From Pedosphaera sp. (lineage in GTDB: Bacteria > Verrucomicrobiota > Verrucomicrobiia > Limisphaerales > SIBH01), in contig JANOQV010000288.1 of assembly GCA_031414955.1 (NCBI GenBank), forward strand, positions 1-61,714: a DNA stretch of 61,714 bases, given 5' to 3'. The notes below the pieces were generated by a model. That model did no database searches. It worked only from the letters and a program-made list of their open reading frames with translations, and was not told the origin of the DNA. Shown in pieces: positions 1 to 61,714 of this stretch. Numbering within the stretch: position 1 is the stretch's first letter; each line of letters starts with the position of its first letter. Position numbers and translations under genes: made by a program.

Positions 1-140
1 GCTGTTGGACAGTTGCGCTTGGAACAGCTTCACCGCTTGGAGCCGCCGCTTCTCCATCGCTCCATGATCGCGTTGCTTGGACATGGCCCCATCCTGCCCG
101 CACCCGGCCCGCTTGTCACTCTATTAGACGAGTCTCAGTA
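1..140 (-). mobile_element. Probable IS630-family element, partial: left end plus 5' part of the transposase HTH ORF (ATG at 84, runs off the window)
   Basis: Minus strand 84->1 reads MSKQRDHGAMEKRRLQAVKLFQAQLSNS, resembling the 'LExRRxxAxxL' N-terminus of IS630 winged-helix ORFs. Candidate end TACTGAGACTCGTCTAATAG starts at a TA (139-140), the IS630 target dinucleotide. Confidence 0.55.
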
Positions 141-287
141 ATTGTTCGTTGAAACCAAACTGACTCAAGGCCGCCTGATATGGAGACAGGCGGCAAAACT
201 TCTCCCGAAAGATTTCCCCGCTGACCGGCGGCCCGGTGCAACGGAGATTGGACAGTTCACAAATTCCTTCGCTAGTCTCCGCGCCGC

Positions 288-1115
288 ATGAACCAATTGT
301 CCGCGCCCCGGCTGCCCAAGCTTCCTTTCGTCATCGGGGACATCATCCTCGTGGCCGCCGCCGCCTACGTGGCCATCTTTGGCTCGTTTCTCGGGCAGTG
401 GCAGTACGTGGCCATCATCGCGGCGGTCGGCTTTGGGGCGTGGCTCCTGGCCTGGCCTTTTGTCCTCGAGTTCCGGGCGACGACCAAACTCATCGACTCC
501 ACCGCGCTCCAAGCCGCCACCGATAAAATCAAGGAACTCGACCATGTTTCCAACGCCATCGCCCAAGGCGTGTCCGAGTGGCAACGCCTGCAGCAAGGAG
601 CCACCCAGACCGTGACCGCCGCCGAACACATCGCGGAACGGATGACGACGGAGGCGCGAAATTTCGGCGAAACGATGGGGCGCTTGAATGAAACGGAGAA
701 GAGTCATCTCCGCCTGGAAGTCGAGAAGTTGCGCCGCTCCGAGGGCGACTGGCTGGGCGTGCTGGTGCGCTTGATGGACCATATTCACGCGCTGCATCAG
801 GCCGGAGTTCGTTCTGGCCAGCGCAACGTGATCGAACAGTTGACCAGCTTCCAGAATGCCTGCCGGGACACGGCCCGCCGGATCGGGCTGCTCGCCCTCG
901 TGCCCGAAGCAGGCCGGCCGTTTGACCCGATGGTGCATCAGCTTTTCGACCAGACCACACCGCCCGCCGGCTCCGTCGTCGGCGACATCATTGCCCCGGG
1001 CTACACGTTTCAGGGGCAACAAATCCGCCTCCCGGTGGTGACCTTGCAGGAAACCAAGTCTCCCGCCCCCGCGAAAGAGGATGCCCAACTTTCCTTCGAC
1101 CAGCCGCCGACTTGA
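288..1115 (+). CDS. Membrane-anchored GrpE-domain protein
   Basis: Two N-terminal hydrophobic helices, a coiled coil, then a GrpE-like C-terminus (GRPFDPMVHQ...PGYTFQGQQIRLPVV). Confidence 0.7.
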   Translation: MNQLSAPRLPKLPFVIGDIILVAAAAYVAIFGSFLGQWQYVAIIAAVGFGAWLLAWPFVLEFRATTKLIDSTALQAATDKIKELDHVSNAIAQGVSEWQRLQQGATQTVTAAEHIAERMTTEARNFGETMGRLNETEKSHLRLEVEKLRRSEGDWLGVLVRLMDHIHALHQAGVRSGQRNVIEQLTSFQNACRDTARRIGLLALVPEAGRPFDPMVHQLFDQTTPPAGSVVGDIIAPGYTFQGQQIRLPVVTLQETKSPAPAKEDAQLSFDQPPT

Positions 1116-1243
1116 ACGGAGCGGAGTCACGCGCCGGCCACGACCGAGACTTCCGCGAGGGTTGGGGAACGAGATTCGCGAAGCGGCCGCCCTGAATTTT
1201 CGCGTGACGCGGGGCGTCGTTTAACCGAACTATTCGGCACCCA

Positions 1244-2329
1244 ATGAAAACACTTTTTTCGATCAGCACACTCGCCTCTGTCGTCCTCGCCGTCGCGGCG
1301 GCGGATGAATCCGGTTTTAATCCCCTCTTCAACGGCAAGAATTTGTCCGGCTGGGAAGGCAATCCCAAGCTCTGGTCGGTGGAGGACGGCGCCATCACCG
1401 GCAAGACCGGCACCAATGCCGACAACAAGATCAGTCACAACACCTTCCTCGTTTACACCAACGCCCCGGTGGACAATTTCGAGCTGCGCTTCTCCTATAA
1501 GATCACCGAGAAGGGCAACTCGGGCGTGCAGTATCGAAGCAAGGTGGTCGAGCAGGGCAAATTTGGCCCCATCGTCGGGGGCTATCAGGCGGACTTCGAA
1601 GGCGGCAAGACCTACTCGGGCATCCTGTATGAAGAACGCGGCCGGGGCATCCTCGCCCAACGCGGCCAGAAGACCGTGATCAAGGAAGTGGAGGGCAAGA
1701 CCAAGGTGGAAGTGGCCGGCAGCGTGGGCGACTCGAAGGAGATTCAATCCAAGATCGTGCCCGAGGGCTGGAACGAATACGTCCTCATCGCGAATGGCAA
1801 TCATCTCCAGCACTTCATCAACGGCCTGCCCACGGCGGACGTGACCGATGAGCAGCCGGTCAAGGCCGCCAAATCCGGCGTGCTCGCGCTTCAGATTCAC
1901 GTCGGACCGCCCATGACCGTGCAGTTCAAAAACCTCCGTCTCAAGAAGCTGGGAGCTTCGGCCGCCGCGGGCAGCTTGAAGAAGTTCGCCGGCAAATGGG
2001 TGCCGGTGGAAGTGACCATCAACGGCCAGGCCATGGACAAGGACAAGCTTGATGCTGTCCTGCTCACCATCGAGGGCCACCACTACCGGTCCGTCGTCGG
2101 CGACAAGATGGACGAAGGCACCATCGCGATTGATGAATCAAAGCAGCCCGCCACGATGGATGTCTTGCGGAAGCAGGCCGACGGCGAAGCGGCGACCATT
2201 CCAGCCATTTACGAGTTCACCGACGGCGCGTTGAGAATCTGCTACGCCATCGGCACGCCCGCGCGGCCCACGGAGTTCAAGTCCGAAGTGGATGGAGGCA
2301 CGCTGCTGGTGACTTACAAGCGGGAATAA
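1244..2329 (+). CDS. Secreted DUF1080 (3-keto-disaccharide hydrolase-like) protein fused to a C-terminal TIGR03067-like domain
   Basis: Signal peptide; LFNGKNLSGW, GNSGVQYRS, GYQAD, GVLALQIH motifs; C-terminal 'LKKFAGKW...IDESKQPATMD...AIYE...LRICY...RPTEF'. Confidence 0.85.
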   Translation: MKTLFSISTLASVVLAVAAADESGFNPLFNGKNLSGWEGNPKLWSVEDGAITGKTGTNADNKISHNTFLVYTNAPVDNFELRFSYKITEKGNSGVQYRSKVVEQGKFGPIVGGYQADFEGGKTYSGILYEERGRGILAQRGQKTVIKEVEGKTKVEVAGSVGDSKEIQSKIVPEGWNEYVLIANGNHLQHFINGLPTADVTDEQPVKAAKSGVLALQIHVGPPMTVQFKNLRLKKLGASAAAGSLKKFAGKWVPVEVTINGQAMDKDKLDAVLLTIEGHHYRSVVGDKMDEGTIAIDESKQPATMDVLRKQADGEAATIPAIYEFTDGALRICYAIGTPARPTEFKSEVDGGTLLVTYKRE

Positions 2330-2351
2330 TTCCGCCACCGATCCGACGACT

Positions 2352-3269
2352 ATGAAATTATTCTCCATGGCGCTCTTTTGCGGAGCCGTCCTCAGCGCCT
2401 GCGCGGCGGACAAAAAAATCGTCCTCATCGCCGGCAGCCCCAGCCACGGCTATCTCGAACACGAGCATCGCGCCGGCTGTCTGCTTTTCCAGAAATGCCT
2501 GGCCGGGACGCCCGGCGTGAACGTCATCGTATCCAGCAATGGCTGGCCCAAAGATCCCGCCGTGCTCGAAGGGGCCGATGCCGTGGTTGTGTTCTGCACC
2601 GGTGGCGGCAGTCATCTGCTGACCGATCCGCGTCGTCGCGAGGCGCTGGCCCCGCTCATGGCGAAAGGCGCGGGCTTTGGCACGATGCACTACGGCGTGG
2701 AGATACCTGAATCCAAGGGCGGCCAGGAATTTCTCCAGTGGCAAGGCGGCTACTTCCTCACCAACTGGTCGGTCAATCCGCATTGGGACGCGAACTTTAC
2801 GAACCTGCCGAATCACGAAATCACCCGCGGCGTGAAGCCGTTCAAGATTCGCGACGAGTGGTATTACCACATGAAGTTCGCGGACTCGGGCGTGACGCCG
2901 ATTCTCTCCGCCATCCCGCCCGAGAACACGCGCGGTCGTCCCGGCGCGAACAGCACGCATGGCGGCAATCCCGAAGTGCAGAAGCATTCAGGCGAGCCGG
3001 AGACGATGGTCTGGGCCTATCAGCGGACCGACGGCGGACGCGGCTTTGGTTTCACCGGCGCGCACGAACACCGGAACTGGGCCAATGAGAACTTTCGCAA
3101 GGTGGCGTTAAACGCGATCCTCTGGATCGCCAAGGTGCCCGTGCCGGCCAACGGAGTGGAAAGCGAAGTCAGCGCCGACGACATCATGCAGAATCTCGAT
3201 CCCAAACAGAAACCCAAGCCCAAGGAAACTCCGGCCGCACCGAAGCCCGCCGCAAGTCCTGCCAAATGA
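2352..3269 (+). CDS. ThuA-like domain protein (secreted)
   Basis: Signal peptide; KKIVLIAG, HEHRAG, HEITRGVKPF..DEWY, GGRGFGFTGAH..NW motifs. Confidence 0.85.
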   Translation: MKLFSMALFCGAVLSACAADKKIVLIAGSPSHGYLEHEHRAGCLLFQKCLAGTPGVNVIVSSNGWPKDPAVLEGADAVVVFCTGGGSHLLTDPRRREALAPLMAKGAGFGTMHYGVEIPESKGGQEFLQWQGGYFLTNWSVNPHWDANFTNLPNHEITRGVKPFKIRDEWYYHMKFADSGVTPILSAIPPENTRGRPGANSTHGGNPEVQKHSGEPETMVWAYQRTDGGRGFGFTGAHEHRNWANENFRKVALNAILWIAKVPVPANGVESEVSADDIMQNLDPKQKPKPKETPAAPKPAASPAK

Positions 3270-4138
3270 AAATCACCTCCCTCGCCGCCGCCGTGTTCTT
3301 CGGAGCCCTCGCGCTCGCCACGGCCGCCGACAAAAAGATCGTGCTCATCGCCGGCAAGCCCAGCCATCCGCCGGGCATGCATGAATTCCGCGCCGGCTCG
3401 TTGCTCTTGCAGAAATGCCTGACCGGCGTGCCGGGGGTTTCCGTCACGGTTTATTCCAACGGCTGGCCGGAAACATCATCTGCTTTGGAAGGCGCGGACG
3501 CGCTTGTGATTTACGCTGACGGCGGCGGCGGCCATCCGGCCATCAAAGGCGACCACAAGTCGATCCTCGACGGCCTGGCCAAGAAAGGTGTCGGTCTCGG
3601 CTTCATGCACTACGGCGTGGAGATTCTCGCGACCAACGGCGGGCCGGAGTTCCTCGAGTGGATCGGTGGCTATTATGAGCATCAGTTCTCGGTCAACCCG
3701 ATGTGGTCGCCGGAATACAAACAGTTTTACAGCCATGCCATCACCCGCGGCGTGAAGCCGTTCACCAACAAGGACGAGTGGTATTTCAACATGCGCTTCC
3801 GCGATGACAAGAAGGGCATCATCCCGCTGCTCACCGCCACGCCGTCGGATGAAGTCCGCAAGGGTCCGTATGTTCATCCCAAGGGTCCGTATGACCATAT
3901 CGTGAAAGCCAGCGGGCGCATGGAAATCTTGATGTGGGCCTACGAACGTCCGGACGCCGGGCGCGGCTTCGGCTTCACGGGCGGTCACACCCACGCCAAC
4001 TGGGGCAATGACAGCCAGCGCAAGGTCGTGCTTAACGCCCTGCTCTGGATCGCCAAGGTCGAGGTGCCGGCGAGCGGCGTGGAGTCCCAGATCACCGAAG
4101 ACGATTTGCAACAGAACCTCGATCCCAAGAAAAAATGA
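3266..4138 (+). CDS. ThuA-like domain protein (secreted), tandem paralog of the upstream gene
   Basis: Same motifs as 2352..3269; ATGA start/stop overlap. Confidence 0.85.
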   Translation: MKITSLAAAVFFGALALATAADKKIVLIAGKPSHPPGMHEFRAGSLLLQKCLTGVPGVSVTVYSNGWPETSSALEGADALVIYADGGGGHPAIKGDHKSILDGLAKKGVGLGFMHYGVEILATNGGPEFLEWIGGYYEHQFSVNPMWSPEYKQFYSHAITRGVKPFTNKDEWYFNMRFRDDKKGIIPLLTATPSDEVRKGPYVHPKGPYDHIVKASGRMEILMWAYERPDAGRGFGFTGGHTHANWGNDSQRKVVLNALLWIAKVEVPASGVESQITEDDLQQNLDPKKK

Positions 4139-6210
4139 AATTCTCCTCACTACTCACGTTGTCCGTTTTATCCACGTCCGTCGTCCTCGCCGCGGATGCG
4201 CCCCCGGTCAAACGTCCGCCCGGCGCAGCGCCTGCTGCTCCGAGCGCGCCGCCCAAGCCCGCGCACACGCGCGGAGCCAGCCGTGAGGTAGCGCTCGAAG
4301 ATTTGAAGAAGATGACCGTGGCCGATGGGCTGGAGGTTTCGCTCTTCGCCTCCGAGCCGATGATGGTCAACCCGTGCGACATGGACATCGACGCGCGGGG
4401 CCGCGTCTGGATCACCGAGGGCGCGAACTACCGCAAGTGGGCCAACCCGCCCGCGCGCCCCGAGGGCGACCGCATTCTGATCATGGAAGACACCGACGGC
4501 GACGGCGCGGCCGACAAGTCCACGGTGTTTTATCAGGGCACGGACATCAACAGCGCGCTCGGCATCTGCGTGCTCGGCAACAAGGTCATCGTCTCGTGCT
4601 CGCCGAACGTGTTTGTGTTCACCGACGAGGACGGCGACGGCAAGTCGGACAAGAAGGAACTGCTCTTCACCGGCATCTCGGGCGTGCAGCACGATCACGG
4701 CGTTCATGCCTTTGTCTTCGGCCCGGACGGCAAGCTGTATTTCAACCAGGGCAACGACGGGAAACAGATCAAGGACAAGGATGGCAAGCCCGTGGTTGAT
4801 GTCGAAGGCAATGTCGTCGAAGCGAAGGGCAAGCCGTATCGCCAGGGATTCGCCTTCCGCTGCAATCTGGACGGTAGCGAGTTCGAGGTGCTGGGCCACA
4901 ACTTCCGCAACAACTACGAACTGGCGGTCGATTCCTTCGGCACCGTGTGGCAGTCGGACAACGACGATGACGGCAACAAGGGCGTGCGAATCAATTACGT
5001 AATGGAGCACGGCAACTTCGGCTATCAGGACGAAAAGACCGGGGCAAGCTGGGGTGCGAACTGGAAGAAGGGCCAGACCAAGGGTGCGGCTGAGGCGGAC
5101 AAGGTTCTCTACGAATGGCATCAGCATGATCCCGGCGTCGTGCCGAACCTGATTAACACCGGCGCGGGTTCACCGACTGGCATTGCGGTCTATGAAGGCA
5201 AGCTGCTCCCGGAAGTGTTCCGCAACCAGGTCATTCATTGCGACGCCAGCCCTGCCGTGGTGCGCGCTTATCCCGTGAAACCGAGCGGCGCGGGGTACAG
5301 CGCGGAGATCGTGAACATCCTGACCAGCAGTGATGCGTGGTACCGCCCGTCCGATGTGGGCGTCGCGCCGGATGGCTCGGTGCTCATCGCCGATTGGAAT
5401 GATCCCGCCGTGGGCGGCCACGCGGCAGGCGATCATGATGTAGGCATCATGCGCGGCCGCGTCTATCGCGTCGCGCCGGCCGGCGTGAAATACACCGTGC
5501 CCAAGGTTGATGTGAGCACGGCGGCCGGCGCGGTGGCCGCGCTGCAATCGCCCAACAACGCGACGCGTTACCTGGCGTGGACGGCGTTGAACAACATGCA
5601 GAAGTCGGCGGAAGCCGAGTTGCTGAAACTGTGGCAAAACCGGTCGGAGCCGCGCCTGCGCGCGCGCGCGATCCATCTGCTCGCCCGGATCAAGGGCAGC
5701 GAGGACAAGTATGTCCAGCAGGCGATGCGCGATGGGAATCCCGATCTTGGCGTCACGGGCATTCGTCTGGCGCGGGAATTGAAGCTGCCGATGGACACCT
5801 ATCTCGGCCATCTGGTGCGCAATGGCAACGCGCAGGTGCGCCGCGAATGCGCCATTGCCCTGCGTCACAGCGACTCGGCCAAGGCTCCCGGATTTTGGGC
5901 CGCGCTCGCCGCGCAGCACGACGGCAAGGACCGCTGGTATCTCGAAGCCCTCGGCATCGGGGCCGACAAGCAGGAGGAGAAGTTTTTCGCCGCCTGGCTC
6001 GACTCCGTGAAGGGCGAGTGGAACACGCCGGCCGGACGCGACCTCGTCTGGCGTTCGCGCGCCACCAAGTCCATCCCCATGCTGGTGAAACTGATCACTG
6101 CCAAGGACGCCACGCCCGCCGACAAGGATCGTTACCTGCGCGCGCTGGATTTCATCAGCGGCCCGGAAAAGGATCAGGCGCTGGTCGAGATCGCGACGGG
6201 CGGATTGTAA
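4135..6210 (+). CDS. PVC-type membrane-bound dehydrogenase-like beta-propeller protein with HEAT-like repeats; no CxxCH heme domain
   Basis: LEVSLFASEP, DIDARGRVW, EDTDGDG.ADK, FGPDGKLY, HNFRNNY, RPSDV..APDG..IADW motifs typical of TIGR02604-like domains. Confidence 0.85.
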   Translation: MKFSSLLTLSVLSTSVVLAADAPPVKRPPGAAPAAPSAPPKPAHTRGASREVALEDLKKMTVADGLEVSLFASEPMMVNPCDMDIDARGRVWITEGANYRKWANPPARPEGDRILIMEDTDGDGAADKSTVFYQGTDINSALGICVLGNKVIVSCSPNVFVFTDEDGDGKSDKKELLFTGISGVQHDHGVHAFVFGPDGKLYFNQGNDGKQIKDKDGKPVVDVEGNVVEAKGKPYRQGFAFRCNLDGSEFEVLGHNFRNNYELAVDSFGTVWQSDNDDDGNKGVRINYVMEHGNFGYQDEKTGASWGANWKKGQTKGAAEADKVLYEWHQHDPGVVPNLINTGAGSPTGIAVYEGKLLPEVFRNQVIHCDASPAVVRAYPVKPSGAGYSAEIVNILTSSDAWYRPSDVGVAPDGSVLIADWNDPAVGGHAAGDHDVGIMRGRVYRVAPAGVKYTVPKVDVSTAAGAVAALQSPNNATRYLAWTALNNMQKSAEAELLKLWQNRSEPRLRARAIHLLARIKGSEDKYVQQAMRDGNPDLGVTGIRLARELKLPMDTYLGHLVRNGNAQVRRECAIALRHSDSAKAPGFWAALAAQHDGKDRWYLEALGIGADKQEEKFFAAWLDSVKGEWNTPAGRDLVWRSRATKSIPMLVKLITAKDATPADKDRYLRALDFISGPEKDQALVEIATGGL

Positions 6211-6231
6211 GTCTCTGACCCATTTCCTACG

Positions 6232-6260
6232 AAGGCAGCCGGACCTCCGGCTGCCTTTTT
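6232..6260 (+). terminator. Intrinsic terminator between convergent operons
   Basis: AAGGCAGCCGGA-CC-TCCGGCTGCCTT hairpin ending in a T-run, about 20 nt after the stop at 6210. Confidence 0.8.
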
Positions 6261-6263
6261 GGT

Positions 6264-8516
6264 TCACACTTTGCTCAAAGCCACCGCGCACGATTTGTAG
6301 GAGGGCTGGCGCGAGTAAGGATCCACATGCCAGAGAGTCAGGCAATTGGTCTCGGCGTAGTGCATGGGCATGAACAACTGTCCTGACACCACCGTGGAAC
6401 TCACAAACGCGGCGGCCTCCACCTCGCCGCGCGCAGAATAAATGCGCACCCTCGCGCCCGACTCGATTCCCAGCCGGCTCGCGTCCTCCGGCGACACCTC
6501 CACGTAGATGCGCGCGGGATACAGCTTGCGCAGCACGTCAGACTTTCCGGTGCGCGTTTGCGTATGCCATTGCGCGGAGGTGCCGCGCCCGGTCAGCAGC
6601 ACGAAGGGGAATTCCTTCGTCGGTCGCTCCGGGGCCAGCCGGGGCGGCTCGAAGATGAACTTCGCCCGGCCGTCGGCGTGGAAAAACTTGCCGTCGGCGA
6701 ACAGACGGCGCTCCGTTTCAAGGGTCGGACTTCGGGGGGCGGATTTCGAGTCCTCAGTGCGCGCGGCATCCAATCCGGAACTCGGCAGCGGCCACTGAAT
6801 GCCGCCCTCGTCGTCGAGGTGCCGGTAGTCGCGAATGCCCGTGATGTCGCAGGGCTGACCCGCCGTGACGCGCTTGAGAATCTGGAAGACCGCCTCGGGC
6901 GAAGTCCATTCGCGGAACAGATCCGCGCAGCCCCAGTAGTGTGCGATGAGCTGGAAGATTTTGAAATCCGCCAGCGCCTGGCCCGGCGCGCGCGCCACCT
7001 TCTTGAGCAGACCGAAGCGCCGCTCGGAGTTGATGAACGTGCCCTCCTTCTCACCCCAGCCGGCGGCGGGCAAAACAAGATGCGCCAACTGCGCCGTCTC
7101 CGTCGTCGCATACATGTCCTGCACGACGAGGAATTCCAGCTGGCCGAGCAGTTCCCGCGCGCGCTTCTGCTGGATCCAGGAATGCGCCGTGTTGGTGGCG
7201 ATGATCCACAGCGCCTTAATCTTGCCACTCTCAATGCCGTCGAGAATTTGATCATAAGCCAGGCTGTTCCGCGCCGGAATGCGCTCCACGGGAATGTTGA
7301 GCAGGTGCGAAATCTTCTCGCGCTGGGCGGGCTTGGTGAAATCGTGTCCGCCGATCAGGTTGGTCGTGTTGCTGAACAGGCGCGAGCCCATCGCATTGCA
7401 CTGGCCGGTGATGGAGTTCGCGCCCGTGCCGGGCCGGCCAATGTTTCCGGTCATCAAGGCCAGATTGATGATGGCCTGAGCTGTGCGCGTGGCCTCGTGC
7501 CCCTGGTTGACGCCCATCGTCCACCAGAAGGAGACGCGCTTGCCCTGATGAATCGTTTCCGCCAGGCGATCAAGTTGCTCGATGGAAAGGCCGCTGGCGC
7601 GGGCGATGGACTGCGGGTCGAAGCTGCCGGCGCGCAGGAACGCTTCAAATTCCTCGAATGCCCTGGTGTGTCGCTCGATGAACTCGCGGTCCACCCAGCC
7701 ACGTTCGATCAAGATCCTCGCCAGGCCGTAGAGCAGCACCAAATCACTCTTCGGCTGAAGCGCGTAATGTTGCGTCGCCGCCATGGCCGTCTCCGTGCGG
7801 CGCGGATCGAGGACAACGATCTCCGGCTTGTTCCGGTTCATGAGCACGCGCTGCCACATGATGGGATGCGCGATGCAAAGATTAGAGCCGACGAGCACGA
7901 TGACGTCCGACTCCTCGAAGTCTTTGTAAGTGTAAGGCGGCGCATCGAAGCCGAACGATTCTTTGTAAGCCGTCACCGCCGTGGCCATGCACTGGCGCGT
8001 GTTGCCGTCGCCATGCACCATGCCCATGCCGAATTTTCCCAGCGCGCCGAGGAAAGCGAGTTCCTCGTTGGGAATCTGCCCGGTGCCAATCCAGGCCACG
8101 GACTCGGGCCCGTGCTGGTCCTGGATGGCCTTCAGTTTCAGCGTGAACTTTTGCAGCGCGGTTTCCCAATCCACCGGCCCAAGTTCGCCGCGCTCATTGC
8201 GCAAGAGGGGCGTGGTCGCGCGATCCGGGGAGGCCAGCGGCGTCAAAGCTTCCCAGCCCTTCGGACAGGCCAGGCCCAGGTTCACGGGATAGCCATTCGC
8301 GGCGCTGATATTGATGGCCCGGCCATCGCGCAAATGGACGTTCAGCCCGCAACCCGTCGAGCAGAAGCCGCACACCATGGTCGTGGTGTCGTCGGGTTGG
8401 AGGCGCGAGGGAATCTTGCCCAGACCAAAGTCGCTGGGCTGCTGGACCAGTTCATTGGTCAACGGCCCGGACCATTGGCGCAAGAGCGGCGCGATCTTGC
8501 CCGCGACGGATTTCAT
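6264..8516 (-). CDS. nasA: Molybdopterin oxidoreductase, NasA/NarB-like nitrate reductase catalytic subunit
   Basis: CGFCSTGC...CPKG 4Fe-4S motif, [62 protein letters not shown]. No Tat signal seen. Confidence 0.8.
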
Positions 8517-10297
8517 GAGGGAACACCTCCAGGCATTTTCGGGGCGACGACAGTGGTGAAAAAGAGAAAGCGCTCCAACAGTTCACCGGCGAGCAGGAGG
8601 GTGAAAGCGATGGCAGCGCACATTGCTGATGACGGGAAGATGTTCAGCGTCATGAGCAGGGGCAGGCCGATTCCACCGAGCATCAAGCAGAGCAGCCGCG
8701 CGAACGCGACGAGTTGGAATTTCCCGGTGATAAGCAGAGCAGTTTTCTTCAGGGGCGTGAGCGAGTTATCCGTGACGTGACGCAGCGTGAGCGTTTCCAC
8801 CAGCAACTTTGCCATCGAGACCGCGATGATGGTGAAGGTGAGGGCTGGTCTAGGTTCCATGATGGCCACGCCCGCGACTCCAAGCAGGAGGGCCGTGCCA
8901 AAGAACAGCGGCAGACTTCGCGACCAGTGCCAGAGGGGTCGGTGCGTGTCGTGGTAAATCATCACCGAACAGAAGACCCCGAGCAGGCCGATGACTGGAG
9001 CGCCGGTTTCCAAACCGGCACGAAGCAGAGGCATGAAACTCGCCGATTTGGAAATCGACGTTCCGAAAGACAACACTACAGCGCCCAGCAACAACGGCGG
9101 GAACATCCCGAACACGACAATCTCCCGGCTCATCCACGAACGCCTGAGATTGAGGAACGCGCGCCACGCACCGAGCGGACGGCCCAGATGAAACACGCTG
9201 GCACCTAGTCCTAGGACCGCGAGGGCAAGCGCGACCGGCCAGAGCGACCGGGCACCGGGACTTTGCATCGCCGCGATCACGGCCACACCGACCGACGCCT
9301 GGGACAACACCAGCATGACCACGAGCGGCCAGTGCGCGGGTTGGGGGTGTAGCGCCAAGGAGTCTGCGGCAATGAGGTAAGGCGTTCTGTCCTCAGCGCG
9401 CCGGGGTGAAGTGTTTGAAATGCCAGGATTGCTTTCCGATTCGGGGCGCGGCGCGGTGAGGACACCGCGCCCTCCCACGCCGTCGTTTTCCATGGCGCGG
9501 TCACGAGATGCCGCCACGCCGACGTAGCGCGTGGTCGGCAGCGTGTAATCACCGGCGGGCGCGCCATTCAGGAAATTTCCCGCGCGCTCCCGAAACTCGA
9601 TCGTCACGGTGCTCGTGTTCACCTTGGTGATGCGAATGGCCTCATTCGGACAGGCCTGAACACAAGCAGGCGCTTCACCCACCGCGAGCCGGTTGGCGCA
9701 CATGTCGCACTTGCGCACGATGCCGAGGCGTTCGTTGTACTTCGGCACGTCGTAGGGACATTTCAGCACGCAGTACTGGCAGCCAATGCACTGATCATCG
9801 AGATGGCGGACGATCCCGGTGAGCGGATCCTTCTCATAAGCGAGCACCGGACACCCATTCAGGCACGCCGGATCGACGCAGTGATGGCAGGCCGTGGTGA
9901 CGTGCTGCATCGCAGATGGAGGGTTGGGAAGAAAAGCTTCACGAGCACCCGTCTGCTCGATTCGTGGGTCACTCGAAACACTCGTCCCGCCCAAATCGCG
10001 ATGGCGGCGCTTTGGCTCTGGGATCAGCAACCCCACCTCGCGCCAGGTTTCATTGTCATCCAAGCCATTCAGACTGTGACAGGCGGTGACGCAGGCCTTG
10101 CAGCCGGAGCATTTATCCAACTCCACCTCGAAAGCGTACTGCTCCCCCGCCACCGGCGCGGTGAGCGGGATTAAATCAGAGTAGCGCAACGCCTGCGCGG
10201 AGGACGTGTGCGCGTCATGCAGACGGGAAAACCGCTCGACCGCAGTCAGACGCTGCTGGTCGGCCAGCAACTCGTCTACGAGCGAAGGTTCATCCAT
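8513..10297 (-). CDS. 4Fe-4S dicluster (DmsB-like) domain fused to a DmsC/YnfH-type membrane anchor; carries in-frame repeat insertions
   Basis: CSGCKAC..AC, CHHC..PAC..GCP, CIGCQYC...CP, KCDMC...PACVQACP motifs, then [26 protein letters not shown] and multiple TM helices. Confidence 0.85.
9376..9476. repeat. REPIN-like inverted REP pair inside the DmsB/C coding sequence (family A)
   Basis: Arms 9376-9403 and 9449-9476 are 22/28 complementary. CTGTCCTCAGCGCGCCGGGGTG (9387-9408) is identical to 59754-59775 in the intergenic copy. Confidence 0.85.
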
Positions 10298-10308
10298 CGG
10301 TGCTGCTT

Positions 10309-10324
10309 AGCGGCGAACGTGCCA
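10309..10324 (-). promoter_or_regulatory. Sigma54 (-24/-12) promoter for the DmsBC-nitrate reductase operon
   Basis: Minus strand TGGCACGTTCGCCGCT (GG-N10-GC), ending about 12 nt before the ATG at 10297. Confidence 0.6.
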
Positions 10325-10727
10325 CATGCCTGGCGACGGCCTGAGTTTCACTGCCGGGGCCGAGCCTGGCGGCTCATAGCCTGAGGAGAGGCTTGAAAAC
10401 AGGGGGCGCATGACAGGTCGGGATGGTTGCACTGGTTTAACTGCTTTCTCCACCGCCGACAGTCTGGCGACACTTTGTGTCTGTCGTGTTTTGCGCAGGA
10501 TGACCGACCCACTCGACTGGCCGGACGGGGGCACCACTCAATCCAGACATGGCTTGCTCCGTCAGAACGAGCCACGCGGATTCAAGTATGGAATGGCCAC
10601 AGTGACGGCCACTTCTGCGTCCGCACCGCCATGGAATTACCATCCGCGAGAAGACTTCGGGTCGGGTTGGCTGTTCTTTTGCTGAACAACCAGTCGTTGG
10701 CCTTGGGGAACCGCACCCGGGCAAAGT

Positions 10728-10744
10728 GGGGCACAAAGAATGCA
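10728..10744 (+). promoter_or_regulatory. Possible sigma54 promoter for the LysR gene
   Basis: GGCACAAAGAATGCA (GG-N10-GC), about 25 nt upstream of ATG 10770. Confidence 0.45.
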
Positions 10745-10769
10745 TTGCGGCCAGGAACGAGACTCATTG

Positions 10770-11678
10770 ATGACTCAACCTCTTGATACCAGACAACTGC
10801 GGGCCTTTGCCACGCTGGCGCGACGCGGCAGCTTCACGCTCGCGGCGAAGGAATTGCACCTGTCGCAATCCGCCGTGAGCCATTCGATGAAGTCGCTGGA
10901 AGTCGATCTAGGCTGTCGCCTTTTTGACAGGATGAGCAAAAGGGTTTCACTCACGCAGGCGGGAGAACAGTTGCTCCAGCACGCAGACAGAATTCTCCAG
11001 GAGATGTCCACGGCGCGCGAATCGATCAACCAGTTGAGCAAATGGGGACATGGGCGGCTGCGGGTGGGCGCGAGCACCACGGCGTGCCAGTACATCCTGC
11101 CAGAGGTGTTGAGTGAATTTAAGAAGAGCTTTCCGCAGGCGGACATCACCGTCGCGCCCGGGGACACGCGCGAAGCGATGGAACTGTTGCGCTCGCACAC
11201 GATCGATCTGGCGCTGGCCTTGGAACCCCGGCGCGAGGATGAATTTGAATTTGAGCAGTTGTTTGTTGATGAAATGCAGTTTGTGCTTTCGCCCAGCCAC
11301 CCGTGGGCCACGTCCGGGCATGTGGTGCGCGAGGAAATTCCGCGCCAGCATTACGTCCTCTACCACAAGAACAGTTTCACCTTCGATCTGGTCGAGAAGT
11401 ATTTCCACGAGGAGGACATGGTGCTGAACATGGTGATGGAGTTTGGCAGCATGGAGGCGATCAAGGAACTGGTGAAGCTGGGGCTGGGCGTGAGCATCCT
11501 CGCGCCCTGGATCGCGCGCAAAGAGATTGAGTCCGGGGAATTGGTGGCGCTGCCGCTGGGACGGCGCAAGCTCAAGCGCACCTGGGGCATCCTGCACTGG
11601 CGTGGCCGCCGGCTCACGCTGGCGGAGGAAACTTTCGTGCGGCTCTGCCGCAATTTCACGGCACGCTTCGCCATGTGA
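10770..11678 (+). CDS. LysR-family transcriptional regulator
   Basis: LRAF..LARRGSFTLAAKELHLSQSAVS HTH, LRVGASTT, AIKELVKLGLGVSIL. Start moved to ATG 10770. Confidence 0.95.
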   Translation: MTQPLDTRQLRAFATLARRGSFTLAAKELHLSQSAVSHSMKSLEVDLGCRLFDRMSKRVSLTQAGEQLLQHADRILQEMSTARESINQLSKWGHGRLRVGASTTACQYILPEVLSEFKKSFPQADITVAPGDTREAMELLRSHTIDLALALEPRREDEFEFEQLFVDEMQFVLSPSHPWATSGHVVREEIPRQHYVLYHKNSFTFDLVEKYFHEEDMVLNMVMEFGSMEAIKELVKLGLGVSILAPWIARKEIESGELVALPLGRRKLKRTWGILHWRGRRLTLAEETFVRLCRNFTARFAM

Positions 11679-12252
11679 TAGCCGGGCGGACGATGGAGCG
11701 GAACTCGGCGCTGTGTTCGTTTGGCTCGCGTTGCTTCATGCAGCCGCCGGACTTCCTCGGGGGTCGGTGATTGGCTTGTCTGGATCGGGTTCGAGGTTGT
11801 GTGATCCGGTGGGATGTAGCTAGCCGGAGAGCACGGATGCAACGAAGTTCCAAGTCACCGAAGCATAGATTTTCCCGCCCCGGCCACGAACGTAAAACCG
11901 CCTCACCAGAGTTTCCGAATGGTGGCCCTTGGCGTGTTGTCCCAAGGGTTGATACATCCAATCCAGCGCCTGCGCGTATCCCTCCGCCGGAGCTTCGTAT
12001 GGCTGGGGTTTAGCCTCGGGCTGCGAGCCACCGTCTGGCATCTTGAGGCGAAACCGGCGGGCGGCGTGGCCACTCGCATCGGAGGTGGTGAGAAACCAAA
12101 ACCGAAAGTCTCCCGCTTTCCCGTCAGCAACCACTCCCCGGAAGAAGTCCACGCCATCCCAGTTGGTGCCCTCGATGTTCACGGGCCTGCGAAGTGAAAA
12201 GGAATCAATTTTTCGGCGTCGCCCTTTTTCCAGAGATGGAAGGTCGCAGATC

Positions 12253-12369
12253 TCAGGGTTGCCGAGGCAGGCACCTTTCAAGAACGGCGTCGCGTTCGGC
12301 GGATACGGCGATGTCCATCGCTAGCTCGAAAATTTTCTTTTCGCGATCGAGTTGCTGGTTCGTGTGCAT
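12253..12369 (-). pseudogene. Short frameshifted remnant resembling the N-terminal helical domain of PVC Ser/Thr kinases
   Basis: MHTNQQLDREKKIFELAMDIAVSAERDAVL continues in another frame as KGACLGNPE, similar to 'IF..ALE...ER.AFL..ACG.D'. Confidence 0.35.
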
Positions 12370-12542
12370 GGTCTTCTACCCAGTCATGCGGGAGGTCGGA
12401 CATGAACCCGCGCCGGGGCGCGGTCGCTTTTGAGCCGCGCGAAGCATGGCACATCAGGGCTAAGCAGTGGGCGTTTTTACACTTTACGTTTTATTTGGTG
12501 TCGGCGGCGGCGTTCGCCTAACTTTTTTCAGTTTTCCGTGCC

Positions 12543-14072
12543 ATGAAACCCGTGCTTCGAGTGCTGGTGGTCGAAGATTCAGAATTCGACGCCCAGATGG
12601 TGACCAGTCTGATCCGCAAAAGCGGAGCGGACGTCATTTCCGAGCGCGTGGAAACAGCCGAACAACTCGAGCACGCGCTCCGGGCCAAGCCCTGGGACAT
12701 CATTCTCTCCGATTACAATCTGCCCACTTTCAGCGCGCCCGAGGCCTTGAAGATTCTTCAACAGACGGCACTGGATTTGCCTTTCATCATCATCTCCGGC
12801 GGCATCGGCGAAGCCACCGCGGTCGCGGCCATGAAGGCGGGCGCGCATGATTATCTGATGAAGGGCAACCTCAACCGGCTGCCCCCGGCCATTGAGCGCG
12901 AGCTGCGCGAAGCGGCCGTGCGCCGCGAAAGTCGCGAGGCGCGGGAGAACCTCCGCGAGAGCGAGATGCGTTACCGCCTGCTCTGGGAGTCCGCGCCCGA
13001 CGCGGTCTTGCTCCTGGATGCAGAAAGCAAAATCCAATTCGTGAATCCCGCCGTGGAAACGGTCTTCGGCTACCAGCGGGAGGAAATCATCGGCCAGCCC
13101 TTGGGCTTGCTGCTCCCGGAGGGACTGCGCAGCGAGGAAGCGCGCGGGTTGGAGGATTTCCTGCACAGCACCGCAGGCGCGCGCGAGGTGCGCATGGTCG
13201 AGACCGCAGGACGGCGCAAGGACGGCCGCGAGATCGCGCTCGAAGCAAGCTTCGGCCACATGGAGATGCACGCTGAACGCCGGCATGTGGCCTTCATCCG
13301 CGATGTCACCGCGCGCAAAAAAACCGAGCACGATTTGCGCGAGAACCAGGAGCAATTGCAGATCGCGCGGGAAATCCAGCAGCGCCTCTTTCCCAAAGCC
13401 GCGCCCGCCCTGGAGGGTTTTGAGATCGCGGGCGTGACCCATCCCGCCGAGGAAACGGGCGGCGACTACTTCGATTACCTGCCCATGATGCACGGCCATA
13501 TCGGCGTCATCGTCGCGGATGTGACCGGGCACGGCATCGGCCCGGCGCTGCTCATGGCCGAGACGCGCGCCTACCTGCGCACCCTGGCCGCGAACCGGGA
13601 GGATCTCGGCGACATTCTCGCCACGGCCAACCGCATCCTGGCCGAGGACGTGGGCGACGAACGCTACGTGACGCTGTTCCTCGGCAAAATTGATCCGGTG
13701 GCCCGCACCTTCGCCTACGCCAGCGCGGGCCATCCCACCGGTTATCACCTCGCGCCCGACGGCGGGATCAAGACCCTGCTCAAGCGTACCGCCGTGCCGC
13801 TGGGCCTCAATCCCAACGCGAAGTTCGCCAGCGCGCCGCCGGTGCCCTTGCAATCCGGCGAGTTGATCCTGCTCCTGACCGACGGCATCGAGGAGGCTGC
13901 CGCCCCGGATGAAACTTTCTTCGGCATCGAACGCGCCTTGAACGTGGTGCGGCAGCATCGCGAGCAGCCCGCGCGCGAAATCCTGGATGCGCTCTACCGG
14001 GCGGTGCGGGAATTCTCTCACCATGCGCCGCAACTCGACGACGTCACGGCCATCGTGATCAAGGTGCGGTAG
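12543..14072 (+). CDS. Response regulator with PAS and PP2C/SpoIIE (RsbU/RsbP-like) phosphatase domains
   Basis: REC (LVVEDS, DIILSDYNLP, GAHDYLMK); PAS (VNPAVE.VFGY, RRKDG); SpoIIE (GGDYFD, ADVTGHG, SAGH, TDGIEEA, DDVT). Confidence 0.95.
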   Translation: MKPVLRVLVVEDSEFDAQMVTSLIRKSGADVISERVETAEQLEHALRAKPWDIILSDYNLPTFSAPEALKILQQTALDLPFIIISGGIGEATAVAAMKAGAHDYLMKGNLNRLPPAIERELREAAVRRESREARENLRESEMRYRLLWESAPDAVLLLDAESKIQFVNPAVETVFGYQREEIIGQPLGLLLPEGLRSEEARGLEDFLHSTAGAREVRMVETAGRRKDGREIALEASFGHMEMHAERRHVAFIRDVTARKKTEHDLRENQEQLQIAREIQQRLFPKAAPALEGFEIAGVTHPAEETGGDYFDYLPMMHGHIGVIVADVTGHGIGPALLMAETRAYLRTLAANREDLGDILATANRILAEDVGDERYVTLFLGKIDPVARTFAYASAGHPTGYHLAPDGGIKTLLKRTAVPLGLNPNAKFASAPPVPLQSGELILLLTDGIEEAAAPDETFFGIERALNVVRQHREQPAREILDALYRAVREFSHHAPQLDDVTAIVIKVR

Positions 14073-14222
14073 CGGAATACGCCAACGAAGGCAGGTCACG
14101 GCCGCAGATGACCGGCCGACCCGTGGCAGGGCGAGACTCCTGACCTCGCCCGCCTTTTCGAGCGGGTGCCGGCCCCGCCAATAATCTTCCCTCCCGCGTA
14201 ATTTCGCGCACACTCCCGTCGT

Positions 14223-14918
14223 ATGCCAGACGAGCCGGAAGACTCCGAGCGCCCGCGGAGCGAAGGGTGGTGGGAAAGCGAATTGCACCGCAACGAGAAG
14301 CTCTTGGACAAGTACCTGGCGGTGCTCGGCGACAACCCCGACTGGGACAAGTGGCAGAATCCCGACGACCTTTACAACAAAGTCCACTTCAACCTCGACC
14401 CGCCGGCGCGGGGCGCGGAAGCAGCGGAGGAAATCGAAGCAGACGCCACGCCGGGCGACGGCCCCAAGGGAAGCAGCGACGACGAACAGCTTCTCCAGGA
14501 GTTGAACGAAACGGCGGAAGCCGCCCGGGAAGATTCGAACTGGGTGGAGCAGGACGAAGACCCGGAAGTGAACCTCGACTACGACACCATCTCGACCCAG
14601 GCGCGCACTTTTGCCGACCGGGTGTTCAACCTTGAAAAGATGCCAGGCAACGCGGAACTGCTCTTTCTTTCCGCCGGAAAAGTAAGCGCGAACCTGGCCG
14701 GCGGTCACGGCCTCGGCTACGACGAGGACACCCTCTGCGGCAACATCGTGAAATGCCGCTGGGCGCTTTCCGACTGCGAGTTCTGCCGCGAGATGCTGGA
14801 ACAGTTGCACCAGAAAACCGGCGAGCCAGTTTACGCTGCCCTCGCGAAGGAGAGCGGCCAGCTCGCCGACCTGGTGCGCGAGCGCATTGCCCGGCTGCGC
14901 CAGCGCGTGTGGTGGTGA
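14223..14918 (+). CDS. Hypothetical acidic protein with a C-terminal helical-bundle domain
   Basis: Host-like codon usage. 'SAGKVSANLAGG' weakly recalls the 'SI.ANIAEG' motif of four-helix-bundle (23S rRNA IVP) proteins. Confidence 0.75.
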   Translation: MPDEPEDSERPRSEGWWESELHRNEKLLDKYLAVLGDNPDWDKWQNPDDLYNKVHFNLDPPARGAEAAEEIEADATPGDGPKGSSDDEQLLQELNETAEAAREDSNWVEQDEDPEVNLDYDTISTQARTFADRVFNLEKMPGNAELLFLSAGKVSANLAGGHGLGYDEDTLCGNIVKCRWALSDCEFCREMLEQLHQKTGEPVYAALAKESGQLADLVRERIARLRQRVWW

Positions 14919-14968
14919 GAAAACTCGAAGGCAGAATGATGAAAACAACCCGACGCATGAACACCCCG

Positions 14969-14996
14969 TTCTGCATTCTGCATTCTGCATTCTGCA
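14969..14996. repeat. Heptamer tandem repeat (TTCTGCA)x4
   Basis: Read directly; a partial inverted copy GCAGAAT lies at about 14931. Confidence 0.9.
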
Positions 14997-15010
14997 TCCT
15001 TACTTAGCCT

Positions 15011-16123
15011 GTGCCCCTCAACGAACCTCTCCAGCAAACCGGCCGCACCTTCGTCCTGCATCGCGGACGCCGACTCGCCTACTTTGGCGGCTGCGATTAC
15101 TTCCGGCTGGCCAGCCATCCCGAAGTGCTGCGCGCCCTGCGCGAGGGGGCCGAGCAGTTCGGATTGAACGTGGCCGCCTCCCGCGCGACGACCGGCAATC
15201 ACCAGCTCTTCGGACGATTGGAACGCGCGCTGGCGAGGTTCTTCCACACGGAACGCGCCGGGCTGTTGTCCAGCGGCTACGCGGCCAATCTCGCTTTTGC
15301 GCAGTCCGTCGCCGGGCAGTTTAGCCACGCGTTCCTCGACGCCCGGGCGCACAGCTCGCTGCGCGATGCCAGCGAGTTGCTGCATTGCCGCGTGCTCCAG
15401 TTTCACCACCGCGACCCCGCCGACTTGCGCCGCCACCTTCGAAAACTCGGCCGCGGCGCCCGCCCATTGGTGATGACGGACGGCCTTTTCGCCCACAACG
15501 GCTCGCTCGCGCCGCTGGATGAGTATCTCAGCGCACTGCCGAGGCGCGGCCTGCTGCTGGTCGATGACGCGCATGGAGCCGGCACGCTGGGAAAGTCCGG
15601 GCAGGGTACGCCTGAGCTGTTCGGCCTCCGCGATCCGCGCCTGGTGCGAACTTTCAGTCTGAGCAAGGCCTTTGGAGTGTATGGCGGCGCGATCGTGGGA
15701 ACAGCCGCGCAGGTGGAGGCCATGCACCACCGCAGCCTCCTCTTCACCGGCAACACTCCCCTGCCCCTGCCCCTCGTGAACGCGGCGCTCAAGTCCGTGG
15801 CCCTGCTCCGGGCCGACCGCACCCTGCGCGAGCGGCTGCAAAATAACACCGCGCGCCTCAAGCAAGCTCTGCGCGACGGGGAAATCCCGCCGGCGGAAAA
15901 CAACTCGCCCGTCGTGGGCCTCGTCCCGGCGACCGCCGATCTGGCAGTTCACCTGGCTCGCCAGCTTTCCCGGGCTGGGATTTTCCCGCCGCTCATCCGT
16001 TACGGCGGCGGAACAGCTCATGGTTTTTTCCGCTTCGCTATCTCCAGCGAACACACTCCAGCCCAACTCGACACCCTGGCCGGAGTCCTGATCTCGGCGG
16101 GGAAGAAACTGGCCCCATGCTGA
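15011..16123 (+). CDS. PLP-dependent class I/II aminotransferase, 8-amino-7-oxononanoate synthase-like
   Basis: YFGGCDY, SSGYAAN, DARAHSSL, DDAHGAG, SLSKAFG..GG (PLP lysine). Confidence 0.85.
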   Translation: MPLNEPLQQTGRTFVLHRGRRLAYFGGCDYFRLASHPEVLRALREGAEQFGLNVAASRATTGNHQLFGRLERALARFFHTERAGLLSSGYAANLAFAQSVAGQFSHAFLDARAHSSLRDASELLHCRVLQFHHRDPADLRRHLRKLGRGARPLVMTDGLFAHNGSLAPLDEYLSALPRRGLLLVDDAHGAGTLGKSGQGTPELFGLRDPRLVRTFSLSKAFGVYGGAIVGTAAQVEAMHHRSLLFTGNTPLPLPLVNAALKSVALLRADRTLRERLQNNTARLKQALRDGEIPPAENNSPVVGLVPATADLAVHLARQLSRAGIFPPLIRYGGGTAHGFFRFAISSEHTPAQLDTLAGVLISAGKKLAPC

Positions 16124-16494
16124 CCCGGCTCGATCAATGGCTCTGGGCCGTACGCCTGTTCAAGACGCGCGCGTGCGCGGCTGCCGCCTGCCGGGACGGC
16201 GGCGTGCAGATCGGCGGGCAGCGCGTCAAGCCGGCGCGCGACGCGCGCGTGGGCGATCTGATCACGGCCAAAATCGGCACCCTGTTACGCACGGTGAAAG
16301 TTGTGGGACATCCGCCTGGTCGCGTTGGGGCCAAGCTGGTCCCGCAGTTCCTGGAAGACCTCACGCCCGCCTCTGAATACGAAAAAGCTCGCGCACCTAA
16401 ACCGGCCGGGCTGCTCCTCTGGGGCCAGGGCCAGGGCCGGCCCACCAAGAAAAACCGGCGCATGCTGGAGAAGTTTGGTGATCCGGAATTCTAA
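16117..16494 (+). CDS. hslR: S4-domain RNA-binding heat shock protein Hsp15
   Basis: RLDQWLWAVRLFKTR...GRPTKKNRR. Confidence 0.85.
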   Translation: MLTRLDQWLWAVRLFKTRACAAAACRDGGVQIGGQRVKPARDARVGDLITAKIGTLLRTVKVVGHPPGRVGAKLVPQFLEDLTPASEYEKARAPKPAGLLLWGQGQGRPTKKNRRMLEKFGDPEF

Positions 16495-16561
16495 CCCGCC
16501 CTCCCCACGATGGCGTCTCGCCTCAGACGAGTGACACCCGAGGTGACCGAGCCAGATAATG

Positions 16562-16592
16562 TTTGGATTTTGGAATTTGGAATTTGGGATTT
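16562..16592. repeat. Heptamer repeat (TTTGGAA/TTTGGGA type)
   Basis: TTTGGATTTTGGAATTTGGAATTTGGGATTT; same family as 32710-32813 and 51069-51206. Confidence 0.8.
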
Positions 16593-16611
16593 TCCCGCTA
16601 CAACACGCGGC

Positions 16612-17649
16612 ATGAATCCATTGCGTCCGCTCACCACCGCGCTGTGCTGCGCGGCTTTGCTCTTCACCAGTTGCAAGAAATCCGAATCCGGCGGCGGGAC
16701 GGCCAAGCCGGGCAAGAAGCTCAAGATCGCCTACGTGACCAACGGCGTGGACCCGTTCTGGAACACGGCCGCGGCCGGCGTGAAGGCGGCGGCCAAGGAA
16801 TTCGACGTGCAGGCCGATGTCCACATGCCGCCCAAAGGCGCGGTGGATCAGAAGCGCATCATCGAGTCGCTGCTCATTGCCGGCGTGGATGGCATGGCCA
16901 TCAGCCCGGTGGACGCGAAGAACCAGGTGGACATGATCAACCAGGCGGCCAGCGTCACCAAGGTCATTACCCATGACTCTGATGCGCCGGACTCGAAACG
17001 GCTCTGTTTCGTGGGCATGAACAATTACAACGCCGGTCGCGCCGCAGGCAAACTGGTCAAGGAAGCCATTCCCAAGGGCGGCAAGGTGATGCTCTTCGTC
17101 GGCCGCCTCGAACAACTCAACGCGCAGCAACGCCGCCAGGGCATCATCGACGAACTGCTCGACCGCCCGGTGCGGGCGCTGGTGGGCATGACCTACGATC
17201 CGCCGGGCAAGCCCCAGGCCGGCGCGAATTACACCGTGCTCGACACGCGCACGGACAACTTTGATTACCAGCGCGCCAAGTCCAACGCCGAGGACGCCAT
17301 CTCCGCCGTGCCCGACCTCGCCTGCATGGTCGGCTTGTTCGCCTATAATCCGCCCAATTGCCTGGAAGCGTTGAAAGCCGCGAAGAAGAACGGCCAGATC
17401 AAGCTCGTGGCCTTCGACGAACAGAACGCCACCTTGCAGGGCATCCTCGATGGCGACATCCACGGCACGGTGAGCCAGCAGCCTTACCAATACGGCTACC
17501 ACTCGGTGAAAATTCTGGCTGGGCTGGCGCGCGGCGACCAATCCGTGCTGCCCAAGGACGGCTTCCTCGAAGTGCCCATCGTGCAGGTGCGCAAGGATAA
17601 CGCGCAGAGCTTTTGGACGGAGCTGAAGAAGTTGCAGGCGGGGAATTGA
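16612..17649 (+). CDS. Sugar ABC transporter substrate-binding lipoprotein (RbsB-like)
   Basis: Lipobox LFTSC; DPFW, GVDGMAISP, ITHDSDAP, GMNNYNAG, QQPYQYGY. Confidence 0.9.
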   Translation: MNPLRPLTTALCCAALLFTSCKKSESGGGTAKPGKKLKIAYVTNGVDPFWNTAAAGVKAAAKEFDVQADVHMPPKGAVDQKRIIESLLIAGVDGMAISPVDAKNQVDMINQAASVTKVITHDSDAPDSKRLCFVGMNNYNAGRAAGKLVKEAIPKGGKVMLFVGRLEQLNAQQRRQGIIDELLDRPVRALVGMTYDPPGKPQAGANYTVLDTRTDNFDYQRAKSNAEDAISAVPDLACMVGLFAYNPPNCLEALKAAKKNGQIKLVAFDEQNATLQGILDGDIHGTVSQQPYQYGYHSVKILAGLARGDQSVLPKDGFLEVPIVQVRKDNAQSFWTELKKLQAGN

Positions 17650-17679
17650 AACTTGCTCTACAGCATGGATGATGTGGGC

Positions 17680-17949
17680 ATGGCCACTCCGATGACAGTC
17701 GAACCAGAGGCGATGCAGATGCCTCCGCGCCGCCGTTTGCAGTTGGCGGAAAAGCTGATGGCCAGCGTGGACGGTTTTGCGACGCCGGCAATCGAACAGG
17801 CCTGGGACAAGGAAATCGAAAGGCGGGTGGAAGAAATTGCGTCAGGAAAAGCCAAAGGCATTCCCGCCGAAGCAGTCATGGCCGCGGTCCGGAGTCAATT
17901 GCGTGAAGCGCGTCGTCTATCATCGCCTCGCCGCAAAAAAGTTGGTTAA
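17680..17949 (+). CDS. Putative addiction-module antitoxin (TIGR02574-like)
   Basis: 'R.QLAEKLM.S...IEQAW.KEIERR..EI.SG...IPAE.V' signature. Confidence 0.75.
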   Translation: MATPMTVEPEAMQMPPRRRLQLAEKLMASVDGFATPAIEQAWDKEIERRVEEIASGKAKGIPAEAVMAAVRSQLREARRLSSPRRKKVG

Positions 17950-18205
17950 GGCGGCTACGTCTTACGAAGCCGCGCGACCGCTGCTTGGCGATCAGTTTCT
18001 CGACGCGGTTGATCCCGCCCTGCGTCTGGCTCAAACGCAGCCGGGGCTTGGATTGCCGGGCAGGGCTGGGACGCGCAGCCGCCGTGTGCGCCGGTTTCCC
18101 TACCGCCTCGTGTATCTGGAGCAGCCGGATCGGCTTTGGATCGTGGCCGTGGCGCACCAAAGCCGCCGGCCAGATTATTGGTTGCGCCGCGTCATGACTC
18201 CATGA
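17903..18205 (+). CDS. RelE/ParE-family toxin
   Basis: GTG start; 'LGDQFLDAV...RRFPYRLVY...IVAVAHQSRRPDYW'. Confidence 0.85.
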   Translation: MKRVVYHRLAAKKLVKAATSYEAARPLLGDQFLDAVDPALRLAQTQPGLGLPGRAGTRSRRVRRFPYRLVYLEQPDRLWIVAVAHQSRRPDYWLRRVMTP

Positions 18206-19716
18206 CTCCCTTTCTTCAAGTCATCTCGATTTCCAAACGTTTCCCCGGCGTGCTCGCACTGGAGGATGTTTCGCTCACGCTGGCGCGGGGTGAGGTACTG
18301 GCGGTCGTGGGGGAAAATGGCGCGGGCAAAAGCACCTTGATGAAAATCCTCGCCGGGGTGCAGACACCGGACCGCGGGGACATCCGGATCGAGGGCGCGA
18401 AAGTGGAAATCGATTCCGTGCGCACGGCGCAGCGCCTGGGCATCGCGCTCATTCACCAGGAACTCAATCTGGCGGACAATCTCTCCGTGGCCGCGAACAT
18501 TTTCCTCGGCCGCGAACCGCGCCGGGGCTGGTTCGTGCGCCGTGCGGAAACCGAGACCGGCTCCGTCGGCGTGCTGCAACAAGTCGGACTCCAGGTCTCG
18601 CCGCGCACGCTCGTTCACACGCTCTCCATCGGGCGGCAGCAGATGGTGGAGATCGCCAAGGCGCTCTCGGCGCAGGCCCGCGTGCTCATCATGGACGAGC
18701 CGACCTCGTCGCTTTCGCAGCACGAGAGCGAAGCGCTTTGCCGCGTCATCAAGGCACTCCGGGCGCGCGGCGTGAGCATCATCTACATCTCGCACCGTCT
18801 GGGCGAAGTGAAGGAGCTGGCCGACCGCGTGGTGGTGTTGCGCGACGGCCGCAACGCCGGCGAACTCAGCCGCGCAGAAATCTCCCACGACAACATGGTG
18901 CGGCTCATGGTGGGGCGGAAATTTCAAATCAGCCCGCAGCCAGACAGTTGCAAGACGGAGAGCGGAAACGCCGCGCTGGAAGTCCGCGCGCTCCGCACCG
19001 CAGCCCATCCGCAGCACGAACTGAGCTTCGCGCTTCAGCCCGGCGAGATTGTCGGCGTGGCCGGTTTGGTGGGTGCCGGTCGGACCGAGATGCTGCTCGC
19101 CCTCTTCGGGATTGAACCCGCGCGCGGCGGGGAAATCCTTCTCGACGGGACGGCGCAGCAAATCAGAAATCCACGGGAGGCCATCCGCGCCGGCCTGGCG
19201 CTGGTCCCGGAGGATCGCAAGCAACAGGGCGTGATCCTCGACATGGCGGTGAGCGAAAACCTCAGCCTGGCGGCGCTGGGCCGCGACGCCCGCCGTGGAT
19301 TCCTCGATCGAGTGAAAGAGCAATCCATCGCCGACGAGATGATTCCCAAACTCGGGGTGAAGACCCCGAACCAGCGGCAGCACTTGCAGTTTCTGTCCGG
19401 AGGCAACCAGCAAAAGGTTGCGCTCGGCAAATGGCTCGCTCTCAAACCGCGCGTGCTGCTCCTCGACGAACCAACCCGGGGCGTCGATGTGGGGGCCAAG
19501 CAGGAAATCTACAAGCTCATGGAACAGCTTGCGGCGGAGGGCGTCGCCATCCTGTTCGTCTCCAGCGAGATGGAGGAAATCATTCGCATGTCCGAGCGCG
19601 CCCTGGTCATGCACCAGGGCCGCATCGCCGGGGAACTGCCGCGGGCCGGAATCTCGGAAGAGGCGGTGATGCAACTGGCGACCGGTCGCGAAACCGCGCG
19701 TTCCCGAAACTCATGA
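18202..19716 (+). CDS. Sugar ABC transporter ATP-binding protein (RbsA-like)
   Basis: GENGAGKS, MDEPT, LSGGNQQK, LLDEPTRGVDVGAK. Confidence 0.95.
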   Translation: MTPFLQVISISKRFPGVLALEDVSLTLARGEVLAVVGENGAGKSTLMKILAGVQTPDRGDIRIEGAKVEIDSVRTAQRLGIALIHQELNLADNLSVAANIFLGREPRRGWFVRRAETETGSVGVLQQVGLQVSPRTLVHTLSIGRQQMVEIAKALSAQARVLIMDEPTSSLSQHESEALCRVIKALRARGVSIIYISHRLGEVKELADRVVVLRDGRNAGELSRAEISHDNMVRLMVGRKFQISPQPDSCKTESGNAALEVRALRTAAHPQHELSFALQPGEIVGVAGLVGAGRTEMLLALFGIEPARGGEILLDGTAQQIRNPREAIRAGLALVPEDRKQQGVILDMAVSENLSLAALGRDARRGFLDRVKEQSIADEMIPKLGVKTPNQRQHLQFLSGGNQQKVALGKWLALKPRVLLLDEPTRGVDVGAKQEIYKLMEQLAAEGVAILFVSSEMEEIIRMSERALVMHQGRIAGELPRAGISEEAVMQLATGRETARSRNS

Positions 19717-19720
19717 CCCG

Positions 19721-20695
19721 ATGAAAAAACTGCTCGGCATCTCCGCCCTGTTCCTCTGTGTCAGTGTCGTCACCGCCATCAAGGAACCCAATTTCCTCGC
19801 GCCCATGAACGTGGCCAACCTGTTGCGCTGGACATCGCTCTTCAGCCTCATCGCCATCGGGGTGGCGTTTGTCATCATCACGGGCGGAATCGATCTTTCC
19901 ATCGGCTCGACCATCGGCCTGACTGGTTCACTGCTCGCGGTCCTGCTCACGGTCAAAGGCTGGGGCGTGGGCGCTTCGCTCACTTTGGTGATGCTCGTGT
20001 CGCTCGGGATCGGGCTCTCCCACGGACTGCTCATCACCAAGCTCCGGCTTCAGCCCTTCGTGGTGACGCTTTGCGGGTTGCTCATCTATCGCGGGCTGGC
20101 GCGCTACATCACGGAGGACCAGAGCTTGGGCTTTGGCAATTCTTTCGAGAGCCTCCGGTATCTTTCCGACGGCAAGCTCGCGCTCCCGCTGGCCGGGCCA
20201 TTCACGCTGCCCTTCCCGTTCATCATCATGCTCGTCGTGGGCCTGCTCGCCGCCGTGCTCTTGAACCGCACCATTTACGGCCGCTACCTGCTCGCGCTGG
20301 GCCGGAACGAGACCGCCGCGCGCTACAGCGGCATCAACACCGACGCGATGAAAATCCTGGCCTACGTGATCTGTTCGGCGCTGGCGGGCGTGGCGGGAAT
20401 CCTTTTCTCGCTCAACCTGAATTCCGTCCAGCCGTCTGGCCTGGGGGAATTCTACGAGCTGTATGCCATCGCCGGCGCGGTGCTGGGAGGTTGCAGTCTG
20501 CGCGGTGGCGAAGGTTCCATTCTGGGCGTGATCATCGGCACCGCCGTGATGCGCGTGCTCTACAATTCCATCAATCTGCTCGGCATCCCCACGCACTGGG
20601 AGTTCGCCATTATCGGCACGGTGATTCTCTCGGGCGTGATCGTGGATGAACTGGTCAAACGCTACGCCGCGCAGCGCCGCGCCCGGCATGTTTGA
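19721..20695 (+). CDS. Sugar ABC transporter permease (RbsC-like)
   Basis: IITGGIDLSIG, QPFVVTL, G.NE.AARYSGI, YEL.AIAGAVLGG.SL.GG.G. Confidence 0.95.
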   Translation: MKKLLGISALFLCVSVVTAIKEPNFLAPMNVANLLRWTSLFSLIAIGVAFVIITGGIDLSIGSTIGLTGSLLAVLLTVKGWGVGASLTLVMLVSLGIGLSHGLLITKLRLQPFVVTLCGLLIYRGLARYITEDQSLGFGNSFESLRYLSDGKLALPLAGPFTLPFPFIIMLVVGLLAAVLLNRTIYGRYLLALGRNETAARYSGINTDAMKILAYVICSALAGVAGILFSLNLNSVQPSGLGEFYELYAIAGAVLGGCSLRGGEGSILGVIIGTAVMRVLYNSINLLGIPTHWEFAIIGTVILSGVIVDELVKRYAAQRRARHV

Positions 20696-20711
20696 TCCGG
20701 CCCGGGCCGAA

Positions 20712-21542
20712 TCAGTGCGCCGCCCGGACCATCCGGAAGGTCCGGTCGAAAATCTCGGCGAAAGTTTGCAGTTCGGCGGAGATGGCCGGTGGGGCCTGGG
20801 CAAATTCAGCGGCCCGGGTCTGAAGCGCGGACGGGTCGCGGCGCACCAGACGGCCCAGTTCGATCAACACCGCCACCGGTTCACGCACATCACGTTCCAG
20901 ATTCAGAAGCCGCCGCTGGAAGAGCGCCACTTCGTCGGCTGTTAAAACCATCGGACCGGACGGAGTTCCGCCCACCAGCCGGCGGCCGGGTCCCGCCACG
21001 ATGTTGAGCATCTGTTCAAGCTGGCTGGCCAACTGGTCGAACTTCAACGCCGCCTTGTTAAATTGTGCGCCCACCACAGCCAGCGCCTCGGGACCGAGGG
21101 CGGCATCCACCCCGGACAGCGCGCGCGCGCCAGAAATCATGAAGCCGAGCGTCGCAAGCTCCTTGTTCAATTGCAGCGTTTCACCGTGCAGCGACTTGGC
21201 CGGCTTGGGTTCGACCGTCACCGGCTGGGCCGCCGAGTCCGGCCCCGAGTAGGCCCGCCGCCCCAGGGCCACCGTCCAACTGGAGGCCGGATCAGGCTGC
21301 AACCCCAGGGCACGCTCACAGCAATGAATGAACTCACGCAGCTTGCCCGCGATCTTGGGCGGCTGCTCGACCAGCGTGGTGGTCATGCGGCGGGCCACGT
21401 CCGGGTTGTAACGAATCAACTCCGTGGCGGCGACGACCAGCGCGAGACATCCATTTACGTCGTGGCGAAAAGCGGAAAAATGTCGGGCCAGTTCCTCGAT
21501 TTCGGAAACTGAGAGTGTGACCGGCTGTGATGGCGATGACAT
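20712..21542 (-). CDS. Hypothetical protein with three tandem HisKA/DHp-like helical modules
   Basis: Three roughly 90-aa units each starting P(V/M)(T/V)(L/V); the first has an H-box-like 'FRHDVNGCLALV'. Confidence 0.65.
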   Translation of the reverse strand: MSSPSQPVTLSVSEIEELARHFSAFRHDVNGCLALVVAATELIRYNPDVARRMTTTLVEQPPKIAGKLREFIHCCERALGLQPDPASSWTVALGRRAYSGPDSAAQPVTVEPKPAKSLHGETLQLNKELATLGFMISGARALSGVDAALGPEALAVVGAQFNKAALKFDQLASQLEQMLNIVAGPGRRLVGGTPSGPMVLTADEVALFQRRLLNLERDVREPVAVLIELGRLVRRDPSALQTRAAEFAQAPPAISAELQTFAEIFDRTFRMVRAAH

Positions 21543-21755
21543 CGGGGCGACGATGCGTTTCAACCCGGCTGAATGCAAGTTGGTTTGCCACGGGAACATG
21601 TCTGGAGGGCATGGATCTGAGTCCCGGCCCGAGCTGCCTTTTGGTCACGTCTCCTTCGACCCCGGAGTTGGGCGGAGCGCGGCACGGACATGGCACACCT
21701 TGGAACCCGCCCCGACCAGCCCCGGCCCCGCGGGCTTCTCCGCTGCAGAGAAACG

Positions 21756-22364
21756 CTAGGAGGAGCGCGTGAGCGCGCGGATCTGCCCGACGCTCTCTTC
21801 CGCTGAGCGATGACAAATGGTCTGCCAGCCCAACTGGCTCGCGCCTTCCACGTTCTCCGCCCGGTCGTCGATGAAGAGGATTTCCCTGCCACGCGCGCCG
21901 ATTTGCTGCTCCGTGAGTTCGTAAATTTTCCGGTGCGGCTTGAGCGTGCGCTGCTCGTAGGAGAGCACGTAGCCGGTGAAGTTGGCGAAGAACGGAAAGT
22001 GGCGGCGGATGTGGCGCACCGCGATTTCGTTGGTGTTGGAGAGGATGAAGGTCGGAAGGCTGCGGCCACTCAGTTCTGCTTGCAGGGCTATCATCTCCGG
22101 CAGCTCGCTGAAGATGTCGGCGAACGCGGCGGCGAATTCCGGGAAATCTCCCCGAAAACCAATCAGCCGGCGTGCTTCGTCGAAGAATTCCTGCGTGCTC
22201 ATCTGCCCGGCCTCGTAGCGGAAGAGCAGCGGTGATTGGTCGATGGCCAGACCGACTTCCTCCACGCTCGCGGCCGAGTTCCCGGCCAGCTTGCGCACGG
22301 CGATTCCGTAGTCGAAATCCACCAGCACCTTGCCGAGATCGAAGACGACGGCGCGGACCTTCAC
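21756..22364 (-). CDS. HAD-family phosphatase (YihX-like)
   Basis: VVFDLGKVL, LSNTN, KP, FIDDRAENV. Confidence 0.9.
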   Translation of the reverse strand: MKVRAVVFDLGKVLVDFDYGIAVRKLAGNSAASVEEVGLAIDQSPLLFRYEAGQMSTQEFFDEARRLIGFRGDFPEFAAAFADIFSELPEMIALQAELSGRSLPTFILSNTNEIAVRHIRRHFPFFANFTGYVLSYEQRTLKPHRKIYELTEQQIGARGREILFIDDRAENVEGASQLGWQTICHRSAEESVGQIRALTRSS

Positions 22365-22957
22365 TGAATTTCCCTCCGGCCTTCCAGCGCGCGGCTCAAG
22401 GTCAGTTCGTCGGCAAAATCCAGCCCGCTGCCCGCCGGCAGTCCGTGCGCAATGCGCGTCACCTTCAGGCCGCGATCCGCGAATCTCTTGGCGAGATAAA
22501 AACCGGTGGCGTCACCTTCCACGTCCGTGGAGAGCGCGATGACAACTTCGTGAATCGGCTCCTTGGCCAGCCGCGCCTCAAGCTGGCTGAAGCGCAATTC
22601 CTCCGGCCCGACCCCGTTGAGCGGGGAAATTTTTCCACCGAGCACATGGTATCGGCCACGAAAGGAAGCCGCCTTCTCGAGGCTCAGAATGTCGGTGGGG
22701 CGTTCCACGACGCAGACGATGGTGGCGTCGCGGCGCGGGTCCGCGCAAATGCCGCAGGGGTCAGTCTCGGTGAGCGCGCCGCAGATTGAGCAGAAGCGAA
22801 TGCGCTCACGCGCAGCGAGGATCGCCTCCGCAAGCTGCTTCACCGCTGGCACGTCGGTCTGGACCAGGTGCAGCGCCAGCCGTTCAGCGGAACGCGGCCC
22901 GATGCCGGGCAGCTTGCCCAGCGCGGCGACGAGGGTGGTGATGGATTCGGGAAGCAT
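22361..22957 (-). CDS. recR: Recombination protein RecR
   Basis: LPGIGPRSAERLA, C4 zinc finger, YHVLGGKISPL.GVGP, EGDAT, RIAHGLP.G. Confidence 0.97.
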   Translation of the reverse strand: MLPESITTLVAALGKLPGIGPRSAERLALHLVQTDVPAVKQLAEAILAARERIRFCSICGALTETDPCGICADPRRDATIVCVVERPTDILSLEKAASFRGRYHVLGGKISPLNGVGPEELRFSQLEARLAKEPIHEVVIALSTDVEGDATGFYLAKRFADRGLKVTRIAHGLPAGSGLDFADELTLSRALEGRREIQ

Positions 22958-22964
22958 GAATGGG

Positions 22965-23017
22965 TGAAACGTGAAGCGTGAAACGTGGAATCACGATTCA
23001 CGCTTCATGTGATTTCA
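22965..23017. repeat. Heptamer repeats (TGAAACG / TTCACGA type) in inverted arrangement between ybaB and recR
   Basis: TGAAACGTGAAGCGTGAAACGTGGAATCACGATTCACGCTTCATGTGATTTCA. Confidence 0.7.
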
Positions 23018-23326
23018 CATCATTCCCGGCAGGCTGAAGCCCTGGGTAATCTTGCCCATCTCGCCGTTGGAAATTTCCTTGGCCTGCCCGAGCGCCTGGT
23101 TGATGCCGGTGACAAGCATGTCCTCCAGCAACTGCGCGTCGGCCGGGTTGATGGCCGCCGGGTCGATCTTGATCGAGGCCAGGGTGCCGTCGCAACGGGC
23201 CACGACCTTCACGGCGCCGCCGCCGCTGCTGGCTTCCACGGTGCGGGCGGTGAGGGCGGCCTGGGTTTGTTCCATCTGCTGCTGCATGCGCGCAGCCTGT
23301 TTCATCAGTTTTCCAATGCTAGACAT
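23015..23326 (-). CDS. ybaB: YbaB/EbfC nucleoid-associated protein
   Basis: LMKQA..MQ, SSGGGAVKV, LLEDML...N.A; located between dnaX and recR. Confidence 0.95.
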   Translation of the reverse strand: MSSIGKLMKQAARMQQQMEQTQAALTARTVEASSGGGAVKVVARCDGTLASIKIDPAAINPADAQLLEDMLVTGINQALGQAKEISNGEMGKITQGFSLPGMM

Positions 23327-23368
23327 GGTGAATGAGTTGAGGGTTAGAGGTTGAGAGTTGAGAGCCGA

Positions 23369-25159
23369 TCACGCGCGGACATCGACAATGGTGCCTTTGA
23401 AAATCTCCAGCGCCTTCTTGATCAGAGGGTCGTTCTTGAACTCGGTCGGATCAATTTGCGCCGGTTTGGACGCGGCGGCGGGAGCAGCGGCTCGCACCGG
23501 GGCCGGAGCCGTGGTCGGCGAAAGACTCGGAACTGGGGCGACAGGAGCGGGCGTGGGTTCCGGCGCGGACGGCGCGGGTGCGGGCGCAGCGTATCCACCG
23601 GGCCGCTCCGCCTTGATGATTTTCACCTGCGCGCCGTGGTGCCCAAGCTCCGAGAGCTTGGTTGCGATGAGGGTGTGGTTCTTCGCGTTATCCACCATGC
23701 CGATGTGGTCGGCAAACTCAGGATCGAAGCCAATGGTGAGAACCTTCTTCACGAAGGACACCGGGTGCGCCTCGAGAAAGTAACTCCGCGCAAAGGGGCT
23801 GGCCCGACCGATGGCGTCGAGCAGGTTCGGCCAGAGCGCCTCGACATCAAGATCGCTGGCCGGGGCCAGCGCGGCAGGCGCGGCAGGTGAGGTCGCCACC
23901 GAGGTTTGCGCCGGGCGCGAGGCAGCCGGAACTGGCGCGGGCCTCGGGGCTGCGACCGGTGCGGAAACAGGCCGGGCCAAGGCGGCGGGCGGCGGCGTGG
24001 TAGAAGCCGATCCGGCGTCGCCGCGCAATTCATTCAGCCGCTTCAAGACAGCGTCAATGCTCACGCTGTTGCGCGCCTCGATGGCTTTGATCAGCGCGAC
24101 TTCGATGTAAATTTTCTTGGAGGCGGCGTCGCGCAGGCCGGACTCGGTCTGGGTGAGCGATTCCATGACCCGCGTGAGCGCGTCAGCGGAGACCAGCGCG
24201 GATTGCGCGGCCAGGGTCGCAGCCTCGGCTTCGGAGACTTCCAGCAGGTCGGTGTTGCCCTTGGTGATTTGGAAGACGAGCAAGTTGCGCAAATGCTGCA
24301 ACAGGTCGCCAAGGAACTTGCCCAAATCCTTGCCGTGCCTGGAGAGCTCGTGGAACTCGCCCAGCACGGTCTGCACGTCGCCCTTGAGCAGGCCACCGCT
24401 GAGCGAGAGCAATTGCGATTGCGAGGTGAGTCCGAACATCGAAAGCACGTCCGCCTCGACAATCTTCTCGCCGCAGAAACTGATGAGCTGATCGAGCGCC
24501 GACTCCGCGTCCCTCATGCCGCCGTCCGCGCCGCGCGCGATGGCGTAGAGCGCGGCGTCCTCGATGGTGACGTTCTCCTTGCCCGCGATGAGCCGCAGGT
24601 GATCGACCATGAGTTTGATCGGGATGCGACGCAGATCGAAGCGCTGGCAGCGGGAAAGAATGGTCGCCAGCACCTTCTCCGGCTCGGTGGTGGCGAACAT
24701 GAACTTCACATGGGCCGGCGGCTCTTCGAGTGTTTTCAGGAGCGCGTTGAACGCCTCCTTGGTCAGCATGTGAACTTCGTCGATGATGTAGATTTTGAAC
24801 TTCGAGGAGGCGGGGGCGTATTTCACCGTCTCGCGCAACTCGCGGATTTCCTCGATGCCGCGGTTGCTCGCGCCATCGATCTCCAACACGTCCAGCGCGC
24901 GGCCTTCGGCGATCTCGAGGCACTTGGGGTCATCGTCCGGGAATTCCGCCTTGGGACCGCCCGTGCAGTTCAGGCACATGGCGAAGATGCGGGCGATGGT
25001 CGTCTTGCCTGTGCCGCGCGGCCCGCAGAAGAGATAGGCGTGGGCAATGCGATCGGCCTCGATGGCGTGGCCCAGCGTCTGAGTGACGTGCTCCTGCCCG
25101 ACCACATCGCCGAAGCGTTGCGGGCGGTACTTGCGCGCTATGACCTGATAAGACGACAT
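23369..25159 (-). CDS. dnaX: DNA polymerase III subunit gamma/tau
   Basis: YQVIARKYRPQRF, GPRGTGKT, EIDGASNRG, IIDEVHML, SRCQRF. Confidence 0.98.
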   Translation of the reverse strand: MSSYQVIARKYRPQRFGDVVGQEHVTQTLGHAIEADRIAHAYLFCGPRGTGKTTIARIFAMCLNCTGGPKAEFPDDDPKCLEIAEGRALDVLEIDGASNRGIEEIRELRETVKYAPASSKFKIYIIDEVHMLTKEAFNALLKTLEEPPAHVKFMFATTEPEKVLATILSRCQRFDLRRIPIKLMVDHLRLIAGKENVTIEDAALYAIARGADGGMRDAESALDQLISFCGEKIVEADVLSMFGLTSQSQLLSLSGGLLKGDVQTVLGEFHELSRHGKDLGKFLGDLLQHLRNLLVFQITKGNTDLLEVSEAEAATLAAQSALVSADALTRVMESLTQTESGLRDAASKKIYIEVALIKAIEARNSVSIDAVLKRLNELRGDAGSASTTPPPAALARPVSAPVAAPRPAPVPAASRPAQTSVATSPAAPAALAPASDLDVEALWPNLLDAIGRASPFARSYFLEAHPVSFVKKVLTIGFDPEFADHIGMVDNAKNHTLIATKLSELGHHGAQVKIIKAERPGGYAAPAPAPSAPEPTPAPVAPVPSLSPTTAPAPVRAAAPAAASKPAQIDPTEFKNDPLIKKALEIFKGTIVDVRA

Positions 25160-25256
25160 CTGGAGTGACGATTTACGATTTGTGATTTACGAGCAAGCAC
25201 GCAAACGAGGCGAGCGCACGAATCACACCTCTCAAATCCTGACCGAAGGGAAGAGT

Positions 25257-25348
25257 GCCAGGGTGACCACGGCGGATGCAGAGCAAACTACCGTTGCTGC
25301 CTTCCGGCCCTGGCGGGGTTCGTAAGTCCGCATTCCATGGGCCCTGGC
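25257..25348 (-). ncRNA. ffs: Small bacterial SRP RNA (4.5S)
   Basis: Minus strand GCCAGGG...CCCCGCCAGGGCCGGAAGGCAGCAACGG...CCCTGGC: domain IV GGAA tetraloop with CAGG/AGCA motifs, paired ends, and the usual position upstream of dnaX. Confidence 0.9.
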
Positions 25349-25473
25349 GGGGCGTAATAGAGCGGAGCGGTCCGAGGGCGGCAAGGATTGTTTGCACCGG
25401 CCCCCAATGCGGAGCGCATCTGTTCAAACTCCGCCCTTTCTTTGCCCCGGCGGATTCGCCACTGTTCGCTCCT

Positions 25474-26178
25474 ATGGCGTCGCAGTCAGACAGCATTGGC
25501 TTCAAGGTTTGGGGCGCGGACAACGTCGTCTATGGACCGGTCGAGCTGCCCGAACTGGTGAACTGGGTCCAGGGCAAGCGCATCACCGCCGACACTTGGA
25601 TTTTTTCCGAGAAGGACGACCAATGGAGCAAGGCCGGGCAGTTGCCCGAGCTGCGGATGTTTTACCGGCCCAGGAACGCGACCCTCACGAGCACCAGCGC
25701 GTCCGGCGAGACGGTTCCCACGGCCGCTCTCCGGCGAGTGAAAATCCTGGCCGACCTCTCGGATGAGGATCTGGCGCGCTTCCTCAGCTTCATGGAAGTG
25801 CATACCGCGCGGCAATGGGCACCCATCGTTCATCAAGGCGATCATGGCGACGCCATGTTCTTCGTGCTCGATGGCGAGGTGCGGGTGCGGCTGATGATCA
25901 ACGACAAGGAAAGCACGCTGGTCACACTCGGCCCGGGCGACTTCTTCGGCGAAGTGGCGCTCTTCGACCAAGGCCCGCGCTCGGCCGACGTGGTGGCCAA
26001 CAGCGACGCGGTGTTGCTGAAGATTTCCCATGAAGCCTTTGGCCGTATGAGCGACGCCGCGCCAGACCTGGCCGCACCGTTTTTGCTCGGCATCGGCAAG
26101 ACCCTCACCGCCCGCATCCGCGCCGACAACAAGCGCTACCGCGATTCCGTGGTGCTGGCCCGCGCGGCGCAATACTGA
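25474..26178 (+). CDS. GYF_2/DUF4339-like domain + cyclic-nucleotide-binding domain protein
   Basis: 'YGPV.L.EL..W....I...TW......W....LPEL', then GD.GD.MFFVLDGEV, GDFFGEVALFDQGPRSADV. Start moved downstream of ffs. Confidence 0.85.
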   Translation: MASQSDSIGFKVWGADNVVYGPVELPELVNWVQGKRITADTWIFSEKDDQWSKAGQLPELRMFYRPRNATLTSTSASGETVPTAALRRVKILADLSDEDLARFLSFMEVHTARQWAPIVHQGDHGDAMFFVLDGEVRVRLMINDKESTLVTLGPGDFFGEVALFDQGPRSADVVANSDAVLLKISHEAFGRMSDAAPDLAAPFLLGIGKTLTARIRADNKRYRDSVVLARAAQY

Positions 26179-26292
26179 GAAACAGGGGGGAACCACGAAT
26201 GGACACCCATAGGGCTGACTGAAAAGACTTTTGGTGAATAAGGCCGAGCCTGTTCCTATTCGTGTCCATTGGCCTCCACTCGTGGTAAATGT

Positions 26293-26778
26293 TCAGTCCC
26301 GGAAATTCTGGAACTGTAACGACACTGGGAATTCCTTTGCCTGCACCGCGCCGATCACCGTCTGCAAATCATCCCGGCTCTTGCCCGTCACGCGGATCTG
26401 CTGTTCCTGGATCTGGGTCGTGACCTTGAACTTGCCGTCGCGGATGAAGGTGGTGACTTCCTTGGCCACCGCGGTCTCGATGCCCTGCTTGATTTTGATC
26501 AACTGCCGCGCGTGGCCGAGCGGCGAAAGATCGGGATCCTTGCGCTCGATGTTCTTCATGCTCACACCGCGCTTGGCCAGCTTGCCGATGACCATTTCCT
26601 CCAGCGCCTGGATCTTGAAGGCGTCGGGCGCGGTCAGCTTGATCTCGTTCTTCTCCAGCGTGATCTCGGCCTTGGTGCCCTTGAAGTCGAAGCGCTGGGC
26701 CAGCTCCTTCTTCGCCTGGTTGACGGCGTTCTCGATCTCCATCGAGTTCACTTCCGAAACAATATCAAATGTTGGCAT
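26293..26778 (-). CDS. yajQ: YajQ-family nucleotide (c-di-GMP)-binding protein
   Basis: MPTFDIVS..NAVNQA.KE...RFDFKG...IRVTGKSRDDLQ...QFQNFRD. Confidence 0.95.
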   Translation of the reverse strand: MPTFDIVSEVNSMEIENAVNQAKKELAQRFDFKGTKAEITLEKNEIKLTAPDAFKIQALEEMVIGKLAKRGVSMKNIERKDPDLSPLGHARQLIKIKQGIETAVAKEVTTFIRDGKFKVTTQIQEQQIRVTGKSRDDLQTVIGAVQAKEFPVSLQFQNFRD

Positions 26779-26936
26779 GGGCGGAGACGTTAGGAACCGG
26801 GCAGAAAAAGGGAAGCAGGAATCGGCGGGCGGGTGAATGATCCCGGCATTACTGGCGCGGCGAATGAATGGTTGACGGTCGGCGCAAAGCGCGATGCACT
26901 CCTGTCGTTTTCAAACTCCCGGCATTTGCGCACCCG

Positions 26937-27641
26937 ATGAGCGCCTTTACGACCACCCGTTGGAGCCTGATTCTGCGCGCCCGAGACGCAGAACCGCAGG
27001 AGTCGCTGCGCGCACTGGGCGAACTGTGCAGCACCTATGCCCCCGCTTTGCACGCCTACGCTCAATCACTCGCCCACGTTTATGGCTGGCAGTTCAGCCA
27101 TCACGACGCGCAAGACCTGGTCCAGGATTTTCTCGTCCAACGCCTGCTCGAGGCGGAGTTCTACGCCAAAGTAGAACCTGAACGCGGACGCTTTCGTACG
27201 TTCCTCAAGCACTGCTTCAGAAACTTTTTCCTGAACCGGATGGCTCAGACGCGGCGGCGGGAGAATCGCCACGCGGATGTGGACAATCTTGATTCGTTGG
27301 CCGCCGCGCAGGAAGTCGTGGCTGGTGAAGCCTACGACCGTGCTTACGCCGCCGTGGTCGTCGCCCGCGCCCTCGAAGAACTGGAGGGCGATTTTGCGCG
27401 CCGCGGCCAGCAACGACTATTTCACGCGTTGCGTCCCGTTCTGGAAAGCGAACGCGGTGCCGGCAGCCATCGCGAAACAGCGGCCTCGCTGGGCATGACC
27501 GAGAACGCCGTGAAGATGGCGGCGCTGCGGCTGCGTCAACGCTACCGCGACACTGTTCTGAAAACGGTCCGTGAGACGGTGGAAGTCCCCGCGCAGGCCG
27601 GCGACGAAGCGCGCTACCTGCACCGGTTGCTCGCAGCATAA
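26937..27641 (+). CDS. ECF sigma factor of the Ser/Thr-kinase-associated type
   Basis: FTTTRWSLI, DAQDLVQDF, RGRFRTFL, A..LGMTENAVK....RLR.RY; directly upstream of a kinase gene. Confidence 0.85.
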   Translation: MSAFTTTRWSLILRARDAEPQESLRALGELCSTYAPALHAYAQSLAHVYGWQFSHHDAQDLVQDFLVQRLLEAEFYAKVEPERGRFRTFLKHCFRNFFLNRMAQTRRRENRHADVDNLDSLAAAQEVVAGEAYDRAYAAVVVARALEELEGDFARRGQQRLFHALRPVLESERGAGSHRETAASLGMTENAVKMAALRLRQRYRDTVLKTVRETVEVPAQAGDEARYLHRLLAA

Positions 27642-27650
27642 AATTCACCT

Positions 27651-30299
27651 ATGGCTTCACGCAAATGTCCCATTTGTGCAGCGTCGCTGGCGGAAAATGC
27701 GAAGGGCGAGGTTTGTCCGTGCTGCGTGGCGCGCACATGTGCATCGTTGTTCGACGAACCAGCCGGCACCACCGCATCCTTCGAAATTGCACCTGACAAT
27801 GGCCCGCGTCTGGAGATGCTCGAGGCGCTCGGCGCAGGCGGCATGGGCGAAGTTTTCGCCGCGCATGACAAGATGCTCGACCGTACCGTGGCGCTGAAAC
27901 GCCTGCGCCCGGAGCGAGCGCGCGACGGCCATTTCATCGCGCGGTTTGAAAATGAAGCGCGCGTGCTGGGCCGCCTGGAGCATCCCGGCATCGTTCCACT
28001 TTACGAAGCGGGCTTTGATGTCGAAGGGAAGCCCTTCTACACCATGCGCCGCGTGCAGGGCGTGACGCTCAATGACGTGCTGAACCGCCTCGCAGAGGAA
28101 AATCCCGAATGGCTCGCGCAGCATCCGCTGCCGGCGCTCCTGACCGTGTTCCAAAAAATCTGCGACGCCATTGCGTTCGCCCATTCGCGCGGCGTGATCC
28201 ACCGCGACTTGAAACCGGAGAACATCATGCTCGGCGCGTTCGGCGAGGCGCTGGTCATGGACTGGGGACTCGCGCGTTGCGCAGGCGCCCAGGAGGGCAG
28301 CACCGGGGCGGAAGCGGCCGAGGATGCGGCGGGGAGTCCCGCTTTGACGCTCGACGGCGCGGTGATGGGCACGCCGTCGTTCATGGCGCCGGAACAGGCG
28401 GACGGCCGGATTACGGAACAGGATGAACGCACGGACATTTTTGCACTGGGTGGAATTCTCTACGCGATCCTGGCGCTGCGGGCGCCTGTGAACGCGGAGT
28501 CCGTCGAGGAGGTGCTGCGCAAAACGCGCAGCGGCGAGATCGTTCCACCCGGCGATCTTGGAAACGAGCGGGGCGGTTCGGCCAGTGCGAAGTCCTTCGC
28601 ACACTGTCCGGGCGGTAGAATTCCGCCGCCGCTGTCCGCCGTGGCGATGAAAGCGCTGGCGCTGCGCCGCGAGGATCGATACCAGAGCATTGCTGAATTG
28701 CAGCGCGACGTGGCCGCGTATCAAAACGGCTATGCGACCTCGGCTGAAGACGCCGGGCTGATGCGGCAACTGGGCCTGCTCATCAAACGCCATCGCGTGG
28801 CCGCATTGACGACCGCGGCCGTGCTCATCCTCATCGCCGGTTTCATGGCGAGAATTGCCGCGAGCGAACGGCGGGCGAGTTCCACGCTCGCGCAGTTGCG
28901 CAAAACCATCCCGCTCCAGCGCGCGGAGGTGGACGCGCTCATTCGCGTGCACAAGTTCGACGAGGCGTTGCCGAGGCTGGCCTTTCTCAACTCGCTCGCG
29001 CCGGATGAACCGGAGTTTCACGCGCTGCGCGGAAACGCGAACCAATCGCTGCTGCGGTTTGCCGACGCAGCTGCGGCCTACGAAGAGGTTTTGCGACTGA
29101 ACAAACACTTCCCGCACGCGACAGAGAACATTTCACTCTGCCGGGAGATCCTTGCGGCCCACGGGAACGCGCGCCGGTTACCGGAGGCAACCTTTCTCAG
29201 CATCCGCACCGCGTTCGACCTGCAGAAGCGATTCGCCGAGGCGGCGGCGATGCAGCAGCAGGGGCAGGCGAGCCGCAAGCGCATTCTCGAAATGTGGAAG
29301 CAGCGGCTGCGCGAAGGCGGACTGCGGGAGAGCAGGGTCAGCACGCTCGCAATGCGGGAGGACGGATTGTTTGAATTGGATGCCAGCGGGGTCGCGACAT
29401 CGAACCTGACGTTCCTGCAAGGAATTCCACTGTGGAAGCTGATGATTGATAACACCAGCGTCACCGATCTTTCGCCGCTGCGCGACATGCCGTTGCACGA
29501 ACTGAGCGCGCGGAACGGTGCGTTGTTCGCGGACTTGGGACCGCTCCAGGGACTGCCGCTGCGCCGCCTCGCCATTCATGGGGCACCGGTGCGTGACTTG
29601 CGTCCGCTGTGGGGCATGAAACTGATTGACCTGGATTTGATCGGACTCGACGTGAGGGACATTGGCCCGTTGCAGGGAATGCCGCTGCACAGGCTCCGGC
29701 TTCAGTGCAGCAAGATCGCAAACTTCGAACCGTTGCGCGGCCTGACCGATTTGCGCGACTTGACGATCACTTCTGACGCGTTGCGTGACATCACCCCGCT
29801 GCGAGACATGCCCCTGACACAGGTTGAACTCGGCGGGCGGGAGATTCGCAGCCTCGAAGGGTTGCGGGGCAAACCACTCTCTTCTCTGCGGGTGAACGCG
29901 CCATTGGTCAATGACTTGAGTCCCTTGCAAGGCATGAAACTCCAGACCGTGCATTTGAACTGGACAGCGGCGACCAACTTCGCCGTGCTCCGCGGGATGC
30001 CGGTGGAAGACTTCTATCTTTCGTCCCACCTCCCGTGTGATTTGCGCCCGCTCGCCAGTCTCCCGCTGACACGCGTAGGTCTGGAAGCCACCAACGTCCT
30101 CGATTTCAGCCCCCTGCTGGAATGTCGCAAGCTGGAGAGTATCGCGCTTCCGGCCAGCAAGCGTGTCGAAGTGCTCCGGCAACATCCCTCGATCAAGCTG
30201 CTGAAGTTCTGGTGGCAAAACTGGGACGCTGCGCATCCGCCTGCTGAGTTTTGGCGAGCCTTCGACGAGAGAAAGCGCCAGGGCAAAGTGCTGGATTGA
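27651..30299 (+). CDS. Hanks-type Ser/Thr kinase with Zn-ribbon-like N-terminus, TM helix, TPR-like segment and internalin-like LRRs
   Basis: CxxC..CxxC; LGAGGMGEV, VALK, HRDLKPEN, DWGLA, GTPSFMAPEQ; repeated 'DLSPLRGMPL..L' LRR units. Confidence 0.92.
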   Translation: MASRKCPICAASLAENAKGEVCPCCVARTCASLFDEPAGTTASFEIAPDNGPRLEMLEALGAGGMGEVFAAHDKMLDRTVALKRLRPERARDGHFIARFENEARVLGRLEHPGIVPLYEAGFDVEGKPFYTMRRVQGVTLNDVLNRLAEENPEWLAQHPLPALLTVFQKICDAIAFAHSRGVIHRDLKPENIMLGAFGEALVMDWGLARCAGAQEGSTGAEAAEDAAGSPALTLDGAVMGTPSFMAPEQADGRITEQDERTDIFALGGILYAILALRAPVNAESVEEVLRKTRSGEIVPPGDLGNERGGSASAKSFAHCPGGRIPPPLSAVAMKALALRREDRYQSIAELQRDVAAYQNGYATSAEDAGLMRQLGLLIKRHRVAALTTAAVLILIAGFMARIAASERRASSTLAQLRKTIPLQRAEVDALIRVHKFDEALPRLAFLNSLAPDEPEFHALRGNANQSLLRFADAAAAYEEVLRLNKHFPHATENISLCREILAAHGNARRLPEATFLSIRTAFDLQKRFAEAAAMQQQGQASRKRILEMWKQRLREGGLRESRVSTLAMREDGLFELDASGVATSNLTFLQGIPLWKLMIDNTSVTDLSPLRDMPLHELSARNGALFADLGPLQGLPLRRLAIHGAPVRDLRPLWGMKLIDLDLIGLDVRDIGPLQGMPLHRLRLQCSKIANFEPLRGLTDLRDLTITSDALRDITPLRDMPLTQVELGGREIRSLEGLRGKPLSSLRVNAPLVNDLSPLQGMKLQTVHLNWTAATNFAVLRGMPVEDFYLSSHLPCDLRPLASLPLTRVGLEATNVLDFSPLLECRKLESIALPASKRVEVLRQHPSIKLLKFWWQNWDAAHPPAEFWRAFDERKRQGKVLD

Positions 30300-30375
30300 G
30301 GGCGCAGGAACAATTTTCACGAAACTTTGTTACTTCACGTCACCGCGATGGTTTTAGAAGGCGAAAACCATCGTT

Positions 30376-32097
30376 ATGAAAAACAAACTACAGAACATCA
30401 GCCAGAATCCGCGCCTGGGCGCACAAAGAAGGCCGCAGATCGTGGGTGCGGCGTTCTTGCTTCTATTCGCGACCGTTCACTTGTCCGGCGCGGTACTGAC
30501 GGTCACCAATACAGCCGACAACGGCCCCGGCACCCTGCGCCAACGCCTCGCCGAGGCCACCAACGGAACCGACACCATCGACTTCGCCGTCACCGGCACC
30601 ATCAACCTGACCAGCGGCGAATTATCAATCGTGACCAACCTGAGCCTATGTGGTCCTGGGGAATCAAATCTGATTGTGGACGCAGGTTTTAGGAGCCGTG
30701 TTCTGCGGGTGGCTGGCGGGGATGTCCAGTTGTCGGGGTTGACTCTCGCTCATGGATTCGCCGGATCGCTTGAGCCGGAAATGTTCGATGATGGCGGTGG
30801 AATTCTGAATGCGGGTTCGCTGGAGTTGCGCCACTGCCGTTTCATGACCAACCTGGCTTACGGCGGCGGCGGCGCCATTCTAAATACGAAGCGACTGGTT
30901 CTGATCGATTCCAGCTTTGAGGGAAACATCGCCCTTGCCGGAGGTGCGCTCTTCCACAGCGGGATGGACACAGTGACTGTTAACAACACGAGTTTCCTCG
31001 GGAATAGTGTCGATGCGGATGGGGACGGCGGAGCCATCGGCAATGTTGCGGGAACGCTCAACATTTCGAACTCAACCATCGCTTTCAATAACGCTCCCGC
31101 CGGAAATGGAGGCGGAATCAGAAACGGCGGGACGGTCAACATGCACCGCACCCGCGTCAGCAACAATGGAGCCGGCGATTTCGGGGGCGGAGGCATTTCC
31201 AACGACGGGACGGTGGCGATGAATGAGTGCAACGTGTTGAACAACTACGCGAATTTGGGAGGAGGGGTGTTGAATTCTGGGAACTTGCGGATCACCAATT
31301 CCACCTTTCTGGCAAACAGCGCATTTTTTGGCGGCTTTGCACTGTATAATTTGGCCACATGCGTGATCGCAAACACCACAATCTCGGCGAACGCGTCGCA
31401 ACTCGGTGGAGGCGGAGCCATCAACACCGGAGGGTCCAGCCTCATCTCCCTTCTCAACTGCACCATCTACAACAATTCTCCGGGTGGAGTCGCCAACTTC
31501 GGACTCATCGACGCAAAGAACTGTATTATCGCTGGCAATGGCCCTTGGGATGCACTCGGCCCTTTCACCTCGTTGGGATACAATTTTATTGGTCGAACGA
31601 ATAATGGCACAGGATTTACAAACGGGGTGAACAACGACCTGGTCGGCCCGACGTCAGTTCCTATTAATCCTCTGCTCGGCCCGCTGCAAGACAACGGCGG
31701 GCCGACGTGGACGCACGCGTTGCGGCCCGGCAGCCCGGCGCTGGACGCGGGCCACCGCAGCGGCCTGTCCACCGACCAGCGCGGCGGCGCGCGGGCCGTC
31801 CTCTCAACCACCAACACCCCGCCCAGCGATGGCAGCGACATCGGCGCGTTCGAGGCCGGCGGCTTCGTGCGGCTCACTTCCCTCGCCCGCACGAACGGCA
31901 GCGCGCACCTGCAATTCACCAAGGACGCCACCACTGCCCCCGTGCCCGTCTATCACGTCCAGCGCCGCGCCGCCTTCGGCGCGGGCGATTGGGCGGACCT
32001 GCCCGGACCCATTGGCGACACGAACACACTCGTCCCATTCCTCGATACGAGCGCGACGAACGGGCAGAACTTCTACCGCGTGCGCGTGGGGCCGTAG
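30376..32097 (+). CDS. Secreted beta-helix (CSLREA/choice-of-anchor Q-like) protein
   Basis: Signal peptide, VTNTADNGPGTLR, repeated GGGI.N.G.L...N motifs, PLLGPLQDNGGPT.THAL.PGSPALDAG, TDQRG, DIGAFE, C-terminal FYRVR. Confidence 0.85.
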   Translation: MKNKLQNISQNPRLGAQRRPQIVGAAFLLLFATVHLSGAVLTVTNTADNGPGTLRQRLAEATNGTDTIDFAVTGTINLTSGELSIVTNLSLCGPGESNLIVDAGFRSRVLRVAGGDVQLSGLTLAHGFAGSLEPEMFDDGGGILNAGSLELRHCRFMTNLAYGGGGAILNTKRLVLIDSSFEGNIALAGGALFHSGMDTVTVNNTSFLGNSVDADGDGGAIGNVAGTLNISNSTIAFNNAPAGNGGGIRNGGTVNMHRTRVSNNGAGDFGGGGISNDGTVAMNECNVLNNYANLGGGVLNSGNLRITNSTFLANSAFFGGFALYNLATCVIANTTISANASQLGGGGAINTGGSSLISLLNCTIYNNSPGGVANFGLIDAKNCIIAGNGPWDALGPFTSLGYNFIGRTNNGTGFTNGVNNDLVGPTSVPINPLLGPLQDNGGPTWTHALRPGSPALDAGHRSGLSTDQRGGARAVLSTTNTPPSDGSDIGAFEAGGFVRLTSLARTNGSAHLQFTKDATTAPVPVYHVQRRAAFGAGDWADLPGPIGDTNTLVPFLDTSATNGQNFYRVRVGP

Positions 32098-32164
32098 TTG
32101 GTAATCATCGGCCATCCGTGGACGGCACGTCAGGACGGTGAACGCCAATCTCGTCTCTCGCCTC

Positions 32165-32570
32165 CTAAAACGCCCCGCCCCGGCTTTTAATGGCCAACGC
32201 TCGTTCCCGCTCCAGCAGGGTCGGGTGCGAGTAGTAGAAGCGGCTGTAGAGTGGATGCGGCGTGAGATTGCTCAGGTTCTTCTCGTTCAGCTTGCGGAGC
32301 GCGCCGGTGAGCGACTGCGCCTCGCCCATGACATCGCGGGCGAAAGCATCGGCCTCGTATTCGAAGCGGCGCGACCAGAGCTTCAGCAAAGGCGTGAGCC
32401 AGAAGCTCACCACGCCCGAGAGCAACGCGAACAATCGGAAGGCGGCCCGCGAGCCGACGGCGAAAAAGCTGCGGAAAAACCAAAGCCCAACGCGGGATGA
32501 AACCACGCCTGCCGGCCAGGCAGGCGAGGGCGGCGAATACTCCCGGCCCTGACCTCGCCAGTAGCTGCAC
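32165..32570 (-). pseudogene. C-terminal fragment of an M48/Ste24 metallopeptidase
   Basis: [40 protein letters not shown]. No HExxH motif or N-terminal half; upstream part appears to be in another frame. Confidence 0.8.
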
Positions 32571-32709
32571 GAGGGGGGCGCTTCTGGAAAGGCCGGTTAC
32601 ATGCGAGCAGGGTGTGTCGAACAGGACGACTTTGCAGAATCGCCCGCCCCGGTGCAGCAGGCCTTTGCGTGCAGGGCAGACGCATCAAAATGTTTGGTTC
32701 CACGGGCTA

Positions 32710-32813
32710 AAAATCCAAATCCCAAATAAGCTCTCAATTCCAAACTCCCATGGGAGTGTGAACGCCTGGTTTTGGAATTTGGGCCGTTGGAATTTATTTG
32801 GGATTTGGGATTT
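32710..32813. repeat. Inverted heptamer-repeat element (AAATCCC.. / ..GGGATTT)
   Basis: AAATCCAAATCCCAAATAA...TTGGAATTTATTTGGGATTTGGGATTT; same family as 51069-51206. Confidence 0.8.
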
Positions 32814-32944
32814 CGTGCGAAACACCCCGGAATTAGATGCGTCTGCCCTGCATTTGCGTGGCTCGAACATTGACGGCCATCCGCCGCCGTCCGGAGGATG
32901 TGCTTCTTCAAAAACTTTTGGCGCAGTTTGGGACGGAACCACGC

Positions 32945-34546
32945 ATGATGAATGGAAGGGTGAACTTGAAAACTGAATCGAATTTAATCCCCGAACGGGG
33001 CGGGCGCACCGGCTTGGTGATAAGCGGCGCATTGCTGTTGGCCACCATTTGCCTGTCCGCACAGCCCAACGCTCCACAGGATGGGCCGCCGCGCGGATTC
33101 GGCCCGGGACCGGGCGGGCCGGGCGGGCCGCCCATGGGCGTGCAGGCGGACCGCAAGCTGGTGACGCAGTTTGACCAAAACGGCAACGGCCGGCTGGAAC
33201 TCGCGGAACGCAAGGTCGCGCGGACATTTCTGGCCGCGGAGAAAGCCGAAGGTCGCGCCCCGCGTCGTCCCGGGCCGCCGGGCAGGAGGAACGACAATTC
33301 CCCACCGCCTGAACCGGGTCCAAAATTCTCCCAGGCCGAGGCTAAGTCCTTCCCCGGCGCACCGCTCTACGACTTGAAGACGCTGCGCACGCTGTTCCTT
33401 GAGTTTGAAAGCCCGGACTGGGAGAAGGAACTGGCCGACTTTGTTCACACCGATGTGGAGGTGCCGGTGAAACTGACGGTGGACGGCAAGAGCTACACCA
33501 ACGTGGGTGTGCATTTTCGCGGTGCATCCTCCTTCTTCATGGTGGGCGAGGGGCGCAAGCGTTCGCTCAATCTCTCGATGGATTTCGTGCATCCGGACCA
33601 GCGGCTTGAGGGCTATCGCACCCTCGACCTGCTCAACTCGCACGGGGATCCGACCTTGCTCCGCGCGGTGCTCTACTCGCAAATCGCCGGCGGATACCTG
33701 CCCACGCCCAAGGCCAATTATGTGCGCGTGGTCATCAACGGCGAGAGTTGGGGCGTGTATGTGAACGTGCAGCAGTTCAACAAGGACTTCACCAAGGAGG
33801 CCTACGGCTCGACCAAAGGCGCACGGTGGAAAGTACCCGGCAGCCCGCGCGCCAGCGCCGCTCTGAAATACACCGGGGACGATGTGGCGGAATACAAGAA
33901 GCACTATGAAATCAAGACCAAGGACGATCCAAAAGCGTGGGCAGAGTTGATCAAACTTTGCCGCGTGCTGAGCGAGACACCGACCTCCGAACTGGAGAAG
34001 AAGCTCTCGCCGTTGCTGGACCTTGAGGGCACGCTCAAGTTTCTTGCGCTGGAAAGCGTCTTCATCAACAACGACGGCTATTGGGTGCGCGGCAGCGACT
34101 TCAATCTATCTCTGGACGCGCAGGGCCAGTTCCATCTCGTGCCGCACGATGTCAATGAGACCTTCAGCCTGCCGGGCGGGCCGGGCTTTCGAGGCGGACC
34201 GGGCGCGCGCGGGGTCGAACTCGATCCGTTGACCGGTGCCGATGACGCCAGCAAGCCGCTGCTGAACAAACTCCTCGCCGTGCCCGCGCTCAAAGCGCGC
34301 TACCTCGGCTACGTGAAGGAGATCGCGACCCGCTGGCTGGACTGGAAAAAGATTGGGCCGCTGGCCGAGCAGTATCAGGCACTCATCACGACCGAGGTGA
34401 AGCAGGACACCCGGAAGCTGGAGTCTTACGAAGATTTTATCAGCGCGGTGAAGGACGACGGCGAACAACGCGAAGGGCCCGGCCCGGGCCGACGCATCAG
34501 CCTGAAGAACTTCGTCGAGCAGCGCCGGACGTACTTGGTGAAGTAA
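32945..34546 (+). CDS. CotH kinase-family protein with an N-terminal EF-hand-like segment (start uncertain)
   Basis: FDQNGNGRL, NVGVHFRGASS, KRSLN, VINGESWGVY.NVQ, N.DGY....SDF.L, PHDVNE. Confidence 0.85.
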   Translation: MMNGRVNLKTESNLIPERGGRTGLVISGALLLATICLSAQPNAPQDGPPRGFGPGPGGPGGPPMGVQADRKLVTQFDQNGNGRLELAERKVARTFLAAEKAEGRAPRRPGPPGRRNDNSPPPEPGPKFSQAEAKSFPGAPLYDLKTLRTLFLEFESPDWEKELADFVHTDVEVPVKLTVDGKSYTNVGVHFRGASSFFMVGEGRKRSLNLSMDFVHPDQRLEGYRTLDLLNSHGDPTLLRAVLYSQIAGGYLPTPKANYVRVVINGESWGVYVNVQQFNKDFTKEAYGSTKGARWKVPGSPRASAALKYTGDDVAEYKKHYEIKTKDDPKAWAELIKLCRVLSETPTSELEKKLSPLLDLEGTLKFLALESVFINNDGYWVRGSDFNLSLDAQGQFHLVPHDVNETFSLPGGPGFRGGPGARGVELDPLTGADDASKPLLNKLLAVPALKARYLGYVKEIATRWLDWKKIGPLAEQYQALITTEVKQDTRKLESYEDFISAVKDDGEQREGPGPGRRISLKNFVEQRRTYLVK

Positions 34547-34959
34547 CGGGCGAATCTTTGGGTTCCATTTTTATCCGCTTCTCCAGCGCGGGCGTGCGAT
34601 GCGCGAAATTCGCGCAGGATGCGTGAGCAGCGCACACCATTTCCTACTCCTCTCCGCAAAATCCCAGCAAATGCAGCATGGCAATCATCGTGCTAATGGA
34701 AAGGCGCATGGGATTGGCAACATAGGCACTGCTTGGGTGGCGGCGACCGGAGTTGCCCCGGTCGCCGCCAATTACTTTTTGCAGCCACGAGCGCGCTTGC
34801 AACAGATTGGGTGAGCGTGCGGTGAGCGTGGTCTGTGAACGAATGAACGGTGGCTGGATTTTCGTCTGTCATGGGCCGGCCACCGTTCTTCGTTTGCCCT
34901 CGCCTGGCTTGCTGGCGGGCACAGCCCTGCTGGGCGCATTTTAGAAACTACCATCAAAA

Positions 34960-35006
34960 CGAGACTGGAAAGTCTCGCTACCTGCCGGCTAGAAAGCCGG
35001 CGCTAC
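34960..35006. repeat. REP-like double palindrome (family C)
   Basis: CGAGACTGGAAAGTCTCG-CTACCT-GCCGGCTAGAAAGCCGGC-GCTAC; near-identical to 49875-49921. Confidence 0.85.
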
Positions 35007-35113
35007 GTGAGAATCCGTAAAGTCCGTGGCTCTTTGGTTTCGGCACCGGCGCACTGGGCTTAACTGATTTTCTGCGATTCCCTCCCGCTTTTCCGCCGTG
35101 TTACCGTCGCCGG

Positions 35114-35896
35114 GTGAGTTCGGATTCAAAAAGCATTGGCCGGGTCAATGTCCTCGGTGTGGGCGTTTCAGCGCTGAACCTGCCGCTGGCCGTGGCGGCG
35201 GTGGACGACGCGCTGCGCGAGAAACGCCGGGGCTACATTTGCGTGACCGGCGTGCATGGCGTGATGGAGTCGCAGCAGGACGCGGAATTGAAGCGCATTC
35301 ACAACCGCAGCTTTCTGACCACGCCCGACGGCATGCCGATGGTCTGGATGGGGCGGCAGCAGGGCGTGGCGCACATGGGCCGGGTGTACGGACCGGACCT
35401 CATGCTCGAAGTTTTCCGGCTCTCGGAACAACGCGGCTACAAACAGTTTCTCTACGGCGGCAACGAAGGCGTGGCCGAGGCCATGCGCGCGGAAATGGCG
35501 CGGCAGTTTCCCAAACTGCAGGTGGTGGGAACCTATGAACCGCCCTTTCGCCCGCTCACGACAGACGAGGAGCGCGACCTGATCGCGCAGGTGGCCGCGG
35601 CCAAGCCCGACATCCTCTGGGTCGGCCTGAGCACCCCGAAGCAGGAGCGGTTCATGGCGCAGTATCTGCCCAAGCTCGACGTGACTTTGATGGCCGGGGT
35701 CGGAGCAGCCTTCAACTTCTACACCAAGAGAGTGCCGCAAGCGCCGCGCTGGATGCAGCGCTCGGGTCTGGAATGGTTCTACCGTTTCGTGAACGAACCG
35801 AGGGTGCGCCGGCGTTATCTCACCATCGTGCCGCGTTTCCTCTGCGCGGCTCTCGCGCAGCAAAGCGGGCTGAAGCGCCATGAAATGGTTCCATGA
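35114..35896 (+). CDS. WecG/TagA/CpsF-family glycosyltransferase
   Basis: PDGMP, RVYGPDL, WVGLSTPKQE, GVGAAF, QAPRWMQ.SGLEW.YR. Confidence 0.92.
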   Translation: MSSDSKSIGRVNVLGVGVSALNLPLAVAAVDDALREKRRGYICVTGVHGVMESQQDAELKRIHNRSFLTTPDGMPMVWMGRQQGVAHMGRVYGPDLMLEVFRLSEQRGYKQFLYGGNEGVAEAMRAEMARQFPKLQVVGTYEPPFRPLTTDEERDLIAQVAAAKPDILWVGLSTPKQERFMAQYLPKLDVTLMAGVGAAFNFYTKRVPQAPRWMQRSGLEWFYRFVNEPRVRRRYLTIVPRFLCAALAQQSGLKRHEMVP

Positions 35897-35915
35897 GTTC
35901 AGCCCGCCGCATTTC

Positions 35916-37511
35916 ATGATTCATTGCGTCATCGGTTCCGGTCCCGCCGGCGTGGCTTGCGCCAAGGCGCTGCTGCGCCGCGGCGCGAAGGTGCTCATGC
36001 TCGATGCCGGTCTGGAACTGGAGCCGGAGCGGGCGCGACTCGTGGCCGAAATGGGGCGGCGACCGCCGGCGGGTTGGAGCGACGAGCACTTGAGTCTGCT
36101 GAAGGAGAACACCCAGGTCACAGGCAAAGGCATTCCGCTCAAGCGCGTCTTCGGATCGGACTTCCCCTATCGCGGGGCCGAGGAACATCTGCCGACGGAG
36201 TATCGGGGCGTGGCTTCGCGGCCTTCGCTGGCCCTGGGCGGATTCAGCAATGTCTGGGGCGCGGCCATGTTGCCTTATCTGGACCAGGACATGGAGGGCT
36301 GGCCCATCAGCGGCCGCGCTCTCGCGGAGCATTACCGGGCGGTGGTCGAGTTCACCGGGCTGGCGGGACGGAGCGATGATCTCGAATCGCTTTTTCCCCT
36401 GCACACCAGCCAGGCCGGGCCGTTAAATTGCGGACGGCAAGCGCAGGCTCTAGTCGCCAGCATGGAGCGGAACCGGGAGGCGTTGCGCAAGGCCGGTCTG
36501 CACTTTGGGGCCGCGCGAGTGGCGGTACGTGCGGCGCGGCGCGCGGATGAACCGGGCTGCATCTATTGCGGTCTGTGCATGTACGGCTGCGCCTATGGCC
36601 ACATCTACAACAGTGCCGACACCGTGCGACAGATGCGGGCGGAACCGAACTTCAGCTATCAGCCCGGGGTGATTGTCACGGCGCTGCGCGAGTCGGAAAA
36701 TAGCGTGCGGATTGAAGGTTATCTCCGCGACACGCGAGCGGGCTTTTCCCAGGAGGCGGGCCGGGTGTATCTCGCGGCGGGGTTGCTGCCCAGCACGAGA
36801 ATTCTGCTCCACTCCCAGGCCGCCTACGACGAGACGCTGGTGGCGCGCGACAGTCAGTACTTCCTTTTCCCCCTCCTGCTTCTGCGCCGGCCGGGCGACG
36901 CGCGTTCGGAAGCGCTGAACACGTTGAGCCAGTTGTTTCTCGAAATCCAGAACCCGCGCATCAACCGGCACACCGTCCATCTCCAGATTTATTCGTACAA
37001 CGATCTGGTCGGCCAGGCGGTGCGCCAGAAGTTCGGGCCGCTGGCGCGCCCGTTGGAATTCCTCGCCCGCCAACTCGAGGACCGCATGTTGATTGTGCAA
37101 GGCTACCTGCACTCGGATGATTCCCCGGCCTTGCGCATGACCTTGCGCAAACGGGCCGACCACCCCAACGACTTGATGGAAGTCGAGGCCGAGGCGAATC
37201 CAGCCACGGCCAAAGCCATCGGTCGCGTGCTCAGACTGCTCTTGAGCCAGGCGCGCAAACTGAAGGCGGTGCCGTTGCGGCCGATGCTGCAAGTGGCCGA
37301 GGCTGGGCGCGGGTTTCACAGTGGCTCCTCGTTTCCCATGCGGGCGCGGCCGGGGCGGTTCGAGAGCGATGTGCTCGGACGTCCGCCAGGCTGGCGGCGC
37401 GTGCATGCGGTCGATGCGAGCGTGCTGCCGGCCATCCCGGCCACGACCATCACGTTTTCCGTCATGGCCAACGCGCACCGGATCGGCTGGGAGGCTTCGG
37501 CCCTCCCCTGA
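35916..37511 (+). CDS. GMC-family FAD oxidoreductase
   Basis: VIGSGPAG, GGFSNVWG, CIYCGLC..GC, H.GSS.PM, VDASVLP, ANAHR. Confidence 0.85.
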   Translation: MIHCVIGSGPAGVACAKALLRRGAKVLMLDAGLELEPERARLVAEMGRRPPAGWSDEHLSLLKENTQVTGKGIPLKRVFGSDFPYRGAEEHLPTEYRGVASRPSLALGGFSNVWGAAMLPYLDQDMEGWPISGRALAEHYRAVVEFTGLAGRSDDLESLFPLHTSQAGPLNCGRQAQALVASMERNREALRKAGLHFGAARVAVRAARRADEPGCIYCGLCMYGCAYGHIYNSADTVRQMRAEPNFSYQPGVIVTALRESENSVRIEGYLRDTRAGFSQEAGRVYLAAGLLPSTRILLHSQAAYDETLVARDSQYFLFPLLLLRRPGDARSEALNTLSQLFLEIQNPRINRHTVHLQIYSYNDLVGQAVRQKFGPLARPLEFLARQLEDRMLIVQGYLHSDDSPALRMTLRKRADHPNDLMEVEAEANPATAKAIGRVLRLLLSQARKLKAVPLRPMLQVAEAGRGFHSGSSFPMRARPGRFESDVLGRPPGWRRVHAVDASVLPAIPATTITFSVMANAHRIGWEASALP

Positions 37512-37522
37512 GCGAGCTGGCC

Positions 37523-38399
37523 ATGAGTGAATCTATGCAACCCAAGGTCTGCGCCATCACCGGCACGGGCGGATACCTGGGCGGCGCGGTAAAGCAGTTC
37601 TTCCAGCAGCAAGGGTGGCGCGTTCTGGAGTTGACCCGCCACCCTGCGCCTGGCCCTTCGGCCTCCCGCTTCCAACTGGGCGAAGACGTCGCGCCCGCCA
37701 CGCTCGCCGGCGTGAACGCGCTGGTCCATTGCGCCTACGATGCCAAGGTGCGGGGCTGGCCGAACACTCATTCCACCAATGTGACCGGAACGGAGAAACT
37801 CTTGCGCGCGGCCCAGGCCGCGGGGGTGGAGCGGCTCATCGCCATTTCCAGCATCAGCGCCTTCGACGGCTGCCTTTCGCTCTATGGCCGGGCCAAGCTG
37901 GAGATTGAGCGCCTGGCCCTCGCGGCCGGCGCGCTCGTGCTTCGTCCGGGCTTGATTCATGGGCCAGAGCCGCGCGCCATGTTTGGCCAGCTCGCGGCGC
38001 AAGCGCGAAGGGCTGCACTTCTGCCGCTCGTGGGCGGCTCCCAGAAGCAGCACCTCGTCCACATCGAAGACCTGTGCGCGATCATTCATCGTCACGCCGT
38101 TGGAATGGGCGCCGCCCCGGGCCACCCTCTGACGGTCGCGCACCCCAAGTCCTGGACTGTGCGCGAACTCCTGGAGGCCATGGCCCGGTCCCAGGGCAAT
38201 CGGTTGCGTGTTATTTCCGTGCCGTGGCGGCTGGTGTGGGGGGCCGCTCAAAATCGCGGAAGGTTGCGGCTTCACTCTGCCCTTTCGGAGTGACAGTTTG
38301 GTGAGTCTGATTCACCAAAATTCCCGGCCGGATTTTTCTCCGAACGAAAAGGCCGGGATCATTTGCCGCCCTTTCGATCCGGCGCGAGTTCGTTGGTGA
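37523..38399 (+). pseudogene. NAD-dependent epimerase/dehydratase with an apparent frameshift at a G6 run (38238-38243)
   Basis: ITGTGGYLG and YGRAK motifs. The first frame stops at 38293; a plausible C-terminus (PLKIAEGCG...FRSDSLVSL..QN..PDF) continues in another frame to 38399. Confidence 0.7.
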
Positions 38400-38406
38400 G
38401 GGAACT

Positions 38407-39588
38407 CTACTCCCCGGTTTTTTGCTCGGTCGTCTTGAGCGTAAGGATGCCGAGGAAGAAACTCGAGAACACCACTTGAATGCCGAGAGTGAAGAAGGTC
38501 ACCGAGGGGATCACCATGCGCAGACTCTCCGAGTAAGACATTTCGCCGAAGCCGGTCTGCTTCCATTTCCAAACTGCTCCGGCCAGGAGTCCCAGTCCGG
38601 TGAGGGCGATGACCAAGCCGGCAACCAGTCCTTTCTCAAGCCCAAGCGAGCCGAGCAGCCAGTGGACATAGGAACGTTCCGGGAGCAACCCACGCATGGC
38701 GCAGTAGAGCCGGGTGAAGACGCCGAAGAAAAGCACCTGAAATCCCACCACCATCATCATGCTCCCCACGAGCATGGAATTGGTATCGAGCCGGACTCGT
38801 CCCACATGGAAGGAGCCGAAACTGAGGGCCACGAACAACACCAGTCCGGCCGCGAACGAAATCACGCCCGGCCACAGGAACAGCCAGCGCGGACAGAACA
38901 GCAGCATGAAGCGCAGATGCCGCCAGCCATCGCGCCAGCTCCGCAAATGCGGCGGACGGGAGCGGCCATCCTTGTAGAGCGTGACCGGGACTTCGCTGAT
39001 CTTGAGTTGCTTCAAAGTGGCGCTGATGACCATCTCCGACGCGAACTCCATGCCGGTGGTTTTCAACTTCATCTTCCGAAAGCCCGGCTTGGTGAAAGCG
39101 CGCAGGCCGCAGTGAAAGTCGGTGATGGGGCAACGAAAAAGAATCTGGCCGATGGTCGAGAGCGCGGGGTTGCCGATCCAGCGATGCTTCCACGGCATGG
39201 CCCCGGGCATGATGGTGCCGCCACCGCGCGGCATGCGACAGCCCATGATCAGTTCGTCACCACCGCGCAGCTTTTCCACGAAAGCATCGATCTTGGAAAA
39301 ATCGTAGCTGTCGTCCGAGTCGGCCATGATGATCCACTCGGCGCGCGCCGCCTCGATGCCGCCGCGCAGGGCGTTGCCGTAGCCCTTCTTCTCCACCCGC
39401 ACGACTCGCGCGCCCAGTTGCTCGGAGAGTTCGATCGAGCCGTCGGTGCTGCCATTGTCGGCGATGATCACCTCGCCGCGCAGCCCGAGCCGATCCAGGG
39501 CGGACAACGCCTTCTTGATGCACGGCGTGAGCGTTTCCGCCTCGTTCAGGCACGGCATTAATATGGTCAGTTCGAGTGTCTCGTTCAC
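38407..39588 (-). CDS. GT2 glycosyltransferase (polyprenol-phosphate sugar synthase-like) with C-terminal TM helices
   Basis: LMPCLNEA, ADNGSTDGS, MADSDDSYD, GMEFASEM, HLRSWRDGWRHL. Confidence 0.92.
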   Translation of the reverse strand: MNETLELTILMPCLNEAETLTPCIKKALSALDRLGLRGEVIIADNGSTDGSIELSEQLGARVVRVEKKGYGNALRGGIEAARAEWIIMADSDDSYDFSKIDAFVEKLRGGDELIMGCRMPRGGGTIMPGAMPWKHRWIGNPALSTIGQILFRCPITDFHCGLRAFTKPGFRKMKLKTTGMEFASEMVISATLKQLKISEVPVTLYKDGRSRPPHLRSWRDGWRHLRFMLLFCPRWLFLWPGVISFAAGLVLFVALSFGSFHVGRVRLDTNSMLVGSMMMVVGFQVLFFGVFTRLYCAMRGLLPERSYVHWLLGSLGLEKGLVAGLVIALTGLGLLAGAVWKWKQTGFGEMSYSESLRMVIPSVTFFTLGIQVVFSSFFLGILTLKTTEQKTGE

Positions 39589-39699
39589 GGAAAGCGCGGA
39601 CTATTGCGGCGAGGGCAGGCGGCTGTCGAGTATCCTGCGGCGGTGCCGGGGGCAAAGTTCGACTTGGAGCTTCGCCCATAAATGCCGCTGCGGAATGTT

Positions 39700-40401
39700 C
39701 TACCGGGCCGGCTTCCGGCAGAGCAGATGATATTGCGCGCCGAAGGGCAGACGCGCCAGCGGCGACTCCAGCCAGCGCATCCACTTCAGCGCGGCCGGAA
39801 ATATGAAATGAAAATCACCCCGTAGAATCTCGAAGCCCGCGCCGCGCACCAACCGCCGCGCCTCGAGCATGGACAAGGTGATGGCATCCCGGTCAAAGGG
39901 AATCCGGCTCATCACGTAGCGTGTCCCCGGATTCCATGGATTATTCTCCCAGAAGGAAAAAAAACCACCGGGTCGGAGCGATTCATACACACAGCGCACT
40001 GCGCCCGCCCGCCCGTCCGGCGGAATGTGATGAAACACACCGTTGCAGTAGGCGAGATCGTAGTCAGCCTGCGGCTGGTACGTGTCGAGGGTCTGGAATT
40101 TCGAATTCAACCAGCCTTGCCGCGCCGCGACTTCCAGGGATTTCGCTGAAACGTCCACCCCCAGGATGCGCTGCGGTTTCAGGTGCTCGAACAGAAACGG
40201 AATGGACGAGCCTGTGCCACAACCAAAATCGAGGACCGATTCGACCGGCTGGCCAAGCTGGCGCAGGCCTTTCGAAAGCTCGACCACGCGACCGAGAGCG
40301 AAGAAGTCCTTGGACTCGCCCGACACGGAGAGACCCTCAGCCAACGCCTCGTCGTAGCGCGCGGCATACTGATCGAATTCGCCTCGGGATGGTTCGGACA
40401 T
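39700..40401 (-). CDS. Class I SAM-dependent methyltransferase
   Basis: VLDFGCGTG, GVDVS, GVFHHI, LRPGG, ENNPWNP. Start set at ATG 40401. Confidence 0.88.
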   Translation of the reverse strand: MSEPSRGEFDQYAARYDEALAEGLSVSGESKDFFALGRVVELSKGLRQLGQPVESVLDFGCGTGSSIPFLFEHLKPQRILGVDVSAKSLEVAARQGWLNSKFQTLDTYQPQADYDLAYCNGVFHHIPPDGRAGAVRCVYESLRPGGFFSFWENNPWNPGTRYVMSRIPFDRDAITLSMLEARRLVRGAGFEILRGDFHFIFPAALKWMRWLESPLARLPFGAQYHLLCRKPAR

Positions 40402-41564
40402 TAGCGTCGGTGCAATCCGAGGATGCTCAGGAAGAAGCTCGAGAGGACGGTCTGAAAACCCAACGCCGTGAGCGTGGCACCGGGGATGACAAGCCGCATG
40501 GTGCGGGCATAGTCGAGGTGCTGGTAGTGGACGCTGCGCCATTCGAGAATGGCTGCGACCAGCAGCCCAAGCCCCACCAGCAGCGACACAGTCGCGACCA
40601 GCAACCCCCGCTCCAGGGTGACGATGGTGAAAAGCCGGCTCAGGCGCGGGTCTTCAGGCAAGAGTCCCTCCGCCATGGCAAAGGTTTTGGTAAAGAAGGC
40701 GAACAACACGGACTGATAGCCGCAGAGGATGGCCAGGCTGGCAAAGAGCAGGGTGTGGGCATCAAACGTGATGCCACGCACCGTCAGTCCGGGCAGAGCC
40801 ACGGCGTAGCCGACCACTCCGATCACTTCGAGCAGCAATCCGGGGAAGAGAAACAGCCAGCGCGGACTGCACATCAGGAAGAAACGCAGCGTCCGCCATC
40901 CATCTCGAAATGTCTTCAGATGCGGCCGGTGCGCACGCCTGCCATCGGGGTGGAGTGTGATTGGCACCTCGGCAATCTTCACCTGATTGAGGCTCGCTTT
41001 GATGATCATCTCCGTGGCGAACTCCATCCCGGTGCAACGCTGATTGAGTCCTTCGTAGAATTCCTTGGTGAACCCGCGCATCCCGCAATAAACGTCATGA
41101 ATGGGCGCATGGAACCACCAGCGTACGAGGAACGAGAACATTGGGTTGCCCCACCAACGGTGGAGAAAGGGCATGGCCCCAGGCTTCACCACTCCGCCGC
41201 CGGAAGGCAACCGGCAACCCTGGACGAGATCGAAGCCTTCGCGCAGTTTGGCCGCAAACTTCGGCACCTCCAGAAAATCATAGCTGTCGTCAGCGTCGCC
41301 CATGATGATGAAGCGTCCGCGGGCGGCGGCGATGCCGCCCATGAGGGCATGACCGTAGCCTTTCGCCAGCACGGACACCACGCGCGCTCCGTGCCGGGCC
41401 GCCAGTTCCTGCGAACCATCCGTGCTGCCGTTGTCCGCCACCACCACTTCGCCCGACAGCCCGGCCTTTTCGAGACCAGCCCGTGCTTTGTCAATGCACG
41501 TCGCGAGGGTATCCGCCTCGTTCAGGCATGGCATCAGAATGGTCAGGTCGAGCGTCTCGTTCAT
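40401..41564 (-). CDS. GT2 glycosyltransferase, paralog of 38407..39588
   Basis: MNETLDLTILMPCLNEA, MGDADDSYD, GMEFATEM, HLKTFRDGWRTL. Confidence 0.92.
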   Translation of the reverse strand: MNETLDLTILMPCLNEADTLATCIDKARAGLEKAGLSGEVVVADNGSTDGSQELAARHGARVVSVLAKGYGHALMGGIAAARGRFIIMGDADDSYDFLEVPKFAAKLREGFDLVQGCRLPSGGGVVKPGAMPFLHRWWGNPMFSFLVRWWFHAPIHDVYCGMRGFTKEFYEGLNQRCTGMEFATEMIIKASLNQVKIAEVPITLHPDGRRAHRPHLKTFRDGWRTLRFFLMCSPRWLFLFPGLLLEVIGVVGYAVALPGLTVRGITFDAHTLLFASLAILCGYQSVLFAFFTKTFAMAEGLLPEDPRLSRLFTIVTLERGLLVATVSLLVGLGLLVAAILEWRSVHYQHLDYARTMRLVIPGATLTALGFQTVLSSFFLSILGLHRR

Positions 41565-41576
41565 CGAAAGGACGGA

Positions 41577-43586
41577 TTATTGCGGGGCTTCCGGCGGCTG
41601 TCGAGTTTCCCGCAGGCGAACTGGGTCAAGAGGCGCGCGCAGACGGGCCACCACCCAGTCGCGTGAGCTTCTGGAAACACGGTGACGAATCCCGACGGTC
41701 GCCACGACTTCGGCCTCGTACTGCTCCAGCCATTCCGCCAGGCTCATCTTGAAGCGCTCGCTCAGGCCGACCGGGTTGATCACCACGTATTCAATGTGTG
41801 ACGCCCGCAGAGCAGCGACTGACTTGGACGGACCCAGTTGGTGGATGCGGCGCGAGCCGAAAGGCCTCCACAAGGAAGTTTCCGGGTCATCACCAATGGT
41901 GACAAGTCCCACGTCGTGGGCGCCAGCCGGGAGATGTGAGCGCGCCAGCGCCAGCGCATCGCCCCGGACGGCGTAAACTGTGTACGCGGCCGAGGCACGT
42001 TGCAGCCACGGCTGTTCCGTCCAGGACTGGACGAGGTAGGGCAAGACGGTGCGAGCCGGCCAAAGTGGACGGGAAGGATTGACCGCGAGTGAGAACAAGG
42101 CCAGCGCCAAAACCACGCCCACCCAGACTCGCCAGGGTCGGCTGCGGATAATCTGCTCCCATCGTGGGGATCGAAACAGCGCGGGCAGCAAGATCGGGAA
42201 AAACGGCGCCAGAATGCGACTGGGCGTGATGATGGAAACTTTCATCGTAAAAATGAGCAACGAAACCCACGGCGCGGCCACCAGGAGACTGAGGCCGCGG
42301 AGGCCGTTGGATTTCGGCGGGGCAACTACAGGACCGAACTTCAGGCGGCTCCAGCCCAGCCAAATAAGGCCCCCCGCCAGCGCCAGCCCAAGGCCGAAAC
42401 CAAGGCCCGCTGACTCTTCGATCGGGATTTCCACGGCCGACCAGGAGTTGGCCTCGAATTGTTTCTCGAGAATCTGTCGGAGCCAGGAAGGTAAAATTTG
42501 TGTTGCGCGGGCATTCCACCACGGGGCCCAGGGAAAAATTGTCGGAGTTAGGTTTTGTTGAAGCAGCAGGAAGGCGTTACCCGTGATACCTCCAACGACC
42601 GTCGGCACCGGCACCGCCTTCTCCATGTTCGCCCCGGTCCAGTCACCGCAGTGCAAATGATTCAGGATTAACGTCGGCAGGACCGAGGCCAAGGCGGCCC
42701 AACCTGTGATGACGGCGGTGAGCAACGGGCGCGAGAGCAGGAGCCGCCACACCGGCCAGATGGCCAGCGCCCATGGGAGGACCAGCAGCATGTTGGTGGT
42801 TTTCACGGAGGTCATGATACCGGCGGCGGCAATGGACAGGCACGCTTCGGCCATTCGGCCCGAAGTCCGGGCGCGCAGGGCAAAGTCCAGCGCCGCGAGC
42901 ACCAGCGGGGCGGAGAACAGGTCGTTTCCGCTGCCACCCGCCTGGAGCAGGAAGCAATAGCCCGTGGGCAGCAACCACATCCAGCACCAGGCCACGCGCC
43001 GCCGCACCCCCAGGCGCGTGAAGACGCTGAAGATCAATCCGGGCAGGAGCAGAAAGGAGACGAGGTTCAGCAGAGAAATCCCGCGATCCGTCCCCGTCAG
43101 CGCCAGCCACGGAGCGACGTTCCATTCGTAACCGCAGGCGCGGTTGTTGAGGCGGGCGTCCACCGAATCAATCCAGTGCCAGTTTCCTTGCGACAGCCAG
43201 TTCAGCAGCCGGGGCAGTCGATACGTCAGGCCGTCGTAGTTGTTCGGCGGATACAGCAGCGCGGAGAGCAGCACGAGCAAAGCGAAGAGGGCGAACGCCA
43301 TCGGCAGCAAACGGGAGCGCCGCCGCCGCCAGCTCGCGCCCAACCTCCGCCCGGCTGAAAGAGGGGCTGCCTGACGGCTGCGATTTACTTTCCACCACCA
43401 CGCGAAAGCCAGCGCCAATGCTCCTGTGGCCAGAACGTAACCGGCTCGATCCAACAGATGCAGCGCGGAAAGAATCCAGCCCACCGCGCCGAAATAAGCG
43501 CAGCACACAACCCACCAAGCGACACAGGAACGCCAGAAGTTCAAAGTGATGGGCGCGAAGCTAGGGGCCGTGATTCGCCGGTTCAA
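41577..43586 (-). CDS. Multi-pass membrane protein, probable GT-C glycosyltransferase
   Basis: Many TM helices; 'PPNNYDGLTYRLPR..NW', 'GNDL'; located next to GT2 genes. Confidence 0.7.
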   Translation of the reverse strand: MNRRITAPSFAPITLNFWRSCVAWWVVCCAYFGAVGWILSALHLLDRAGYVLATGALALAFAWWWKVNRSRQAAPLSAGRRLGASWRRRRSRLLPMAFALFALLVLLSALLYPPNNYDGLTYRLPRLLNWLSQGNWHWIDSVDARLNNRACGYEWNVAPWLALTGTDRGISLLNLVSFLLLPGLIFSVFTRLGVRRRVAWCWMWLLPTGYCFLLQAGGSGNDLFSAPLVLAALDFALRARTSGRMAEACLSIAAAGIMTSVKTTNMLLVLPWALAIWPVWRLLLSRPLLTAVITGWAALASVLPTLILNHLHCGDWTGANMEKAVPVPTVVGGITGNAFLLLQQNLTPTIFPWAPWWNARATQILPSWLRQILEKQFEANSWSAVEIPIEESAGLGFGLGLALAGGLIWLGWSRLKFGPVVAPPKSNGLRGLSLLVAAPWVSLLIFTMKVSIITPSRILAPFFPILLPALFRSPRWEQIIRSRPWRVWVGVVLALALFSLAVNPSRPLWPARTVLPYLVQSWTEQPWLQRASAAYTVYAVRGDALALARSHLPAGAHDVGLVTIGDDPETSLWRPFGSRRIHQLGPSKSVAALRASHIEYVVINPVGLSERFKMSLAEWLEQYEAEVVATVGIRHRVSRSSRDWVVARLRAPLDPVRLRETRQPPEAPQ

Positions 43587-43716
43587 TCACGAATGGACCG
43601 GGCCTGGATCAGGTGTCGTCCCGCCCGTCATCATTGGTTTCAATCCGCCCGGGCAACTTCTCGCATGGCCTTGCCCGCCGCATCCGTGGTAATCCGTGTC
43701 CATCCATGGTTGAAAA

Positions 43717-45891
43717 ATGAAAACACTGTTGCGCTCGCTGGTGCGCTGGCTCTTTGGCTTTCGCGCCTTCAATGAGGAAGTGCTGAAGACGCCCGGCCCC
43801 GTCCTGCTCCTGCCCAATCACGTCTCGTGGCTCGACTGGCTCTTCCTGCTCGTCTGCACCGACGGCGACTGGAAGTGCGTCGTCTCGCAGAAGACGGCCC
43901 AGACTTCCTGGCTGCATCGCAAGATCATGATCAACCGCCGGACCTTCCCCATCGACACTGATTCGCCCTACGCGGTGAAACACATGGCGGAGTTTCTGTC
44001 GAAGGGCGGACGGCTCGCGTTGTTCCCGGAAGGAAGGCTCTCCCGCACCGGCACATTGATGAAGCTCTTCGATGGCACCGGCTTCCTGCTCCACAAGACG
44101 GGGGCGAAGGTCATCACCTGTTACTTGCGCGGCGCGCACCGGCTGCCGTGCTCACCCAATCCCAACCGGAAGAAATGGTTCCCGACCGTCACGGCGCACT
44201 TCAGCCCTGCGCTGACGCCACCGCAGGTCGCACACCTCAGCACGTCGCAGGCGCGCGCGCTGTTCACCAACTGGCTGCGCGACCAGATGGTCCTGCAACA
44301 GTTCGAGACGGAGATGCGATTCGGCCCGCAAACGCTGGCCGAGGCCGTGGTCGAGACGGCGACGCGATTTCCGAAGCACGTCGTATTGCAGGATGTAACC
44401 ACGGCGCTGACCTACAAAAGACTGCTGGTCGGCGTGGATTTGATGGCGCGGCGGCTGGGTGCCGCACTCCAGGTGGCTCCGCTCGCGCGGCGACCGGATG
44501 GCCTCGCAGCGCGAGGCCAACCACCACACGTCGGCGTGCTGCTGCCCAACGTGAACGCGACGCCGGTGGTTCTCCTCAGCCTCTGGTCGCTCGGCTTGGA
44601 GCCGGCCATCTTCAACTTCTCGACCGGACCCGCCATCATGCTCGCCTGCGCGCAACTCGCGGGGGTGAAACAAATCGTCACCTCGCGCGCGTTCCTCGAA
44701 CGCGCCAAGCTCGATGTGGCTCCGCTCACCGGCGCGGGGATCGAGTTCATCTACCTCGAAGACATCCGCGCCCGCATCTCCGGCGGGGCGAAACTGGCCG
44801 CGCTGTTGAAACAAACCTTCGTGCCCGGCCTGCGCATCGCGCCGACGGATCAGAACTCCGCCGCCGTCATCCTGTTCACCAGCGGCTCCGAGGGGGTGCC
44901 GAAAGGCGTCGAGCTGACGCATCGCAACATTCTCGCCAACCTGCGCCAGATGCTCGCCGTCACCGACCTCACCGACCGCGACAAGATTTTCAACGCCATG
45001 CCGTTGTTCCATAGCTTCGGGCTGACGGTCGGCACGCTGCTGCCGTTGGTGCGCGGCATGACGGTGTTCATCTATCCGTCACCGTTGCATTACCGCGTGG
45101 TGCCCACAGTTTTCTATCAGGCCGACTGCACCATCATGCTGGGCACGAACACCTTTCTGAACGGCTATGCGCGCAAGGCGAACACCTACGACTTCCGCAG
45201 CCTGCGCTACATGTTCGCGGCGGCGGAGAAGTTGCAGGAGGCGACCGCCACGGCCTGGGCGCAACGCTTCGGTGTGCGCGCGCTCGAAGGCTACGGCGCG
45301 ACCGAGTGCGCGCCGTGCGTGAGCGTCTGCACGCCGCTCCAACCCAGGCATGGCTCGGCCGGACGTCTCATGCCCGGCATGGAATACAAACTTGAAACAG
45401 TCGAAGGCGTGACGACCGGCGGCCGACTCTTCGTGCGCGGCCCGAACGTGATGAAGGGCTACCTGAACGCCGACGCCAACGCGAAGTTCCTCGCCCTGGG
45501 TGGATGGTACGACACCGGCGACATCGTGCGCGTGGACGAGGAAGGCTTTCTCTACATCCAAGGCCGGCTGAAACGCTTTGCCAAAATCAGTGGCGAGATG
45601 GTGAGTCTCACCGCCGTCGAGGACGCGCTGGCCGGAGCCTTCCCGCACTATGGATTGCGCTGTCAGGTCGCCGTCATCGCGCGGCTCGACGAGGACAAGG
45701 GCGAGAAGTTGATCGCCGTGAGCAACGAAGCGCGGCTGACGCTCGACGAAGTGCGCGCCGCGATCAAGGCGAAGGGCCTGCCCAACATCGCCGCGCCGCG
45801 CGAGGTGAAGTTCGTCCACGAAATCCCCAAGCTCGGCACGGGCAAGACGAATCACCGCGAGTTGGAGAAGCTCATCACCGAGAAAGCCTGA
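43717..45891 (+). CDS. aas: Aas-like bifunctional acyltransferase / acyl-ACP synthetase
   Basis: NHVSWLD and FPEGR (PlsC-like); FTSGSEGVPKG, EGYGATE, YDTGD, GRLKRFAKISGEMV. Confidence 0.88.
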   Translation: MKTLLRSLVRWLFGFRAFNEEVLKTPGPVLLLPNHVSWLDWLFLLVCTDGDWKCVVSQKTAQTSWLHRKIMINRRTFPIDTDSPYAVKHMAEFLSKGGRLALFPEGRLSRTGTLMKLFDGTGFLLHKTGAKVITCYLRGAHRLPCSPNPNRKKWFPTVTAHFSPALTPPQVAHLSTSQARALFTNWLRDQMVLQQFETEMRFGPQTLAEAVVETATRFPKHVVLQDVTTALTYKRLLVGVDLMARRLGAALQVAPLARRPDGLAARGQPPHVGVLLPNVNATPVVLLSLWSLGLEPAIFNFSTGPAIMLACAQLAGVKQIVTSRAFLERAKLDVAPLTGAGIEFIYLEDIRARISGGAKLAALLKQTFVPGLRIAPTDQNSAAVILFTSGSEGVPKGVELTHRNILANLRQMLAVTDLTDRDKIFNAMPLFHSFGLTVGTLLPLVRGMTVFIYPSPLHYRVVPTVFYQADCTIMLGTNTFLNGYARKANTYDFRSLRYMFAAAEKLQEATATAWAQRFGVRALEGYGATECAPCVSVCTPLQPRHGSAGRLMPGMEYKLETVEGVTTGGRLFVRGPNVMKGYLNADANAKFLALGGWYDTGDIVRVDEEGFLYIQGRLKRFAKISGEMVSLTAVEDALAGAFPHYGLRCQVAVIARLDEDKGEKLIAVSNEARLTLDEVRAAIKAKGLPNIAAPREVKFVHEIPKLGTGKTNHRELEKLITEKA
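44470..44525. repeat. REPIN-like element (family B) inserted in-frame in aas
   Basis: CAGGTGGCTCCGCTCGCGCGGCGACCGGA..GCCTCGCAGCGCGAGGC..CCACC matches intergenic 47351-47418 (17-nt identical arm). Confidence 0.85.
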
Positions 45892-45894
45892 GCC

Positions 45895-46542
45895 GTGCCT
45901 CTTCACCCACCAGAAACACTTCCCGGCGCCGGCAAGGTGGCAAGCGTTGTCGTCTTGCTGGGTTTGATCATGGTTGTGATCGGCGTCGTGGCTGCGCTGT
46001 CGAGTTGGAGACAAGTGCGGGCCGCACGCGAGCAGACCGTATTGCCGGTGAAGTTGCAGTCCGGCCTGGAATTCCGCACGCGAGTCCGGACGTCCGCCAA
46101 ATGTGAGTTGGTCATCGAACTTGCATTGAGCCGGAATGAAGGAGTGCCGAGGGACTTGCTTGAGGAGGCGCTGACTCGGGAAACGAATGCGGTGAACATC
46201 GAATGGAAAATACGACAGGCCGGGACCATTTGCTTTTCTGGCAGTTCCACAAACGCGCGCAAACTTTTTACCGGCAGTGCCGCCGCCACAACGAAAGGCA
46301 TCGGACAATTCAAGCCGCGCCACGCTGGAACGTATGAATTCGAGGCCACTATTAACTCGGACCTGCCGGAATTGGAACGCACCCATCCGCGCATAATCAT
46401 CAGGCCGAATCGCGCGTTCGCGATGCACGCATCCGTCGGCGGAAGCATCAGCATCTTCGCCGGGATCGTTCTCGGCCTCGTCGGATTGATTTTGATTCTG
46501 CTCGCGCAACGCGAGCCGCGCAGCGTCGCAAGGCGAGTTTGA
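45895..46542 (+). CDS. Hypothetical membrane protein (N- and C-terminal TM helices)
   Basis: ORF fills the gap between aas and the hydrolase; two hydrophobic segments; codon usage less host-like. Confidence 0.6.
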   Translation: MPLHPPETLPGAGKVASVVVLLGLIMVVIGVVAALSSWRQVRAAREQTVLPVKLQSGLEFRTRVRTSAKCELVIELALSRNEGVPRDLLEEALTRETNAVNIEWKIRQAGTICFSGSSTNARKLFTGSAAATTKGIGQFKPRHAGTYEFEATINSDLPELERTHPRIIIRPNRAFAMHASVGGSISIFAGIVLGLVGLILILLAQREPRSVARRV

Positions 46543-46566
46543 CGTTGGTTCACGCCAAATCATTTC

Positions 46567-47319
46567 ATGGATGCATCCGAACAACTTGCCTTGCGGATTC
46601 ACGGCGATGCTTCGCTGCCCACGCTCATCTACCTGCCCGGCCTGCACGGCGACTGGACGCTCGTCTCCAGCTTTCGCGCGGCGGTGGGCGGGCGGGTGCG
46701 CTTCGTGGAATTTGCCTATCCGTGCCGCGCGGATTGGACGCTGGACGATTACGCGCAGGCGGTGATCGGAGAACTCGCGGCGCAGGGCATCAGCAGCGGC
46801 TGGATTCTTGCGGAGTCGTTTGGCTCGCAGGTGGCGTGGAAAATTTTGGAACGCGCGGATGTGCGCTTTCAACCGCTCGGCTTGATTCTCGCCGGTGGTT
46901 TCGTGCGGCATCCGGTGATCTGGGGCGTGCATCTGTTTCACCTGGCCCAGCGTTCCATGCCGTGGACTTGCTACCGGCTGCTGCTCCAGTTCTATGCGTG
47001 CTATGCGAGGCTCCGGCATCGGCACGCGCCCGAAACGCTGGCCAGCATCGGTGAGTTTCTGAGTCGCCGGACGAAGGAAGACAACCTCGCCATTGCCTCG
47101 CGGTATCCGCTCGTGGCCCGGCGCACCATGCTCCCAGTGTTCGCGTTGAGCGGCTTCTTCGATCCGATCGTGCCGTGGCCGATGGTGCATCCGGGGCTGC
47201 GGCGGAATTGCCCTGGCTTCCGCGAACGGCGCGTCATCTTCAACGCCGACCACAATGTCCTCGGCACCGCGCCGCAGAAATCGGCGGAGCAGATTTTGCG
47301 GTGGATGAGACCACCGTAG
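46567..47319 (+). CDS. Alpha/beta hydrolase
   Basis: [13 protein letters not shown] nucleophile elbow, DPIVP, ADH. Confidence 0.8.
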
Positions 47320-47350
47320 CCGCGACCCGTAGGAGCGCGGGTGATTGGTT

Positions 47351-47418
47351 CAGGTGGCCCCGCTCGCGCTGCGAGCGGAGTGCCAGCCGCCTCGCCTCGC
47401 AGCGCGAGGCTTGCCACC
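47351..47418. repeat. Intergenic REPIN-like element (family B)
   Basis: GGTGG-CCCCGCTCGCGCTGCGAGCGG...GCCTCGCAGCGCGAGGC-TTG-CCACC: two internal palindromes in inverted arrangement. Confidence 0.8.
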
Positions 47419-47444
47419 TTCGCCCTGCTTCGTATCGTCTGCCC

Positions 47445-48233
47445 GTGAGTCCAATCCGCGTCACCATTTGGAACGAGTTCGTGCATGAACGCACGAATCC
47501 CGTCGTCGCGCAGATTTACCCGCACGGCATCCACGCCACGCTCGCCGCCGCCCTCGGGAAAGACGTTTGCCTCCAAATTTCCACCGCCACCCTCGACGAA
47601 CCCGATCACGGCCTGACTGAACAACGCCTCGCCGAGACCGATGTTCTCCTGTGGTGGGGCCACGCGAAGCACGACGCGGTGAGCGACGAGGTGGTGGCCC
47701 GAGTCCACGCGCGCGTGAACGCCGGCATGGGGCTGCTCGTCCTGCACTCCGGGCATTACTCGAAACTTTTCAAGAAGCTCATGGGCACCACCTGCGTCTT
47801 CCGCTGGCGCGAAGCCGGCGAGCGCGAGCGCCTGTGGGTCGTGAACCCGGCGCACGAGATCGCCGCCGGACTCGGCGAGTGCATTGAGATTCCGCACAGC
47901 GAAATGTACGGCGAGCCGTTCACCATCCCTGAGCCGGAGGAACTGGTCTTCATCTCGTGGTTCGAGGGTGGCGACGTGTTGCGCAGCGGTTGCTGCTGGA
48001 CGCGCGGCGCGGGACGCATCTTCTATTTCAGTCCCGGCCACGAGCTGTATCCGATTTACCATCAACCGGAAATCCAGCGCGTGATTCGCAACGCCATCCA
48101 CTGGGCCAAACCGCGCGGCCCGGCGGCGAACGTCCCGCGCAACGTGCCGGTCGAGGAAGCGCGGGAAACAATCGCCCACCAGGGCGCGTCCTTGCATGAT
48201 GAGCGGGGAACTCTTTCTGAGCGCCAGACCTGA
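47445..48233 (+). CDS. ThuA (trehalose utilization)-family protein, cytoplasmic type
   Basis: [58 protein letters not shown] start. Confidence 0.9.
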
Positions 48234-48249
48234 TACTGCCGTTGAGAAT

Positions 48250-48435
48250 ATGAGCGAGGAGCCATCTTCAGAAACAAATCCGAGAGTCACGGCCAAAGGG
48301 CTTGATAGTGAATCGCCCAAGCAACGCATGAGCATGGATAAGTTTTTCGAATGGAACCAACGTGAATTGCAGCGGCTCTATCCCGACGGCAATTATCCCA
48401 GAGCTCAACCGTGTCCAGTTCCCTTCGAAATGTGA
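48250..48435 (+). CDS. Small hypothetical protein in a lower-GC insert
   Basis: 61-aa ORF ending PCPVPFEM; its stop overlaps the RLP ATG (TGATG). Confidence 0.4.
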   Translation: MSEEPSSETNPRVTAKGLDSESPKQRMSMDKFFEWNQRELQRLYPDGNYPRAQPCPVPFEM

Positions 48436-49853
48436 TGAATCTTTCGCCGTCCGCCCTCCAATCCCTCTGGCACGACTTCGACGCGCGTGAGGAACTGCTG
48501 CGTCGCATCGTCACCGAACGGCTCGCCGCTTCGCCGGCCCCTCAGCTCAACGACGCCATCGTTGCCACCTACTTCTTCGCCCTCCGTTCCTGGTCGTTGG
48601 AACATGCGGCCAAGGAAATCAGCTATCACGCCACCAGCGGGACGAAGGATGTTCCGCCCGGCTCTTTGCTGGAGCAATGCACCGGCAAACTCGTGGGCGT
48701 GGATGCGTGGGACAGCACCGGGCGTCTCGGGCTGCTCCACGTTGCGTTTCCCCTCAAGATGCTGCTCCAGGGCGACGGGCATCTGACCTCGACGGACCTG
48801 CTGCACACGGCGGCGGGCGCGATTCTCTTCGACGTGTATGAGAACCAGGACGCGCGGCTGATCGGCTTGCAGATTCCCGACCGGGTCATCCGCGCCTTCC
48901 CCGGCCCGGCCCACGGCCCGGCCGGCGTGCGGGCGCTGACGAACTGGCCGGCGGACGCGCCGATGTTCGGCACGATTCTCAAACCCACCGCCGGCATCAC
49001 CGCTGATGACGTGGGTCGGCTCATGAACGACGTGGCGGCCTGCCCGCTGTTCTGCTTCGTGAAGGAGGATGAGAACCTCTATCCACGCCTCGACTACTCG
49101 CCGGCCGGCGAGCGCACTCGGCGTGCGGTTGACGCCATCAAGCGTGCGCAAGACCAGCGCGGCGGGCGCGGGCTGATTTTCTCCCCGCACATCACCTGCG
49201 CGCCGCATGAGATGCTTGAAACCCTGAACGCCGTGCTAGAAGCCGGGGCCACCGGCGCGATGTTCAGCGAATCGTTTGCGGGCGGAGCCGTGCGCATGGT
49301 CCGCGAGGCGACGAAGCATCTGCCCAAGCCGCCGACCATTTACGGCCACAACGCCGGCATCGGCGTGAAGACCCGCAGCATCTTCCGCGAAGTGATTGAT
49401 CTGCTCGCGCGCCTGGATGGAATTGATTTCCGCCAGACCGCGCCGGTGCGGCCGGGCACGCCGTTCCTGAAACCGTACGGACTCGAATGGGAAGCCAGCG
49501 AGCGCACGCTCTCCATGCCTTTGCCCGGAATCAAGCACACGACCATCGTGCGGGCCGGTGCGCTCGATCAGGGCAACATCAGCCTGAACCTGGCCGATGC
49601 CGAGCGGCGCGGCCTCAGTGACGGCGTGATGTTCCTCGCCGGCTCGGCCATCAATTCGATCAAGGACGCGCGCGGCAAGCCGAATCCAAAGCTTGGGGCG
49701 GAAGCGATGGAACAAGCCATCGAAGTGCATCGCGGTGGCGAACTGAGCGGAGTGCCGGCCGAAGAACACACGCGCAGCTTGTGCGCGCTGGCGGAACAGA
49801 AAAAGCTGACTGCTTTGCGCGAGGCGCTCAGGCAGCGGTATCCGGAATACTGA
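48435..49853 (+). CDS. RuBisCO-like protein (form IV RLP), divergent
   Basis: FPGPAHG..GVR, GTILKP, FVKEDENL (carbamylated Lys/Mg motif), GHNAG, LARLDG.D, AGSAI. Confidence 0.85.
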   Translation: MNLSPSALQSLWHDFDAREELLRRIVTERLAASPAPQLNDAIVATYFFALRSWSLEHAAKEISYHATSGTKDVPPGSLLEQCTGKLVGVDAWDSTGRLGLLHVAFPLKMLLQGDGHLTSTDLLHTAAGAILFDVYENQDARLIGLQIPDRVIRAFPGPAHGPAGVRALTNWPADAPMFGTILKPTAGITADDVGRLMNDVAACPLFCFVKEDENLYPRLDYSPAGERTRRAVDAIKRAQDQRGGRGLIFSPHITCAPHEMLETLNAVLEAGATGAMFSESFAGGAVRMVREATKHLPKPPTIYGHNAGIGVKTRSIFREVIDLLARLDGIDFRQTAPVRPGTPFLKPYGLEWEASERTLSMPLPGIKHTTIVRAGALDQGNISLNLADAERRGLSDGVMFLAGSAINSIKDARGKPNPKLGAEAMEQAIEVHRGGELSGVPAEEHTRSLCALAEQKKLTALREALRQRYPEY

Positions 49854-49874
49854 TGGACAAGTTTCAATCAAACG

Positions 49875-49971
49875 CGAGACCGGAAAGTCTCGCCATCGGC
49901 CGGCTGGCAAGCCGGCGTTACGGCGTAGCGCCGGCTTTCCAGCCGGCCGGTAGGGACACTTTCCAGTGTCC
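49875..49971. repeat. Two family-C REP-like units in inverted orientation
   Basis: 49875-49921 CGAGACCGGAAAGTCTCG..GCCGGCTGGCAAGCCGGCGTTAC and 49925-49971 GTAGCGCCGGCTTTCCAGCCGGC..GGACACTTTCCAGTGTCC. Confidence 0.85.
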
Positions 49972-49992
49972 AGTTCCGAGCCGCCAGGCCGT

Positions 49993-51066
49993 ATGAAAAA
50001 AGACTCCCGCCTCCTCCGCCTCGGCATTCTCGGCTGCGGGCCGATTGCCCAAATCGCGCACTTCGACGCCTGCCGCAAGGCGCGCAACGCCGAGTTGTAT
50101 GCCATCTGCGATCTCGCCGACGATCTGCGTGAGAAGATGACCGCCATCCATGAACCACGCGTGGTTTATCGCAGCTACGACGAGATGCTCGCCGACCCGC
50201 AGGTGGAAGCTGTCATCATCGGCGTGGCAGACCAGTATCATGTGCCGCTGGCCTTGAAGGCGATTGCGGCGGGCAAGCATGTGCTGCTGGAGAAACCGCT
50301 CGGCGTGAACGTCGAGGAAGGCGAGCGACTGCGCGCCACTGTTCACGCTTCCAAAGTCACGCTGCAAGTCGGCAACAACCGCCGCTTCGATCCCGGCATC
50401 GCCTTCGCGCGGAAGTTCATCCAGGAGGAAATCGGCCAGGTCATCGCGCTCAAGGCTTGGTATTGCGACTCCACCCATCGCTACACGATGACGGACAATC
50501 TCCAGCCCATCGTCCGCCAGAGCGCGAATGCGAAACGTCCCGAGGGCAATCCCAAGGCGGACCGGCGCCGTTACTTCATCCTCACCCACGCCAGTCACTT
50601 GGTGGATACGGCGCGGTTTTTTGGCGGGGAAATCATCAGCGTGCGCGCCCGGCTCTCCGAGAAGTGCGGCGCGTTCACCTGGTTCATCGAAGTGGAATAC
50701 GCCAGCGGCGCGCTCGGCCATCTCGACCTCACGATTCCGGTGCGCGGCGACTTCGAGGAGGGATTTCAAATCTACGGCGAGCACGGCAGCGTGAAGGGGC
50801 AGGTCTTCCTGCCGTGGTATCACAAGAGCAGCGTGGTCGAGTGCTTCTCGGAGAAGGACCGCCAGTTCCATCGCCCGCTCGGCGAGGATGCCCACACCTA
50901 CAAGCTCCAGATCGAGGGCTTCGCCGACACTATTCTTCACGGCCAACCGCAGCACGGCGCGAACGTGGACGACGGCGTGGCCGCGATGCGGGCGTTGGTG
51001 GCGATTGCGCGCAGTGTCGAGAGCGGCGGGGCGGTGAGGCTGGCCGAGGTGGAGGGGGCGGTGTGA
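49993..51066 (+). CDS. Gfo/Idh/MocA-family oxidoreductase
   Basis: LGILGCGPIA, AGKHVLLEKP, NRRFDP, H..D. Confidence 0.92.
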   Translation: MKKDSRLLRLGILGCGPIAQIAHFDACRKARNAELYAICDLADDLREKMTAIHEPRVVYRSYDEMLADPQVEAVIIGVADQYHVPLALKAIAAGKHVLLEKPLGVNVEEGERLRATVHASKVTLQVGNNRRFDPGIAFARKFIQEEIGQVIALKAWYCDSTHRYTMTDNLQPIVRQSANAKRPEGNPKADRRRYFILTHASHLVDTARFFGGEIISVRARLSEKCGAFTWFIEVEYASGALGHLDLTIPVRGDFEEGFQIYGEHGSVKGQVFLPWYHKSSVVECFSEKDRQFHRPLGEDAHTYKLQIEGFADTILHGQPQHGANVDDGVAAMRALVAIARSVESGGAVRLAEVEGAV

Positions 51067-51068
51067 GG

Positions 51069-51206
51069 AAAATCCAAATCCCAAATCCCAAATCCCAAAT
51101 AAACTCCAAACTCCAAGTTCCAAAAGGCTGCGCGCCGACGGGCTGGGAGCTTGAAGGTTGGAATTTGAAATTTGTTTGGGATTTGGAGTTTGGAGTTTGG
51201 AATTTG
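51069..51206. repeat. Inverted heptamer-repeat element (AAATCCC)n ... (TTTGGAG/TTTGGGA)n
   Basis: Read directly; can form a long imperfect hairpin and fills the intergenic gap. Confidence 0.85.
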
Positions 51207-51211
51207 TAGCC

Positions 51212-52042
51212 ATGCACCTCGGCATCTTCGCCAAAACTTTCCCGCGCCCGTCGTTTGCCGAAACTCTCGACGCCGTCGCGTCGCACGGATTGCGCTGCAT
51301 TCACTTCAACTTCACCAGCCTCGGCCTGCCGACGATGCCGGAGCGGGTGGAGCCACAGGTGATCGCCGGTATCCGCGAGGCTTGCGTGGCGCGTGACATC
51401 GGCATCGCGGGCGTCTCGGGCACCTTCAACCTGATCGACCCGGACGTTTCGAGCCGGCGCGATCGGCTGGCCCGGCTGCCGGTGCTGGCCCAGGCCACGC
51501 GCGAGTTGGGCTGCGAACTCATCACTCTCTGCACGGGCACGCGCGACCCGGAGGACATGTGGCGTGACCATCGCGATAACACCTCACCGGGCGCGTGGCG
51601 CGATTTGTTGCACAGCATGGAGCAGGCGATTGGCGTGGCCGAGCAGCATGGCATCGTGCTCGGAGTCGAGCCGGAGACGGGCAACGTGGTCAGTTCGGCG
51701 CGCAAAGCCCGGCAGCTTCTCGATGAACTGCACTGTTCGCGCGTGAAGGTTGTGATCGATCCGGCGAACCTGTTTCATGCCGGGCGGGTCGAACGCATCC
51801 GCGAAACCATGGAAGAGGCTTTTCAATTGCTCGGCACGGACATCGTGATGGCGCACGCCAAGGAACTGCCGCCCCACGGCGCGAGCGGCAGCCTGGCGCC
51901 GGGACGCGGCGTGATTGATTGGAACTACTACTTCGGCGTGCTGGCCCGAATGGATTTTCGCGGCGCGATGATCCTGCACGGCCTCTCCGAGGCGGATGTG
52001 TCGCCGGGCGTCCAGTTCCTCCGTTCCAAACTCGGCGACTGA
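51212..52042 (+). CDS. Sugar phosphate isomerase/epimerase (xylose-isomerase-like TIM barrel)
   Basis: LGVEPE..N, DPANL, MAHAKE, PGRG.IDW. Confidence 0.88.
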   Translation: MHLGIFAKTFPRPSFAETLDAVASHGLRCIHFNFTSLGLPTMPERVEPQVIAGIREACVARDIGIAGVSGTFNLIDPDVSSRRDRLARLPVLAQATRELGCELITLCTGTRDPEDMWRDHRDNTSPGAWRDLLHSMEQAIGVAEQHGIVLGVEPETGNVVSSARKARQLLDELHCSRVKVVIDPANLFHAGRVERIRETMEEAFQLLGTDIVMAHAKELPPHGASGSLAPGRGVIDWNYYFGVLARMDFRGAMILHGLSEADVSPGVQFLRSKLGD

Positions 52043-52043
52043 C

Positions 52044-52850
52044 ATGCCCTTCTTTGAGCACGACGGGATTCGATTTCATTACCGCGACAGCGGGGCCGGT
52101 CTGCCGTTTGTGTTTCAACACGGCTTGGGCGCGGACTTGAACCAGACCTTCGACTTGTTCCGTCCACCGCCCGGGGTGCGGTTGCTGGCCTTCGATTGCC
52201 GCGCGCATGGCGAGACGCGTCCGGTTGGTCCCGAGGACAAGGTGTCCGTCGAGCAGTCCACGGAAGATCTGGGCGCGTTCCTCGATGCACTCGGGATCGA
52301 AGGCGCGGTGGTCGGCGGCATCTCGATGGGCGCGGCCATCGCGCTGCGCTTCGCGCTGGAACATCCGGCGCGCGTGCTCGGCCTGGTGCTCTCACGCCCG
52401 GCCTGGCTGGACGAATCGCGCGCGGACGGCATGAAGGTGTTTTCCATCATCGCCGAGTTCATCCGCCAGCATGGCGCTTGGGAAGGCGCGAAGCGTTACC
52501 AGGACACCAAGGCCTATCAGCAGGTGCGCGCGACTTCACCGGACAATGCCAAGTCGCTGCTCGGCCAGTTCGCCGGGCCGCGCGCCGACGAGACGGTGGC
52601 CAAGCTGGAACGCATTCCGAAATACGTTCCATCCCACACCCGCGCGGACTGGCGGCGCATCAACGTGCCGACGCTCGTACTGGCCAACCGGCAGGATGAA
52701 ATCCATCCGTTCGAGTTCGGCGAAGTGCTGGCGCGGGAGATTCCCGGCGCACAATTCGTCGAGCTGACGCCCAAGGCGGTAAGCCTGGCGCGGCACGGCG
52801 AAGACGTGCAGCGGGCGCTGGCGGATTTTTTGGCCAGGCTTCCTGGTTGA
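52044..52850 (+). CDS. Alpha/beta hydrolase (candidate lactonase/esterase)
   Basis: FQHGLG, DCRAHG, GISMG, PTLVL...D..HP. Confidence 0.85.
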   Translation: MPFFEHDGIRFHYRDSGAGLPFVFQHGLGADLNQTFDLFRPPPGVRLLAFDCRAHGETRPVGPEDKVSVEQSTEDLGAFLDALGIEGAVVGGISMGAAIALRFALEHPARVLGLVLSRPAWLDESRADGMKVFSIIAEFIRQHGAWEGAKRYQDTKAYQQVRATSPDNAKSLLGQFAGPRADETVAKLERIPKYVPSHTRADWRRINVPTLVLANRQDEIHPFEFGEVLAREIPGAQFVELTPKAVSLARHGEDVQRALADFLARLPG

Positions 52851-52923
52851 AGGTCCAAGGGTGATTCGTGATTGGGATTGCGCGGTTGTCACGGATTCAC
52901 GATTCACGTATCACGTCCGCCGA

Positions 52924-53574
52924 ATGGTCAAATGTTCCACCTCACTCTGGTCCGCTGACTTGGCGAACCTCGGCGCGGAGATGCGCCGCGTCGAGCCGTT
53001 CAGCGAACGGTTCCACATCGATGTCGCCGACGGGCATTACGTTCACAACCTGCTGTTCTTCCCCGATCAAGTGAAGACGCTGCGGGCGCACAGCAAGCTG
53101 CCCTTCGAGGTCCACCTGATGTGTACCGACCCGTTGACCTGGATTGATCCATTCGTCGAGGCGGGCGCGGACATCATCATCTTCTGCCTGGATTCGGCGA
53201 AGAATCCGGGCGAGGTGCTGCGCGCGATCCAGTCGCACGGCAAGCAGGCCGGCGTGTCGCTGCTCATCACCGAAGGGCTGGAACTGGTCGAGCCGCATTG
53301 GAATGGCCTTGATGTGCTCTGCCTCGTCGGCACGGCCATGGGCATCAAGGGCGCATCCATGGACTCGGGCGTGCCGGGGAAGATTCGCGCGGCGCGGCGG
53401 CTGATCGATGAACGCGGGTTGAAGACGGTGATCGAGGCGGACGGCGGCATTCGTCGAGAAACTGTTCCGCTCATGGCAGCCGCCGGGGTGGATTACATCG
53501 TGCCTGGTTCACTGATCTTCAAAGAAAATCCCCCGGAGATGCGGAAGTGGCTGGCGACTTTGAAGCGCGACTGA
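52924..53574 (+). CDS. rpe: Ribulose-phosphate 3-epimerase-family protein
   Basis: S...AD..NL, HIDVADGHYV, EVHLM, IEADGGI, VPGS.IF. Confidence 0.85.
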   Translation: MVKCSTSLWSADLANLGAEMRRVEPFSERFHIDVADGHYVHNLLFFPDQVKTLRAHSKLPFEVHLMCTDPLTWIDPFVEAGADIIIFCLDSAKNPGEVLRAIQSHGKQAGVSLLITEGLELVEPHWNGLDVLCLVGTAMGIKGASMDSGVPGKIRAARRLIDERGLKTVIEADGGIRRETVPLMAAAGVDYIVPGSLIFKENPPEMRKWLATLKRD

Positions 53575-53577
53575 TTC

Positions 53578-54498
53578 ATGGCCCGGCGTAAACAGTTTGA
53601 CGTCCTCGGGCTCGGCTGCGCGGCGGTGGATGAGATCCTCTACGTCGATCAATACCCGCGCGCCGACGCCAAGATTCGGGTGTTGCGACGCGAGCGGCAC
53701 TGCGGCGGGTTGACGGCGACCGCGCTCGTGGCTGCGGCCCGGCTCGGGGCGAAGTGTGCGTTTGCCGGCACGCTTGGCTTCGACGAAGCCTCCACCTTCG
53801 TCCTCGAAACCTTGCGCCGCGAAGGCGTCGATGTGCAGCACGTCGTGCGTCGCCATGAGTCCGGCCCAGTGCGTTCGGTCATTGTCGTCGATGAGCGCCG
53901 TGGCACGCGCAATGTGTTTGCCAGCCTGGAAGGCGTGCGCGGTGCGGATGCGAAACTGCCTGCCCACCAAGTCATCGAATCCTCGCGCGTATTGCTCATC
54001 GATCACTTTGGCATCGCGGGGAACATCCGGGCGGCGCGCATCGCGCGGCGGGCCGGAATTCCGATCGTGTCTGATTTGGAGAATGGTGAAGGACCGCGAT
54101 TCAACGAACTGCTGGGGCTGGTGGACCACCTGATCTTTTCCCGGCGCATGGCGATGGACTTGTCAGGCGAGAAGGAACCGCGCCGTGCTGTGACCCGCCT
54201 GGCCGTCGCGGGCCGGGCGGCGGTCATTGTCACTTGCGGGAAGCGCGGCGCATGGTTTGTGGAGCACGGCCAGAAGCCCCGGCACTGCCCGGCCTTCCCG
54301 GTCAAAGCCGTGGACACCACGGGCTGCGGCGATGTGTTTCACGGTGCCTATGCGGCGGCGCTGGCGCGAGGCGAGGCACTGGAAGCGTGCATCCGTTTCG
54401 CGGCGGCAGCGGCGGCGCTGAAGGCGACCGGGCACGGCGGTCAGACCGGCATTCCCACTCGCGCGGCGGTGGAGAAACTTTTACGGCGGCACGGCTGA
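53578..54498 (+). CDS. PfkB/ribokinase-family sugar kinase
   Basis: GG..ATALVAAARLG, VTCGKRG, VDTTGCGDVFHG. Confidence 0.92.
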   Translation: MARRKQFDVLGLGCAAVDEILYVDQYPRADAKIRVLRRERHCGGLTATALVAAARLGAKCAFAGTLGFDEASTFVLETLRREGVDVQHVVRRHESGPVRSVIVVDERRGTRNVFASLEGVRGADAKLPAHQVIESSRVLLIDHFGIAGNIRAARIARRAGIPIVSDLENGEGPRFNELLGLVDHLIFSRRMAMDLSGEKEPRRAVTRLAVAGRAAVIVTCGKRGAWFVEHGQKPRHCPAFPVKAVDTTGCGDVFHGAYAAALARGEALEACIRFAAAAAALKATGHGGQTGIPTRAAVEKLLRRHG

Positions 54499-54570
54499 CC
54501 CGGGGCGTGCCCGAGGACGGGGATAATGAACTTGCGCCTCCGTGCTCATCTGTTTACCTCTGCGCGCGTG

Positions 54571-56796
54571 ATGAAGTGCCGCCTGCTCCTTGGCCTGTTT
54601 GCTTTCCTGTGCTGTCTGGCAGCGCAGGCCCAGGATACCAACGGTCCGATTAACATCGAGGGGGAGACCGGAGAATTTGATCGCGCCACCGGCCTCATTA
54701 CTTACCGCAATCACATCAACATCAATTACGGCCAGTCCGTGCTCAATGCTGACTTGCTGAAAGTGAACATGAAGACCAGCGAGGTCTTCGCCGAAGGCAA
54801 CGTGATCTTCCAGAGCGAAGGCGGACGCCTCTGGCGCGGGGACAAACTCACTTATAATTTCAAGACCAAAGTCATCACCGGCGATACTTTCCGGGCCGGA
54901 CAGCCGCCCTATTTCATCAGTGGCGATCATCTCCTTACCAACCCGACCAACCAGACCTACACCACGACCAACGCCTATTTCTCCACCGACGACAACGCCC
55001 GCCCCAACTACCGCATCCGCGCCCGCAAAGTCGTCATCATCCCCGGCCAGATGATCGAGGCCCAGCACGCCACGCTCTACCTCGGCGATGTGCCCGTCTT
55101 TTACTTCCCGTATTACAAGCGGTCCCTCGGGCGGCATCCGAACAACTTCGAGTTCCTCGCCGGCTATCGCAGTGAGTGGGGGCCGTATCTGCTCAACACC
55201 TACAACTGGTACTGGAACGAACGTCTCCACGGCGGACTGCACCTCGACCTGCGCGGTCAGCGTGGCCTCGGGGGGGGGGCGGGCATCCGCCTGCAGGATC
55301 CGACCCTGGGAGATGCCCTCTTCCGCTACTATTACGCCCACGACTTGAATCCGCGCGAAGTGGATGGCTTCCCCAAGCCGCCCGCCGACCGCCAGCGCGT
55401 GCTCTTCGAGTACGAGAAGATGATGCGCACCAACCTGACCGTGAAAAGCGCCGTCGCCTATCAGAGCGACCCCTTCATCGTGCGCGACTTCTTCGAGTCG
55501 GAATATCACGACAGCGTCCAGCCCAAGTCCTTCGCCGAGGTCAACCGGCAGTGGCCGAACTGGAACCTGAACACGCTCGCCCAATTCCGGGTGAACGATT
55601 TCGCCGAAACCGTCGAGCGCCTGCCCGACGTGAAGCTCACCGGCCTGCGCCAGCAAGTCGGCCCTACGCCGCTCTATTATGAGAGCGAAAGTTCCATGGG
55701 CTACTTCCGCCATGTCTTCCCCACCGAGACCAATGTTTTCTTCCCTGGCCTGACCAATTCCTTCGGAGCCTTCCGCGCCGACACCTATCATCAGGTCCTG
55801 CTGCCCTGGACGCTCTTTGGCTGGCTCAATGTGACTCCACGCGTCGGCGACCGCCTCACCTACTACAGCCAGGCCAACGAACGCGGCTCCACCACCGACG
55901 AGCAAGCCCGCAACATTTTCAACACCGGGGCCGAAATCACCTTCAAGGCCTCGCGCCTTTATCGTGGCGCCACCAGTCCGCTGCTGGCCGTGGACGGGCT
56001 CCGCCACATCCTCCAGCCTTCGGCCAATTACGCCTTCGTGCCGGAGCCAGATGACCGGCCGCGCGCGCTGCCCCAGTTCGATTCCGAACTGCCCACCAGC
56101 AAACTCCAACCCCTCGACTTTCCGGACTACAACTCCATCGACTCCATCGACAGCCGGCAGGTCGTGCGTCTTGGCCTGCACAACAAATTCCAGACCAAGC
56201 GCGACGGACGGCTCGACAACCTCATCAACTGGAATCTCTACACGGACTGGCGGCTGGAGCAGCACTACGAGACCAAGCTCGATCCCAGCACCCGCCAGCC
56301 CCTCGGTCTCGAGAAGCAAGGCCTCTTCAGCGATGTGTATTCCGAGTTGGATTTCAAACCGCGCACCTGGCTCACCCTCAGCTCTGAGTTGCGCTACAGC
56401 CCGGATCAAAAACTCCTCCGCGAGGCCAACCACACCCTGGCCCTCATGCCCAACGACGTGTGGAGCCTCTCCCTCGGCCACCGGTTCCGCCGCGACACCT
56501 CGGAACTGGGCGTGGGCAACAACCTCATCATTGGCACTTTGTTCTACCGGGTGAACGAGAACTGGGGCGTGCGCATCTCCGAGCACTTCGAGGCGCGCGA
56601 CGGTGTGCTCGAGTACCAGTATTACACCCTCTACCGCGACTTCCGCAGTTGGACCGGAGCACTCACCCTGCGCATTCGCGACAACCGTTCCGGACCAGAC
56701 GATTTCACCGTGGCCTTCGCCCTCTCGCTCAAAGCCTTCCCCCGTTTCGGCGTGGGCGATGACGCGGTGAGGCCAAGCAAGCTGGTGGGGGGGTAA
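54571..56796 (+). CDS. lptD: LPS-assembly outer membrane protein LptD
   Basis: Signal peptide, OstA-like N-domain (AD.L.VN.....AEGNV, GD.LTYNF.T), VPVFYFPY, ERLPD, RHILQP, beta-barrel character. Confidence 0.8.
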   Translation: MKCRLLLGLFAFLCCLAAQAQDTNGPINIEGETGEFDRATGLITYRNHININYGQSVLNADLLKVNMKTSEVFAEGNVIFQSEGGRLWRGDKLTYNFKTKVITGDTFRAGQPPYFISGDHLLTNPTNQTYTTTNAYFSTDDNARPNYRIRARKVVIIPGQMIEAQHATLYLGDVPVFYFPYYKRSLGRHPNNFEFLAGYRSEWGPYLLNTYNWYWNERLHGGLHLDLRGQRGLGGGAGIRLQDPTLGDALFRYYYAHDLNPREVDGFPKPPADRQRVLFEYEKMMRTNLTVKSAVAYQSDPFIVRDFFESEYHDSVQPKSFAEVNRQWPNWNLNTLAQFRVNDFAETVERLPDVKLTGLRQQVGPTPLYYESESSMGYFRHVFPTETNVFFPGLTNSFGAFRADTYHQVLLPWTLFGWLNVTPRVGDRLTYYSQANERGSTTDEQARNIFNTGAEITFKASRLYRGATSPLLAVDGLRHILQPSANYAFVPEPDDRPRALPQFDSELPTSKLQPLDFPDYNSIDSIDSRQVVRLGLHNKFQTKRDGRLDNLINWNLYTDWRLEQHYETKLDPSTRQPLGLEKQGLFSDVYSELDFKPRTWLTLSSELRYSPDQKLLREANHTLALMPNDVWSLSLGHRFRRDTSELGVGNNLIIGTLFYRVNENWGVRISEHFEARDGVLEYQYYTLYRDFRSWTGALTLRIRDNRSGPDDFTVAFALSLKAFPRFGVGDDAVRPSKLVGG

Positions 56797-56982
56797 AGTT
56801 CCCCCTTTTCCGACTGCCGGGTGGGAGGCCGTCGCTCCCAGGGCATGACTCGCGAAACTCGTCCCTCCAAGTGGATTCGCCAGCCGGAGGCAGGCCGCAC
56901 CGGTAACGAACGGGAAAATTCTTCAGCGTCCTATTGATTTGCCGACCTCGCTGCCTATAGTCGCGCCGTTTGAGAAATCATC

Positions 56983-58920
56983 ATGAGTGACACCGCCGTC
57001 GTCGGCCCGACGTGGAACATCGAGTCCGCGCGCAACCTCTATAACGTCCAGCGCTGGGGCTCGAAGTATTTTGACATCAACGAGGCCGGCCATGTCGTGG
57101 CCACGCCGCTCCAGGAGGCGGGCACGGCCGTGGATCTGACCGACGTGATCGAGGAGGCCAAAAGCCGCGGCTTGAAGTTTCCACTGCTGATTCGTTTCCA
57201 GGACATCCTGCGCCATCGGGTCGAGGCGTTGAACACCGCCTTCCGCAACTCGATCAAGGAGTTCAATTATCAGGGCGAGTATCGCGGCGTGTTCCCGATC
57301 AAGGTGAACCAGCTCCGCGAGGTGGTGGAGGAAATTCTCGAAGCGGGCAAGCCGTTCAACTTCGGTCTCGAGGTCGGGAGCAAGCCGGAGCTTTACGCCG
57401 GGCTGGCCATGCAGCCGGAGATGGGCAGCCTGATCATCTGCAACGGTTACAAGGACGCGGACTTCATCAGGATGGCGCTGCTCGGCATCAAGCTCGGCAA
57501 GCGCGTCATCATGGTGGTGGAGAAGTTGGAGGAGTTGAAGCAGATCATCACCATCTCGAAACAGATCGGGGTGGAGCCGCTCATTGGCATCCGCGCGCGG
57601 TTGCTGAGCAAGGGCGCGGGCAAGTGGGCCGAAAGCGGGGGCGAGAACGCGAAGTTCGGCCTGAGCACGGCGGAACTGCTGGCCGCCACCGAACTGATGA
57701 AGCGCGAAGGGCTGGCGCATTGTTTCAAGCTGCTCCACTTCCACATCGGCTCGCAGGTGCCGGACATTCTCACGGTCAAGAAGGCGGTGCAGGAGGCGGC
57801 GCGCTTCTACGCCAAGCTGCGCAAGATGGGCTACGCCCTGGAATACGTCGATGTCGGCGGCGGTCTGGGCGTGGATTACGACGGCTCACGATCGGCCTTT
57901 GAAAGCTCCACCAACTACTCGTTGCAGGAGTACACCAACGACATCGTTTATTACATCGCCGATGTGTGCAACGCCGAGGGCGTGCCGCATCCAACCATCG
58001 TCAGCGAGAGCGGCCGCGCCATCGTCGCGCATCACAGCGTCCTCATCGTCGAAGTGTTCGGGGCGATCGAGAAAAGCCCGCCGGGGATTCAATTCGAGTA
58101 CGGCGAGAACGAGATTCCCATCGTGCGTGAGCTGCTCGACATGCGGAAGAACCTGGCCAAGCTGAACAAGCTCGAAGCCTTTCACGACGCCCAGGAGCGC
58201 CGCGAGGACGCGCACCAGATGTTCACGCTGGGCCTGATGGAATTGCCGGACAAGGCCAAGATCGAATGCCTCTACTGGGAGATTTCGCAGGCCGTGGTCG
58301 AGAGCTTCAAGGGCCAGGCCTACATCCCCGAGGAAATCCGCAAGCTCGAGGACAGCCTCGCCGATCAATACCTCTGCAATTTCTCCGTCTTCCAGTCGCT
58401 GCTCGATCACTGGGCGCTGGGACAATTGTTTCCCATCATGCCCATCAGCCGGCTGGATGAGCGGCCCACGCGCGAGGGCACGCTGGTGGACATCACCTGC
58501 GATTCAGACGGGCAGATCAACAAGTTCATCGACCTGCGCGATGTGCGCGACACGCTGCCCATGCATCCGCTGCGGCAGAATGAGAACGGCCAGGAGCCGT
58601 ACCATCTCGGCTTTTTCCTGATGGGCGCGTATCAGGACATCATGGGCGACCTGCACAATCTCTTTGGCCGCGTGAATGAGATGCACGTCTTCCTCGACCC
58701 GGACGAGGCGGCGGGATATTACATTGAGGAGATCATCGAGGGCACAACCATCGTGCAGGCGTTGACCTCGGTGCAGTACGACGAAAAGGATCTGGCGCGG
58801 CAGTTGAAGGCGCAGATCGACGACGCCATCAAGAGTGACCGGATCAAGCCATCCGAGGGGATGCGATGGCTGGACGAGTATGAACGCGGTCTCCGCGAAT
58901 ACACTTACCTCTCGTTCTGA
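56983..58920 (+). CDS. speA: Biosynthetic arginine decarboxylase
   Basis: FPIKVNQ, GLEVGSKPEL, KFGL, HFHIGSQ, DVGGGLGVDYDG, DITCDSDG, GAYQDIMGDLHNLFG. Confidence 0.97.
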   Translation: MSDTAVVGPTWNIESARNLYNVQRWGSKYFDINEAGHVVATPLQEAGTAVDLTDVIEEAKSRGLKFPLLIRFQDILRHRVEALNTAFRNSIKEFNYQGEYRGVFPIKVNQLREVVEEILEAGKPFNFGLEVGSKPELYAGLAMQPEMGSLIICNGYKDADFIRMALLGIKLGKRVIMVVEKLEELKQIITISKQIGVEPLIGIRARLLSKGAGKWAESGGENAKFGLSTAELLAATELMKREGLAHCFKLLHFHIGSQVPDILTVKKAVQEAARFYAKLRKMGYALEYVDVGGGLGVDYDGSRSAFESSTNYSLQEYTNDIVYYIADVCNAEGVPHPTIVSESGRAIVAHHSVLIVEVFGAIEKSPPGIQFEYGENEIPIVRELLDMRKNLAKLNKLEAFHDAQERREDAHQMFTLGLMELPDKAKIECLYWEISQAVVESFKGQAYIPEEIRKLEDSLADQYLCNFSVFQSLLDHWALGQLFPIMPISRLDERPTREGTLVDITCDSDGQINKFIDLRDVRDTLPMHPLRQNENGQEPYHLGFFLMGAYQDIMGDLHNLFGRVNEMHVFLDPDEAAGYYIEEIIEGTTIVQALTSVQYDEKDLARQLKAQIDDAIKSDRIKPSEGMRWLDEYERGLREYTYLSF

Positions 58921-58927
58921 GGCGGCC

Positions 58928-59653
58928 ATGCCCGAGGCCGATCGCAACGCTCTGCTGCTCGGTGCGCTGCGCCGCCTGGTGCGGGCTCTCTCGGCACTTT
59001 TCTGGGGTCTGCCCATCACGCTGGTGCTGGCCGTGCAGACGGGCAAAGGCGACTGGTTCAAACCGCTGGGCTTTGTCCCGATCACCTGCGGCATGACCAT
59101 GCTCTTCTACGGCACAATTCTCCTGAGCAAGTTTCAATCACAGGAGCGCGTCTGGCGCAACGCGGTCGAACGGGCGCGGCTCGTGGCGCTGGTCAACCTC
59201 GGCCTCTCACCCTTCCTCTTTTTCTGGAGCAAGGTGCCGGGACAGATGCTCTTCACCGTCATGGTCGTGGCGCTCGTGTTCGGCATGCTGGCCTTCCTTT
59301 TCCTGCTCAACACCGTGCTGGCGCGGCTCGCGGCGATGCTGCCCGATGAAACCCTGCGTGGCGAAACCAAGGTTTTCACCCGCCTGAACCAGACCATCCT
59401 CCTCACTCTTATCGGCACCCTGCCCTTCTGGTTCGTGCTGCACCGGGCAGAAACGCTGCCGCGGGTGGTGGTGGAAGCGTTGCTCCTGTTCCAACGTGGG
59501 GGCGTGATGCTCGAACTGCTGCTGATCATGTTCTTCCTCCTCCTGCCCGTGGCCATGACCATGGCCCTGCTGTGGAAGACGAAGGAAACGATCATGGCCG
59601 GCGTGTTCTCCAACCGGGGCAACGAACTGCCGCGCGCGGCGGATGAGCCGTAG
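58928..59653 (+). CDS. Hypothetical multi-pass membrane protein
   Basis: About six hydrophobic helices; host-like codon usage; starts 7 nt after the speA stop. Confidence 0.75.
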   Translation: MPEADRNALLLGALRRLVRALSALFWGLPITLVLAVQTGKGDWFKPLGFVPITCGMTMLFYGTILLSKFQSQERVWRNAVERARLVALVNLGLSPFLFFWSKVPGQMLFTVMVVALVFGMLAFLFLLNTVLARLAAMLPDETLRGETKVFTRLNQTILLTLIGTLPFWFVLHRAETLPRVVVEALLLFQRGGVMLELLLIMFFLLLPVAMTMALLWKTKETIMAGVFSNRGNELPRAADEP

Positions 59654-59741
59654 GCGCCCGGCCGGGATGGGCAACGGCCCGGCGCGCGCGAAGAAATGGT
59701 CTCGCGAAGGGAAGGCCGGCGGCGAAGAGAAAAGATTGATC

Positions 59742-59843
59742 GGTAGGGCGACGCTGTCCTCAGCGCGCCGGGGTGGGTCGTGGGCGGTGCAGGAACTCTC
59801 CTCCGTTCGTGGCCCGGCGCGCTGGGGACAGCGCCGCCCTACC
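59742..59843. repeat. Intergenic GTAG-type REPIN (family A) between convergent genes, followed by (GACCCTC)x3
   Basis: GGTAGGGCGACGCTGTCCTCAGCGCGCCG ... CGGCGCGCTGGGGACAGCGCCGCCCTACC inverted arms. Confidence 0.9.
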
Positions 59844-59868
59844 TGACCCTCGACCCTCGACCCTCGAC

Positions 59869-60330
59869 CTATTTGATCCTGATGATCAGCACCATGTCGC
59901 AATACGGCGGAAAGCTCGAGGCCGGGTCGCTGGTATAATTGCCCGGCGGCAACACCGTCACATCCGCGCCCGACTGCACCGAGCCGCCGTTGATGTTCAA
60001 GGGCAGCCCATGCGAATGATTCTCCGCGCCGCCGGTGCCGCCGCTGAAGTTCGCCCCGCGCAGGAAGACCGGCACCCCGCCCTGCGCGCCGTTCAAGTCC
60101 TGGAGATTCTGCCCGAAGTACGGCGAGGCCGCATCCGTCACCGCCTGCCCGTTGCATTCCATCCACGAGTCCGAAAGCGCGGGCGTGCCGGGCCGGGTCT
60201 TGTCCCAATGCTTCACCGTGCCGATCGGCTCCAGCGCATCGATGAGCGCCTTGAGGGAATTGAATTGATCCCGCCACTGTTGCGAGATGAGGCCCGCGGC
60301 GTGCGGGGGAAAGTTTGGATCGAAGGGCAT
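59869..60330 (-). CDS. Small phage-tail-collar-like domain protein
   Basis: 'PIGTV..W......W.ECNGQ.......DL.....FLRG....GGTGGAE.H.H....PPY......I' collar-like pattern; N-terminus MPFDPNFP. Confidence 0.7.
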   Translation of the reverse strand: MPFDPNFPPHAAGLISQQWRDQFNSLKALIDALEPIGTVKHWDKTRPGTPALSDSWMECNGQAVTDAASPYFGQNLQDLNGAQGGVPVFLRGANFSGGTGGAENHSHGLPLNINGGSVQSGADVTVLPPGNYTSDPASSFPPYCDMVLIIRIK

Positions 60331-60380
60331 AAATAAAAAAGGCAGGCCCGGGAGGGCGCCCACAGGCGCGGTCCCGGGCC
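60331..60380 (-). terminator. Terminator/attenuator-like hairpin + U-tract directly before the collar gene ATG
   Basis: GGCCCGGGA..GCGCC-loop-GGCGC..TCCCGGGCC stem (60345-60380), then TGCC TTTTTTATTT ATG on the minus strand. Confidence 0.6.
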
Positions 60381-60390
60381 GCTCCTTGGA

Positions 60391-61122
60391 TTAAACCACG
60401 CGGATGCTCGCGATGTCGCTCCACTCGCTCCAGCCGCCGTTCGTGCCGAAGGCCGACATCTGCATGTAGCACAAACCGATGGGCACATTCTTGGCCGTGA
60501 AGCTCGACTTCGTCCCCTCGTAAACCGTCGTTGGCAGGCTCTCCGGGGTGGCCCCGCAACGCACCCGGTACATCTTGGAGTGCGACACCCGATCACAGCC
60601 GCCATCCACCTCGCCGCTGTGATCGCCCTGCGAGATGTGAAAATTCTCCGGCCGCTCCACCTCGGGCGCCGGCTCCGCGTCGGCCTTGAGCGTGAGATTG
60701 GCCGAGAGCAATTTCTCCCGCGCCACTTCCTCCGGGTCGTTCTTCACCGTGTCCTGGCAGTTGGCCACCACGGCGCGCAACACGTTGCGCAGCGCGTCCA
60801 CCTTCTGCTCCAGGATGTCCTCCTGCGCGACCAGCGCCGCCGCCGCCGCGCCCACGATCACCTCCTGATCCGACACCGCCGTGATGGCCGTGTCGATCTG
60901 CGCCGGGGTGGGGGATGGCGTGGGGAAGCTGGCATTGCCCGTCAATCCCGTCTTGATGCTGCCCGCCAGCGTCTTCAAAGCAGCGATGGTGATCTTCGTT
61001 AGTTTTAATGCGACTTGAATCATGGTGCCCTTTCTCCCCCCGCCCACCACCGGCTCCACGTCGAAAAAAACGGTCCCCGAGTCCATGAGGATCAGGGGAT
61101 TTTGATCAAATCCGGGAGCCAT
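60391..61122 (-). CDS. Helical N-domain + fibronectin type III-like C-domain protein
   Basis: 'LTGNASFPTPSPT...I..AI' helical region; C-terminal 'P.NF.ISQGD.SG....Y........S.....A.GT.G.WSEWSD' FN3-like pattern. Confidence 0.75.
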   Translation of the reverse strand: MAPGFDQNPLILMDSGTVFFDVEPVVGGGRKGTMIQVALKLTKITIAALKTLAGSIKTGLTGNASFPTPSPTPAQIDTAITAVSDQEVIVGAAAAALVAQEDILEQKVDALRNVLRAVVANCQDTVKNDPEEVAREKLLSANLTLKADAEPAPEVERPENFHISQGDHSGEVDGGCDRVSHSKMYRVRCGATPESLPTTVYEGTKSSFTAKNVPIGLCYMQMSAFGTNGGWSEWSDIASIRVV

Positions 61123-61220
61123 AAATAGTTAGTGGCAGGTTCTCTATGGGGAACGGAGCGACACTGACCCGTTTGCTTTCTGATGCAACAGCAATCTTGA
61201 ACAAAGATTTCCCGCCCGCT

Positions 61221-61570
61221 GCGCCAGGTGACGCCGGCCTTGCGCCACGCCGCTCCAGCCACGCGCCAGGTGGGGCCGACTCACCGCCATCTCGCCGCGA
61301 GCCGCCGCCAGGTGGCGCTGAACTCGCGCCACCCCGCCCGAGCCTGAAGGCAGGTGGCACCGGACCCGCGCCAGGTCGCTCCGCACCGCCGCCAGATGAT
61401 GCCAACCTCCAGCCAGATGGCACCCACTTCGCGCCAGGTGACGCCAGCTCCCGGCGATGCGGCGCTGACTCGCCGCCAGGTGGCCCGACAACGCCGCCAC
61501 CTGGCTCCAGTTCCAAACCATGTGGCGCAGCTTCAAAACCATGTGGAATAGGATTCAAACCATGTGTCGC
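61221..61570. repeat. Degenerate tandem array, 17 units, exact 21-bp period, core (G/A)CCA(G/T)GTG
   Basis: The CCA core (GCA or CGA in two units) recurs at 61224, 61245, 61266 ... 61560 with no register shift; the other ~13 nt of each unit vary. Confidence 0.9.
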
Positions 61571-61689
61571 CAGAAAAAATCCACAGGGCAAACGAGTCGG
61601 AACACAGGTTTCCGCAGCAGGTTGAGGTGGTTTTCAGTGAACTGCACAAAAAGAGCCAACTCCGCCGCCTGCCCCCCTGCCCATGAACC

Positions 61690-61712
61690 GGAGCGCCGGC
61701 GTCCTCGCCGGC
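61690..61712. repeat. REP-like palindrome at the window end
   Basis: GGAGC-GCCGGCG-TCCT-CGCCGGC. Confidence 0.6.
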
Positions 61713-61714
61713 TT

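Follow-up and report, generated by a model that had tools for sequence, protein, structure and literature searches.

Only a handful of RuBisCO-like proteins (RLPs) have been characterised, according to one report (PMC10176493), and RLPs are collapsed or removed by filtering in two recent surveys of RuBisCO (PMC13454268, PMC12663927). The RLP of Rhodospirillum rubrum is described as a 5-methylthioribulose-1-phosphate 1,3-isomerase of the MTA-isoprenoid shunt, which yields pentulose 5-phosphates with inverted numbering that pass on to a cupin, and it is thus a precedent for the shift of a carbonyl by an RLP (PMC6302742). The OiaX-type RLPs of D-apionate catabolism (3-oxo-isoapionate-4-phosphate decarboxylase; transcarboxylase/hydrolase) work in sugar breakdown with one kinase, of the DUF1537 family, and with a TIM-type isomerase and RpiB as further partners. 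MtnW/YkrW is a 2,3-diketo-5-methylthiopentyl-1-phosphate enolase and acts on a monophosphate. The RLP of Ochrobactrum anthropi D-hamamelose breakdown is an oxygenase that completes a sugar pathway. It is described as a homologue of the rhizobial RLP (PMC8914248).

The gene cluster described here encodes an RLP that was compared with these proteins. It lies in the window, by which we mean the whole 61,714-nucleotide stretch of Pedosphaera sp. DNA that was analysed. The earlier note on this DNA had listed seven co-oriented genes of given families, and these are borne out as intact ORFs, all on the + strand within 47445-54498, each with a Pfam match above its curated cut-off. The genes and the two repeats between them are as follows (modules are defined further below):

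47445..48233, + strand: ThuA-family gene (Pfam ThuA, 125.5 bits); adjacent, co-oriented, accessory
48435..49853, + strand: RuBisCO-like protein (RLP, form IV), 472 aa (RuBisCO_large, 46.7 bits); core
49854..49989, no strand: palindromic repeat (REP-like) between the RLP and Gfo genes (50 blastn matches on 24 contigs of the genome)
49993..51066, + strand: Gfo/Idh/MocA NAD(P) oxidoreductase, 357 aa from ATG (GFO_IDH_MocA, 72.6 bits); module A
51067..51211, no strand: inverted repeat with CCAAAT-type units between the Gfo and TIM-barrel genes (135 blastn matches on 53 contigs)
51212..52042, + strand: TIM-barrel metalloenzyme (AP_endonuc_2, 112.3 bits); module A
52044..52850, + strand: alpha/beta hydrolase (Abhydrolase_1, 72.5 bits); module A
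52924..53574, + strand: Rpe-family epimerase paralogue (Ribul_P_3_epim, 143.9 bits); module A
53578..54498, + strand: PfkB kinase (PfkB, 159.6 bits); core

Third-position GC of the seven genes (0.77-0.83) is in line with that of real genes here, and the gaps between them are, in order, 201, 139, 145, 1, 73 and 3 bp. Both intergenic repeats recur genome-wide and stand outside the pathway. A 61-codon ORF at 48250-48435, whose end overlaps the first letters of the RLP gene, was discarded; it is without codon bias and has no homologue in the genome or in 80 related loci. The stretch is tiled by contigs of run X1, a possible source of the same DNA, with 0 differing letters; a single short piece, within an intergenic repeat and just past it, is left uncovered. 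The promoter and terminator scan gave 3 and 9 sites, where 1.9 and 10.1 would be expected, Rfam gave no match in 43000-61714, and atlas searches returned generic names only.

The AlphaFold model of the RLP (pLDDT 88) has the RuBisCO large-subunit fold and matches RLPs and RuBisCOs at Z 30-34, with 340-409 residues aligned; the top structural match, the MtnW/YkrW-type 4NAS (Z 34.1, rmsd 3.0 over 387 residues), is tied with 3NWR, 3FK4 and 2ZVI. Identity to solved RuBisCO and RLP structures is at most 25%, and the protein scores below every curated cut-off. Conservation within its clade is 60-90%, and all solved members stand at about equal distance. In a quick IQ-TREE run the RLP formed a long-branch clade of its own, apart from the characterised RLP clades; the sister group is unsure, since the clade and its sister P0253 are joined through long branches. 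R. rubrum-type RLPs fall in a separate clade, where the plasmid RLPs L102 and L103 stood in for the R. rubrum sequence. No description of the clade or operon was found in the literature searched; supplementary RLP trees could name the clade.

The equivalents of K175, K201, D203, E204 and H294 are invariant in 121/121 close RLP homologues, where the metal motif K201-x-D203-E204 is kept as K210/D212/E213. Replacements are equally fixed, with N123 changed to Ala, K177 to Thr, H327 to Gln and S379 to Ala in 121/121 and R295 to Asn in 120; the G403/G404 equivalents are G/S, and the closest loop-6 candidate for K334 is Lys in 60 and Tyr in 54 of the 121. By alignment, the P1 phosphate site and the residues for Mg binding and enolisation are kept, and N123, K177, R295, H327, K334 and S379 are lost. 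Given the usual roles of these residues (Mg/enolisation, P1, P2, carboxylation), the pattern fits a monophosphate substrate and disfavours carboxyl transfer. The D-hamamelose RLP, which we compared by description, reportedly takes a bisphosphate, and the loss of the P2 site here argues against the same substrate. RLPs from mtnA/mtnK contexts likewise lack the P2 residues. The invariant R333 and R373, each one residue away from a lost P2 position, could form a new anion site.

Compared with MtnW/YkrW, the RLP shows 20-25% identity and carries Ala at N123. With OiaX it shares similar replacements of N123, K177 and H327, but identity is 25%, the score on the OiaX model is 62/700 bits (score/cut-off, as below), and R295, K334 and S379 are lost. 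The residue set of RuBisCO forms I-III is absent in an alignment to three form I proteins, and the corresponding scores are 75.7/497 and 64.9/438 bits. The evidence supports a form IV protein that does not carboxylate and that falls outside the characterised RLP clades. Proteins of this clade usually bear the database name 'ribulose-bisphosphate carboxylase large chain', a name which is no sign of CO2 fixation.

The source genome is 95.9% complete, and neither rbcS nor the phosphoribulokinase (PRK) family was found in it, which extends to the genome what had been claimed of the window; nor was a second RuBisCO-family gene found there. A Calvin cycle was rejected on these absences of PRK and rbcS and on the lost catalytic residues of the RLP. 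The genome has mtnA on another contig, and its best score on the mtnB model is 64.5 against a cut-off of 137. A role as the MtnW methionine-salvage enolase was rejected as well, with RLP scores of 24.4/513.6 (TIGR03332) and 51.5/409 (PRK09549) bits and no mtnB over cut-off. Whereas the R. rubrum-type context includes mtnA/mtnK, the cluster has neither, its partners being the PfkB kinase and an isomerase-fold amidohydrolase. The OiaX partners (DUF1537 kinase, TIM-type isomerase and RpiB) are also absent from the cluster.

Conservation was followed in 80 related loci and in 151 close genomes, 18 with the RLP and 133 others; it was seen in none of 300 further genomes sampled from the phylum. The RLP has cultured carriers too, Tautonia sociabilis and Tautonia sp. 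JC769 (L045, L052). All five downstream genes are present in 16/80 loci, in an order conserved far beyond chance, which upholds the suggested co-conservation, and the RLP-Gfo-TIM-hydrolase-Rpe-PfkB set recurs in about ten lineages, mostly uncultured. The Gfo gene is found in 47/80 loci (17/18 RLP genomes vs 1/133 others), the TIM barrel in 38/80, the hydrolase in 29/80 (18/18 vs 12/133), the Rpe-like gene in 28/80 (17/18 vs 2/133) and the PfkB kinase in 26/80 (16/18 vs 8/133). ThuA had been taken as a core member, a part of the earlier reading which did not stand: at 5/80 loci, and in 5/18 RLP genomes vs 19/133 others, it does not track the RLP, and it is an accessory recruited in this order only. 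The hydrolase belongs to module A (Gfo, TIM barrel, hydrolase and Rpe-like), yet it is also kept without the RLP: six close genomes in which no RLP was found have it next to ThuA.

Module A never occurs together with module B, a cupin and an MtlD-like dehydrogenase (0/80 loci), and each contains one dehydrogenase. At least 9 loci have the cupin and MtlD-like genes without Gfo or hydrolase, and the cupin adjoins the RLP in 9/80, a likeness to the R. rubrum system. The MtlD-like enzyme keeps an RxPxRKL motif, presumably phosphate-binding. The Gfo module is thus swapped in other loci for a polyol-phosphate dehydrogenase module. No transporter or regulator is present in the window operon, and no recurring transporter, regulator or glycosidase was seen among the 96 of 202 flanking ORFs scanned. 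Fructose-flavoured neighbours occur at single loci, namely GH32, DeoR and PfkB genes together in L050, and a class I aldolase in 5 loci. Catabolism of autoinducer-2 (Lsr), raised by aldolase, FGGY, DeoR and Rpe neighbours, was rejected on low scores (LsrF 127/297, LsrK 106/528).

A further member lies on another contig of the genome (G000:C217:43107-44447), outside the window and so invisible to the earlier note. This uronate-isomerase-fold gene occurs in 35/80 loci and in 16/18 RLP genomes vs 5/133 others; it is present in 15/16 complete loci, mostly directly 3' of the kinase, and also in 14/33 loci without Gfo. It belongs to the RLP system. Its fold matches the BH0493 uronate isomerase and 4I6V (Z 31-36) and uronate isomerases (Z 26-32). 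The equivalents of HxH, H49, W325-W326 and D355, which we take to be the Zn and catalytic residues of uronate isomerase, are present, and HxH, WW and Asp are invariant in 22/22. Among Y50, R170 and R357, presumably the substrate residues, Y50 is replaced by Met and R357 by Tyr, and two alignments place no Arg at the carboxylate-binding position (R170 region), a region of low confidence. Canonical UxaC is found in 0/18 RLP genomes vs 47/133 others, and the UxuA family is not excluded in this way (8/18 vs 38/133). The partner was considered as a replacement for canonical UxaC and rejected in this role; its own genome has a BH0493-type uronate isomerase on contig C251, missed by the Pfam model, which removes the need, and related genomes are not independent. 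This isomerase, together with the UxaE and UxaA/GarD families in the same genome, means that the exclusion of UxaC may reflect lineage.

The closest solved structure to the PfkB kinase is the sulfofructose kinase YihV (135.7 bits; next PDB match 112). In YihV, the residues D13, K27, D162, D244 and S95 are described as binding a ketofuranose by its C1-C4 hydroxyls (PMC8006165), and of their equivalents the first four are invariant in 20/20 and the last nearly so. The kinase is likely a ketose 1-kinase, as predicted from these residues. Sulfoglycolysis has an isomerase-kinase-aldolase layout, and aldolase and DeoR neighbours are also present in some cluster loci; it was rejected, as only the Lys of the YihV sulfonate triad K27-R138-N109 is kept. 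The TIM barrel, without a phmmer match in the PDB, keeps E153, D183 and H215, and an invariant His256 replaces the second Glu of UlaE and tagatose 3-epimerase, so that an epimerase-type role is doubtful for it. The Rpe-like protein keeps the catalytic H31, D33, H64 and D173, its substrate loop is GIKG instead of GFGG, and it scores 146 bits on the Rpe equivalog model TIGR01163, under the cut-off of 212.6; a second rpe-family gene on contig C3 is likely the housekeeping copy. Residues S94, D218 and H251 of the hydrolase are conserved.

From the genes, clade, residues and co-occurrence described above we infer the reactions, their order and a substrate class, and our tentative preference, held at slightly less than even, is a breakdown route for a monosaccharide in which the RLP shifts a carbonyl along a ketose 1-phosphate. 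The isomerase-fold partner would convert an aldose to a ketose, and the PfkB kinase would add a phosphate at C1. The RLP would then enolise the ketose 1-phosphate on a carbamyl-Lys210/Asp212/Glu213-Mg centre and move the carbonyl from C2 to C4, a step modelled on the R. rubrum enzyme acting on methylthioribulose 1-phosphate, and through this shift the 1-phosphate would become a terminal 5- or 6-phosphate. Gfo, TIM barrel and Rpe-like protein here, or cupin and MtlD-like enzyme elsewhere, may interchangeably deliver central sugar phosphates, pentulose 5-phosphate or fructose 6-phosphate. Several observations count against the carbonyl-shift reading. The clade scores 48.9 bits against RLPs of methylthioadenosine-salvage contexts and 68.6 bits against OiaX, so that it stands no nearer to the former, and it has in common with that decarboxylase a small residue at N123, Thr or Ala at K177 and Gln at H327. 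The hydrolase, in 18/18 RLP genomes, is assigned to none of the steps, the TIM barrel lacks the second Glu of two-base epimerases, just 6/33 loci without Gfo have PfkB, and R333/R373 could rebuild an anion site.

The same likeness to OiaX favours a branched-sugar route, with oxidation by Gfo, lactone opening by the hydrolase, phosphorylation, and decarboxylation or cleavage of a 3-keto acid phosphate by the RLP, as known RLPs are described to act in apionate and hamamelose pathways (PMC10176493, PMC6302742). Both Gfo and hydrolase track the RLP (17/18 and 18/18 genomes), three substitutions are common to the clade and OiaX, and R333/R373 might bind a carboxylate. We regard the route as unlikely all the same, as the OiaX model is reached at 62 bits against 700, the clade is separate from OiaX on the tree, R295, K334 and S379 are kept in OiaX and lost here, and no DUF1537 kinase was found in the genome, whereas 7/7 plasmid loci of the OiaX/DUF1537 clade have one beside the RLP. 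At least 9 loci have cupin and MtlD-like genes without Gfo or hydrolase, and the isomerase-fold partner would be left unexplained. The earlier note had proposed this order of dehydrogenase, lactonase, kinase and decarboxylation for a possibly branched sugar; it is so far unsupported, with DUF1537 not found, a kinase of ketose 1-kinase type, a hydrolase kept by ThuA without the RLP in six genomes and an exchangeable Gfo module. What survives of the earlier interpretation is a sugar-metabolism cluster with a form IV RLP, and what falls is the core place of ThuA.

A uronate variant would suit the partner, which has the uronate isomerase fold with HxH, H49, W325-W326 and D355 equivalents: a hexuronate would become a 5-keto acid, be phosphorylated at C6, have its carbonyl brought to C3 by the RLP and lose CO2 to give a pentulose 5-phosphate for the Rpe-like protein. 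The absence of canonical UxaC from the RLP genomes, the UxuA family not being found in this genome, and the kept YihV K27 agree with it; the BH0493-type isomerase, UxaE and UxaA/GarD already present, and the partner's Y50 to Met and R357 to Tyr changes with no Arg aligned in the low-confidence carboxylate-binding stretch, speak against it, and we hold it distinctly improbable. In a further reading no external sugar is involved, and the cluster would repair or recycle a sugar phosphate or cyclitol product made inside the cell; this would suit the lack of a transporter or regulator in the operon and of a recurring one in the flanking ORFs scanned, DeoR at only 5/80 loci, and inositol 2-dehydrogenase as best NCBIfam match of Gfo (117/355). 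Its patchy spread (18/151 close and 0/300 other genomes) is typical of accessory catabolism, and isomerase and kinase together commonly serve the entry of a sugar, which leaves such recycling very unlikely. ThuA, Gfo and AP_endonuc_2 are the families that together break down glycosides non-hydrolytically, and these proteins might free or remodel a 3-keto sugar, to be salvaged by kinase and RLP as a 2-ketose phosphate; DgpA is the second PDB match of Gfo and the TIM barrel is no two-Glu epimerase. This 3-ketoglycoside route is slightly less likely still in our view, considering that ThuA does not track the RLP, that Gfo reaches 35-64 bits on 3-dehydrogenase models with cut-offs of 650-750, and that ThuA, Gfo and TIM barrel are all missing from module B.

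A distant clade with fixed partner enzymes makes a possible new enediolate reaction testable with three proteins, the isomerase, the kinase and the RLP. It bears on the chemistry that came before carboxylation, and also on how sugars are turned over by Verrucomicrobiota, Planctomycetota, Chloroflexota and Poribacteria that are abundant and uncultured. Rather unlikely, though worth stating, is that this deep RLP lineage swaps the ends of a six-carbon ketose 1-phosphate in a redox-neutral, undescribed reaction. If so, a C2 to C4 carbonyl move would yield a hex-3-ulose 6-phosphate from a ketohexose 1-phosphate, which from fructose 1-phosphate would be an intermediate of the ribulose-monophosphate cycle; alternatively a keto-uronate phosphate would become a beta-keto acid and then lose CO2. 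Such an end-swap would add a new entry of sugar into central metabolism, spread over about ten lineages, and a new reaction to the RuBisCO superfamily.

The RuBisCO-like protein (RLP) gene lies in a run of seven intact open reading frames, all on the forward strand, and their Pfam matches agree with the co-oriented families that the earlier note had named.

Genes of the operon by best start and strand, with Pfam family, and the intergenic repeats
47445, +, ThuA
48435, +, RLP
49993, +, Gfo/Idh/MocA oxidoreductase (Gfo)
51212, +, TIM-barrel metalloenzyme (TIM)
52044, +, alpha/beta hydrolase
52924, +, Rpe-like
53578, +, PfkB
47320–47444, intergenic palindromic repeat, 37 blastn matches in the genome
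49854–49989, intergenic palindromic repeat, 50 blastn matches in the genome
51067–51211, intergenic palindromic repeat, 135 blastn matches in the genome

The intergenic gaps from ThuA to PfkB are 201, 139, 145, 1, 73, and 3 bp, and genome-wide repeats occupy the gaps of 139 bp (RLP–Gfo) and 145 bp (Gfo–TIM). The three palindromic repeats differ from one another and reads of other organisms pile up there; the operon region is tiled without differences by contigs from a possible source run. The host genome (6.5 Mb, 95.9% complete), of which the window is contig C288, yielded only one RuBisCO-family gene, and searches of it for the rbcS, phosphoribulokinase, and DUF1537 kinase families found none. 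A Pfam scan of 34 further ORFs of the window found no methionine-salvage genes; the earlier note had seen none in the window, nor rbcS or phosphoribulokinase.

Elsewhere in the window, a separate cluster (1244–6210) comprises a 3-keto-disaccharide hydrolase (DUF1080), two ThuA-domain genes, and a DUF7133 protein. About 27 kb of DNA separates the operon from genes of a sugar ABC transporter upstream of it (16510–20695), which encode a binding protein, an ATPase, and a permease. The contig end (59869–61122, reverse strand) holds two ORFs, 164 and 243 aa long, with no Pfam match at 1e-10; by eye only, the first looks like a phage tail-collar-type protein.

Judged by its sequence, the window RLP is placed in a clade of its own. 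Its predicted model (pLDDT 88) has the RuBisCO fold and matches solved structures at Z 30–34 with 18–25% identity (50 entries among the matches listed), and it scores below all NCBIfam cut-offs (form III 75.7/497, OiaX 62/700, MtnW 24/514). The best 120 homologues share at least 71% identity. In a 50%-cluster library the core is one full-length cluster, a few deeper branches come next at 36–48% identity, and the remaining RLPs stand near 30%. Among the deeper branches P0122, P0124, P0126, P0128, and P0139 (33–48% identity), some have Gln for His65 and one has Lys at the K177 position. A quick tree of 60 rows, which omits four fragments and contains no named sequences of form II, form III, or MtnW, nor those of C. 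tepidum, R. rubrum, and O. anthropi, places the 26 clade rows together on one side of a branch 1.83 long (SH-aLRT 100). It separates them from form I and from the RLPs of the OiaX/DUF1537 and methylthioadenosine contexts. The protein falls inside none of these groups, in keeping with the earlier note's reading. By the tests made it is no member of the MtnW group (NCBIfam score; MtnW is not in the tree) or of the MTA-isomerase group (tree, which lacks the R. rubrum sequence).

Across 121 aligned sequences (spinach numbering, usual residue roles), the equivalents of K175, K201, D203, E204, and H294 are invariant. Five substitutions occur in every sequence (E60>H, N123>A, K177>T, H327>Q, S379>A) and R295>N in 120 of them; the alignment shows no obvious conserved Lys in loop 6. 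The P1 backbone site is kept (G381, G403, and G404 positions being G/A, G, and S). Since enolisation residues and the P1 site are kept and carboxylation residues replaced, the pattern fits enolisation chemistry on a monophosphate and disfavours carboxylation. Clade-specific invariants are Y64, H124, S278, R333, and R373; the two arginines may have a structural role or may form a new anion site.

Neighbourhoods were read around the best 80 of 92 RLP relatives, many at incomplete loci, with a neighbour counted at 40% identity or more. By record title the carriers include Verrucomicrobiota, Planctomycetota, Chloroflexota, Poribacteria, Latescibacterota, Acidobacteriota, Acidimicrobiia, Omnitrophota, Handelsmanbacteria, and one deltaproteobacterium. 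Gfo was present in 47 of these 80 loci, TIM in 38, hydrolase in 29, and Rpe-like in 28 (module A); PfkB in 26; a gene of uronate-isomerase fold in 35; cupin and MtlD-like (module B) in nine each; and aldolase and ThuA in five each. The two modules share no locus, and the common core is the RLP, the isomerase-fold gene, and the kinase. All five genes downstream of RLP occur together in 16/80 loci, which bears out the co-conservation expected earlier, and 15 of the 16 also have the isomerase-fold gene. Within the same order, RLP was found in 18 of 151 genomes, which are incomplete and related, so that the following counts (RLP genomes against others) are not independent tests: isomerase-fold gene 16/18 and 5/133, PfkB 16/18 and 8/133, Gfo 17/18 and 1/133, Rpe-like 17/18 and 2/133, hydrolase 18/18 and 12/133, ThuA 5/18 and 19/133. 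In six genomes of the same genus or family where RLP was not found (G302, G307, G309, G308, G305, and G312; loci L109–L114), ThuA adjoins the hydrolase (directly in five, at a distance of about 700 bp in one), and the intervening RLP, Gfo, and TIM are missing; the pair can thus persist alone, which suggests a use of its own. URO-D/MtaA-like methyltransferase-fold genes lie near RLP in nine of the 80 loci (L008, L011, L021, L027, L037, L038, L048, L053, and L058), at 23–60% identity and not as one orthologous group; they give a weak hint of a possible methylated sugar.

The operon's missing core partner stands apart in this genome, outside the window, where a uronate isomerase gene of BH0493 type also lies.

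Isomerase-fold partner and uronate isomerase of the genome
C217, 43107–44447, −, isomerase-fold gene (amidohydrolase)
C251, 12267–13682, −, BH0493-type uronate isomerase

The former has no Pfam or NCBIfam match and is 78% identical to the copy at locus L080. Its structure matches 4I6V (Z 35.7) and BH0493 (Z 31–32), the next unrelated family reaching Z 17. The HxH, His, Trp-Trp, and Asp residues are conserved in it, but Y50 is replaced by M and R357 by Y; its carboxylate-binding position falls in a low-confidence stretch of the alignment. The latter is missed by the Pfam UxaC model, and absence calls from PF02614 are therefore unsafe in this order.

Among the other enzymes, the Rpe-like protein has retained the catalytic residues but differs in the GFGG loop and in two methionines of the pocket, the TIM barrel has His in place of the second catalytic Glu, and a Ser-Asp-His set is conserved in the hydrolase. 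The best solved match of the PfkB kinase is YihV, in which, according to PMC8006165, D13, K27, S95, D162, and D244 serve ketofuranose hydroxyl and C1 binding, and the sulfonate pocket includes N109 and R138. The kinase keeps equivalents of the first five and not of N109 or R138; it is likely a ketose 1-kinase and not a sulfosugar kinase.

We tentatively favour, at a little under an even chance, a route whose every reaction we infer: the isomerase-fold partner would act as isomerase, PfkB as ketose 1-kinase, the RLP would shift the carbonyl, and redox and epimerase conversions would follow. A precedent for the shift is the R. rubrum RLP, which converts methylthioribulose 1-phosphate to 1-methylthio-xylulose and -ribulose 5-phosphates (PMC6302742). 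Three substitutions common to the RLP clade and OiaX count against the carbonyl-shift reading. Decarboxylation of a branched acid seems unlikely, and the window RLP is no member of the OiaX group by the tests made (NCBIfam score, tree). A uronate variant is improbable. The genome also holds UxaE and UxaA/GarD besides the separate BH0493-type isomerase, and the RLP cluster is therefore not required for growth on ordinary hexuronates. Further points against the carbonyl-shift route are that the hydrolase has no place in it, that the TIM barrel is atypical, that PfkB occurs in only 6/33 non-Gfo loci (best 80 of 92), and that the 96 of 202 flanking ORFs scanned gave no substrate clue. Internal repair is very doubtful and a 3-ketoglycoside route highly unlikely.

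No description of the clade or gene set was found in the literature searched, where subscription journals are thinly covered. The RLP cluster is real and conserved and apparently uncharacterised, and by analogy it would work like a sugar-phosphate RLP pathway.

Follow-up and report, generated by a model that had tools for sequence, protein, structure and literature searches.

The 21-base repeat array at 61215-61571 of the window, by which we mean the whole 61,714-nucleotide stretch of Pedosphaera sp. DNA analysed here, is real and belongs to a bacterial module, present in many copies, that pairs an array with a small gene cassette. By analogy with phage operators, we give an even chance to the reading that the array is a non-coding series of phased docking sites for an oligomeric trans-acting protein that would control the predicted promoter of the cassette.

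The array and its cassette

All 17 cores that the initial annotation had placed at exact 21-nt steps were found, in the order in which it listed them. Identity at lag 21 within the array was 0.562, compared to 0.296 ± 0.024 (maximum 0.374) in 2000 shuffles, and was 0.564 and 0.527 at lags 42 and 63, with all remaining lags between 1 and 62 at 0.22-0.37. The array region also gave the highest lag-21 score in the window (0.567, with the next-best region at 0.397). A profile Viterbi path of 412 bp passed through 19.6 units with 150 mismatches to the consensus and no register slips, extending about two degenerate units beyond the 17 at the distal side. Units are ~55% alike (mean identity 11-12 of 21 bases), and the last three of the 17 are AT-richer as claimed, with 8-11 G+C of 21 compared to 13-17 in the other units; an AT-rich distal end did not hold as a general rule, being present in 12 of 21 homologous arrays (p = 0.31). 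The description of each unit as a short core with ~13 variable nucleotides also had to be revised, as the conserved stretch exceeds 8 nt: columns 7-20 are mostly conserved in 11-17 of the 17 units and only about eight columns vary freely. The core forms a significant dyad, GCCA-NN-TGGC (p = 0.002 in a test with 500 column permutations), which is seen in both orientations (GCCAGGTGGC and GCCACCTGGC). Contigs from the runs of two other studies are nearly identical to the array, indicating that it is neither an assembly artefact nor hypervariable within the population. Genome-wide, GCCA-N2-TGGC was the rarest of nine half-site spacings (370 compared to 394-960), a weak hint that a restriction or binding site may be avoided. 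Intergenic heptamer tracts of period 7 were present elsewhere in the window, at 14969-14997, 16562-16593, 23334-23364, 51070-51206 and 59845-59869.

Table 1 Features of the array, its cassette and its surroundings, in window coordinates
Feature	Position	Strand	Remarks
21-bp phased array, 17 units	61215..61571	.	Dyad core in either orientation; three AT-richer distal units
About two more degenerate units	61572..61613	.	Register kept on the slip-free profile path
X3 and X4 contigs covering the array	61114/61134-61304, 61371-61551, 61535-61694		0-1 differences per piece
X5 contig covering the array	61249-61399, 61434-61584		0-1 differences per piece
Predicted sigma-70-like promoter	61161..61188	-	TTGCAT-N16-CAGTGT, between the array and the 243-aa gene
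132-codon heptad ORF over the array	61144..61542	-	In frame with the 243-aa gene; judged a by-product, not a gene
243-aa helical-hairpin and FN3 gene	60391..61122	-	Aromatic/Asp leader, H46-60, H73-126, H131-140, FN3 151-243; net charge -8
153-aa 'MPFDP' gene	59869..60330	-	Conserved N-terminal stretch; weak tail-collar similarity
REP-like inverted repeat, left edge of the cassette	59742..59843	.	31-nt arms, 94%; 36 genome matches with at most 2 mismatches
Dispersed GC-rich repeat, contig end	61686..61714	.	19 genome matches with at most 2 mismatches, for 61690-61712

Read along the minus strand, the order is array, sigma-70-like motif, 243-aa gene, 153-aa gene and REP-like hairpin, with host genes beyond. 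Structure prediction for the 243-aa protein, the gene for which has an alternative possible start at 61023, gave a disordered leader, a helical hairpin and a C-terminal FN3 domain. The FN3 domain was confirmed by a structure search (Z 13.5, rmsd 1.9, 88 residues aligned), and Pfam fn3 was found in 8 of 28 members of the protein family. The helical part alone was predicted with a pLDDT of 95.9 and received no fold assignment, having a best Z of 5.9 and no Foldseek match below 0.001; NCBIfam gave a single, weak match to this part among 30 family members. Atlas clusters of proteins resembling the 243-aa protein are commonest in Verrucomicrobiota, with one in Bacteroidota, and no relatives were present among viral contigs, phage records or plasmid records, tblastn searches included. 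The single RNA run yielded a contig with ~90% similarity to the FN3 part, a weak match that comes from a relative. The similarity of the 153-aa protein to PHROG tail collar is weak (E 0.02-0.08); its N-terminal stretch recurs with swapped C-termini, including collar-like and collagen-like ones, and its gene has homologues on nine other contigs in this genome. In 19 of 36 loci, the FN3 gene is followed by a gene of the 'MPFDP' type; those at L009 and L011 are divergent and of collagen type. Neither Pfam, PHROGs nor PADLOC gave a significant match to the cassette proteins of the window, and for 12 other cassette proteins Pfam gave only one weak fn3 match. PADLOC profiles (2023 library) matched 0 of 12 cassette proteins. 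Judged from the FN3, collar and collagen domains, the two cassette proteins are likely to be fibre or appendage parts. Among the window 243-aa protein and the products of cassette genes elsewhere in the genome (L059-L069), several unrelated-looking proteins have in common an aromatic-Asp leader (WD, YD or FD dipeptides) and a helix-turn-long-helix core, followed by an FN3 domain or a Pro/Ser-rich tail, and they are possibly one superfamily.

The REP-like repeat and the GC-rich repeat at the contig end are probably host repeats, the former probably also lying outside the module. The two differ from each other, several arrays in the genome are near contig ends, and repeats of such a kind perhaps break assembly near arrays. 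A search for an empty site covered 11 loci of relatives for which downstream DNA was present (a twelfth, with 4 bases only, was set aside). The cassette did not follow the upstream membrane-protein gene in any of them, and since gene order beside that gene is not conserved, no insertion site could be defined.

Recurrence of the arrays in homologous loci and across the genome

Homologues of the FN3 protein were used to follow the array beyond the window. Of 44 loci fetched, 33 carried a full-length homologue after removal of one duplicate, and 31 had at least 300 bp upstream; these 31 include the window itself and relatives that are not independent. The upstream regions, which the initial annotation had marked as the place to look, gave a lag-21 score of at least 9 in 27 of 31 loci and of at least 20 in 22 of those, with L012 carrying a 22-bp array, the sole period other than 21, and L017, L027 and L037 carrying none. 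Homologous cassettes with no periodic tract upstream were to have counted against the array; this was not what was found. By comparison, 0.9% of random 900-bp windows (n = 1500) scored at least 9 at lag 21, and downstream of the gene such scores were reached in 4 of 29 loci, none of them scoring 20 or above. Of 22 homologous arrays, 17 had a significant consensus dyad (p < 0.05). The L012 array appears young, with near-identical 22-bp units and a CCGA-N4-TCGG dyad. The FN3 protein was matched in 2 of 401 phylum-wide genomes at E ≤ 1e-15 with a narrow alignment and in 11 of 14 genomes of the family at E ≤ 0.001 with a wide one.

The genome contains 30 segments with a period of 21, a few of which are ordinary coiled-coil genes. 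At lags 17, 19, 20, 22, 23, 28 and 36 there were 0 segments each, at lags 18, 24, 25, 27, 30 and 33 there were 1-6, and at lag 15 there were 21. The genome has about 25 such arrays unrelated to one another, and 26 intergenic ones were followed; their sequences are mostly unrelated, with a median profile correlation of r = 0.30 and four pairs above 0.75. These pairs are C213/C119 (r = 0.96), C127/C58 (0.92), C280/C184 and C130/C136, with an overall range of 0.79-0.96. Many arrays adjoin other helical genes, which are orphans outside any Pfam family and encode 139-330 aa; C12, C292, C208 and C58 lie 3' of a helical gene, and C127, C119 and others adjoin no cassette gene. The C119 array is located before toxin-antitoxin-like genes, C184 has just a 37-codon remnant of a C280-type gene beside it, and at C58 (L067:142-831) the helical gene upstream of the array is broken by a stop codon, its C12 paralogue being intact. 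A significant dyad was present in just 9 of the 26 arrays.

The claim that length is conserved more than sequence was borne out, with 23 of 30 arrays free of slips at a typical 25-45% mismatch to consensus and 11 register slips compared to 3137 mismatches across all 30. At L008, L009 and L010 the genes are 82-88% identical and the distal flanks 74-86% identical, and the inner units cannot be aligned; these arrays have in common only their end units and an outer TGT-N6-ACA dyad. Other arrays have near-identical units and appear young (L024 with 8% mismatch, L044 with 11%, and L012). From these patterns, we infer that arrays are renewed by gain and loss of whole units together with point change. 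Judging from the loci compared, array sequence evolves far more rapidly than the genes beside it, and the spacing is retained. Because the dozens of arrays per genome keep one period with no common sequence, homology search and sequence clustering miss these arrays.

The predicted promoters lie on the gene side of the arrays, with the array edge in the window ~27 bp from its sigma-70-like motif. A promoter-like motif between array and gene was present in 15 of 22 homologous loci (sigma-70-like in 8, sigma-54-like in 7, never the two together) and neither type in 7 of 22, counts for which the patterns were fixed after data inspection and the related loci are not independent; background rates are 0.05 per 170 bp for the sigma-70-like and 0.015 for the sigma-54-like pattern. 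A strict sigma-70 scan reported no promoter, the window motif included. In L008, L009, L010 and L013 (4 of 22), a second, divergent promoter-like motif lies beyond the far side of the array. With motifs on the gene side and divergent ones on the far side, the array would lie outside the predicted transcripts. Distances from core to -35, taken modulo 10.5, were 7.5, 7.5, 7.5, 8.0, 0.0, 1.5, 2.0 and 5.5, so that the phase is not fixed, and an IHF-site scan gave matches at 3 of 30 arrays without a pattern. At L021, L022 and L030 a long leader past the sigma-54-like motif, ~250 bp upstream of the gene, is better conserved than the array and could be a structured RNA.

Coding, RNA and repeat-copying readings of the array

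Given that 21 bases are seven codons, the array was considered as a coding sequence for coiled-coil-like heptad repeats, in the form of a rapidly evolving peptide or an N-terminal extension, a reading we regard as quite improbable. The heptad ORF shares the frame of the 243-aa gene, the L009 array is open through into its gene, and two database proteins, P0132 and P0170, carry such extensions, which are most simply gene calls that ran across an open array. The 'HLA' that was said to recur every seven residues in this ORF is present in 7 of 17 heptads, and a single L/V/M/I column is what stays constant in all 17. Variation in the window array falls most on first codon positions, a point for the peptide, and not on third positions, the bias for which a check had been proposed, a point against it (conservation 0.56, 0.69 and 0.67 at the three positions). 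Among 22 homologous arrays, however, 10, 9 and 10 are open in the respective sense frames, five are closed in every sense frame and two in all six, and this lack of any frame preference leaves the heptad-peptide alternative unsupported. Further, a 22-bp array such as that of L012 cannot hold a frame, the ORF would cross the predicted promoter, and Atlas recognition for the ORF was 1120 with a best score of 0.77. The minimum pN/pS of 0.71 compared to 0.73 in a column-permuted null, and the value of 1.04 in the 'HLA' frame, also speak against a peptide, in a test that is weak in that two of three coding controls gave ~0.9; the verdict on the gene thus rests on the frame counts and the 22-bp array. 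The layout of a repeat with a variable part would also suit an array that is transcribed and acts as RNA, either as 21-nt processed units similar to TIGR or CRISPR guides or as a long imperfect duplex, and several arrays fold far below shuffles (L007 with z -13.9, L029 with -10.8 and L032 with -10.7). The window array itself, in contrast, had an MFE z of -1.6, or +0.6 compared to column shuffles, and pairing around the dyad axis was 0.432 near and 0.442 far from it. No Rfam family covers the array; Rfam gave only sub-threshold miRNA models, on hairpins outside the array. No RNA contig covers the array, an absence that carries no weight by itself. Its spacers scored 14.6/16 against the genome, with nulls of 14.4-14.6/16, and matched phages at chance level only. 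A nuclease or Nop-type partner was absent among recurrent neighbours, and no RNA-guided effector family recurred across 36 loci, whose flanks are short. With no local hairpin excess and the array upstream of the predicted promoter, a processed small-RNA array found no support, the array is probably not an RNA, and we hold guides or a duplex to be highly improbable. Consensus dyads with no such excess of hairpins point to double-stranded sites rather than stem-loops. The L007 array also had a z of -15.5 compared to column shuffles and contains register shifts; it may be an array fused to an inverted copy of itself.

It is also conceivable, if unlikely, that the array is a passenger minisatellite of BOX-like type, its 21-mers produced by fixed-step copying, whether slippage or an enzyme that moves the cassette, and then decaying with no regulatory role. 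The young arrays with near-identical units (the 22-bp L012 array among them), the replacement of inner units between conserved end units, and the recurrence of array families at unrelated loci, some with no gene, are all consistent with copying of this kind. Neutral decay, however, is expected to break the register of a repeat, which was kept in the slip-free majority of arrays; the genome is empty at lags 20 and 22; and no integrase, transposase or RT family recurs among the clustered neighbours of the FN3 loci. Diversity-generating retroelements produce adenine-specific variation, and such an element was rejected, since across 30 arrays consensus A, C, G and T are retained at 0.64, 0.66, 0.65 and 0.66 and the window array is invariant across studies. 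The neighbouring helical and FN3 protein could in principle bind its own array, in autoregulation or as an iteron- or centromere-type pair of a small mobile unit. Gene and array are tightly linked, array motif and FN3 sequence are weakly correlated (rho 0.145, Mantel p 0.027), and L008 and L009 have protein and motif in common. Against this, L009 and L010, whose proteins are the most similar pair (0.85/0.92), have arrays no closer than the median (0.29 compared to 0.30), the motif does not follow the helical part (rho 0.005), 27 of 28 family members carry a net charge of zero or below, and genes without FN3 are also preceded by arrays. Although the FN3 protein had been put forward as a binder, its charge and the failure of the motif to track it indicate that it is probably not the reader of the array, and we consider binding to its own array very remote indeed. 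The neighbours of the FN3 loci (36 loci) include no recurrent DNA-binding gene, and the window locus has no cognate HTH repressor gene. Small, stand-alone XRE genes do lie within ~1 kb of arrays C292, C249, C12 and C213 (L069, L070, L068 and L071), sharing the strand of the cassette gene wherever such a gene is seen, and make up 4 of the 18 HTH_3 matches in the genome; as readers they found no support, since the arrays near two similar XREs differ (rank 229 of 325).

Proposed phased docking sites and related systems

The docking reading takes the 17 short palindromes as a double-stranded strip for a putative protein encoded elsewhere. In B-DNA, 21 bp is two helical turns, so this step would put every dyad on one helical face. 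Of the scaffold proposed initially, the one-face part appears to fit best and the iteron-like part does not, given units ~55% alike, no Rep gene and no plasmid match. Putative dimers, or a wheel or filament, might bind the dyads cooperatively or wrap the DNA, as with 186 CI, and the bound protein would then govern the activity of the predicted promoter in front of the two-gene cassette. Duplication and loss of whole units with point change would renew the sequence, and selection would hold the register. The docking reading is weakened by the variable phase between core and -35 and by the dyads being limited to 9 of 26 genome arrays, and the private sequence of each array would call for many readers or one sequence-tolerant reader. 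Arrays that lie 3' of genes or stand with no gene, the three homologues free of arrays, the seven loci free of promoter-like motifs and a search for a binder that found none also count against it.

Several known systems resemble the array in part. In plasmid iterons and type Ib, II and III centromere arrays, a small gene adjoins helically phased units of 17-22 bp, similar to the phased 21-bp units here. The units of the window array are instead diverged, dyadic and in both orientations, with no Rep or ParA/ParB and ~25 unrelated arrays per genome, and an iteron origin was rejected in view of the absence of both near-identical direct repeats and an adjacent Rep gene. Known sigma-54 enhancers, the upstream activating sequences of bEBPs, comprise two or three sites and not 10-20; the array likewise lies ~80-190 bp upstream of a -24/-12-like motif at 7 of 22 homologous loci, whereas the window, which has no -24/-12, and its closest relatives carry the sigma-70-like motif. 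BOX elements and other bacterial minisatellites vary in inner-unit number between conserved ends through turnover of whole units, as appears to happen here, but these arrays lack a unit sequence common to the genome, have a period fixed at 21 bp and are tied to one class of accessory genes. TIGR, VIPR and CRISPR arrays, as described in a 2026 language-model survey of periodic intergenic arrays, have periods of 18, 5 and 60-79 nt, conserved repeats and a cognate effector, with minor bands at 10, 8 and 7 (bioRxiv 10.64898/2026.10.21.760802). The window array is similar to these in its strict period and its mix of conserved and variable positions, and differs in its period of 21 and in having no Rfam family. 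No effector was recognised; the cassette encodes an FN3 fold and a helical hairpin with no specific match. The main-text sections of that survey on array periods name no 21-nt class, and its supplements may list period-21 clusters (bioRxiv 10.64898/2026.10.21.760802). By analogy, the nearest described case is the CI repressor of coliphage 186, for which three pR operators two DNA turns apart are described as wrapped on a 14-mer wheel (PMC3675496). Here too dyad sites lie two turns apart beside a promoter, in this case a predicted one; the differences from the described system are 17 sites rather than three operators, a sequence private to every locus, and the lack of a cognate repressor at the locus, where CI is encoded beside its own sites (PMC3675496).

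No description of the array-plus-cassette module was found in the openly accessible literature, with most subscription papers outside the scope of the search, and the module is apparently undescribed so far. A further reading, which we regard as rather improbable, casts the arrays as strips of rapidly changing sequence that act as sensors of, or decoys for, DNA-binding proteins from phages or mobile elements that invade the cell. Every cassette would have its own operator-like code, binding to which would turn the cassette on, and the products would be cytoplasmic mimics of virion parts, a helical and FN3 adaptor and a fibre protein whose tips can be exchanged, which might disturb or hijack tail assembly. 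If true, this would be a dispersed multi-phylum conflict system with its specificity in arrays of DNA sites rather than in guide RNAs or sensor proteins. If the arrays are docking strips, they would represent a promoter design with fixed spacing and a site code that changes more rapidly than the gene, a pattern suggestive of either conflict or a sequence-tolerant protein that reads phase. L008, L009 and L010, with near-identical genes and different arrays, form a natural comparison that makes a direct test possible.
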